A stretch of DNA of 39,181 bases from a virus (taxonomy: Duplodnaviria > Caudoviricetes). Position numbers and translations under genes: made by a program. The DNA lies in IMG/VR virus record IMGVR_UViG_3300012352_000293, positions 1 through 39,181 of that record; one strand, written 5' to 3'. Below, in pieces: positions 1 through 39,181 of this stretch (positions are counted from its first letter, which is position 1; every line of letters begins with the position of its first letter). The notes beneath the pieces were generated by a model. That model saw only the letters and a list, made by a program, of their open reading frames with translations. It did no database searches and was not told the DNA's origin.

Positions 1-373
1 CACCAACGGAAACACCGCCAAACATAGCGGGGCTTTCTTGCATAACTTTGTAAAGGTCTGAACCCATTGTGGTGTTTGTGTACAAACGCCCTTCGGCTTT
101 CATGCCTGTATCATCAAATTCGAACGCATCCCATTGACCAACGGGGATTGCATCGGCATCGTGATTTACAAACATTGGTAGCGGGCGACCTGATTTCGCA
201 AAATCTTCAGCCCATTGCATAAAGCCTTCGGGTTGGTAGTTAAAACGCCTACCATCAGCGCCTTCACGCGCACCCCATGTTGTTACGGTGGCTTCAATTT
301 TTCCTGTGCTTTCGCCCTGCTTTTCCAAAACTAGTTTGGCTTCGCAAACCATCATCAGGTTTTTTACGGTCAT
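1..373 (-). CDS. HK97-type prohead protease, 5' part (truncated by window edge; second allele of 37489..38265)
   Basis: ATG at 373 after SD GAGG. Translates MTVKNLMMVCEAKLVLEKQGESTGKIEATVTTWGAREGADGRRF..., near-identical to 37489..38265. Confidence 0.9.
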   Translation of the reverse strand, partial: MTVKNLMMVCEAKLVLEKQGESTGKIEATVTTWGAREGADGRRFNYQPEGFMQWAEDFAKSGRPLPMFVNHDADAIPVGQWDAFEFDDTGMKAEGRLYTNTTMGSDLYKVMQESPAMFGGVSVG

Positions 374-506
374 AGATTACCTCATCGATTTTTGTTCGGT
401 CGATGTCTTGTATTAACTTAGGTGGTCGCCCCCGTTTTGGCGGCGGTTCTGTATTTGGCTTGTATGTTGCCAGAGATGCTATCACTAATTTAAAAATAGT
501 GGACAC
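294..506 (-). CDS. Small AT-hook-containing protein (overlaps protease start in another frame)
   Basis: PKRGRPPK AT-hook motif. The frame is preserved with many synonymous changes in the second allele (38189..38398). Confidence 0.65.
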   Translation of the reverse strand: MSTIFKLVIASLATYKPNTEPPPKRGRPPKLIQDIDRTKIDEVIYDRKKPDDGLRSQTSFGKAGRKHRKN

Positions 507-513
507 TTTATTT

Positions 514-1911
514 TTACTTGCCGATATTCATTTTACGGGTTTGGTTTCCACCGCCGCCGCCTGTATCTTGGGGCGATGTGCCAACAATCGGCTTATCTTT
601 CCCGCCCTTATCAATTAAATCATCAGCGCCATCGATATTGGGCATACCCAAATATTCACGCGCTTCGTTGGGGGTCATAATCCCGTTACTAACGCCCGCG
701 GTGGCAAAATTCATTTGGTCTAATGGTGCGCCTTTCAAGAAATTGCGCGTATCAAACTCAATAGACAAATTGGGGTAGCCAACAAACAAATGTTGCTTTA
801 ATTTCTGCTGAATGTTAATTAAGGTTGGGTACATGGTGGATTTATAGAATTCATCCATCATGGTTTGCGTATTGTTGTACTTTGAATCGCCAATACCAAT
901 CATTGCCGCGGGTACGCCAAACAAACCGCAAATACGCTTCATGGTTTGTTCTTTCAACTTAGCCGCATCAGTATCTTGCAGGGTAAGCATATCCAAAGGC
1001 GTGTACTTCATGCCTTGGTCTAGCAACATACCTTGACCCGCCTTGCTTGGGTCGCTTGGGCGGCTAGAAACCATTGCCGACCATGCTTCTTTCAAACGGG
1101 CGGCAATTTCTTTGTATTTGGCATCAGGAATAACTTGTTCGCTAGTGAACATACCGCTTGGCTTTGCGCCGTTCTGCATGATGTAGTTGGCGTACAAATC
1201 AATGTCTTGGTCTAAAGAAACCAATTCAGCCGCCAAGATGCCTTTGTTGAAACCCGCAGAACCTTGCCAGTTCATTTCCTTAATGTGCATCACTTGGTTA
1301 AAGTTCAGCGGTTCATCGCGGTTGAAACCATAACTAGGCGTACTCAAACGATAAGATGGGTAACGCGCAGGCGTGATTGTTACGGCAATCAGCGTTGAAT
1401 CAAGCAAGTACATTTCCAATGGTGTTTCGGTTGTACTTTTTTGATCTTTGCGCCACCAAAGGGTAAACGCTTCGCCTGCCAGTTCGTACCACATCAACCA
1501 CTGATACCAAAATTCATATGTGCTTTGGAAATGGTTTGGTTGCGCCAAAAGGTTGGCAACTTGTTTGGCTTTGGCTTTATCACGCGCACCAACCAAATCG
1601 GATTTGACCGCATCCACATAATTGCCTTCTTCATCTTGGCAAACAACGCGAATAGGCAGTTGGGACAGCGCACGGGCTTTTGCCGCAACGCAAGCCATGA
1701 TGGTGCTGTTGCGGGTTAATAGCGACATATCCACGGGGCGACCCGCGGTATTGGTTGCGCCTGTGGTTACATAAAGAATCTGGGTATTGACATTTGGGGC
1801 TTGTTTTGAACCCTGATATACGATGTTATTGCCTAGCGCAGACTGCCCAAAAAGCACATTAGATTCTTTTTGTTCGCCTTTATTGCGCTTGAAAATATCA
1901 AAAATAGCCAT
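514..1911 (-). CDS. Portal protein, HK97 family
   Basis: Typical motifs (MACVAAKARALSQLP, NGAKPSG, ICGLFGVPAAMIG, GIMTPNEAREYLG). Lies between terminase and protease. ATG at 1911 (MAIFDIF) preferred. Confidence 0.95.
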   Translation of the reverse strand: MAIFDIFKRNKGEQKESNVLFGQSALGNNIVYQGSKQAPNVNTQILYVTTGATNTAGRPVDMSLLTRNSTIMACVAAKARALSQLPIRVVCQDEEGNYVDAVKSDLVGARDKAKAKQVANLLAQPNHFQSTYEFWYQWLMWYELAGEAFTLWWRKDQKSTTETPLEMYLLDSTLIAVTITPARYPSYRLSTPSYGFNRDEPLNFNQVMHIKEMNWQGSAGFNKGILAAELVSLDQDIDLYANYIMQNGAKPSGMFTSEQVIPDAKYKEIAARLKEAWSAMVSSRPSDPSKAGQGMLLDQGMKYTPLDMLTLQDTDAAKLKEQTMKRICGLFGVPAAMIGIGDSKYNNTQTMMDEFYKSTMYPTLINIQQKLKQHLFVGYPNLSIEFDTRNFLKGAPLDQMNFATAGVSNGIMTPNEAREYLGMPNIDGADDLIDKGGKDKPIVGTSPQDTGGGGGNQTRKMNIGK

Positions 1912-1935
1912 GTTTTTCCCCAATTTCCTGATGGT

Positions 1936-3615
1936 TTACCATTCAAAACTTCTAAACCCAAATGTATCAGAAACAAAAACATTGTCCAGATGGCAATGCA
2001 AAGCCATAATCATTGCAATAATTCCGTCAACTTTTGCAGATGTATCGGCTTCATTCTTGCGAACTTTGACATTCCCGTTTACATCTGTATAAACTTCTGC
2101 GTTTCCTAGTTGCCAACCAACAAACGGGTTGCCATCGTGCATGATTCCCTTTTTCAGAATCAATTGTTCTGCGGTTTTAGATGGGTTGGAAAGAACGGCC
2201 ATACCCTGCCCAACCTTTTTTACAGGCAAACCTTCGGCATACAAATTAGCCACCAGTGAAGCCGCGTTGTACGGGTCATATCCAATTTCTTTTACATCGT
2301 ACTTTAGGCATTGCTGTTTTATGTAGCCTTCAACTTCGTTTAGGTCGGTCACATTCCCTTGCGTTAGCCGCAGAATGCCACTTTGATGGGCCTGCATGAA
2401 AATCGATTTGTAATGATTCGGGATTAAATCTAGGCTTTCGATTGGCAAGAAAAATTGGAATTCTGCAAAGAACTTTTCTTCTGAATATCGGTGCAAAGTG
2501 CAAACCGCGTTTAAGTCGCGGGAATATGCCAAGTCAAATGCAACAAAAGTTGATTCGGGTTTGTCGGCAGGCATATCGCAAATTGAATCATCCCAATAGC
2601 GCCTATCGACCCATGCGCTGTTTGCAGAAACATAAATGTTCAGTTGTTTACACAGGAATTCGTTAAGGCTTGCAGGCTTGGCTTGGGCCTCTTGCGCCAT
2701 GTGCCTGATGTGTTCTTTGGTTACAGAAATGCCAAGCATAGGATTGGCTTTGGCCCAAACTTCTTCGTTTGACCATTCATCGCCTGCATCTATGGAATAC
2801 AGTAAACCAAACCATCTGTGGTTATCTTCTGCCGCGCCACGCAACACATTTCTTAGGTGGTTCAAATCCTCAAAGAACTTTGTTTCACGGGTAAACGATG
2901 CAGTTGTTAGGTACATCCTTAAAGGATTCTTACGCGCACCCATACCCGAATGCAAAACTTCAATTGAGCCGCGTTCGGTAATTTGTGCCGCTTCATCAAT
3001 CATGGCGCATGATGGGTTTTTACCATCGCCTGTTTTCCTGTTTTCACGGGATAGGGCGCGATAGGTAGAAGTTGAATCGCCTGCCTTTTTTAACTCGCTT
3101 CGGTACACAACAAACTTTTGTTGGAATTCAGCAACCATGTTTTCAATGATGGCCTTTGAAGAATCAAAGCAAATTGAAGCCTGTTCGCGGTTGGTCGCCA
3201 AGGTGAAAACCTCTGCGCCTGCATCGCCAAACTGCAATTCATACAGGGCAATAATCGATGCCAAAGTTGTCTTGCCTGATTTCCGCGGCACAAACAAAAT
3301 TACATCTGTCACCCAACGAACTGTTCTATCTTTCCTATCCCTGAACCCGTAAATGGCCGCCAGAAACAGAACTTGGAAAGGTTGCAATGTGATTGGCTTT
3401 CCCGCTTCAGCACCCTTCACATGGCGGCAGAACTTGGCAAACTTCAGTATGTGTTCGGCCTTTTCTGGCACAAACTCATAAGGCGCATCCCTGCGTTCCA
3501 CCATATCCAAGAATCGTTGGGCGGCTAACTTAACATCTTCACAGGCTGAAATGTCGCCAAGGGTAACGCCCCTAGCGTATTGGAAAGCGGGTTCAAGCAG
3601 TGGCGAATAACTCAT
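1936..3615 (-). CDS. terL: Terminase large subunit
   Basis: Walker A VPRKSGKTT, Walker B AMIDEA, nuclease domain FDLAYSRDL and KVDGIIA; 559 aa. Confidence 0.97.
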   Translation of the reverse strand: MSYSPLLEPAFQYARGVTLGDISACEDVKLAAQRFLDMVERRDAPYEFVPEKAEHILKFAKFCRHVKGAEAGKPITLQPFQVLFLAAIYGFRDRKDRTVRWVTDVILFVPRKSGKTTLASIIALYELQFGDAGAEVFTLATNREQASICFDSSKAIIENMVAEFQQKFVVYRSELKKAGDSTSTYRALSRENRKTGDGKNPSCAMIDEAAQITERGSIEVLHSGMGARKNPLRMYLTTASFTRETKFFEDLNHLRNVLRGAAEDNHRWFGLLYSIDAGDEWSNEEVWAKANPMLGISVTKEHIRHMAQEAQAKPASLNEFLCKQLNIYVSANSAWVDRRYWDDSICDMPADKPESTFVAFDLAYSRDLNAVCTLHRYSEEKFFAEFQFFLPIESLDLIPNHYKSIFMQAHQSGILRLTQGNVTDLNEVEGYIKQQCLKYDVKEIGYDPYNAASLVANLYAEGLPVKKVGQGMAVLSNPSKTAEQLILKKGIMHDGNPFVGWQLGNAEVYTDVNGNVKVRKNEADTSAKVDGIIAMIMALHCHLDNVFVSDTFGFRSFEW

Positions 3616-3964
3616 CTACTTCTGACACCTTGTTTTTAATCTTTGGGCGACCCCTTGCCACCAATGCTAGTTCGGCAAGAATCTTTATTGCTTTGTCCAT
3701 TGATTCGGTTCTTATCTTGTAATACGGGCTTGGCGCATCACCCGCGTTGTAATGGTAAATCGCGCCATTTTCCAAAAGTCCCATGTGCGCTTCAACCAAA
3801 GTGTCAACCACCAGAACCAACGAACCAACTAGCAGTTCATCAGATGCAGTTAACGCGCCTGTTGAATTCTCGACCTCATTTCTGATGGCTGTTTCAAATG
3901 CGTCTGCGTTCCATGTTTCAGGATTACGCAAAAAGCCAATAATTTGTTTTGGTGCTTTTTTCAT
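3593..3964 (-). CDS. terS: Terminase small subunit (P27-like)
   Basis: Directly upstream of and overlapping terL; 123 aa; PSPYYKIR...ILAELAL...R pattern resembles P27-family TerS. Confidence 0.8.
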   Translation of the reverse strand: MKKAPKQIIGFLRNPETWNADAFETAIRNEVENSTGALTASDELLVGSLVLVVDTLVEAHMGLLENGAIYHYNAGDAPSPYYKIRTESMDKAIKILAELALVARGRPKIKNKVSEVDELFATA

Positions 3965-4095
3965 TTTTTTATCTTAGTCGGTTTGGTGTATATTAGCAAT
4001 CTTATATCCCCCCCTAACTTTGTCTTTCTACGAAAAGACCCCCGCGCTTGCTTTTACGGCATCCCCAAATTTTTAAGTTTATTAATACAAAAGAC
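3965..4095. other. Probable packaging (cos) region between HNH and terS
   Basis: Non-coding gap with C runs and a GC-rich patch (gacccccgcgc), where HK97-like cos phages place cos. Positional inference only. Confidence 0.4.
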
Positions 4096-4536
4096 CTATT
4101 CTAACGGGCGCATATGGTATTCGCGAACCATGTATGCGTAATCGTGCTTTGTGTAGTCTTTAGCACCTTGTTGGGCATAGTGTCGATAGATGCCCTGCTT
4201 TTCTAGCCCTGTCTTTTGGCTATGGCAGTTATGGCAAAGTGATTGGAATATGTTGCGGCTAAACGCCTGACCGCCTATATGCTTCCACGCAAACAGATGG
4301 TCTATATGCTTTGCCGCGGCCACTATGCCCCTCGATAAACATCCTTGACACAGGGGTTGCTTGCTTATCTGTGCCGCCCTTATTGTTTTCCATAATGGTG
4401 TTTGGTACGCGCTATCTGTCTCGCGCCTAGCCATATTGTCCATGCCACCATGTTCTAAGCAGTAGGTGTTCAGTTTACTTCTAGGGTTCTTACATCCTAG
4501 TTCTGCACACTTACTGTTAGATGGTACTGATGGCAT
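4096..4536 (-). CDS. HNH endonuclease (terminase-associated, HK97 gp74-like)
   Basis: PLCQGC...HIDH...FQSLCHNCHSQKT motif; adjacent to terS. Confidence 0.9.
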   Translation of the reverse strand: MPSVPSNSKCAELGCKNPRSKLNTYCLEHGGMDNMARRETDSAYQTPLWKTIRAAQISKQPLCQGCLSRGIVAAAKHIDHLFAWKHIGGQAFSRNIFQSLCHNCHSQKTGLEKQGIYRHYAQQGAKDYTKHDYAYMVREYHMRPLE

Positions 4537-4928
4537 TAGGCTAAGAACCGCAGTTTGTACAGGGTACTGTTAATAAGGTTAGCGATTGTGTCCACCTCAT
4601 TTTGCAATTCGCTATCCTGTGGAAAGCCTGCCATTCTGCGTAATGTCTCTACCTCATCTTTCAGGTATGTAAGGTACGCGACAGGTTCAGTTGCGGGCAG
4701 TTCATAGTCTGCTTTGTAGTTGGTCAGCAGGCCGTACTTACCTTGGAATGCTTCAACAAATCCATCGACCAAATCGCCAACTTCATCGTAATAAGCGCCC
4801 AATGCCATGTGCTGTGAATAACTCAGGCTTTGGAAATGCAGAATGTGGGCGTTGGTTACGCTATGCAATAAGCATTGAACGAACTGCATCACGGGGTCTT
4901 TTTGGGTTGCTTCTGCGCGAAATTTCAT
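4536..4928 (-). CDS. Ferritin/Dps-like four-helix protein (DUF5856-like)
   Basis: HILHFQSLSYSQHMALGAYYDEVGDLVDGFVEAFQGKYG...YKLRFL pattern. Confidence 0.7.
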   Translation of the reverse strand: MKFRAEATQKDPVMQFVQCLLHSVTNAHILHFQSLSYSQHMALGAYYDEVGDLVDGFVEAFQGKYGLLTNYKADYELPATEPVAYLTYLKDEVETLRRMAGFPQDSELQNEVDTIANLINSTLYKLRFLA

Positions 4929-5254
4929 AATAAACCTTCAGGTATTGGTACATCATCAGGCCAAAGGCCATATGCCTGCAATTTTCTCACTGTTTCTTTA
5001 TGTGCGTAAAGCCATATTTTTTGGCGTTCTTCTTTGGTCAATCCTTTGCCTTGGTCAATTTCCATGTGGCATTCATGGCATAGGCTTGCAATTAGGTTGT
5101 CATCTGCCTTGATTCCACGGCCTTTGCCCCCTTGCCAATTGGTATGTGCGGCCACCACTGTGCCATCGTCTGCCCCGCAGTACTGACACGGGATTTCACG
5201 GGCATGGCGTAAAAGGGTTTGGCTTCTGATGTATTGATGTTTAGGAAATCTCAT
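4925..5254 (-). CDS. HNH-like nuclease (DUF968/DUF1364-type)
   Basis: CQYCG...AAH...GRGIKADD...LCHECH zinc/HNH motif. Confidence 0.75.
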   Translation of the reverse strand: MRFPKHQYIRSQTLLRHAREIPCQYCGADDGTVVAAHTNWQGGKGRGIKADDNLIASLCHECHMEIDQGKGLTKEERQKIWLYAHKETVRKLQAYGLWPDDVPIPEGLL

Positions 5255-5715
5255 TCAATTTCAACCACTAGGTTGCCGTTTGATTTAATGTAATCGCGGG
5301 TTTTCTTCACATACTTTTCAAAGTCTGCACGGATTACGCTTGCCTGTTGCAAATCAGCATATTCGATTAAATCCCTGATTGCCTGAATGCCAATGCCATC
5401 TAAGCCCATCCGCATGGTTTCCTGATAGCGCATAGCGGCTTTATGCAGGGCATCTTGGGCTTTCTCGCATACAGGCAGAACTTCGTCTTTGCCTATGCCT
5501 GCACGGGCCATTTGCTCAGACAAATTAAGCACATCAACTAGCGTGCGCCAATCCTGTACTGTTCCATTGCCCTTTGTGATGGCTTCCAGTGCCGCATATT
5601 CGGTTAGCCGCAGTTTGTCCAATGTCTGCCTTGGGGTAATGGCCGCGCCAATGATTACATGGGCAATCGGGTCGCTTAACAATCCCCAAATTTTGCGTTT
5701 AGTTCGTTTCCGCAT
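5251..5715 (-). CDS. Hypothetical phage protein
   Basis: 154-aa ORF with stop/start overlaps on both sides. Confidence 0.75.
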   Translation of the reverse strand: MRKRTKRKIWGLLSDPIAHVIIGAAITPRQTLDKLRLTEYAALEAITKGNGTVQDWRTLVDVLNLSEQMARAGIGKDEVLPVCEKAQDALHKAAMRYQETMRMGLDGIGIQAIRDLIEYADLQQASVIRADFEKYVKKTRDYIKSNGNLVVEIE

Positions 5716-5951
5716 TATTTTTTTAGGCTTCTTACATATTGGGCGAATGATGCCGCTGTGTCCCCAAAATTGGTGAACTTTTCCAGTTCTTTGGCTACTT
5801 CTTCCAACACCTGATTGCGTTGCGATGGGGAAACAAACAAATCGTAATGGTAGGGTTGACCTTCCATATCCCTTAGTATTTGCTTGCCAAGGTTGCTGTT
5901 TCTTTCAACCTCGTTAAATGCTTCGTCTTCCTCTTTTGTCCAGTCAGTCAT
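5715..5951 (-). CDS. Hypothetical phage protein
   Basis: 78 aa, translationally coupled; RNQVLEEVAK-type motif common in phage small proteins. Confidence 0.7.
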   Translation of the reverse strand: MTDWTKEEDEAFNEVERNSNLGKQILRDMEGQPYHYDLFVSPSQRNQVLEEVAKELEKFTNFGDTAASFAQYVRSLKK

Positions 5952-6349
5952 GCTTCCCCCTTAATGCCGTGTGCGGCTTCGATGGCTCTGGCAAGCGTTA
6001 TGACATTTACCTTGTCGTCCCAATCAACTTCGCATGAAGCCCAAGCGTCTTCAATTTCCTCATCCGTCAGCGGCTTGCGCTGTGGTGGGGTGGTGTAGAG
6101 GGGTACTCTGTCTTCACCAGAGGTTTTGTAAATCGTGCCACACCCGACAGAATCAAAGTGGTCACGCACCTCTTCAATCTTTACCCAACCCTCGACTGCG
6201 TTCCAGTATTCAAAAGGCTCATCCTTTGCTTCTAGTGCGGCTTTAATTCCGTTGATGGCTCGTTTTCTGGTGCATTTGCAATCGTCAGCGCAGATGTCTG
6301 ACATTTCCAACGCCTCCAATGCAAGGCGTAATGCTTCGTCTTTAGTCAT
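5948..6349 (-). CDS. Hypothetical phage protein (PLTDEEI family)
   Basis: SD GGAGG; MTKDEALRLALEAL...PLYT...PLTDEEI...ARAIEAAHGI motif. Confidence 0.8.
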   Translation of the reverse strand: MTKDEALRLALEALEMSDICADDCKCTRKRAINGIKAALEAKDEPFEYWNAVEGWVKIEEVRDHFDSVGCGTIYKTSGEDRVPLYTTPPQRKPLTDEEIEDAWASCEVDWDDKVNVITLARAIEAAHGIKGEA

Positions 6350-6537
6350 TTAGCACCTCCGTTGATTCGGTTTTGTTTAAGGTGTACGCCTGTGATTCTC
6401 TTTAACCAACAGGCTTGACAGTTCCACTTTACGCCTATGTCGATACCACCTTCGGGCGGCTTTTCTGTATTGCATTTGACGCATAGTTTGAACTTATGGC
6501 TTTCATGGGTTGACCCCATGTCTATCGATGGCATCAT
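6346..6537 (-). CDS. Small Zn-finger-like hypothetical protein
   Basis: CVKC...CQAC; coupled to neighbours. Confidence 0.65.
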   Translation of the reverse strand: MMPSIDMGSTHESHKFKLCVKCNTEKPPEGGIDIGVKWNCQACWLKRITGVHLKQNRINGGAK

Positions 6538-6689
6538 GTTTTTGGTTGCAGTGAAATTGGAATGTAAATACAGGCTTTGCTTTTACTGTTTTTCAGGTTG
6601 ACATAGTAGGCTTCGGCCTTGGTATTTAACCTTTTACAGTTTTGACATTTTGAATCTATTTCCCGCGGTTTACAACTTAGGTAATTCAT
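6534..6689 (-). CDS. Small Cys-rich hypothetical protein (51 aa, not in ORF track)
   Basis: [20 protein letters not shown]...KACIYIP; ATGA overlaps at both ends fill the gap exactly. Confidence 0.6.
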
Positions 6690-6931
6690 GGTTCTTGCAC
6701 CCTGTCTTTTTCTTCTTTAATGTGTTGCGCTAATTTATTGACACCAATCATTTCTAGGTCTGAAAACTGTTCTTCAGATAACAAGCCCATCACGCTAATG
6801 CCTTCAAATGTCACTTCTTCAATATTTTCAAAATATGGGCCATCTTCATCGCGTTCGTAAGACATTTTGCAAGTGACAGTTTCGCCCCCTGCGCCCGTTG
6901 TGGCATTGAATTCAAATTCGTAATCGTTCAT
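6686..6931 (-). CDS. Acidic hypothetical protein
   Basis: 81 aa, strongly Glu/Asp-rich; ATGA overlaps. Confidence 0.7.
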
Positions 6932-7023
6932 AAGGGTGCATCCTCGAAATTGTCGGGGTTAAAACGGGGAACGCGTGTTCCCTTATCTTTTGGGTTTGGA
7001 AAAGGTGGAAAAGGCCAGTTCAT
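6928..7023 (-). CDS. Pro-rich micro-protein (31 aa, not in ORF track)
   Basis: [31 protein letters not shown]; ATGA overlaps at both ends. Confidence 0.6.
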
Positions 7024-7226
7024 GCGGCCACCACTTGAAGTTCTGCCAATTGTTTGCTACTAACAATTTTCACAACGCCTTTTGCTTCTGCGTGTGTCCA
7101 TCTTTTAGCAATGACAAACTTAACGGCTTGGTTAAGGGTGCATGGAATTGTTTTGACAATCCAAGTATTGTTGAAGTCATCCAACATCACAACAAAGTAA
7201 TCTTTTTTCCAAGAATTTGATTTCAT
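7020..7226 (-). CDS. Hypothetical protein driven by cassette promoter
   Basis: ATG at 7226 (MKSNSWKK) follows the conserved leader ...ggtctttacgaaagcgcaaaATG. Confidence 0.7.
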   Translation of the reverse strand: MKSNSWKKDYFVVMLDDFNNTWIVKTIPCTLNQAVKFVIAKRWTHAEAKGVVKIVSSKQLAELQVVAA

Positions 7227-7297
7227 TTTGCGCTTTCGTAAAGACCAAGAACTATTGGCATGGGTCAATTATAAGCGGGCTTATATATCCTACGCAA
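7227..7297 (-). promoter_or_regulatory. Cassette promoter copy D: TTGCGT-N18-TATAAT with operator TATAAG-N4-CTTATA and 5' hairpin leader
   Basis: Palindrome at 7270-7285. Minus strand reads tataagcccgcttataattgacccatgccaatagttcttggtctttacgaaag, aligning with the three plus-strand copies. Confidence 0.8.
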
Positions 7298-7305
7298 GCG
7301 CATGG

Positions 7306-7638
7306 TTATTCTGTTGCTTTTATGCCATTTCGTTCATTGGCCGATTCTGTGCGCCACACTTCCGACCGCATTTGGGCCGCGGTTAGCATCCATCTTAGGC
7401 TTTCTTCTTGTTCGATGGCTACTGCCAAGCCGCGCAACAATTCTTGATATTCTGGGTGCGCGTAGGCTTCGCGTTCCTGTGCCGCGGCACTTTCGTAACC
7501 CATTTGCAATGCGTCTTTCATCAACAACGCTTTTTTGGTCTTTCGGAATTCTTCAAGGTATATGCGTTCGCTTTTAGCCTTGGCGTATTTAGGCGCATGG
7601 GTAATGATGAAATCTATGGCTTTGTAAGGCGGGGTCAT
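7306..7638 (-). CDS. Coiled-coil protein, possibly UvsY-like recombination mediator
   Basis: Helical AAQEREAYAHPEYQELL...WRT pattern; function tentative. Confidence 0.55.
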   Translation of the reverse strand: MTPPYKAIDFIITHAPKYAKAKSERIYLEEFRKTKKALLMKDALQMGYESAAAQEREAYAHPEYQELLRGLAVAIEQEESLRWMLTAAQMRSEVWRTESANERNGIKATE

Positions 7639-7901
7639 TTAATCATTCCAATCATTCTTAGGGCAGATTCGGGGCTGTCAATGCGGCACAAGGTACTTCC
7701 AGACCAATTGTCGAAAAAGTCGGCTTGTAGGGCTGTCAAACGCTTTTTAGAACCCGATTTGATTTCAACCAAGAATGTGTGGCCGTGATATCCAACCAGA
7801 AGGTCAACAGGCAGGCCAATAATCCAAACATATGCGCCTGCCGCCCGTAGTGCTGAAACGATTTGGTCTTGGTTGGCATCGACCCTTGCGGCATATCTCA
7901 T
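7635..7901 (-). CDS. VRR-NUC-like PD-(D/E)xK nuclease
   Basis: PVDLLVG...FLVEIK...LTALQADF motif. Confidence 0.8.
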   Translation of the reverse strand: MRYAARVDANQDQIVSALRAAGAYVWIIGLPVDLLVGYHGHTFLVEIKSGSKKRLTALQADFFDNWSGSTLCRIDSPESALRMIGMIK

Positions 7902-8104
7902 TTTTTCTTTTCTTTCATTGTGTTCATTCTTCGCTTCAAATCATCTGCGGCAGTTTGGCCGCGCTTGGCCGCAATGTCCTTAATGATTTTTGACCACCAT
8001 TCGATTGCTTCCCCGCGCCCTTCTTCCAATTGTTTTTTGCGATAACGCGCAATCCATTCACGCGCTTCGCAATCCTTAAAGTGTTCCATGTCCATCAATA
8101 TCAC
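7898..8104 (-). CDS. Hypothetical protein
   Basis: CEAREWI...KRG motif; exact start uncertain. Confidence 0.6.
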   Translation of the reverse strand: MILMDMEHFKDCEAREWIARYRKKQLEEGRGEAIEWWSKIIKDIAAKRGQTAADDLKRRMNTMKEKKK

Positions 8105-8198
8105 CCGTTAATTCCAAGGCTTTGCGAATAACCCATTGCGGGTAAATAACCCCATCCCGCACCCTATCCAAAATCCGCATTGCCATTTCGTATGTCAT
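8076..8198 (-). CDS. Small hypothetical protein (40 aa, not in ORF track)
   Basis: MTYEMAMRILDRVRDG...KALELTGD; ATGA overlap with the mom-like stop. Confidence 0.6.
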   Translation of the reverse strand: MTYEMAMRILDRVRDGVIYPQWVIRKALELTGDIDGHGTL

Positions 8199-8851
8199 AC
8201 AAACAAAAGTTGTTGGGTTTTAACTGTGCCGCCTGCATCGTATCGTTTGTTGTCACCTTTAGGGTAAGGCAACACAGGGTAGGTTAGTTCACGCAACAGA
8301 TTGGTTTTTTGCGTTTTACTGCCCACAATAAAAACATATCGATGTTTACGCGCCCGTTCAACAAAGTAAACATTATCTTCACCAAACTTTTCGATAACTT
8401 CTGCGTTGGTCAAACCATGTGCATAAGTTGTGTGGTGCAGATGTTCCATACCCTTCACCTTTGGGTCTTTAAACTTTGAACTAAGCCCTGTATAAATGAA
8501 ATTGCTTGCTTGGTAAACATACCCAACATGGCCTTGTTCTGAATCAGCATAAGAAACCACAATGGTTGGCTTTGGCAACATACGCATGGCCTTGGCGACA
8601 AACTCAGATGCAATGTTTTTTTCGTTCAAACAAACCAATCGGTTAAGTTCAATCACATTGTCTTGCCATTTCTTGCCGCATACGCCTTGCCGCAGGGTAG
8701 AACTAGCCGATGTTCCAAATGTCACTACGCCAACCAATTGGTTATCGATATAAGCCCCGAACGCATATGAAATTGATGGCATACGCTTGGCATAGTGTTT
8801 TTCAAGCAACCAAGGTTCTGTTTCAAAAGTGTTGATGGGCAGAACTTTCAT
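8195..8851 (-). CDS. mom: Mom-like GNAT-fold DNA adenine modification enzyme
   Basis: KHYAKRMP...VGVVTFG...IELNRL...VVSYADSEQGHVGYVYQASNFIYTG is the Mu Mom-family signature. Confidence 0.8.
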   Translation of the reverse strand: MKVLPINTFETEPWLLEKHYAKRMPSISYAFGAYIDNQLVGVVTFGTSASSTLRQGVCGKKWQDNVIELNRLVCLNEKNIASEFVAKAMRMLPKPTIVVSYADSEQGHVGYVYQASNFIYTGLSSKFKDPKVKGMEHLHHTTYAHGLTNAEVIEKFGEDNVYFVERARKHRYVFIVGSKTQKTNLLRELTYPVLPYPKGDNKRYDAGGTVKTQQLLFV

Positions 8852-9636
8852 GCTTTGGCCCTCAATGCGGCCATCTTTGCCAATTCTTCAAGCGTTGGTG
8901 GTCGGGTTATTTTTTCATCTGCCTTAATCTTTTCTAACGCAGGGTCAGGCAACTTTGAAGCAGGCACAGTTGTAAAAATAATATCTGCGGGATTTTTCTT
9001 TATGCCATCAGGCGGCAGTGCTTTTGCCAACCATTCCAAAGGTTGAATCGGTTTGGCTTTAATGCAATCGCGTAGTGTGTTTACCAAGGTTTCATCACCA
9101 TGCACCTTTCGCAAACTTCCAAGAAATGACCTTGCGTTTTTTTCAGCAGTTCCTGCATTGGTCAACAATGGAACGCCATAACCAAAAATAATTTCATCTG
9201 TGGAAAGTGGCGTTTTAACGCCTGTATCTTTAGATACAGAATTGGGTAATGTGTCTTGTGTAGTGTGTCTTGTGTTATGTGTAGCATTGCTATCGGATTG
9301 CGTTGGCAATGCGTTCGCATCCTTTTTGTTCCATCTTGCTTTTGCAGACGCACTAGCCTTTTCACTTTTTTCGCCAGTTTTGGCTATTTCTTTGTTTGCA
9401 CGATGATGAACCCAACCATCCGCAGTTCGTTCGAAATACTCTTGCAGTACGATTGAAATGCTATCGCTATGCGAACGCATACGAATCTGTCTTGCTATTT
9501 CTGTGACTTCAATTGGAATTGGTTGTTCGTGAAGATAGTACCAATCAAGCAAACGCCTGTATGCCAAATCTTCCATTTCGGAAAGGTGTGATGTGTGACT
9601 TTGATAGTCACCAATATTGAACTGGTAATAGTGCAT
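8848..9636 (-). CDS. Replication initiator, YdaU/DUF1376 family
   Basis: MHYYQFNIGDY...HLS..EDLAYRRLLDWYY N-terminus; internal iteron-like repeats; lies downstream of the cro-like gene. Confidence 0.85.
   Translation of the reverse strand: MHYYQFNIGDYQSHTSHLSEMEDLAYRRLLDWYYLHEQPIPIEVTEIARQIRMRSHSDSISIVLQEYFERTADGWVHHRANKEIAKTGEKSEKASASAKARWNKKDANALPTQSDSNATHNTRHTTQDTLPNSVSKDTGVKTPLSTDEIIFGYGVPLLTNAGTAEKNARSFLGSLRKVHGDETLVNTLRDCIKAKPIQPLEWLAKALPPDGIKKNPADIIFTTVPASKLPDPALEKIKADEKITRPPTLEELAKMAALRAKA
9250..9320. repeat. Putative replication origin: five tandem 7-mers TGTGTNN plus 11-bp iteron-like repeats
   Basis: 9250-9284 reads TGTGTCT TGTGTAG TGTGTCT TGTGTTA TGTGTAG. From 9320 the minus strand reads ATGCGAACGCA TTGCCAACGCA ATCCGATAGCA ATGCTAC. 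Confidence 0.7.
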
Positions 9637-9768
9637 TTTTCCCACTTTAAAAAAACCACTTAAAAGAAACTGCGGCAGGGAAAAAGTGGGAATCCTTTTC
9701 AGTTGGGTAATTAGTCCAACCTAGCCGTGTTTCAAAAAATTGTATCAAAGAATCATAAATGTGTGCAA
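9637..9768 (-). promoter_or_regulatory. Promoter (TTGCAC-N18-TACAAT, TG extension) and structured leader of the replication gene
   Basis: Nested stems GAAAC.CGGC.AGG / CCTGCCG..GTTTC and GTTGG/CCAAC; TTCCCACTTT is complementary to AAAGTGGGAA just before the ATG. Confidence 0.55.
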
Positions 9769-9942
9769 ATCTTTGCGTTCTTCATGTGTCATTGAAAAAT
9801 AGTAACTCTGTGCAAAATCTTTGACCTTGTGATAACAAAGCAAGTGATACAGGGAATCTTGCATTGATTGGTTCTCTACCGCAAACGCAAGGTGTTCCAT
9901 CATCATTGCTTTGTAGTGCAAATAGTTTTTTATATTTTTCAT
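9745..9942 (-). CDS. Hypothetical protein
   Basis: ATG at 9942 overlaps the cro-like TGA (ATGA); MKNIKNYLHYKAMMMEHLAF... Confidence 0.65.
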   Translation of the reverse strand: MKNIKNYLHYKAMMMEHLAFAVENQSMQDSLYHLLCYHKVKDFAQSYYFSMTHEERKDLHTFMIL

Positions 9943-10091
9943 TTGAACCATTCGGGTTTCAACAACTTTAACTGCCACAACCTAGCCGCGGGAATTTCTT
10001 TCCATTGGCTGATGGCCGATTGGGAAATGCCAAGCAATTCCGCCAATTCGGTCTGATTGTTTACCTTTGTTAACAATTCTGATTTAGTCAT
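9939..10091 (-). CDS. cro: Cro-like HTH repressor (50 aa, not in ORF track)
   Basis: MTKSELLTKVNNQTELAELLGISQSAISQWKEIPAARLWQLKLLKPEWFK, a classic Cro/YdaS-type HTH; divergent from the early arm. Confidence 0.9.
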   Translation of the reverse strand: MTKSELLTKVNNQTELAELLGISQSAISQWKEIPAARLWQLKLLKPEWFK

Positions 10092-10126
10092 ACCTTATTA
10101 TAAGCCAACTAATAGATGTGTTGCAT
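10092..10126 (-). promoter_or_regulatory. Leaderless promoter of the cro-like gene with overlapping operator
   Basis: Minus strand TATAAT-aaggt-ATG; operator variant TATAAG-CCAA-CTAATA at 10099-10114. Confidence 0.7.
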
Positions 10127-10236
10127 TAGGGAAACTACTTATAAAAATATTTTAAAAAGTGCTTGTATTGGTTATAAGTTGGCTTATAATTCATCCATGC
10201 CCTAAACAAACGGGGTCTTTTAAAAGGAACTAAAAA
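10127..10236 (+). promoter_or_regulatory. Cassette promoter copy A
   Basis: TAGGGAAACTACTTA box; TTGTAT(10163)-N16-TATAAT(10185); operator TATAAG-TTGG-CTTATA at 10173-10188; leader ccatgccct...ggggtctttt; RBS AAGGA. Confidence 0.85.
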
Positions 10237-10434
10237 ATGATTACTCTCACATTCACCGCAAAATTTGATGACACCACAGGCAACATTCGCCCTTGGGAAA
10301 TTTATGTTAAGCAAGACAATGGCCCTTACAAAATGTGCGCTAGTGCCAAAACATTAGAAGGCGCAGAAAAGTCAATCAAACAGCGCATGAAAGACAGAGA
10401 AAAATATTTCATCTGCATTTACGAAAAAAACTAA
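10237..10434 (+). CDS. Small early hypothetical protein
   Basis: 65 aa, with dedicated promoter and RBS. Confidence 0.8.
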   Translation: MITLTFTAKFDDTTGNIRPWEIYVKQDNGPYKMCASAKTLEGAEKSIKQRMKDREKYFICIYEKN

Positions 10435-10438
10435 AAAC

Positions 10439-10452
10439 GGGGCGCAAGCCCC
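10439..10452. terminator. GC hairpin GGGGC-GCAA-GCCCC at cassette end (T-tract on minus strand only)
   Basis: Perfect 5-bp stem with GNRA loop, preceded by an A run. Confidence 0.5.
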
Positions 10453-10454
10453 AT

Positions 10455-10563
10455 TAGGGAAAATACTTAGAAAATAATTTAAAAAAAGTGTTGACCTAGT
10501 TATAAGTTGCCTTATAATTCACCCATGCCCTGAACTTCTCGGGGTCTTAAAGAAAGTAACCAA
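10455..10563 (+). promoter_or_regulatory. Cassette promoter copy B
   Basis: TAGGGAAAATACTTA; TTGACC(10491)-N16-TATAAT(10513); operator TATAAG-TTGC-CTTATA at 10501-10516; hairpin ccctga-acttc-tcgggg; RBS GAAAG. Confidence 0.9.
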
Positions 10564-10806
10564 ATGACAAACTTAACTCTCAAACAAGCAGTAGAAACAA
10601 AGCGTAACGAACGCGCCAACAGTGAAGCCCGCTTTGCCAAGGCAACTGCCGCCCAAGCCGCCAAGATTGCCAAGTTCACCCCACGCACAGATTTGCACCC
10701 CGCAGTTGGCGTGTTAATGAGTGCCAAGGGTGTTCGTTACTACGCGTTTGTTGGTGGTGTGTATCGTGAAGGTACACCAGAACACTTGGCCGCTTTGTTG
10801 GCTTAA
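10564..10806 (+). CDS. Small early hypothetical protein
   Basis: 80 aa, with dedicated promoter and RBS. Confidence 0.8.
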   Translation: MTNLTLKQAVETKRNERANSEARFAKATAAQAAKIAKFTPRTDLHPAVGVLMSAKGVRYYAFVGGVYREGTPEHLAALLA

Positions 10807-10819
10807 TTAGGGGGCTAGG

Positions 10820-11065
10820 ATGTACGACAAAACAACCCATGCCCGCGTAGTTTCCAACAACTACTTTTGGATTGGCATAACAGAAGAACAGTTGTTGGCA
10901 AATATGAATCGCATTTGGGACAAGCCTAATAACTATGCGTTGTCACACATCAAAGCAGGCATTGCACAACTTGAAAGCCGCGGCATTCTGACAAAAGAAG
11001 AAGCGCAGAATTGCCTTAAAGAAACTTTAAAAATGCGTAAAAGCAACACTAGGGAAAATACCTAG
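10820..11065 (+). CDS. Small early hypothetical protein
   Basis: 81 aa; AGGGGG RBS. Confidence 0.75.
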   Translation: MYDKTTHARVVSNNYFWIGITEEQLLANMNRIWDKPNNYALSHIKAGIAQLESRGILTKEEAQNCLKETLKMRKSNTRENT

Positions 11066-11147
11066 AAAATAATTGTTGACCTTGATATAAGTTGGCTTAT
11101 AATTACACCATGCCCTAACTTCTAGGGTCTTTTAGAAAGTAAACAAA
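11050..11147 (+). promoter_or_regulatory. Cassette promoter copy C
   Basis: TAGGGAAAATACCTA; TTGACC(11076)-N16-TATAAT(11098); operator TATAAG-TTGG-CTTATA at 11086-11101; hairpin cccta-acttc-taggg; RBS GAAAG. Confidence 0.9.
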
Positions 11148-11369
11148 ATGTCCCAAATTTTCAAAGCCGATTGTTATTTTCAGCAAGAACAATACAACCC
11201 ACGCATTCGCGCAACTGTTCCACCCGCTTGGGTTATTGAGTTTGATTGCGCTTTGCCCAATACCAATGTGCCGCCTGTGTTCTTTGGCATTACGCGCAAA
11301 GAAGCAATCCAAAACGCAATTGATTGCTTGAAGTCCCGCGGTTTTACAGGTCGTTTAATTCTTAACTAA
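11148..11369 (+). CDS. Small early hypothetical protein
   Basis: 73 aa, with dedicated promoter and RBS. Confidence 0.8.
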   Translation: MSQIFKADCYFQQEQYNPRIRATVPPAWVIEFDCALPNTNVPPVFFGITRKEAIQNAIDCLKSRGFTGRLILN

Positions 11370-11376
11370 ATCAAAC

Positions 11377-11392
11377 GGGGGCTTAGTCCCCC
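11377..11392. terminator. GC hairpin GGGGG-cttagt-CCCCC at cassette end
   Basis: Preceded by aaac, as at 10439; no plus-strand T-tract. Confidence 0.4.
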
Positions 11393-11406
11393 ACATAGGA
11401 CAAAAC

Positions 11407-11547
11407 ATGAAACTTTACAGCATCAATTTTTTCTGCGATTACAAACAACACTCTGAACAAGTTTGGGCTGTTGGTCGCTATGAATTGGAAAAAGAAATTT
11501 TGGCTAAGTATCCAAAGGCTACTGGCATTGACATTTGGGTTATCTAA
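11407..11547 (+). CDS. Small hypothetical protein (46 aa, not in ORF track)
   Basis: AGGA RBS; MKLYSINFFCDYKQHSEQVWAVGRYELEKEILAKYPKATGIDIWVI. Confidence 0.7.
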   Translation: MKLYSINFFCDYKQHSEQVWAVGRYELEKEILAKYPKATGIDIWVI

Positions 11548-11556
11548 GGACAAAAC

Positions 11557-11649
11557 ATGAAACAAAAAATCATCACCACAATAATCGAATGCACTTTGGC
11601 AATCATCATCTTTGGTGGTTGGGGTGTTCTCTTGGCATGGCGGGGGTAA
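11557..11649 (+). CDS. Single-TM micro-protein (30 aa, not in ORF track)
   Basis: AAGGA RBS; MKQKIITTIIECTLAIIIFGGWGVLLAWRG. Confidence 0.7.
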   Translation: MKQKIITTIIECTLAIIIFGGWGVLLAWRG

Positions 11650-11651
11650 AC

Positions 11652-11873
11652 ATGAAAAACGAACCAGCATTTCCGTTTCAAATTAATTTTCCAAATGAGG
11701 CGGGGAAAGGAATTATGTACCATGAGGGGATGACCTTGCGTGACTACTTTGCGGCTAAAGCAATGCAGGGTTTGATTACTGACCAAAGTATTTTTTTAGA
11801 TAACAATGAATTTGAAATTGCACATGATGCTTATGTTTTAGCAGATGCAATGCTAAAAGAAAGGACAAAATAA
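11652..11873 (+). CDS. Conserved phage hypothetical protein (PAFP...GMTLRDYFAAKAMQ family)
   Basis: The signature motif starts just after ATG 11652; the upstream extension in the ORF track is spurious. Confidence 0.8.
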   Translation: MKNEPAFPFQINFPNEAGKGIMYHEGMTLRDYFAAKAMQGLITDQSIFLDNNEFEIAHDAYVLADAMLKERTK

Positions 11874-11874
11874 A

Positions 11875-12066
11875 ATGAACTTTATTGAACGCTTCCAATC
11901 CCTGTGGCAAATGCCATCACCAAAAGAACTTGCGGCCAAAGAACTTGAAGAAGCCAAGCGCAGATTCTTAGATGCCCAAAGCGGCATGGAATACGCAAAA
12001 CGAATGTCTGATTACCATTCAGACCGAATTAAACGATTGACCAACTATTTAGAAAGTTCAGAATGA
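11875..12066 (+). CDS. Coiled-coil hypothetical protein
   Basis: 63 aa; AAGGA RBS; coupled to erf. Confidence 0.75.
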   Translation: MNFIERFQSLWQMPSPKELAAKELEEAKRRFLDAQSGMEYAKRMSDYHSDRIKRLTNYLESSE

Positions 12067-12611
12067 AGCAAATATCAACTGCGTTAGTCAAAGCACAAAA
12101 GGCGTTTGCGCCTGCTTTAAAGAACGCCTATAACCCGCATTTTAAAAACAAGTACGCAGACCTTGCCGCGTGTGTTGAAGCCGTTGTAGATGCCCTGAAT
12201 GCAAACGGCATTGCCTTGGTACAAAAGACCCGCGAATGCGTTGGTGGCGTGATGGTGGAAACAATCTTTATTCACGAATCAGGCGAAACATTAGATTGCG
12301 GTGTTTTGCATTTCCCTGTAACCAAGAATGACCCGCCTGCGTATATGTCTGCCTTGACCTATGCCCGTAGGGGTTCGCTGATGGCCGCCTGTGGCATTGC
12401 ACCAGAAGATGATGATGGACACATGGCAACCATTCCAAGCAAAGGTGTGGATGAAAGCGCCCTTGCAGACCATTTAGCCGCAATTGAAGCATCAACAGAC
12501 CAAGATGGTTTGAAAGCCGCCTATAAAGCCGCCTATGCCGCTTGTAATGGCAACGCTGATTGGCAGAAGAAAGTTATTGCAGTAAAAGATAAAGTGAAGG
12601 CAAAACTATGA
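12063..12611 (+). CDS. erf: ERF-family single-strand annealing recombinase
   Basis: NPHFKNKYADL...HESGE...SALTYARR...GIAPEDDDG. Confidence 0.92.
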   Translation: MKQISTALVKAQKAFAPALKNAYNPHFKNKYADLAACVEAVVDALNANGIALVQKTRECVGGVMVETIFIHESGETLDCGVLHFPVTKNDPPAYMSALTYARRGSLMAACGIAPEDDDGHMATIPSKGVDESALADHLAAIEASTDQDGLKAAYKAAYAACNGNADWQKKVIAVKDKVKAKL

Positions 12612-12856
12612 AATACGCGACAGAAGCATACGATTTGTTGGTTGACCAGTTAAAGAAAGAAAAGCAAGAACTGTACGACAGGCTAAATGAAGAATGTGGC
12701 ACAAACTCAACAATCATTTTGGGTTTGCTTGAATACATTGCAAGCAATCTTAATTTGAAATCTGCATTTGAAGTTGCCAAAAAATATGATGCTCAATTTC
12801 CAGATGAACAATTGGTTCGTTATGTCAAAGAAGATTTAGGGTTTAGATATGATTGA
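12608..12856 (+). CDS. Hypothetical protein inserted between recombinase and exonuclease
   Basis: 82 aa; overlaps both neighbours. Confidence 0.7.
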   Translation: MKYATEAYDLLVDQLKKEKQELYDRLNEECGTNSTIILGLLEYIASNLNLKSAFEVAKKYDAQFPDEQLVRYVKEDLGFRYD

Positions 12857-13472
12857 ACAGGGAACACCAGAATGGTTTGCCGCCCGCTTGGGAAATGTTA
12901 CGGCATCCCGCGTTGCTGATGTGATTGCCAAGACCAAAAGCGGTTATTCAGCATCACGCGACAATTACATGGCGCAACTTATTTGCGAACGAATGACAGG
13001 CACAGTTGCAGAATCGTTTACCAGTTCAGCAATGCAATGGGGAACTGAAACCGAACCTTTTGCCCGTGCCGCTTATGAATCTGCAACAGATGTATTGGTT
13101 GACCAAGTAGGGTATGTGCCACATCCAATCATTGAACGCGCAGGGGCATCGCCTGATGGCTTGGTTGGGGCGTATGGGTTACTGGAAATTAAATGCCCAA
13201 ACACGGCTACGCATATTGACACATTGTTAAACAACCAAGTGCCAACAAAATACTTTACGCAAATGCAATGGCAGATGGCTTGCACAAAGCGTGAATGGTG
13301 TGATTTCGTATCGTTTGACCCACGATTACCAGAAGGGTTGCAACTGTTTGTTAAGCGTGTTGAATACGATGCGGAATATGCGGGGATGCTTGCATCTGAA
13401 GTTTTTGATTTTTTACAAGAACTTGATACAAAGATTTTTAAACTGAACGAAAGATTGAACCATGTCAACTAA
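12849..13472 (+). CDS. YqaJ / lambda-exonuclease family protein
   Basis: QGTPEWFAARLG.VTAS, GASPDGL, LEIKCP, QMQWQM, FVSFDPR. Confidence 0.95.
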   Translation: MIEQGTPEWFAARLGNVTASRVADVIAKTKSGYSASRDNYMAQLICERMTGTVAESFTSSAMQWGTETEPFARAAYESATDVLVDQVGYVPHPIIERAGASPDGLVGAYGLLEIKCPNTATHIDTLLNNQVPTKYFTQMQWQMACTKREWCDFVSFDPRLPEGLQLFVKRVEYDAEYAGMLASEVFDFLQELDTKIFKLNERLNHVN

Positions 13473-13704
13473 ATTAGACCTTATCGCTGTCGTAGGCGAA
13501 TACACAGATGCCCAAGGCAACAACAAAAAGCGCTTTTCTAAAATTGGTACGCTTTGGGATAAAGGCCAACAAGGTATTAGTTTGAAGATTGACCACATAC
13601 CCGTTAATTGGGATGGTTGGTTAAGTGCAAAGCCGCCACTAGAACCACGCGCAACACCACAACAAAAAGCGCCTGTGTTCATTGATGAAGATGCCCCATT
13701 CTGA
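13462..13704 (+). CDS. Putative small single-stranded DNA-binding protein
   Basis: Beta-rich OB-like pattern, acidic DEDAPF C-terminal tail, located in the recombination module. Confidence 0.6.
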   Translation: MSTKLDLIAVVGEYTDAQGNNKKRFSKIGTLWDKGQQGISLKIDHIPVNWDGWLSAKPPLEPRATPQQKAPVFIDEDAPF

Positions 13705-13787
13705 ATAAAGGGGGGAAAGTTACATTTGCGGCAACCTTAAAAAGTTATGCGACGAAGCGTAGATGTAATTAGTACCCCCGCCTTATA
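13705..13787 (+). ncRNA. Candidate structured RNA (long hairpin with GAA/AGUA loop-E-like internal loop)
   Basis: GGGGG/CCCCC outer stem, GAAAG vs TTAGTA internal loop, 11-bp TTACATTTGCG/CGTAGATGTAA stem. Confidence 0.5.
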
Positions 13788-13799
13788 GGAAATTACAAA

Positions 13800-14294
13800 A
13801 TGTTTGATTTGTTTGAAACAGATATTCTGCACAAGTTGCGTTCTGATTACCGAAAAAAATTAGAAGGCGAAGGTGGTGATTGCCCATGTTGCGGGCGTTT
13901 TGGAAAGTACAACGGCTATTCCATCACCAAGACAGATGCAAGATTTTTGGTTTGGCTTTTTATCAATGGCGACAAAGAAGGTTGGGTTCATACACCAACG
14001 CAAGCACCACGCGAATTCATGCGTGCAAAAAGTTTTACAAACTTGCGCTATTGGGCGTTGATTGAAAATTACCCAAACGATAATAAAGATGTAAAAGGTT
14101 CGGGCCTTTGGCGTATCACCAACAAAGGCATTAAATATATGCGGGGTGAAATGCAGTTGCCTAAAAAGGCATTTGTGTTTGACAGAACGCTAGTTGGCTT
14201 TAGTGAAAAACAAGTTTACTTTAGCGAATGTTTTAAAGACCACTTCAACTTAGAAGAAGTGATGCAATCACGATTTAACAGGGAAACAATATGA
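13800..14294 (+). CDS. Hypothetical protein with CPCC motif and possible winged helix
   Basis: 164 aa; AGGA RBS; LRYWALIE...GLWRITNKG wHTH-like pattern. Confidence 0.7.
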   Translation: MFDLFETDILHKLRSDYRKKLEGEGGDCPCCGRFGKYNGYSITKTDARFLVWLFINGDKEGWVHTPTQAPREFMRAKSFTNLRYWALIENYPNDNKDVKGSGLWRITNKGIKYMRGEMQLPKKAFVFDRTLVGFSEKQVYFSECFKDHFNLEEVMQSRFNRETI

Positions 14295-14596
14295 GTTATG
14301 CAGATGTACAAATGAAAGTTATTCAATGGGGTGAAGCCCGCGGCATTGTGCAGAACAGCACCGCATACGCGCAGGCAATGAAAACCCAAGAAGAACTAAA
14401 CGAATTGTTTGATGCAATTCAAAACGGCAACCGCGCTGAAATGGCCGATGCCTATGGCGACATTCTTGTTACCCTTGTGATGGGTTGCGCTTGTGCCGAT
14501 TTAGATTTGGTTGAATGCTTTAAAGGCGCGTATTCAGAAATCAAGGACAGAAAAGGCCACCTAACTAGAGATGGCATTTTTGTCAAAGAAGTTTAA
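14291..14596 (+). CDS. MazG-like nucleotide pyrophosphohydrolase
   Basis: QWGEARGI...KTQEELNEL...DAYGDILVTL...AYSEIKDRKG...FVKE. Confidence 0.85.
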   Translation: MSYADVQMKVIQWGEARGIVQNSTAYAQAMKTQEELNELFDAIQNGNRAEMADAYGDILVTLVMGCACADLDLVECFKGAYSEIKDRKGHLTRDGIFVKEV

Positions 14597-15021
14597 GCAT
14601 ATAAGCGCGTACCCTGCTTATCAATAATCAGTGATTGCTTGCGGGGTGTTGCGCCTGCTTGGTTGGGAATGCTTATGTGTGTCCATCTGTCGAATTCTCG
14701 AATCACTTGGTCATAACCTAAGTCAGATGCAATGACCGCCTTAACAACTTGGTCAGGGGTCATCGATGGAACGCGAATATCTGCCGCGCAACCAATGCGA
14801 TGTTGTGATGTGTCTTTACTGCCCACGGCATCGTTTACGGCTTTCGACCTGAACGCACTGTTAACCATAATCGGCTTACCGCCAAGAACAGTTTTGAGTT
14901 CTTCCAAGAATTCTGCCAATCTTTGAATGTTTGCAAGTTCAGTTTCATTTGGGGTGTTGTCCAAGGTTCGGTGGTCGGTGTGTGTCAGTTCTTCTAATGT
15001 GAAGTGTGGTGTTAAATTCAT
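14593..15021 (-). CDS. Endolysin, peptidase M15A
   Basis: LTPHFTLEEL, NSAFRS..VN.AVGS..TSQH..G.AAD, WTHIS zinc-peptidase motifs. Confidence 0.92.
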   Translation of the reverse strand: MNLTPHFTLEELTHTDHRTLDNTPNETELANIQRLAEFLEELKTVLGGKPIMVNSAFRSKAVNDAVGSKDTSQHRIGCAADIRVPSMTPDQVVKAVIASDLGYDQVIREFDRWTHISIPNQAGATPRKQSLIIDKQGTRLYA

Positions 15022-15425
15022 TTTTTCACCTTATCTGCAATTTTTTCCATTGTGCGGCCACCAAAGTAAAACGACATTACCAACATTCCCCATTGGCCTA
15101 AAAGTTCAACATAAGCACCGCGGGTTTCGTATTCAAAGATGGATGCAATAGCAAACCCAGAATAGGCCACCAACAGGAATATTAGGGTCATAGGGCGAAT
15201 ATTTTTAGACATCCAAGAATCACTAGCCATGTCTGCCTGAACACGCGCTGTCAGGTTGTTTTGTTCGGTTTCGTAAAGTTTGGTTTCGTTAGCCATCTTT
15301 GCCAACTCGCCATCTTGCGCCATCTTCTGAAGTTCCAACTGCGCTTTGGCCTTGGCTTCTGGGTCGGGAATTAACTTGTCAATAAGTTTTCCACCGACAT
15401 TTATAAGTGCATCAATTCCAATCAT
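15018..15425 (-). CDS. Holin (GTA 3TM holin family)
   Basis: LIDKLIPDP...SWMSKNIRP + TM segments + FYFGGRTMEK. Confidence 0.85.
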   Translation of the reverse strand: MIGIDALINVGGKLIDKLIPDPEAKAKAQLELQKMAQDGELAKMANETKLYETEQNNLTARVQADMASDSWMSKNIRPMTLIFLLVAYSGFAIASIFEYETRGAYVELLGQWGMLVMSFYFGGRTMEKIADKVKK

Positions 15426-15709
15426 TTGCTTTCCTTTTTCGTATCTTCGTTTTGCATCAATTTAATGCCTGACAGAAAACCAATCATGCCGCCTATTAGG
15501 GTGCTGAATGCGGGCGAAATCATTTTGAAGATTTCTGCGTTGTCAACTTCTTTAGCCCACAAACCAAGAATGAAAGCGGCCACCATAGCCAACACCGAAA
15601 TGCAAAGGGTTGTGCTAACCATCAGCGTGACATAAAGCGTTAACTTTTCTTTAGTGTCAGGAACGGGGGCTTTGGGTTTTCTAATTGGCTTTTCCATGTG
15701 ACACCTCAA
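15422..15709 (-). CDS. Two-TM membrane protein of lysis module
   Basis: Two hydrophobic helices; GGMIGFLSG. Confidence 0.7.
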   Translation of the reverse strand: MRCHMEKPIRKPKAPVPDTKEKLTLYVTLMVSTTLCISVLAMVAAFILGLWAKEVDNAEIFKMISPAFSTLIGGMIGFLSGIKLMQNEDTKKESK

Positions 15710-15942
15710 ACAAAAATCTGAAATCGCCTGCGGTTCTCAAACGAACCCAAATCAATAATGTTTTGTCTTGCGCGTTTGTCGTACAGTTCAATTTCAACTT
15801 CCCTAGTTTTAAATTCTAGTTTGTTGGCGGCAACCGCATATCTGTATTCTTCTTGTACCTTTTCAACTGCCTTTTCAAAGGCCAATTGTGTGGCGGTGTG
15901 TGTGGGTTGAACAAGTGGATACCATTTGTCAAAGGTAATCAT
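15706..15942 (-). CDS. Hypothetical protein
   Basis: 78 aa, coupled within the lysis cluster. Confidence 0.65.
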   Translation of the reverse strand: MITFDKWYPLVQPTHTATQLAFEKAVEKVQEEYRYAVAANKLEFKTREVEIELYDKRARQNIIDLGSFENRRRFQIFV

Positions 15943-16223
15943 TTTTTTTCGCGTTCAACCGCCCTCGCATAGTAAAACAAAATCTTTGACCGCAGTTCGG
16001 CACTGTCAGCAACACCCGCCCACATGGGCAAGTTGTTCCATATGCCAACAAGTTCTTCCGAACTGCAATTGTTCCCGTTAGTAGTCAACCATTCAGAAAG
16101 CCTTTGATGGCGTTCTGATGGGTTGTGCAACCAACTAAGCCCATAAAAATCTGTAACTACGCAAGGGGCTTTTGCATTTGCCCAAAACATCCAACCAATG
16201 AGCAATGCAAAAAACCAACGCAT
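15939..16223 (-). CDS. Putative exported protein (N-terminal signal, two Cys)
   Basis: MRWFFALLIGWMFWANA signal-like N-terminus. Confidence 0.65.
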   Translation of the reverse strand: MRWFFALLIGWMFWANAKAPCVVTDFYGLSWLHNPSERHQRLSEWLTTNGNNCSSEELVGIWNNLPMWAGVADSAELRSKILFYYARAVEREKK

Positions 16224-16397
16224 TCATTTTGACAAGAAAGTAAAAACCATGCCTGCCATCATCAACAATAAAGCCCCTGAAGCCTTTATTAAAATACCTT
16301 CAAGTCGCTTCAATCGCGCATTGATTTGTTCATAGCGAAACGCGCAGATTTCCTCATGCGAGTTTAGCCGCGCTTCTGTTTCACTGATAGTCGCCAT
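16224..16397 (-). CDS. XhlA-like coiled-coil + C-terminal TM protein (57 aa, not in ORF track)
   Basis: MATISETEARLNSHEEICAFRYEQINARLKRLEGILIKASGALLLMMAGMVFTFLSK. Confidence 0.75.
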   Translation of the reverse strand: MATISETEARLNSHEEICAFRYEQINARLKRLEGILIKASGALLLMMAGMVFTFLSK

Positions 16398-16403
16398 TTG
16401 GAA

Positions 16404-16700
16404 TTACCAAGGTTTGCCGCTAACAGGAACAGCGTCTGGGCTTGCCATTTTTGCCAATTGAATATCAAGCGAATTTTCTATGTATTCGCTTTCGGCTTCG
16501 GATAGCGTAGACAAAATCCAACCTTTAACCATTTCTTCGGTCAGTTGTTCGTAAGCAATAAAACCTTCGCCACGCTGAAATTGCGTTGCCCTTGGATTAG
16601 TCGCTGTGTGTTCACCAACAGTTTTTGTTGCGTTCCAATAAGCACTAACAACCAAACCATCGCTTGGGTTACGAATCAAATTTACAATGCTGATTTCCAT
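16404..16700 (-). CDS. Tail-fibre-associated small protein
   Basis: FIAYEQLTEEMVKGW...GKPW pattern typical of fibre-adjacent proteins. Confidence 0.7.
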   Translation of the reverse strand: MEISIVNLIRNPSDGLVVSAYWNATKTVGEHTATNPRATQFQRGEGFIAYEQLTEEMVKGWILSTLSEAESEYIENSLDIQLAKMASPDAVPVSGKPW

Positions 16701-16709
16701 GATGTATCC

Positions 16710-16946
16710 TTATTTCATTGAATTAATAATTGCGTGTGATTCATCTTTTCTTAAATCCATGAACCCATAACAAACCAAATTCCAATCTTCTGTATTTTCC
16801 TCTTTTTCACTAAATGCCTGTACATTTACAGTGAATTTTTTTACCAAATATTCTTGGTCGTTTTCAAAGACACGCCACACATGGTCAAGTGTTCCACGCC
16901 CTGCCTGCCCTCTGCTTTTGTTAAATCTTATTCTGTATTTGTTCAT
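16710..16946 (-). CDS. Hypothetical protein
   Basis: KYRIRFNKSRGQ.GRG..DHVWRVFE; coupled to the oxygenase stop. Confidence 0.7.
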   Translation of the reverse strand: MNKYRIRFNKSRGQAGRGTLDHVWRVFENDQEYLVKKFTVNVQAFSEKEENTEDWNLVCYGFMDLRKDESHAIINSMK

Positions 16947-17593
16947 ACAACGATGGCCGCTTGTGGTTGCTGAACAGGCGCAGGCTGTGCGCCAATACCA
17001 AAGTGAATAAATTTAAAAGCATCTTCTGATGCGTGACGCGTAAATGAATGCGCCAACCAAGAATTAGTGAACATCAACATTCCCGCTTCAGGCTTAAAGA
17101 ACAACTGCGGGTTGGCTTCTGATGTGCTGTTTTGGTCGCGCATTGGCAACGCAATCTGAACCTTTGATGGCCGCGGGTCGTGAATGCAAGCCATAGAACA
17201 ATTGTCTGGTGTTTCCAAGAAATAGAACCCAACCAGTTGTGTTGGTGCGCCATGAATGTGCTGTTCCATCATTGAATGTTTGTGATGTTCTTGACACCAC
17301 ATTTCTATTAAAAATGTTTGGAATTTGTCCATGTCATAGCCTTGGCTGTTTAAAACATTCCAACCAGTGCCAACAACCATCTGCATAAATCCTGTCAGGC
17401 GAGAATCGTTTAATAAATTCTCAGACATATGCACAGGATAAATTTCATCTAGTTGCCTAGTGCTTTTTACCTTGTTTAAATTCTCATTTGACACAGTTTT
17501 TACAACATCTAAAAACTCAGGTTTCTTGATGATGTAAACCCCTGTGCCAAAATAAAATTGCGGTTCTATAACATCTTGTTTTGTCGTTTCCAT
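16943..17593 (-). CDS. 2OG-Fe(II) oxygenase (TIGR02466-like)
   Basis: MEQHIHG...GFYFL...DPRP...PEAGMLMF..SWLAHSF; ATG 17593 after AGAGGA. Confidence 0.85.
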   Translation of the reverse strand: METTKQDVIEPQFYFGTGVYIIKKPEFLDVVKTVSNENLNKVKSTRQLDEIYPVHMSENLLNDSRLTGFMQMVVGTGWNVLNSQGYDMDKFQTFLIEMWCQEHHKHSMMEQHIHGAPTQLVGFYFLETPDNCSMACIHDPRPSKVQIALPMRDQNSTSEANPQLFFKPEAGMLMFTNSWLAHSFTRHASEDAFKFIHFGIGAQPAPVQQPQAAIVV

Positions 17594-17619
17594 ATTTTCC
17601 TCTTGTAAAAAATTGTATT

Positions 17620-20600
17620 TTAATAAAATGTAATTTCTCTTGAATATTGGCAATAGTAAAGTTGCTTCGGCCCTTGATATTCTCTAATCGGCCCAATGCT
17701 AGTTGAAAAATTGTTCGATGTATATGTATATGGCCCAATAGCAATTGATGAACTAGTACTCATCCCCGTATTTGCACCAACACCAATTGCAACGCTTTGA
17801 TTGTCTCTAGTAATTGAACAAGCGCCAATAGAAACAGATTGACCACCACCACCAGTACACGATCTAACTTTTGCGTTGTATCCAATTGCAATTGACTTTG
17901 CAGACATATCGTATCCGCAAATTGCGCCCGCTTGTGTACCAATAGCAATTGAATATTGTTTTTGATTTGAGCCACCAGAACATTTGCCAATAGCAATTGC
18001 ATTGCAACTTTGGCTGTTTTGTCCTGCGTAGTACCCAATTGCAATTGAATATTGTGATTGACCTGAGTACCCCGCACAAGTTCCAATCGCAACAGCATCA
18101 GATTGTTGACTGCATCTACCCGATCTATAACCAACGGCAATTGAGTTGTTAGATTGGTAATTTTTTCCTGATTCATAACCAACTGAAACTGAATTCATAC
18201 CAGTTGGGGAACAAGCGTGCGCTTGGTAGCCTAATGCAACAGTTCCACAAGTTCCAGTTTTTCCGTAAACAATACCTTCAGTTGTTGGCGTTGCAGGGCC
18301 GACACCACCACCAGACACACTCAAAATTTCTTTGGTAAATGAACAGTAGTAAACAGATTTGTAATTAGTGCAAACGCTTGGTGCTTGTCGCATTTTAATG
18401 TGCGTTTGTTGTGGGCTATTTGCATTGACATATGAACCAATTGCAATTGAACAATAATTGGATGCGCTTGCACTTTGACCAATAGCAACTGCACTACATC
18501 CTGCGCTTGAACAAAAGCCAACACTAACTGCGCCTGTACCACCGCTGTATCTGTTTGCATTAGTACCAATATTGACAGAGTTCCAAGGGGCGTTATTTTC
18601 GCCCGCGTATTTACCAATGCTTACAGAAGAATTCCCTGCGTTTGAGTATCCTGCGCTGTAACCAATATTGACAGTGTTTCCATTTGCACCATTCTGACCC
18701 GCCCCATAACCAAGTGATGTGTTTGGGTTGCAACTACTACTGTTTGTTTGTCCGTAAACAAAACCTAATGTTGTTGGCGTTGCATAAGCACACAAAGTGG
18801 CGACAAGTTCACGGCTTCCTGCGTTGTAAAAAAGTGGTGATAACCCAGATATGCAAGGAGTTGACCTAATTGGCCCAATGTGAGTTTGATTGCTTCCACT
18901 TGTGCTTGTACTCGCACCAATAGCAATTGAATTGCTGTGGCAACTTTGAACGCTTGTGCAAGCGCCAATAGCAACTGAGTATGACGCTTGTTGAAAGAAA
19001 TTGCCGCTATTTCCCGAACGCATACCAATAGCAACTGCGGCATACCCTTGACCGCCTGATGAGATAGAGCATTTGCCAATAGAAACACCACTGCTACCCG
19101 CATTTGAGTTGTAGCCCAAACCAGTAGCCCCATTACATCCCGAAGTTGTATAGCCGTAAACGATACCCGCAGATGTAGAAGTCGCGCAAGAAACACTACT
19201 TCCAGATGGTGGCGACCATGTAGGCGCACCGCATCCCGCAGTCAAAACATAGTTTGATGGAACACCACATTTTGAAATGAATGATGTGCTTGATGAACCA
19301 TTTTGATATGGGATAGCGTTGCTAGAACCACCACTAATATTTGAAGCAGTACCCGCAGAATTTGCATAATTTGCAGTACAAGCAGAACCCGCAGAATTCG
19401 CATAGTTTGCAGAACAAGCCGTAGTAGCACTAGCCGCAGAACCCGTTGTATTTTGGTTCAATGTAGGAATATCAGAAGCAACAAGCGCCCTGAACGATGG
19501 AACGCCATTTGCGGCATTAGGTGCGGCCAAAACGAATTTGGCAGTCTTAGACGCATACGGGTTTAAAGTATCGCCATAGTTGGCAGACAAACTAATTGTT
19601 GGGGCTGTGCCACCAGAAGATGCAACAGGCGAAGTTGCTGTTACGCCCGTGACTGTTCCAGTACCCGCGCCAATGGCAGTTCTAAAATCAGCGGCATTTA
19701 AAGATGAAACTGTGTTATCAGCGTTCATCCTTGGGAATGTGATTGCGCTTGGATTTGTTAGCGTAAAAAAGTTTGCGCCAACAGTTGTCGCGCCCAAACC
19801 AGTTCTGGCCGCAGAAGCACTTGTTGCACCAGTTCCACCATTTGCAATTGCGAGAGTTCCCGCCAGAGTAATCGTGCCTGATGTTGTGATTGGGCTACCA
19901 GTAACAGTTAATCCAGTTGTGCCGCCAGAAAAAGCAACAGATGTAACAGTGCCGCTACCGCCTGATGGCGTTGCCCAAGTACCATCACCGCGCCAAAATG
20001 TTGTAGCAGAAGCATTTGTTCCGCTGTTCAATCTTGTGGTCGGTAAATTTGCGCTTAGTGATGCGGCTGAACCAGTTGTGTTTTGATTCAACACAGGAAT
20101 ATCAGCGGCAACAACTGCCCTAAATGTAGGTGCGCCCGCACTTCCATTTGGTGCGGCTAAAAAATAATTTGCAGTTTTAGATGCGAATGGGTTTTTCGTA
20201 TCGCCATAGCCATCATTCAAACTAATTGCAGGCGTTGTGCCGCCACTAGATGCCACGGGCGCAGTGCCAGTTACAGATGTAACTGTGCCGCTGTTTGTTG
20301 CCGCAATCGTGATTGAACCCGCGCCATTAGTTACGCTGATTCCAGAACCCGCAGTGATGTTTGCGTTTTTCCAAACACTTGTGCTTGCATCATAAATTAA
20401 GGTGTTGCCACTAGCCGCAGATGTAATTTGAACATTGTGCAGTTCGTCAAGTTCATAGCCGTTATCAATTTTGATATAGAAAGAACCAACAGTTGCACTA
20501 ACGCGTTCAACCCAACCCAAAATCACTGTATGGTTTGGCGCAGTAGGTTTTGTTGTGGTGTAAGCACCCGCAGTTGTTGGTGACAAATAAAGTGTTGCGC

Positions 20601-21345
20601 CCGCAGTCAATCCATTTGTATTTAATTTATACAAAGAACCCGAAACCTGAACCCAACCTTCAGCACCATTTGCAATCGATTCAGCAACAAAGCCAATTGT
20701 TCCCGCAGATGTTGAATCAGAAGTTGCCAACGCCAAGCGAACATCAACACGATTGCCCTGTGCGCCAACAATGTAAACAACTTGACCTTTGGTCATGGCC
20801 GCACCACTGCCGTTATAAACACGCGCAAATTCTTGCTGTCCGTATTTATAAGAAACATTGCCGCCTTTTAAACCCAACTCCAAAGTGCCGTTGCCATCAT
20901 CCCATGCTTCCATACCCGCAACAATTGTTGGCGGTGTAGTCACCAAGTTAAATTGCTCAGACAAAACGCCAGACACATTGCCGTTGTCATCAACAGTAAC
21001 CAATGAGTTCTGAATAAGTTTGCCAGTAGTTCCATCAAACCTTGCAACAGCGTTATCAGTTGCGCTAGATGGGCCTGCAACATCGCCTGCGCCCCCGCCA
21101 GTGCCATTGACCCATTTACTTGTTGCAGAATCATAAACAAGCGCCTGCGCGTTTACAGGGCTTGTTATGTTTACATCACCAAGGCCAGTTAAATTGCCTG
21201 CACCAACTTGAACAACCGCAGACCCATTGTTTATGTAGGTCTTTTTGTCGGCCATGTTTACGCCCAATTCGCCAGATGCCAAATCAGATGTAGTTGGAAC
21301 TTTGCCCACTGTGCTTGAACGCTTGGGCTTGATGATATTAGCCAT
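17620..21345 (-). CDS. Long tail fibre / receptor-binding protein with YadA-like SxAIG repeats
   Basis: 1241 aa; N-terminal KRSSTVGKVP...GELGVN anchor; G/S/T/A-rich shaft; C-terminal SIAIG beta-roll repeats. Confidence 0.88.
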   Translation of the reverse strand: MANIIKPKRSSTVGKVPTTSDLASGELGVNMADKKTYINNGSAVVQVGAGNLTGLGDVNITSPVNAQALVYDSATSKWVNGTGGGAGDVAGPSSATDNAVARFDGTTGKLIQNSLVTVDDNGNVSGVLSEQFNLVTTPPTIVAGMEAWDDGNGTLELGLKGGNVSYKYGQQEFARVYNGSGAAMTKGQVVYIVGAQGNRVDVRLALATSDSTSAGTIGFVAESIANGAEGWVQVSGSLYKLNTNGLTAGATLYLSPTTAGAYTTTKPTAPNHTVILGWVERVSATVGSFYIKIDNGYELDELHNVQITSAASGNTLIYDASTSVWKNANITAGSGISVTNGAGSITIAATNSGTVTSVTGTAPVASSGGTTPAISLNDGYGDTKNPFASKTANYFLAAPNGSAGAPTFRAVVAADIPVLNQNTTGSAASLSANLPTTRLNSGTNASATTFWRGDGTWATPSGGSGTVTSVAFSGGTTGLTVTGSPITTSGTITLAGTLAIANGGTGATSASAARTGLGATTVGANFFTLTNPSAITFPRMNADNTVSSLNAADFRTAIGAGTGTVTGVTATSPVASSGGTAPTISLSANYGDTLNPYASKTAKFVLAAPNAANGVPSFRALVASDIPTLNQNTTGSAASATTACSANYANSAGSACTANYANSAGTASNISGGSSNAIPYQNGSSSTSFISKCGVPSNYVLTAGCGAPTWSPPSGSSVSCATSTSAGIVYGYTTSGCNGATGLGYNSNAGSSGVSIGKCSISSGGQGYAAVAIGMRSGNSGNFFQQASYSVAIGACTSVQSCHSNSIAIGASTSTSGSNQTHIGPIRSTPCISGLSPLFYNAGSRELVATLCAYATPTTLGFVYGQTNSSSCNPNTSLGYGAGQNGANGNTVNIGYSAGYSNAGNSSVSIGKYAGENNAPWNSVNIGTNANRYSGGTGAVSVGFCSSAGCSAVAIGQSASASNYCSIAIGSYVNANSPQQTHIKMRQAPSVCTNYKSVYYCSFTKEILSVSGGGVGPATPTTEGIVYGKTGTCGTVALGYQAHACSPTGMNSVSVGYESGKNYQSNNSIAVGYRSGRCSQQSDAVAIGTCAGYSGQSQYSIAIGYYAGQNSQSCNAIAIGKCSGGSNQKQYSIAIGTQAGAICGYDMSAKSIAIGYNAKVRSCTGGGGQSVSIGACSITRDNQSVAIGVGANTGMSTSSSIAIGPYTYTSNNFSTSIGPIREYQGPKQLYYCQYSREITFY

Positions 21346-21387
21346 GTGGCTTCCCTTTCTTTGCTATTTAGCAGGGTGAAAATTTAT

Positions 21388-22497
21388 TTAGAATGTGCCG
21401 CCATCAACATTGATTTCTACTGTACTTGCCGCAGTCAGTTGGCCTTGTGCGTTAACAGTAAATGAAGCAAACGATGTGCCGCCTGCAACACCATACGAAC
21501 CCGCGGTTACGGCAGTGTTGGTGATGCTAAAAGATTGACCCGTTAAAGTCAAACCAGTTCCCGCTGTGTATGTGCCCGCACCACTGAATTGCGACCATGT
21601 GACAGGCGTAGTGCCAAGCGTACCGCCTGCGTTAACAGTACAAACCCAACCAGTGTCAGCAAGCGTTGTGCCAGTTTCAATGAATGTGTAGGCAGAAACC
21701 AGTTCTGTCCATGTGTTTGCGTCTGCTGAACGCGCCCATGCGGTTGCGCTTGCAACATAAATGCCGTTGTCTGCCGCGGCTGTTTGGTTCTTAACCAACA
21801 CGCGGTCGCCTGCGGTCAATGCAGAAGCCCAATCCCCGCCTGCTTGCGTAGCCAAACCAGATAAGGTGATGTTGGCAGTTGTAGAAGCAAAAACAGAAGC
21901 CTTTACATCTAAGCCTTGCGCGATTCCATCAACATAGTTTTTGGTCGCGGCATCTTGTGCATTTACAGGGTCAAGAACATTTGTTAACAATTGGCTGTTC
22001 ATGCTGAACGAACCAGTTGGGCTTGACAAATCAGACAGGCTTGCCTGTGAACCCGCTGTTGCCAAACCTTTGGCGTTGATAGTTACTTTGGTGTAAGTGC
22101 CAATGTTTGAATTGACAGTTGCCAAAGTACCCGTGCCAGTCACATTGCCTGTGCCATCAAATGAACCTGAGATATAAGACAAATCACCAGTAATTGCAAT
22201 TGTGCGGCCAGTAGCCAACGCAGTGGCTGTGCCTGCATTTCCAGTTACAGAACCAGAAATTGCATTGCTGAAAGTCTTAGTGCCACCAACTGTTTGGTTG
22301 CTAGAAGTATCAACAAAAGCACCATTGCCCGCAATTGGGATGATTGATGTGGCACTGCCGCCTGCACCACCCGTTCCCGTGCCGTAGTACAGAATATTCG
22401 TTTGTTCGTTAAATGCTAACTCAGCATTTGCCAAACTTGTTGGTGCGCCTGCACCGCCACCATTTGCCCTGCGTTTGATGCGAATTGTATTACTCAT
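21388..22497 (-). CDS. Tail fibre protein
   Basis: Related N-terminal anchor (IRIKRR...LANAELAFNE), DAATKNYVD, GDRVLVKNQT...NGIY motifs, C-terminal DGGTF. Confidence 0.85.
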   Translation of the reverse strand: MSNTIRIKRRANGGGAGAPTSLANAELAFNEQTNILYYGTGTGGAGGSATSIIPIAGNGAFVDTSSNQTVGGTKTFSNAISGSVTGNAGTATALATGRTIAITGDLSYISGSFDGTGNVTGTGTLATVNSNIGTYTKVTINAKGLATAGSQASLSDLSSPTGSFSMNSQLLTNVLDPVNAQDAATKNYVDGIAQGLDVKASVFASTTANITLSGLATQAGGDWASALTAGDRVLVKNQTAAADNGIYVASATAWARSADANTWTELVSAYTFIETGTTLADTGWVCTVNAGGTLGTTPVTWSQFSGAGTYTAGTGLTLTGQSFSITNTAVTAGSYGVAGGTSFASFTVNAQGQLTAASTVEINVDGGTF

Positions 22498-22506
22498 TTT
22501 GATTCC

Positions 22507-22758
22507 TTAAAAGTTTCCGCCATCGGTGATTTCAACTTGGGGTACATTGACCCATTCCCCTTCAAACCACATTAGCGCATCGTAATTCTGTGCGCCTGCA
22601 ATTACTACGGGGTAGCCGCCAATATCGTTTGTCGCAGGCCCTGCGGGGCCTTGTGGCCCAACAATCCCACGATTCAATTGAATGATGTTGTTAGGTGTAG
22701 GAATAACATTTGCAATAATGTTATTAGAGTCTTGAACGCTAACGCTGATTCTTGCCAT
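22507..22758 (-). CDS. Small tail-fibre adaptor with short collagen triplets
   Basis: GIVGPQGPAGP; C-terminal DGGNF. Confidence 0.7.
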   Translation of the reverse strand: MARISVSVQDSNNIIANVIPTPNNIIQLNRGIVGPQGPAGPATNDIGGYPVVIAGAQNYDALMWFEGEWVNVPQVEITDGGNF

Positions 22759-22759
22759 G

Positions 22760-23248
22760 TTAGACCACCACAATTCCGTCAGAACGAACTAGGAATAACA
22801 AAAAGATGATTGAATCATCTTGCGGGTTGGTAGCATTTGCGGGAAAACCAATTTTGATTCGACCTGAAAAACCAACGCAATCAACCGCGTTAATATCTAG
22901 TTCAGGGTCAGAGTTAATTAAACTCCAAGTTGTGTCATCAATAACAAGCGTGAAGAAACCAGTTGCATTGTTTCTGTTGGCAATTGTCATTGTTACAGGC
23001 GTTGGCGCAGGGGTGTAATTGGCTATATCAAAAGATAAGCCGTTGCGCGTGTCCTGAATATTTGTAACAGACCTACGAACAATTTGTGCATCAATTGTTG
23101 CGCCTGTTAAATCAATTGGGGTCGTGCCATCTGCGGCAGTCATTGTTAAATTCCAGTATGTCTTTTGTTGCCATACTAGTTCGCCCGCAATAATTTCATT
23201 GTCAAAACCGCTAACTTGTAGTAGCGTGTTTTTATTAAAAATAGCCAT
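22760..23248 (-). CDS. BppU-like baseplate / fibre anchor protein
   Basis: TPIDLTGATIDAQI motif; ATG 23248. Confidence 0.65.
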   Translation of the reverse strand: MAIFNKNTLLQVSGFDNEIIAGELVWQQKTYWNLTMTAADGTTPIDLTGATIDAQIVRRSVTNIQDTRNGLSFDIANYTPAPTPVTMTIANRNNATGFFTLVIDDTTWSLINSDPELDINAVDCVGFSGRIKIGFPANATNPQDDSIIFLLFLVRSDGIVVV

Positions 23249-23252
23249 ACTC

Positions 23253-23307
23253 GATTTCCCTGCACTCAGGTTGTGACGCACCCCGCGCACTTGCAGGGAG
23301 ACGAATC
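23253..23307 (-). ncRNA. Candidate structured leader sequestering the RBS of 22760..23248
   Basis: TCCCTGCA (23257-23264) / TGCAGGGA (23292-23299) stem with inner hairpin. Confidence 0.4.
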
Positions 23308-23341
23308 TTGTTATGTCTTTTTTATATTATCGCATTATTTT

Positions 23342-24367
23342 TTACCAACGCAATAGGACAGCGCCCGCACCGCCACCACCGCCACCGCCACCGCCATTTG
23401 CAACGCCTGCACCACCCGCACCACCTGACGCACCGCCAGAGTTACTGCCCCCTGCACCGCCTGCGCCACTTGCAGAACCGACATAAGGGTAACCAGATGA
23501 ACCCCCATTGCCATTTAAAGACGCACCGCCTGCGCCACCGACGATGTTACTTCCAAATGTTGAAGAACCGCCACCACCACCGCCAGACCATCCCGCACCG
23601 CCACCGCCACCGCCAATATAACTGCCGAAACCTTCCTCTGTATATGATGGCCCTTGCGCGCCTGCATTGCCTCCAACATTCACAAGTTCTTTTACAAAAA
23701 AACTAGAGTATGTTGCCGTTGAAATTTGACCAGTTCCACCGCCACCGCCACCAGTCACAGAAATAAAACTGCCAAAAGATGATGTGCCGCCAGTAGTTCC
23801 ATTTGTAACTTGACCGCCTTGCCTACCCGCACCACCCGCACCACCATTGCCAACAGTTATAGGAATACTTGCGCCAGATGTTAAGCCCGTCACAAAAACT
23901 TCGCAAATAAGCGAATTATTACCAGAAATCCCGCTAAGAGTTCCTGCCCCTTGACCACCACCACCGCCCGCAATAACAGTTGCATAAACAGATGTAACAC
24001 CCGTAGGAACTGTAAAAGTTCCATTGCCTAAAAACAATTGTTGTTGATTTGCAGAAACAATTGTCACCGCACCAGTCTGCCCATTAACGCTAGTGACACC
24101 GCCATTTGCGGCAGTTGTTGCTGTTGTAGCACTAGTCGCAGTTGTAGCCGTAGCCGCATTGCCTGAAATGCTAATTGCCCATGTGCCAGAAGCATCACCA
24201 CCAGTTCTTGTTGGCACAACTAAATTTGTTCTTGCCGCGGCCGCAGATGACGCGCCCGTGCCGCCATTAGCAATAGGGACAGCGTTAACCAACCCATCAG
24301 TCGCATCAAGTTGCCCCGCTGTGTTTAGGTTGTTTGCAAGTTGCGATAGGTTATATGCTTGTGTCAT
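23342..24367 (-). CDS. Glycine-rich tail / adhesin protein
   Basis: FTVPTGVT...AGGGGG glycine-rich domain; ANGGTGA motif. Confidence 0.85.
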   Translation of the reverse strand: MTQAYNLSQLANNLNTAGQLDATDGLVNAVPIANGGTGASSAAAARTNLVVPTRTGGDASGTWAISISGNAATATTATSATTATTAANGGVTSVNGQTGAVTIVSANQQQLFLGNGTFTVPTGVTSVYATVIAGGGGGQGAGTLSGISGNNSLICEVFVTGLTSGASIPITVGNGGAGGAGRQGGQVTNGTTGGTSSFGSFISVTGGGGGGTGQISTATYSSFFVKELVNVGGNAGAQGPSYTEEGFGSYIGGGGGGAGWSGGGGGGSSTFGSNIVGGAGGASLNGNGGSSGYPYVGSASGAGGAGGSNSGGASGGAGGAGVANGGGGGGGGGAGAVLLRW

Positions 24368-24376
24368 AGTTTTTCC

Positions 24377-27300
24377 TTATGCCGCGCCAATTCTAGCGAA
24401 TGTCTGTTGATTTAACAATGTGAAGTTATTAGGGAAAGACTGCGTTAAATTGTATCCCGCAGAGTTTGCCGTGTAGTCAAAGCCGTTTATTAAAATCATG
24501 CCGTTAGCATAAACTTGCATTGCCAAAGGATTATTTGGGAATGGATAAGTAATAGCACCACTTGCTGAATATGTAACTGTATTTGTCACATTTGATGCAG
24601 GAACACCAAAATTGTTTGCGGCAAATTGAATGAAAGTAAATCTGCCAGTCACAGGCGCAGGAAACCCCGTTGCTTGGTTTCCCGACAAGTCATAGTCAAT
24701 TTCGTTAAATTGAACCCCGTTGACATAGAAAGATTCAAAGCCATTTCTAATGGCCATGCCAATGCCGTTGTAATAATTTTGATTTGTTATTTGTGTCGTA
24801 ATTCTTGTAAAAGGGGCATACGAAGCATTTGCCAATCGTTTGCGATATACATTTAAACCAACTGCGCTTTCTGGCAATTCGACAGAAAAAAACACCTGAT
24901 TGGACAAAGGGTCGTAACTGTCAACAGTATAAACATCAGGCGGGCTTGGCAATTGATCTGGTGGCACATCTGAAAAACATACCAAATCGCCCGCTTTGAA
25001 CCATTGATATGGCGCGCCATTGCAAATGAAAGTCGAAAGAAAATCAATTTGCGCCACTGTCGTAATCATATCTTCGTAATAGATATTTTTACTGACCGCC
25101 CTCATGCTTATCAAAACAACTTTTGCGCCTGCCGCGCAGGGCGTAGCCATAACAATTCCAGATGAACTCTCGGTGTATTCGCTTGTATCTAACAACATCC
25201 CGTTCATAAACACCAACATTTGACCAACGATATGCGTTAGGTTAAAAGTTGTCTGACCCGCTGTTGCATCGAACACTTGTTCTGTGTAGTAAAAATCGTC
25301 TGGTTCAACATATCCAACAATGCGGCCAAACACATCGATTGTTAAAGTTCCTGTTGTAATTGTCTTTTGATAAACACCACTACCAAAATTCAAGAACTTT
25401 TCAAGCGAAACAACCATTGAACCATTTGTGTTGTTGATAACACTAACAAGACCATCCGCTGAACCCGTAGATGTTGTGCCAGTTCTTGTGTTTTGTCCAG
25501 TTCGCGCATCAAGGTCAATGTAATTTAATCCGTCTTGCAACGCACCCCATATTGATGTGTCATAGATTGATGTTTCAGTTGGAACAAATGTGCCACCAAC
25601 ATTTGGAAAGGCCGCATTGCCAACAGCAAAACTAAACTTGCGGTTTGAACGATTAGCAAACAACAAATAATTTGCAGATTCAAAACTTCCCGCATACCAA
25701 GTGTAGTCAGAAGCATTGGTACTTCCATTTGCTGTGGTGTTGTTAAACAAACCAAAGTACGATTTATTTCTAGGGTTAAGGCTAAACCCTGTCGTGCCAG
25801 TTGCGTTGTCAGCATATGCCACCGCAATCCATCTGTTCGTATATTGGAAAGTCGTTGGCCGCCAATTAAAAACGGCAGATGCTGTTGAATATTGGCTAGT
25901 TGCAATCCCGTTAATAATGCGCGTAAACAGATACCAATTCCCTGCGGGGATTTGCAAATTGACAGTTGGCAATGTTTGACCAACAACAAATGGAACGCCA
26001 TTGCTAGGCAACGATGTTGTGCCGCCTAAATAAATCTGCGTTGATGTAGGGTTGGCAAATGCTGAATACCAAATTTCTGCATACGATGCAAAACTAGCAG
26101 TCCCCATGTATGGTTGCACATCAAAACTAGGAACTGCCGCGGTTGGATATTGAGCCGCAATAGTTGGCGCAGGAATGACACCAAAATATGATGGGTCGGG
26201 CAAATCAGTATTGGGTGCAGGCGTGTATTTGGTAATGTCGCGGTCATCATAGACTTGCGCGTTGTATTCGTTCAAATCAAAAGTTGCACCAAGATTTCCA
26301 TCAGGCAATGAAATTTCAGCAACCTTCATTACGCGGAACAATTTGTTTGTCCATCCGTATGAAGAATTTGTGATTGAGATAACATCGCCTGCATCAACCT
26401 GAATGCCAGTGTAGGCAGTGCTGATTGTGACAATCAAATCTTCGCGTGCTTGTTCCAAAATCCTTGATGCCAAATACTGCGCTTGCACAGAATCATTGAC
26501 CATTGAAAATTGAACTGACTGTTTGTTAATCGGTTCGTTGGGGTACAACAAATTGGCAGGCGTTTCGTAGTAAACAAATTCTGATTGATCTCTGTTTTGC
26601 TTACTTGGGAATTCCGCTTCAATCTGGTTGACACTACTTGTAATGTCAAAAGCACTTACGCGAATTTCACCGATGATGTTGCTGTCGTTAAAAGCATATG
26701 CAGTTGTTTCTGCTTTGTTAATTACAATACTCCATTGGCCCAATGCCGCGTTGTATTGATTCCAAGAATCGCAGGCAATCATAATTGCGTTGATGTTGCT
26801 CAAACAACTTTGACCTGTATCAACAACACCATTGATTCGATATCTAGGTTGATTCCAAAAGCCGCCATTTTCTGTGTATGGAATAACCTCATCTGAATAA
26901 GCATTCAATGCAGTAGCAGAATTTGCATTGACGATATCGGGGGACATAGCCGCCCCGTACAATTCATTTGTGATGTAGTCGTACCAAACATCTCCGGGCT
27001 TTGCAACTCCCGTGTTGTTCAAATAATGTGAAGCCTTAAATGTCACTGTTTGCATACCAGTTGTTTCGGCATCGCGGTTGTAGTTCAATTTAATAATTGC
27101 AAACGCCAAGCCGTTCATTTGGCGGTTAGTAGGCGACCAACGCGTTTCGCTTGGAATGTCTGAGCCGCCCATAAAGGTTGATGGCAAAGAAGCGCCATTT
27201 GTTGAACTAATAACGCCAGTCTGTGTTGACTTATACAAAGCGATATACAAATTGCCGCTAATTTTTGTATCTACATTACCCGCGCCATCTGTCAGACTAA

Positions 27301-27697
27301 TGACCTTTGTTTGGTCTGTGCCATCAAAAGTAATCTTGCGGTCGCCCCAATACATATCGGTTGTATTAAAAGAAAACTGACCATTAGGGCTAATGTGAGA
27401 AATGACCATTACATAGTACATAGTTTTTGCATCTGTACTTAGCACGGCATCAACAAAGCGGCCACCACAATAAGCATCACCATAAATGACAGGGATGCTA
27501 TTTGTAGATGATGGGGGAACTTGTTGCCGTACGCCATTGTCAACCGATTGATTGCCGCTTGCGCTTGGTGCAAATGCGCGTGAAACAATGCTTGATACTG
27601 CAAAGTTAATTGCAAATGCAACCGCCATCTGTCCCGCACTTAGCAAACCAACAGCGGCCAAGTTGTAATAAGACATCACCAACATTGTCCCGACCAT
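24377..27697 (-). CDS. Tail tip / central fibre protein (lambda J-like)
   Basis: 1106 aa; IPVIYG, RYRINGVVDT, GDVISIT...KLFRVMK, EYNAQVY. Confidence 0.9.
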   Translation of the reverse strand: MVGTMLVMSYYNLAAVGLLSAGQMAVAFAINFAVSSIVSRAFAPSASGNQSVDNGVRQQVPPSSTNSIPVIYGDAYCGGRFVDAVLSTDAKTMYYVMVISHISPNGQFSFNTTDMYWGDRKITFDGTDQTKVISLTDGAGNVDTKISGNLYIALYKSTQTGVISSTNGASLPSTFMGGSDIPSETRWSPTNRQMNGLAFAIIKLNYNRDAETTGMQTVTFKASHYLNNTGVAKPGDVWYDYITNELYGAAMSPDIVNANSATALNAYSDEVIPYTENGGFWNQPRYRINGVVDTGQSCLSNINAIMIACDSWNQYNAALGQWSIVINKAETTAYAFNDSNIIGEIRVSAFDITSSVNQIEAEFPSKQNRDQSEFVYYETPANLLYPNEPINKQSVQFSMVNDSVQAQYLASRILEQAREDLIVTISTAYTGIQVDAGDVISITNSSYGWTNKLFRVMKVAEISLPDGNLGATFDLNEYNAQVYDDRDITKYTPAPNTDLPDPSYFGVIPAPTIAAQYPTAAVPSFDVQPYMGTASFASYAEIWYSAFANPTSTQIYLGGTTSLPSNGVPFVVGQTLPTVNLQIPAGNWYLFTRIINGIATSQYSTASAVFNWRPTTFQYTNRWIAVAYADNATGTTGFSLNPRNKSYFGLFNNTTANGSTNASDYTWYAGSFESANYLLFANRSNRKFSFAVGNAAFPNVGGTFVPTETSIYDTSIWGALQDGLNYIDLDARTGQNTRTGTTSTGSADGLVSVINNTNGSMVVSLEKFLNFGSGVYQKTITTGTLTIDVFGRIVGYVEPDDFYYTEQVFDATAGQTTFNLTHIVGQMLVFMNGMLLDTSEYTESSSGIVMATPCAAGAKVVLISMRAVSKNIYYEDMITTVAQIDFLSTFICNGAPYQWFKAGDLVCFSDVPPDQLPSPPDVYTVDSYDPLSNQVFFSVELPESAVGLNVYRKRLANASYAPFTRITTQITNQNYYNGIGMAIRNGFESFYVNGVQFNEIDYDLSGNQATGFPAPVTGRFTFIQFAANNFGVPASNVTNTVTYSASGAITYPFPNNPLAMQVYANGMILINGFDYTANSAGYNLTQSFPNNFTLLNQQTFARIGAA

Positions 27698-27699
27698 TT

Positions 27700-28146
27700 T
27701 TATTCCTTTACAAAACTTGCGCCAATCGGCATATAGCCGCGCTTGGTGTAATCAATCAACGGGCCTGATGCTGAAATCGAAGTTATAGCGCAATGCACAT
27801 CACCACGCTTTAACATTTCGTTTGCTTCATCATCAAACGCTTTCCACAACCGACCGCCAATTGTGCCGTTCCTGTATTCAGGTTCAACCCACCAAAGCAG
27901 TTCGTTCAATTCTCGCACTTTTGGACACCATATGTTTTGGTTTTTTATTCCAATGATTGCACCACGCATATGGTTATCAATGTAAATAAAACCCCTCCCC
28001 ATGATGATTCCAAACAAAAGGCTTTCAACATATTTAGCATCGTGATTTACTTGTTTACCAAGAACTGTTATTGGATTCTCGAACGCATACGCTTCAACAA
28101 TTTCAAGCAGTCTTGGTATATCGTATCTTGTCGCTTTTCTTATCAT
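27700..28146 (-). CDS. GNAT acetyltransferase in tail module
   Basis: MIRKAT..D, WWVEPEYRNGTIGGRL, YTKRGY. Confidence 0.85.
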   Translation of the reverse strand: MIRKATRYDIPRLLEIVEAYAFENPITVLGKQVNHDAKYVESLLFGIIMGRGFIYIDNHMRGAIIGIKNQNIWCPKVRELNELLWWVEPEYRNGTIGGRLWKAFDDEANEMLKRGDVHCAITSISASGPLIDYTKRGYMPIGASFVKE

Positions 28147-28781
28147 TGTCCAAATATTCTTTGCGATGGGGCGTTAGATGTTGCCTGACTTCCACTAGAA
28201 CTAGGTTGCCCACCAAAATCAAAATAAGAACCCGCAATGGTCGGTACGCGGTTCATACTAGTGTCGGCAGGGTAATATACTTGCCAAATCTTTGGCGTTG
28301 TCCTAACCCCGCCTACGCGGTTTTCAAGAATGGTTCTAAATGAAGCGCAGGACAAACCAACAGTTGCAACGCGGGTTCGCATTTGTTCGTTCCAATCTTC
28401 AGTAATAGAAAAGTTTGAAACGATGCCCTGATACCGCTTAAAAAACTGTTGTGTTGGCGTTTGGATAATCTGGTTGTTCGCATCTAAGAACCCGCGCCAA
28501 ACTTCAATGCGCGAACCCTTAATGTCTGAACTTAAAATTAAAGATACATTTGTTCCATCAACGCCAGTTAACGCAACAGACAAATCTGAACTTGTTGCTT
28601 TAATGTCGCGCTTGATTTCACTCAGTTGCAAATAACTTCCCAAATTTGTAAACGAAATACCATTGACAATAATTGGTGAAGCCGCATTGCAAAATGTATA
28701 TGTGGCATTTGGCATTGTTAGCCGTATGAATTCGGCTTGGCGTATAGACGGGCTGTCCAACGCTGTCATTGTTGTTGTCAT
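28143..28781 (-). CDS. Tail hub / minor tail protein (gpL/DUF2163-like)
   Basis: Position between distal tail and tip genes; beta-rich. Confidence 0.65.
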   Translation of the reverse strand: MTTTMTALDSPSIRQAEFIRLTMPNATYTFCNAASPIIVNGISFTNLGSYLQLSEIKRDIKATSSDLSVALTGVDGTNVSLILSSDIKGSRIEVWRGFLDANNQIIQTPTQQFFKRYQGIVSNFSITEDWNEQMRTRVATVGLSCASFRTILENRVGGVRTTPKIWQVYYPADTSMNRVPTIAGSYFDFGGQPSSSGSQATSNAPSQRIFGQ

Positions 28782-29428
28782 CCTGTAATGTCCTCTCTAA
28801 ATACAAACGCATCATCCCATTGAACGAACGCACCACTTGGGGCAGGCATCAATGTGTATGTTGGGCATTGTTCCGCCAACATATAAAAAGTGCAAGCGTT
28901 ACCAACCGCGGTTAAAGTTCCAACAGTAGTCGTGCCAATTACAGGGCGATGCAAAGTAACAGAAACTGTTGAAGCACTACCCCGCAAAACATCTGTTGTA
29001 ACTTTATAAGGATACAACCCTAATTGCAAGAAATCGCCCGCTTTAAAAATATATGCAGTTGATGCAACAGAAGGCAAATTGCCAACAGTAATTGTTTGCG
29101 AGTTTGCCGCGGGAACAGATGCCAAAGTTAACGCATTAACTTGTTCGGTAGTTAAGTCGCCTTGGTAGGCAGTAAACCAAGAAAGATTTTGGCTTGCAAA
29201 CGAAATGGTTTCAGGCAATTGCCTGTCTTTATTGTCAATCGTTTGAATCACATCACGAACTTGCGGGTAATACAAATACGAATGTGGCGTTACAGTAAAA
29301 ACCCAAGGCACTGATGTTAAATATTGTGCAACGCGAACTTGACCTGAACGGCTAACTTGTTGTCCAACAGTTCTGCGGTTTTGCACAGACATTGATTGTT
29401 GAATTTCAAAAATAGTTTGGAACGACAT
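28778..29428 (-). CDS. Distal tail protein
   Basis: Immediately after tape measure; ATG 29428 (MSFQTIF); KAGDFLQ motif. Confidence 0.7.
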   Translation of the reverse strand: MSFQTIFEIQQSMSVQNRRTVGQQVSRSGQVRVAQYLTSVPWVFTVTPHSYLYYPQVRDVIQTIDNKDRQLPETISFASQNLSWFTAYQGDLTTEQVNALTLASVPAANSQTITVGNLPSVASTAYIFKAGDFLQLGLYPYKVTTDVLRGSASTVSVTLHRPVIGTTTVGTLTAVGNACTFYMLAEQCPTYTLMPAPSGAFVQWDDAFVFREDITG

Positions 29429-29430
29429 TT

Positions 29431-31422
29431 TTATGTTCTCCCGAAATTGGTTGGCATATTCTTGCCTGCATATTGATTTGCCGCCCAAACAGCGTTTGAA
29501 CTTCCTAGCAATCTATCTTCAAAGGATTTTGTATCAATTGCGTTAATGTAGTTGTTGGTCACATTAGTTGTGCCGCCCATGCCCGATAGCGCATGATTTG
29601 GAATAATTGTTCCTGCTGTTCTTGGAACAAAAATTTCTGGGCCGCGTTCACCAACAATGCTTGGTTGACCAACAGAAGGGTTGCCGCCATCCGCATATCC
29701 GGGCATTCCCAACACCGATGCCCCTGCCATTTGATTGCCACCACCAAACAACGAACCCAACAACCTGAAAGCCATTGCCTTCATCTGCATTGCAAGTATG
29801 TCCTGAATGATGCTACGCGCCAAATCTTTAAAACTCAATTTGCCAGTGCGAACAAAGTTATCGATTGCCGAACCCATGTTGCCCATCAAAGAATCAAAAG
29901 CCTTTTCGCCCATTTCCAAATCGGTTGGTAAATTACGCAAGAATTCACCCATGCGTTTTGTTACGCCTTCTTCATAAGTGCCTTCACGCAAGCCTTTTGT
30001 AAGGCGGTGTTTTTCTCTTGCAATTGCCAATGACTTTTCTGCCAAAGCATTTTCACGCGTTTCTGCTTCAAGTCTTGCTGTTGCAGTTAAGTCCCTACGG
30101 CTTCCAATTTCTTCAAGATTTCTTTCTAGTTGTTGGCGAATCAATAATTGTTCGCGTTCTAATGCGTAATCTTCTTGACGCATACCGCTAGATTTCATTT
30201 CTAATTGCATCAATTCTTTTTCGCTATCAAGCGCAATGCCCATTAACCTTTGGCGTTCTGCAACCGCGGCATTGCCTTTGTCATACATTGCAAAGAATTC
30301 TGCACGGGCTTTTGCATCTTCTTCAGCAGATTTTTGTGCGTTTGCCGCACCTTGTGCATAAATCTGCATTTGCCTTTTGCGTTCTTTTTCCGCTTCTTTA
30401 GATTCAGAAACAACGCGGCCACCTTTACCACCAGAAGGTTTTTTGTTGTCTGTTCTGCGTTCATCAACACTACTTCGGCCAGTGCTTACGCCCATCACTT
30501 GATCTTGATAAAAATCTAAGTTCTGCCGTGATGTTTTAACTTTGGCGTTGTATTCTTCATTGGCCTTAATTGCGGCATCTTTACCTTTTGTTATTAAAGT
30601 GACCGCGTTGTTGTAAGTATGTCCAATCTCATCAAAGATTGTTTTAAAGAACCAACCAATTTCAGAACCCAAAACAGTCACTGTTTGAAATACAGTTCTA
30701 AAGATGCCACTAAGTGAAACACCTTGGTCGCCCAATGTTTTCATATAGTCAACAGTGGCTTTAAGAATTGGCCCAAGTTCTGTACCAAGAATCACCATTA
30801 CATCGCGTGATGTTTGTGCAAACAAATCGTATGTATCTGCCGCGGCTTTAATTGCTTTTTCTTGTTCTTCAATTAAAGGATTGACTTGCGACATTTTGTC
30901 AGCGAAGCCTTGCATATCAACACCTTTGGCGGCCTTGGAAAAGATTTCCATTGCCTTGGCGTTACGCGTTACGGGGTCTTCAATTTTCCCTAGATTTGCA
31001 ACAACTTTGTTTAGCAATTCTTCTTGGGAAAGCGTGCCTAAATCTTTTAAACTAACGCCTAAATTTTGGGCAGTCTTTTGTGCTTTATCTGAACCACTAG
31101 CGGCTTCGTCAATAAACTTTGCAAACGCTGAAAGCATCTTTCCCGCGTTGTCTGCTTTGCCACCTGAGTTTGCCAACGCATCAGAAAGTTTAAGAACAGT
31201 ACCAATTGCAACTTCATTGGCTTCTGCAACATCTGCAAGTTCGTCTGCGTATTTAAGTGCCGCGGCACTAGCGGCAACTAAAGCGGTTGCGCCAATCTTG
31301 CCAAATTTTTCTGCGGTTTGGCTGAATTGTTCAAGTTTCTTTCCCGCGGCTTCAATGCCTTTATTAAACTCCGCAGTATCTAAACCTAATGCAACCCCAA
31401 GTCGGGCAATCATATTAGCCAT
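29431..31422 (-). CDS. Tape measure protein
   Basis: 663-aa helical Ala/Lys-rich; TGKLSFKDLARSII and YADGG...VGERGPEIF lambda-like C-terminus. Confidence 0.93.
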   Translation of the reverse strand: MANMIARLGVALGLDTAEFNKGIEAAGKKLEQFSQTAEKFGKIGATALVAASAAALKYADELADVAEANEVAIGTVLKLSDALANSGGKADNAGKMLSAFAKFIDEAASGSDKAQKTAQNLGVSLKDLGTLSQEELLNKVVANLGKIEDPVTRNAKAMEIFSKAAKGVDMQGFADKMSQVNPLIEEQEKAIKAAADTYDLFAQTSRDVMVILGTELGPILKATVDYMKTLGDQGVSLSGIFRTVFQTVTVLGSEIGWFFKTIFDEIGHTYNNAVTLITKGKDAAIKANEEYNAKVKTSRQNLDFYQDQVMGVSTGRSSVDERRTDNKKPSGGKGGRVVSESKEAEKERKRQMQIYAQGAANAQKSAEEDAKARAEFFAMYDKGNAAVAERQRLMGIALDSEKELMQLEMKSSGMRQEDYALEREQLLIRQQLERNLEEIGSRRDLTATARLEAETRENALAEKSLAIAREKHRLTKGLREGTYEEGVTKRMGEFLRNLPTDLEMGEKAFDSLMGNMGSAIDNFVRTGKLSFKDLARSIIQDILAMQMKAMAFRLLGSLFGGGNQMAGASVLGMPGYADGGNPSVGQPSIVGERGPEIFVPRTAGTIIPNHALSGMGGTTNVTNNYINAIDTKSFEDRLLGSSNAVWAANQYAGKNMPTNFGRT

Positions 31423-31786
31423 CTTTTACCCCAAACTTTGTTTTATTGAATCCCTGCGCCTGCGAGATAAAACCAATCAGGCTGTCGTTTACTGCCGCCT
31501 TTTCCTGTTCTTTAGTCAATGGCGGATATATGTAATCATACGCACTACCTAAAATGTTGGCTAGTTTATAAAGCGGGGAATTTGGTGGCCGCATATAGTT
31601 GAACACCCCATTTGTAAGGTTTGCTATCTGCGTTAAAAGCCCGTAGTTTCCAATCAAACCATCTGCATACATCGTTTGGATGTTTGCCATAGTTATATCG
31701 TCAATTTCGGCTATTGAATCAGGGGTATGCCCGTTAAAAACCATTGCCGCAACGCATTGGGTTTTTAACGAGCCAATCAGTTTCCC
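31415..31786 (-). CDS. Tail assembly chaperone gpGT extension (-1 frameshift product)
   Basis: The -1 frame after G GGA AAC is open (GKLIGSLKTQCVAAMVFNGH...) into 31415..31744. Confidence 0.8.
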   Translation of the reverse strand, partial: GKLIGSLKTQCVAAMVFNGHTPDSIAEIDDITMANIQTMYADGLIGNYGLLTQIANLTNGVFNYMRPPNSPLYKLANILGSAYDYIYPPLTKEQEKAAVNDSLIGFISQAQGFNKTKFGVKDG

Positions 31787-32259
31787 CGCGCTTCCTTATA
31801 GGTCGGGCTAATGACTTCGCCAATCTTTTCAACAATCTGCATCTGAACAGAAATTGGGAATTCTTCTTCAATGTCTTTGTAGGTCAAATCTTCAAAACTT
31901 GCACCTTCCAATTCTGGAACAAGTAGTTTAAAAAACTCAGTAATTCGGGCTTCAGTGATTGCTTTGTTTTTGGCCGCTTCACGCATAGAACGCCCATCAA
32001 CCAGAATGTCGTTTTCAGTAAACTTAAATTCTTCTGTTTGGTTGTCTTTAAATTGTTGCAATGGCGCAGTAATTAAATGATAAATCCTATCGATTGTTAC
32101 TTCATCAGGGTTTGCAACTTTCTGATAAATCGCTTCAGATTCTGCAACCAATGGAATGCGAACTTTGAAGATGTGACCACCTAATTCAAATGTTCGCGTT
32201 AGAAGATTCTTTTTGTTGCTTTGGTACTTGTCGCCAAATGCGCTTGAAAATTTTGTCAT
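31777..32259 (-). CDS. Tail assembly chaperone gpG
   Basis: Upstream of tape measure; ends ...ARGN at the slippery heptamer. Confidence 0.85.
   Translation of the reverse strand: MTKFSSAFGDKYQSNKKNLLTRTFELGGHIFKVRIPLVAESEAIYQKVANPDEVTIDRIYHLITAPLQQFKDNQTEEFKFTENDILVDGRSMREAAKNKAITEARITEFFKLLVPELEGASFEDLTYKDIEEEFPISVQMQIVEKIGEVISPTYKEARGN
31780..31786 (-). promoter_or_regulatory. -1 programmed frameshift site GGGAAAC
   Basis: XXXYYYZ heptamer in the correct phase immediately before the gpG stop. Confidence 0.85.
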
Positions 32260-32822
32260 TTCTGTTTTGCCTTGTATTGATTTAACCGCCTACCTAAAAT
32301 ATCCCCAAGTCGTTTTGCGGTTTCTGCCGCTTGGGATTCCAATGCGGGGCGCAAATATGGCTGTGCGCCATTTCTTGAACTCCCGAATTCTTGCGCTACT
32401 GCCCTTGCATCACTTTTGATGCCTTCAAATTTGTGGGCCTTGTACGCGTATAAATGGCCATCGCCCTCCATTTTTGCAAGTCGTTTTTTTGCTTTTTCTA
32501 ATCCCGCATCTTCACTCATTTGTTCTAATTTTTTACCTGATGCAGTCGTAACAACAGCAATCACTGTGTCATTCTCTGTGATGTACTTAGAACGCCTGTC
32601 GCGATTGGTTGGCCTGCGGGCTTCAACTTGAAGTGATAGTTTCAAACCGCCTGTATCCATTGGCGCGTTTAATTGTGCCATTTGCAAAACGGGCTTCATT
32701 GCTTCCCGTGCGGCAGGAATTAGAATTTTACTTTGAGCAGTTTTGTCGCCAATCTCTGCGGCTAATTCTTCAAATGCGGCATATACATCTTTCAAACCTT
32801 CAATTTTGAAAGTAACGCCCAT
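32256..32822 (-). CDS. HK97 gp10-like tail completion / neck protein
   Basis: FKIEGL, APMDTGGLKLS, QEFGS...AQPYLRPALES. Confidence 0.85.
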   Translation of the reverse strand: MGVTFKIEGLKDVYAAFEELAAEIGDKTAQSKILIPAAREAMKPVLQMAQLNAPMDTGGLKLSLQVEARRPTNRDRRSKYITENDTVIAVVTTASGKKLEQMSEDAGLEKAKKRLAKMEGDGHLYAYKAHKFEGIKSDARAVAQEFGSSRNGAQPYLRPALESQAAETAKRLGDILGRRLNQYKAKQK

Positions 32823-32824
32823 GA

Positions 32825-33052
32825 TTAGCCCATTGGTTTAATGATCTTTTGATACAACGCGTTATTCAGCGTGTACACATAATCAACGATTTCATCAGGC
32901 GTGAATTTGTCCGCATGGTTAGCGGCAATCTCATGCGCTAATGAAATCGCTGTTAATTTCTGTTGAGTAAACCCAAACCAATCCTTGCGTGAATCGGATT
33001 GGGTTATCAGAAAGCCTAGAAGGTCGTTAGTATCTTTTATTGTAGTTTGCAT
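32825..33052 (-). CDS. Hypothetical protein (75 aa)
   Basis: ATG 33052 (MQTTIKD) just after the tail tube stop; the longer ORF-track version overlaps the tube gene. Confidence 0.7.
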   Translation of the reverse strand: MQTTIKDTNDLLGFLITQSDSRKDWFGFTQQKLTAISLAHEIAANHADKFTPDEIVDYVYTLNNALYQKIIKPMG

Positions 33053-33056
33053 ATTT

Positions 33057-33578
33057 TTAATTGTCGTTTGACCAACCATAAGAATTGCCGCCAACGGGGT
33101 GAATGGTAAATGTGAACTTACCTTCAGCAGATGGGGACATATCCCACTGCAAACCACCAACGCGGCCATTAAAGGCATAAGCGACAGTGTCAACGCCATC
33201 ATAAACAGCAATAACATAAGTGCGAATGGTTGTGCCGTTGTAGCCATCATCACGAATCAACAACTGTGCAGGGTCTGCGGGATTCCATGCAGAAGTAATT
33301 GTTAACGATGTAACTTGGTTCTGTGTGGTGATCTTTGCACCAGTACGCGCACCCGCAACAGAATATGCCGCAAACGCATCGTCTGCACCGAATGAGGGGA
33401 TTGCTTCGACAGGAACTTGAATGCCATTAGCACCAGTGCCGCCCGCAGACATACCAACGATACCGCTTACAGTACTCCATTGAGATAAATCCGGATCAAT
33501 AAGCGGGCTAGGTGATGAACCGCTTTGACACCATAGGGTCGCTACATATCCGGGTAAAACCTTGTTAATTAAAGCCAT
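33057..33578 (-). CDS. Major tail tube protein
   Basis: 173 aa; LTITSAWNP, YAFNGRV...FTFTI; GAAGGA RBS; position. Confidence 0.8.
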   Translation of the reverse strand: MALINKVLPGYVATLWCQSGSSPSPLIDPDLSQWSTVSGIVGMSAGGTGANGIQVPVEAIPSFGADDAFAAYSVAGARTGAKITTQNQVTSLTITSAWNPADPAQLLIRDDGYNGTTIRTYVIAVYDGVDTVAYAFNGRVGGLQWDMSPSAEGKFTFTIHPVGGNSYGWSNDN

Positions 33579-33613
33579 TTTGAATCTTCCTTCAGAGAGT
33601 TAAAAAAGATATC

Positions 33614-34036
33614 TTATGTTGGAATGTCAATAGTGCAATCTAAAAAGATTTGCGCTAAATTTTCTTCGTTGTTATAACTGTTGTAGAGCCAAAACACATC
33701 TGCTTTGGCGATAAAGAAACCGCCATCAGAAGGGTTGCCAAACATACCGCTATAACCATGCAATGATTGTAATATTTGGTTAGATAAAGTAAAGCCATCT
33801 TCTATGTTCTGCGAAAAAATCGAGATTTGGAAAACGGGCCTGTCAATACCTTTATTAGATTGTGTCTGTCCAGTGTAAACGGGTTGATGCACATTCCGCA
33901 ACATCCAAGTTATGAACTTAGGTTGGTTTGCAAAGTTTCGGTTGAATGCCGCGTAAACAGGCACGGGCGTAACAATGTTTGCCAACTGATATTGGATTGC
34001 TTTTCCATACTGAACGACATTGTTTTGTGTTGCCAT
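33614..34036 (-). CDS. Tail terminator protein
   Basis: FQISIFS...LHGYSG; position after stopper. Confidence 0.7.
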   Translation of the reverse strand: MATQNNVVQYGKAIQYQLANIVTPVPVYAAFNRNFANQPKFITWMLRNVHQPVYTGQTQSNKGIDRPVFQISIFSQNIEDGFTLSNQILQSLHGYSGMFGNPSDGGFFIAKADVFWLYNSYNNEENLAQIFLDCTIDIPT

Positions 34037-34038
34037 TT

Positions 34039-34383
34039 TTAAACCGATGTAACAGGGTCTGAACGATAGCACATGAAAGTAACGCGCATTCTGTCGTTAG
34101 ATTCTCTTGCATCAGTGATTCGCCAATCTGCATTGCGCCACCTGATTGAATACAACTGTTGGCTATCAACAATGGTTTTCATGTTTGGCGTGTAGTTCAG
34201 CGTAAAGTTAACCAAGTCTTGATATAGCCTGTACTTTTCAGAAATACGAACGCTATTTGAAACATCGCCAACAAGCGCACGGGTTGCAAACCATTTAGTT
34301 TGCGTTGTGCTTTGTTCACCAAAACTTGACTTGCCAAAAGTCAAATTGTTAATGTCGATATTTTCAAAACGCTTGATTGCCAT
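34039..34383 (-). CDS. Head-tail stopper / adaptor
   Basis: 114-aa beta protein (FTLNY...IRWRNADWRI); position. Confidence 0.7.
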   Translation of the reverse strand: MAIKRFENIDINNLTFGKSSFGEQSTTQTKWFATRALVGDVSNSVRISEKYRLYQDLVNFTLNYTPNMKTIVDSQQLYSIRWRNADWRITDARESNDRMRVTFMCYRSDPVTSV

Positions 34384-35055
34384 TTACATCACCAAAGGTT
34401 TGTATGGGCGCAACAATGTAGCAACGCCAAATGGAATTTCTTTCAACTGCGTATCTGTTGTATTGCTTCGGTTGTTGTAAAGGTGAGTAAACAACAACAA
34501 GCCTGCCTGTTTAATAACAGGATAAGAAGCAAGCGGGTTTGCAACAGTTGAATATTCGCAAATAATTGGTGCGGTCATTTCACTGTTAATGCTTGTTGGC
34601 AAAGTCTGAACAATGACTTTGTTGCCGCTTGCATCGTAGTAATATTCACTAGGCGAAACAACTGTTAGAACAGGCGGTGCGCTGTTGTTCCAATAGGCAA
34701 CCGAATTGATTGTTACGCCTGCCAAGTTTGCTGTTTGGTTTTGAGATACTTCAGGCAAATCTAAACAAACAGGCGATGTTGCCAAGTTTTCTGCACCATA
34801 CCAAACGCGATATGTGACAGGGAAAATTGAAAGACCTAAGTAATCTTCAATTGCAAGGCGAACTGCCAGTTCCAGTGAATTGATATAACCATCTTGCGAT
34901 TCATCATCAAACAAGTTGATTTGGTTTGCCAGTTCCTCCAAAGTCAACCAGTGTGTCGAAACATCGCGACCAATCTGTTCAAACTTCACATAACTGAACG
35001 GGTTGCGGGTTGCCGCCCCGTAGGGCGCACCTAGAAGTTGGTTATCTACTGACAT
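34384..35055 (-). CDS. Head-tail connector (HK97 gp6-like)
   Basis: LTLEEL...IEDYLG...IKQAGLLLFTHLYNNR...LLRPYK. Confidence 0.88.
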   Translation of the reverse strand: MSVDNQLLGAPYGAATRNPFSYVKFEQIGRDVSTHWLTLEELANQINLFDDESQDGYINSLELAVRLAIEDYLGLSIFPVTYRVWYGAENLATSPVCLDLPEVSQNQTANLAGVTINSVAYWNNSAPPVLTVVSPSEYYYDASGNKVIVQTLPTSINSEMTAPIICEYSTVANPLASYPVIKQAGLLLFTHLYNNRSNTTDTQLKEIPFGVATLLRPYKPLVM

Positions 35056-35065
35056 TTAAGCCCCT

Positions 35066-36082
35066 TTAGGCGGCAGACATACGAACGCCTGCAAATGGGT
35101 CGCGTACAGAACTTACAACGCGTTTCTCTGCGTACAGAGTCACAAAACCAACTTGCGTTTGTTCAAACATTTGCACAGACATTTGTTCAGTGTCGCCAAT
35201 TGTTAAAAAGCGATTCCAGTTTGCCAAGTAAATGGGGAACGCATCTGACAAGTATGGGTTAGGAATAACAGGCCAACCGAACACGCGACCAACTGCCGCC
35301 CCGTCAGCATCGCCAATTTCCAAGAACAATGGCAAACCTTGGCTGTCTTTCAATTGACGCAAAGTCTGAATCATTGTTGGGGTCATGTGCCATGCAGTTG
35401 TAGGCAACGCCCAATACTGTGCAGGCAACGCATTGGCCATGTTGGTCATCTTGTTGTAAGTGACCGCAACACCACCATTGCTAACAGTAGCGATGCTGTG
35501 AATACCATTTGTAATAGCCGTACCGCTAGTACCATAAGCACTAGCAGAAGCACTAGCGTAACTATCCAAGCCACGCAAACCATTAGTAGCGCCTGTTGAA
35601 GTAGTTGTACTACCCGCTTGGTCACTATTGAGCACCATTGATTGGCCTTCCAATTGAGCGAATTCAAGCGCCAAATCTTCAACCAATGTTGCATCCAAAT
35701 TATTAACATCGCTTAACACCGCAGTTCTGATTGGCAATTGTGCAACCAACACGCGCACAGGCAGTTGCCAAATGCTTGTATTCACATTAGGTGAACCGCT
35801 GTTAGGCGTAAATGTGTACCCCCAAGGGTTGGTACTGTTTGCGGCATTACCCGTTTTGGCAACGAATTGAGCATCAGAACCATTCACTGCAATTTGGCGT
35901 GAGCCTTGACGCAATGGGTTGGCTTGACGCAGTGCGGCAAACGCATCATCAAAAACAACATTACCACCAACACCCGAACCCGAACCAGTAATACCGCTTG
36001 CTTCACGCAAATCGATATTTACTTTGCCGCCTTCGGTGATGGCTTGTTTGATTCCGTTCAAGATTTTTTCGGTGATAGTCAT
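35066..36082 (-). CDS. Second (minor) HK97-fold capsid protein paralogue
   Basis: Aligns with the main MCP (FAALRQANPLR, PIRTAVLSD, ALPAQYW, LRQLKDSQG, YAEKRV...RDP) but has only a ~28-aa leader. Confidence 0.88.
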   Translation of the reverse strand: MTITEKILNGIKQAITEGGKVNIDLREASGITGSGSGVGGNVVFDDAFAALRQANPLRQGSRQIAVNGSDAQFVAKTGNAANSTNPWGYTFTPNSGSPNVNTSIWQLPVRVLVAQLPIRTAVLSDVNNLDATLVEDLALEFAQLEGQSMVLNSDQAGSTTTSTGATNGLRGLDSYASASASAYGTSGTAITNGIHSIATVSNGGVAVTYNKMTNMANALPAQYWALPTTAWHMTPTMIQTLRQLKDSQGLPLFLEIGDADGAAVGRVFGWPVIPNPYLSDAFPIYLANWNRFLTIGDTEQMSVQMFEQTQVGFVTLYAEKRVVSSVRDPFAGVRMSAA

Positions 36083-36096
36083 AAGAATTCCTGTTT

Positions 36097-36126
36097 AAAA
36101 AAAGCGGGGGATTTTCGCCCCCCGCT
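36097..36126 (-). terminator. Intrinsic terminator between the two capsid genes
   Basis: AGCGGGGG-loop-CCCCCGCT 8-bp stem running into a T7 tract on the minus strand. Confidence 0.85.
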
Positions 36127-36142
36127 AATGGCAACGCAACTA

Positions 36143-37486
36143 TTAGGTTGCTGTGCCTGTGGAACGATAACGAACCAAGGCATTGGGATCACGAACGCAG
36201 GCATTCAAGCGTTTTTCCCCGAAAAATGTTATATATCCGGGCAATGTCTGGTCGTATCTACGCATAACCATGTTCAAGCGGTCGATGATTGTATGGGCCT
36301 GACTCCAGTCACCAAAGAACATTGGGTACTGTGATGTTGTGCCTGCTGAACCAGTTGTTGTTTGTGAAGGTGTATCGCAATACTTGTTCACGACAACATC
36401 AAAGCCCAACAAAGTACCAACGATACCATCAACAGACAAACCTTCGTTACGATTGAAGATTGGTGCGCCATTGTCATCACGCAAAGCGCGAATAGCATTC
36501 AACAGAATTGGGCTAATAACGAACTTAGCGTTAGGTGTCCAATATTGTTGTGGCAAAGCGTAGATGGTGTTAATCACATCAGCATAAGTGATGTTGTTAG
36601 CGCCAACAGTGTTGCCGTTAGTGGTCAATTGGTCGTAAGTGGCAAGGCTATGCAAACCGCTTGTTGAACCAGTGCCGCTAGAACCAAATGCCGCTGTGGT
36701 GCAAGTGCCGCCTGTATAGGTGCTGTTTGCGCCTGCGTATTGGTCAAGGCCGCGTACGCCATTGCTTCCGCCTGTTGCCAAAGATGTAGAACCTTGGTCA
36801 TTATTCCGGATCATGCCGAGGCCCTCTGCCTGCGAAAATTCCACAAGCATATCGCTAACGACATTGGCTTCTAAACCATCGATATCATCCAATGCGGCCG
36901 TACGAATTGGGAACTGCACATTCAGGTCTTGCAGAACCATTTGCCAGATTGTTGTATCTTCAGTTGTGGCCGCGCCATTGTTCTGAATCGCATATCCCCA
37001 AGCCGGTCCAGAATTTCCGGTCTTTACGCGAAATTGGTAACTGCTACCATCAGTTGCAACAGTGCGTGAAACACCGCGCAAAGGATTTGCCAAACGCAAA
37101 GCGGCAAACACTGGGTCATAAGCGGTGCGACCACCTTGATTGTTACCTGAACCAGTCAGTGCAGATGCTTCATTCATGTAAGCATCCATTTGGCTTTGGT
37201 CTGCAAAAATTTGCAGTTCTTTTTCTACGCGGGCATTGCTTTTGTAGAAGTTAGCCAATTGTTCGCGAACACTACGATTCACATCAGCGCGAACTGATTT
37301 TGTCAAAGGCTTAACAACGGCAGGGGCTTGAATCGATGCTACTTTGGCTTCCAAAGCGGCAATAGTTTCTTGCATTTCGTTTTTGATTGCTTCAACAGCG
37401 GCAGGAATTTTTGCTTCAACAGCGGCAATGCTTTCGCTTTGCTTGGCTTCGATAGCATCCAATTTTTCGATAATTTCTTTTGACAT
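36143..37486 (-). CDS. Major capsid protein, HK97 family with N-terminal delta (scaffold) domain
   Basis: ~105-aa coiled-coil N-terminus; IRALRDDNGAPIF, TLLGFDVVVN, FGDW, EKRL...DPNA. Confidence 0.95.
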   Translation of the reverse strand: MSKEIIEKLDAIEAKQSESIAAVEAKIPAAVEAIKNEMQETIAALEAKVASIQAPAVVKPLTKSVRADVNRSVREQLANFYKSNARVEKELQIFADQSQMDAYMNEASALTGSGNNQGGRTAYDPVFAALRLANPLRGVSRTVATDGSSYQFRVKTGNSGPAWGYAIQNNGAATTEDTTIWQMVLQDLNVQFPIRTAALDDIDGLEANVVSDMLVEFSQAEGLGMIRNNDQGSTSLATGGSNGVRGLDQYAGANSTYTGGTCTTAAFGSSGTGSTSGLHSLATYDQLTTNGNTVGANNITYADVINTIYALPQQYWTPNAKFVISPILLNAIRALRDDNGAPIFNRNEGLSVDGIVGTLLGFDVVVNKYCDTPSQTTTGSAGTTSQYPMFFGDWSQAHTIIDRLNMVMRRYDQTLPGYITFFGEKRLNACVRDPNALVRYRSTGTAT

Positions 37487-37488
37487 AA

Positions 37489-38265
37489 TTAACCTTTAAG
37501 TCGTTTATCAAGTTGTTTAAGAAGTTCACGGGCTTCGAGAGCCGCAAGAATTTCCGCTTCGGTAGCCGCCACATCTGATTCACTCAAATCTGGTGCAATT
37601 TCAATTGGCGCAGGAACTGCATCGCGCAATTCCAACACTTTCTTGAATACAGATGCAGACGCTACCGCATCTTTCTTGGATAGCCCAACTTCACGCAAGG
37701 CTTGTTCCAAAACTTTTAAATCGGCACTACCATCAGGTCGGAAATATTCCAACTTACTGACTTCTGCCATAGGATTATTTGGGTACATCACAACAGACAC
37801 TTCACGCAATCCGCCTTTAGTAATTTGAAAATATGCTTCGTCTGATTGGTCGGGTTCGCCTTCAGCGTTGACCATTTGATATTCTTCAGCGTATGCACCA
37901 ACAGAAACACCGCCAAACATGGCGGGGCTTTCTTGCATAACTTTGTAAAGGTCTGAACCCATTGTGGTGTTCATATACAAACGGCCTTCTGCCTTCATGC
38001 CTGTATCGTCAAACTCAAATGCAGTCCATTCCCCAACAGGGATTGCATCTGCATCGTGATTGACAAACATTGGCAGTGGTCGGCCTGAGTTTGCAAATTC
38101 TTTTGCCCATTGCATGAAGCCTTCGGGCTGATAATTAAACCGCCTACCATCTGCGCCTTCGCGTGCGCCCCAAGTAGTTACAGTGGCTTCAATTTTTCCT
38201 GTGCTTGCGCCCTGCTTTTCCAAAACTAGTTTGGCTTCGCAAACCATCATCAGGTTTTTGGTCAT
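37489..38265 (-). CDS. Prohead maturation protease (HK97/S78 family)
   Basis: PMFVNHD..IPVG.W, GVSVG, LREVSVVMYP; GAGG RBS. Confidence 0.93.
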   Translation of the reverse strand: MTKNLMMVCEAKLVLEKQGASTGKIEATVTTWGAREGADGRRFNYQPEGFMQWAKEFANSGRPLPMFVNHDADAIPVGEWTAFEFDDTGMKAEGRLYMNTTMGSDLYKVMQESPAMFGGVSVGAYAEEYQMVNAEGEPDQSDEAYFQITKGGLREVSVVMYPNNPMAEVSKLEYFRPDGSADLKVLEQALREVGLSKKDAVASASVFKKVLELRDAVPAPIEIAPDLSESDVAATEAEILAALEARELLKQLDKRLKG

Positions 38266-38398
38266 AGATTACCTCATCAACTTTAGTTCGGTCGATGTCA
38301 TATATTGTTTTAGGTGGTCGCCCTCGTTTCGGGGGCGTTTCTGTATTTGGCTTATATGTTGCCAACGATGCTATCACAACTCGAAAAATATGTGACAC
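38189..38398 (-). CDS. Small AT-hook-containing protein, second allele
   Basis: PKRGRPPK; orthologous to 294..506. Confidence 0.65.
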   Translation of the reverse strand: MSHIFRVVIASLATYKPNTETPPKRGRPPKTIYDIDRTKVDEVIYDQKPDDGLRSQTSFGKAGRKHRKN

Positions 38399-38408
38399 TT
38401 TATTTTTA

Positions 38409-39181
38409 TTATTTGCCGATGTTCATTTTACGGGTTTGATTGCCGCCACCACCGCCAGTATCTTGGGGGGATGTGCCTGCAATCGGCTTATCTTTTCCAC
38501 CTTTATCAATCAATTCATCTGCGCCTGTAATGTTGGGCATTCCCAAATATTCACGGGCTTCGTTAGGGGTCATAATGCCATTTGTAACACCCGCGGTTGC
38601 AAAATTCATTTGATCTAATGGTGCGCCTTTCAGGAAATTGCGCGTATCAAATTCAATGGACAAATTTGGATAACCAACAAACAGATGTTGCTTTAACTTC
38701 TGCTGAATGTTAATCAAAGTTGGATACATGGTGGATTTATAGAATTCATCCATCATGGTTTGGGTGTTATTGTATTTTGAATCGCCAACACCAATCATGG
38801 CCGCGGGAACACCAAACAAACCGCAGATTCGCTTCATGGTTTGTTCTTTCAATTTGGCCGCGTCTGTGTCTTGCAGGGTCAGCATATCCAAAGGCGTGTA
38901 TTTCATACCTTGGTCAAGCAACATACCTTGGCCTGCCTTGCTTGGGTCGCTTGGCTTGCTAGAAACCATTGCAGACCATGCTTCTTTCAATCGTGCCGCG
39001 ATTTCTTTGTACTTGGCATCAGGAATGACTTGTTCGCTAGTAAACATACCAGAAGGCTTCGCGCCATTCTGCATGATGTAGTTTGCGTAAAGGTCAATAT
39101 CTTGGTCAAGCGATACCAACTCAGCGGCCAAGATGCCTTTGTTGAAACCCGCAGAACCTTGCCAGTTCATTTCCTTAATGT
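38409..39181 (-). CDS. Portal protein, 3' part (second allele, truncated by window edge)
   Basis: About 6 aa differences from 514..1911 over 253 aa. Confidence 0.92.
   Translation of the reverse strand, partial: IKEMNWQGSAGFNKGILAAELVSLDQDIDLYANYIMQNGAKPSGMFTSEQVIPDAKYKEIAARLKEAWSAMVSSKPSDPSKAGQGMLLDQGMKYTPLDMLTLQDTDAAKLKEQTMKRICGLFGVPAAMIGVGDSKYNNTQTMMDEFYKSTMYPTLINIQQKLKQHLFVGYPNLSIEFDTRNFLKGAPLDQMNFATAGVTNGIMTPNEAREYLGMPNITGADELIDKGGKDKPIAGTSPQDTGGGGGNQTRKMNIGK

Follow-up and report, generated by a model that had tools for sequence, protein, structure and literature searches.

How does a phage come to hold several similar promoter regions in a row, each before a different small gene, and what governs the genes behind them? 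We examined this question in a 39,181-nucleotide stretch of viral DNA (hereafter the window). An earlier sequence-only reading had proposed gene cassettes shuffled between repeats, expressed on entry, silenced by a Cro-like protein, and rich in anti-defense genes. Comparison with relatives makes it probable that copies of a promoter-like unit precede accessory genes, that related phages gain, lose, or replace these genes by recombination in the unit, and that a Cro protein is the predicted shut-off.

The window is a single phage genome of ~37.9 kb with overlapping ends. Because these ends (1-1286 versus 37896-39181, with portal-gene sequence in both) are only 87.5% alike, the record may mix strains, and two strains in a single assembly are likely. 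Annotation of 63 ORFs with PHROGs indicates a long-tailed head–tail module, lysis genes, and a replication gene, with ERF and exonuclease genes on the strand opposite to the replication gene; the cassette array is located at the point where the two early arms diverge. Neither a tyrosine integrase nor an S24 repressor (cI) was found in the window or in four near-complete relatives (5/5 genomes), and no serine recombinase appears among the 63 window ORFs as annotated with PHROGs, which is not a dedicated family search. The nearest cultured relative found, Methylophilaceae phage P19250A (KX815270; terminase 60%, endolysin 60%), has a gene layout like that of the window and a single promoter at the equivalent place, and no repeats were seen by eye in its positions 30200-32200. 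A search for the host by an ERF scan of GTDB returned four loci, none informative.

Several other features of the genome deserve mention. A gene for Mom-like DNA modification (8195-8851, minus strand; PHROGs) adjoins the replication gene, at a position that varies among relatives. Two tandem genes at 35066-37486 (minus strand) both match the major head protein family phrog_10, and a gene at 4536-4928 (minus strand), sitting between two HNH genes, matches phrog_858, "starvation-inducible transcriptional regulator." A three-stem RNA element is predicted at 9655-9735 (minus strand), between a 77-aa ORF and the replication gene, with a fold z of −0.8 and related stretches in three other loci (L037, L042, and L112). 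A search of Rfam over 3800-12100 gave nothing at gathering level, its sole weak match, to int-alpA (E 0.37), being this element outside the array.

Three direct repeats of ~100-110 bp lie exactly where the sequence-only reading had placed them (Table 1), and they contain the parts it described: a TAGGG box, an A/T tract, a −35-like hexamer, TATAAT after a spacing of 16 nt, the palindrome TATAAG-N4-CTTATA overlapping the −10 in each of the three, a leader, and a purine-rich RBS. An ungapped comparison over 84 nt puts units 1 and 2 at 81% identity, and a 51-nt core is 78–84% alike across all three units, with an A/T tract that is 10 nt shorter in unit 3. An nhmmer profile of the three recovered a worn fourth unit (E 9e-7), which is conserved in relatives and whose operator follows the Cro type. 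The 16-nt spacing and the end hairpins without U-tracts leave room for doubt about how strong and how well insulated the units are. Against GenBank phages, a 151-base query of the repeat gave no match, and the only matches to a 49-base query were generic A/T-promoter ones. Across the genome, the palindrome pattern is found at six places (3991, 7270, 10099, 10173, 10501, and 11086) versus 0.02 expected from composition, a comparison in which the pattern was itself drawn from these sites. At the first of these, the region before terS (3964-4075, minus strand), the Cro-type operator is preceded by a G run, and there is no clear −35.

Table 1. Positions of the control units, operators, hairpins, and genes in the window
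Feature	Position	Strand	Remarks
Predicted operator before terS	3991-4006	.	Cro-type palindrome
68-aa gene behind unit 4	7020-7226	-	no family
Unit 4, worn	7301-7225	-	operator 7270-7285, −10, leader hairpin, RBS; without TAGGG box
P22-type Cro, 50 aa	9939-10091	-	Pfam P22_Cro 36.9 bits, cut-off 30.2
cro promoter	−10 at 10102-10097	-	overlapped by operator 10099-10114; from sequence
Unit 1	10127-10236	+	TAGGG box 10127-10141, A/T tract, −35 10163, operator 10173-10188, −10 10185
Unit 1 leader hairpin	10199-10216	+	RBS after
c1, 65 aa	10237-10434	+	rare family; 3 clusters including itself
G/C hairpin closing cassette 1	10439-10452	+	GCAA loop; no U-tract after
Unit 2	10455-10563	+	operator 10501-10516, −10 10513, leader hairpin 10527-10545
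c2a (F3), 80 aa	10564-10806	+	118 clusters; second phage lineage too
c2b (F11), 81 aa	10820-11065	+	after c2a in 6/6 regions of the window's lineage holding c2b
Unit 3, short form	11050-11147	+	box one helical turn closer; overlaps end of c2b
c3a (F0), 73 aa	11148-11369	+	predicted small beta-beta-beta-alpha-beta fold
G/C hairpin closing array	11377-11392	+	from sequence
c3b (F18), 46 aa	11407-11547	+	variable; without own promoter
Hydrophobic 30-aa ORF	11557-11649	+	conserved; right border of variable zone
ERF-like annealing protein	12063-12611	+	PHROGs
Exonuclease	12849-13472	+	PHROGs

The Cro protein encoded next to the array matches P22 Cro in the PDB (1rzs, E 3e-4). The cro start codon lies 5 nt past its −10, and a Cro-like ORF with a −10-like hexamer 5–7 nt before its ATG was found in 76/77 regions, the search window having been set at 4–9 nt and two of the picks being upstream ATGs. 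So short a distance makes a leaderless cro mRNA likely. For N15 Cro, a 16-bp site and a recognition code of Gln H1/A+2, Ala H3/A+5, and Gln H6/G+6 are reported (PMC6649833), and the window's Cro helix and half-site agree with this code at all three positions. Among 28 distinct helix/half-site pairs from 52 loci, the left half-site, which is free of the −10, combines Gln with A+2 (16/17), Arg with T+2 (11/11), Ala with A+5 (27/27), and Gln at H6 with G+6 (23/24); L047 was skipped in this count, and both exceptions are L049, which is mis-registered and by eye fits the code one base over. A 51-column tree, with bootstrap unsettled, forces two independent Gln–Arg changes at H1, so that the independent evidence of covariation amounts to two events only.

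The distant promoter of unit 4, 3 kb off, changes its operator in step with Cro. Exact sites number 3–7 in each of the 8/8 genomes with this Cro and are found in none of six with other P22-type Cros, and the reversed-site control is absent from 20/20 genomes. On the strength of the code, the helix/half-site covariation, and the distant promoter, all of them sequence comparisons, it is very likely that the Cro-like gene product reads the palindrome, as had been suggested. The predicted operator before terS occupies the same place in 3/3 relatives whose loci reach terS, one of them degenerate, and from this site Cro may act on late transcription as well. In 22 regions with an unrelated Cro, the array promoter lacks the palindrome, indicating that arrays of such cargo can exist without this form of control; a single promoter was found per array there, as might be expected if additional promoters persist only where Cro can silence them. 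Four of six genomes with the unrelated Cro family keep one such operator, at the distant promoter. Class-0 loci (L006, L009, L011, and others) carry a different Cro family and a dyad, GTTG-N8-CAAC, over the cro −10 and start; by eye, Pro at H1 goes with T+2 in these proteins, as the code predicts.

Of the G/C hairpins that were said to end two units, both are present and close units 1 and 3; they lack a sense U-tract, and they score as terminators on the minus strand only. The polyG-loop-polyC hairpin stands before unit 2 and after cassette 3 and is absent before units 1 and 3. Relatives supply 53 distinct end hairpins, whose plus-strand loops include 13 GCAA, 6 GAAA, 2 TACG, and 1 TTCG, and in 44 of the 53, the 8 nt that follow contain no more than two T; they resemble hairpins of a sense-strand RNA, but with no U-tract behind them. 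With this Cro type, such hairpins adjoin later units, lying upstream of 16/28 later units and 0/17 first units. The unit leader also folds as a hairpin, which in all 104 distinct leaders starts 7–9 nt past the −10, and the distance from hairpin to ATG is 16–20 nt in 100/107. Loops of several types replace one another, and pairing is kept at inner positions whose bases vary (pair 4 in 80/83, pair 5 in 76/83), while single leaders are modestly stable against shuffles (z −0.9 to −2.2). Loop type is independent of Cro type, the same loops occurring with all Cro types, the unrelated one included. We read the leader hairpin as a 5′ stabilizer of the mRNA. A boxA/boxB interpretation of the leader was dropped, as the TCTT core varies.

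The TAGGG box is a second dyad, present at 70/96 promoters with a P22-type Cro versus 0/22 with the unrelated Cro. In 68 of these 70, its center lies 30, 40–42, or 50–51 nt before the −10; before the cro −10, the distance is mostly 29–33 nt. This helical phasing is what points to an activator and suggests that the box is read by one from the host. In 401 Pseudomonadota genomes, a match to the box was found in 84, with no excess over a reversed control. It is unlikely to be a Cro site, because it does not change with residue H1, and is likewise unlikely to be a site for the 77-aa ORF after cro, which is present in loci without the box.

Behind the units lie small unrelated ORFs, as originally described (65, 80 + 81, and 73 aa), together with a further one (c3b) absent from the earlier list. 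Third-position bias in the four window cargo genes with relatives in the set, weakest in c2b, supports their being real genes. The window's five cargo genes have no match in PHROGs, Pfam, PADLOC, or NCBIfam, and c2a and c3a have none in GenBank phages. The c1 family has two relatives at 83–91% and none in the IMG/VR scan, and the junctions around c1 are seen in no relative; c1 is almost without cover in the contigs of four public runs, an absence that carries no evidential weight. The 30-aa ORF bordering the zone has a tblastn match in 104/165 sequences searched.

The fold of c3a is predicted confidently (pLDDT 90) as a small alpha/beta unit. Its similarity to TTHA1013 (Z 5.2, rmsd 2.3, 56 aligned) and to the HicB N-domain (Z 4.2, rmsd 2.9, 52 aligned, level with dsRBDs) is below the tool's guide value of 8, and no HicB Pfam match was found in 26 members. 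For c2a (pLDDT 86), the best Z is 4.0, to coiled coils. Foldseek gave no match at E ≤ 0.001 for either protein and no convincing solved structure, and a profile search of two cargo proteins against the PDB recognized no acr. A 2480-aa protein matching the c3a profile (P0177) was discarded as an Ig-repeat protein. In another (P0162), a c3a-like domain is, by eye, fused to cargo family F41; judging from this example, cargo can fuse into two-domain proteins.

We collected loci by an ERF scan (80), a replication-protein scan (80), and a pattern scan (4). Of these, 93 span the zone from cro or rep to the conserved 30-aa ORF, and 77 are distinct, the window included. The 77 regions contain 177 ORFs in 43 families; before order and families were counted, F13, F14, F24, F25, and F30 were dropped as probable alternative-frame calls, leaving 38. 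Across these regions content differs and the unit stays, the pattern expected if cargo varies while repeats persist. Gene content between the repeats is far from fixed: among the 18 regions that share the window's Cro type, promoters number one to five per region, and there are 17 different arrays and 17 families. Ten of the 38 families cross Cro classes, and two of the 38 have a Pfam match above cut-off. Relatives hold LPD29 (8 regions) and DUF932/TIGR03299 (2 regions) in these slots. These two raise the chance that cargo includes anti-defense genes, as had been predicted; on the other side, the window's own five match no family. No known acr or other anti-defense gene was recognized among the 38 families with Pfam, PHROGs, and NCBIfam, libraries that cover such genes poorly.

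Where do the exchanges occur? In 10 of the 15 BLAST-listed regions of this Cro type, blocks similar to the window stop at 10235 ± 11, the c1 start codon, and similarity restarts at 10426-10455 or 11075-11125. Across 45 units from 17 loci, first units left out, identity in the upstream part is 0.69 with the same and 0.36 with a different previous gene; in the leaders of these 45 units it is 0.87 with the same and 0.65 with a different next gene; and in the promoter core it is 0.80–0.87 throughout, whatever the neighbors. Because the upstream part tracks the previous gene and the leader tracks the next, the promoter core is where we place the exchange. Loci whose Cro is unrelated have c3a behind the leader alone, which makes the leader a further joint. 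In four public runs, contigs start and stop at units, and their loose ends continue into other cargo. A swap by homologous recombination inside the unit is therefore the likely event, as far as such patterns can indicate it.

Gene order is nearly constant. Only 1/17 lead-gene pairs is seen in both orders versus 10.9 expected, and 0/5000 shuffles are as low, although kinship inflates this contrast; 1/45 family pairs seen at least twice occurs in both orders, the loci being related by descent and the pair counts not independent. The reversed pair, F3/F4, is in one genome. The proposed exchange between repeats is thus borne out by exchange points inside the unit, but with order near-fixed it is not shuffling as worded; the comparison describes slot-wise gain, loss, and replacement more than free shuffling. 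The anatomy of the unit, its variable number and content, the exchange points, the near-fixed order, and an operator that tracks the Cro helix are all evident from the regions themselves.

The same cargo is used elsewhere. Relatives of c2a were found in 31 loci, 23 of them without cro or ERF within 2.5 kb. These led to a second lineage (L190 / G425:C1:38000-43300 and L174-L199) with cassette arrays of its own; one complete record, of 55.4 kb, differs in terminase and portal type and matches 7/59 window proteins. No Cro-like protein was matched in that complete genome, and its regulator was not found. Early genes of this lineage stand behind repeats with the same TAGGG box and A/T tract, combined with another spacer and a CACTG-type leader hairpin, and their order varies, with several reversed pairs. 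Seven families are common to both lineages (F2, F3, F4, F11, F12, F20, and F28), about 34–91% alike; one F12 gene has 91% protein identity across lineages, each lineage keeps its own leader, and similarity stops at the stop codon. A 25-nt box-plus-tract pattern was found in 117 IMG/VR stretches representing 94 distinct contexts: 37 with the window-type leader, 38 with the second-lineage leader, 13 with another, and 6 without a recognized −10, in a scan whose choice of −10 favored 41 or 51 nt. That the upstream box is common to both suggests a transcription factor of which several phage lineages make use.

Other explanations were considered for these observations. That the recorded array is a mis-assembly of several strains joined at repeats would account for the 87.5% similarity of the ends, for public-run contigs breaking at repeats, and for c1 junctions without counterpart in relatives. 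We regard it as very improbable, given that c2a-c2b-c3a stand in the same order in L035 and L053, that c3a to the c3b start recurs in L123, and that many separate records contain arrays of two to five units; no more than the exact combination could be artificial. It is also quite improbable that cassettes travel as circles, or by means of a site-specific recombinase dedicated to them, and can enter again at any unit, as in an integron. PeSL mini-circles were shown in RB49/phi1 (PMC2839356), and the F3/F4 reversal and the reversed pairs of the second lineage are what such movement would produce, whereas the scarcity of lead-gene pairs in both orders (again with kinship in play), the lack of a tyrosine integrase in 5/5 genomes and of a serine recombinase in the PHROGs annotation, and exchange points in more than one part of the unit all weigh against it. 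A better fit appears to be homologous exchange in which the genomes are aligned and only occasionally out of register.

The palindrome could instead be read by a host protein, or be a by-product of repeat homogenization, with Cro merely its own autorepressor. The −10 overlaps its right half and in part dictates the sequence there, and its survival in 4/6 genomes with another Cro would be explained; we nevertheless consider this improbable, as the left half tracks Cro H1 according to the published code, including at 3 kb, and two of the sites (3991 and 10099) are not part of the repeats. More serious is the possibility, which we still rate as doubtful, of a counter-defense island run like acr-aca, in which most cargo would inhibit defenses and Cro would be an Aca, perhaps binding the RNA of the leader hairpin in the manner of Aca1 and Aca2. 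This is compatible with our preferred explanation and is the stronger claim. The acr-aca1 promoter has a similar anatomy, with an operator at the promoter, an upstream second motif, and a ~20-nt hairpin after the start that ends ~20 nt before the ATG (10.64898/2026.07.27.740549), comparable to the 16–20 nt seen here; LPD29 has also been reported in aca4 operons, where its role is a prediction, and LPD domains have been proposed as helpers of early invasion (PMC5512222). Against such an island stand the absence of a recognized acr or anti-defense gene among the 38 families, in poorly covering libraries, and the place of cro, which is divergent and separate from the cargo operon and which stands at the head of the replication genes as well. 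Leader binding of the Aca kind is further disfavored by leader loops that are the same with all Cro types.

Recombining promoter units under predicted Cro shut-off suggest the following course of infection. On phage entry, host sigma-70 RNA polymerase would fire the units, probably with the aid of a host factor bound to the phased TAGGG box, and the 5′ hairpin would protect each mRNA. Cro, whose leaderless promoter would be weak, would accumulate, bind the palindrome over each −10, and repress the units, its own gene, and two distant promoters, which would make it a timer. At the units, co-infecting relatives would be recombined by ERF and exonuclease or by host RecA. The cargo genes most likely encode host-interaction proteins of mixed kinds, some of them counter-defense. 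This arrangement shows how a lytic phage could take in foreign early genes yet switch them off. The unit offers a search tag, and the 38 cargo families from 77 regions a test set for counter-defense and host-takeover screens; with the natural Gln/Arg Cro series and its matching operators, the Cro recognition code can be tested directly and extended. As a tentative extension, unrelated aquatic phage lineages might share an early-gene plug-in standard, with a phased box for a host activator and a common cargo pool re-headed with the recipient's unit, and with a cI-less Cro serving here as a genome-wide, Aca-like timer. If this were true, the unit would be a tag to harvest dozens of new counter-defense proteins.

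In the open-access text searched, we found no description of such a system, which does not establish its absence from print. The closest precedent, experimentally tested, is the PeSL of T4-type phages, a ~100-bp repeat with an A/T tract, a sigma-70 promoter, polyG-loop-polyC, an SD, and a start codon (PMC2839356, PMC4122927). The analogy drawn by the sequence-only reading holds: the window likewise has a repeated ~100-bp intergenic unit with an A/T tract, sigma-70 boxes, an SD, and a start codon, a polyG-loop-polyC stem-loop stands just before one of its units, and in both, the gain, loss, and replacement of orphan genes map to the units (PMC2839356, PMC4122927). By analogy, the element would work like a PeSL yet fall outside the described PeSL sets. 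Unlike PeSLs of T4-type myoviruses, it sits in a 38-kb siphophage of lambdoid layout with a tape measure, with one to five units in one slot zone, and each window unit bears a Cro-type operator, an upstream box in helical phase, and, separately, a 5′ leader hairpin; PMC2839356 nowhere uses the word "repress". The window's array also has a near-fixed order, and its likeness to PeSLs is one of sequence.

The regulatory side resembles the P22/N15 Cro switch, with a P22_Cro protein at the divergence point, a 16-bp operator obeying the H1/H3/H6 code, and an autoregulatory site over its own −10 (PMC6649833). It departs from that switch in that no cI or integrase was found, single operators rather than OR1-3 lie over six promoters, Cro is predicted to be leaderless, and Arg H1 with G+1/T+2 is not among the pairings published in the accessible part of that work (PMC6649833). 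The proposed Aca analogy stands insofar as an HTH protein goes with an inverted repeat in the cargo promoter and fails insofar as cro is on the opposite strand and not co-encoded. With acr-aca loci, the window shares a small HTH repressor, an inverted repeat at an early promoter, a second motif, a 5′ hairpin, and, in relatives, LPD29, and the leader hairpin of acr-aca1 is reported to be bound by Aca1 (10.64898/2026.07.27.740549); unlike in those loci, several tandem promoters act as exchange points, and no known acr was recognized among the cargo. Unlike an integron array, the locus has no dedicated tyrosine integrase that we could find. Here, one small element brings together the recombination of promoter cassettes and predicted repression of the Cro/Aca kind, both of them known ideas.
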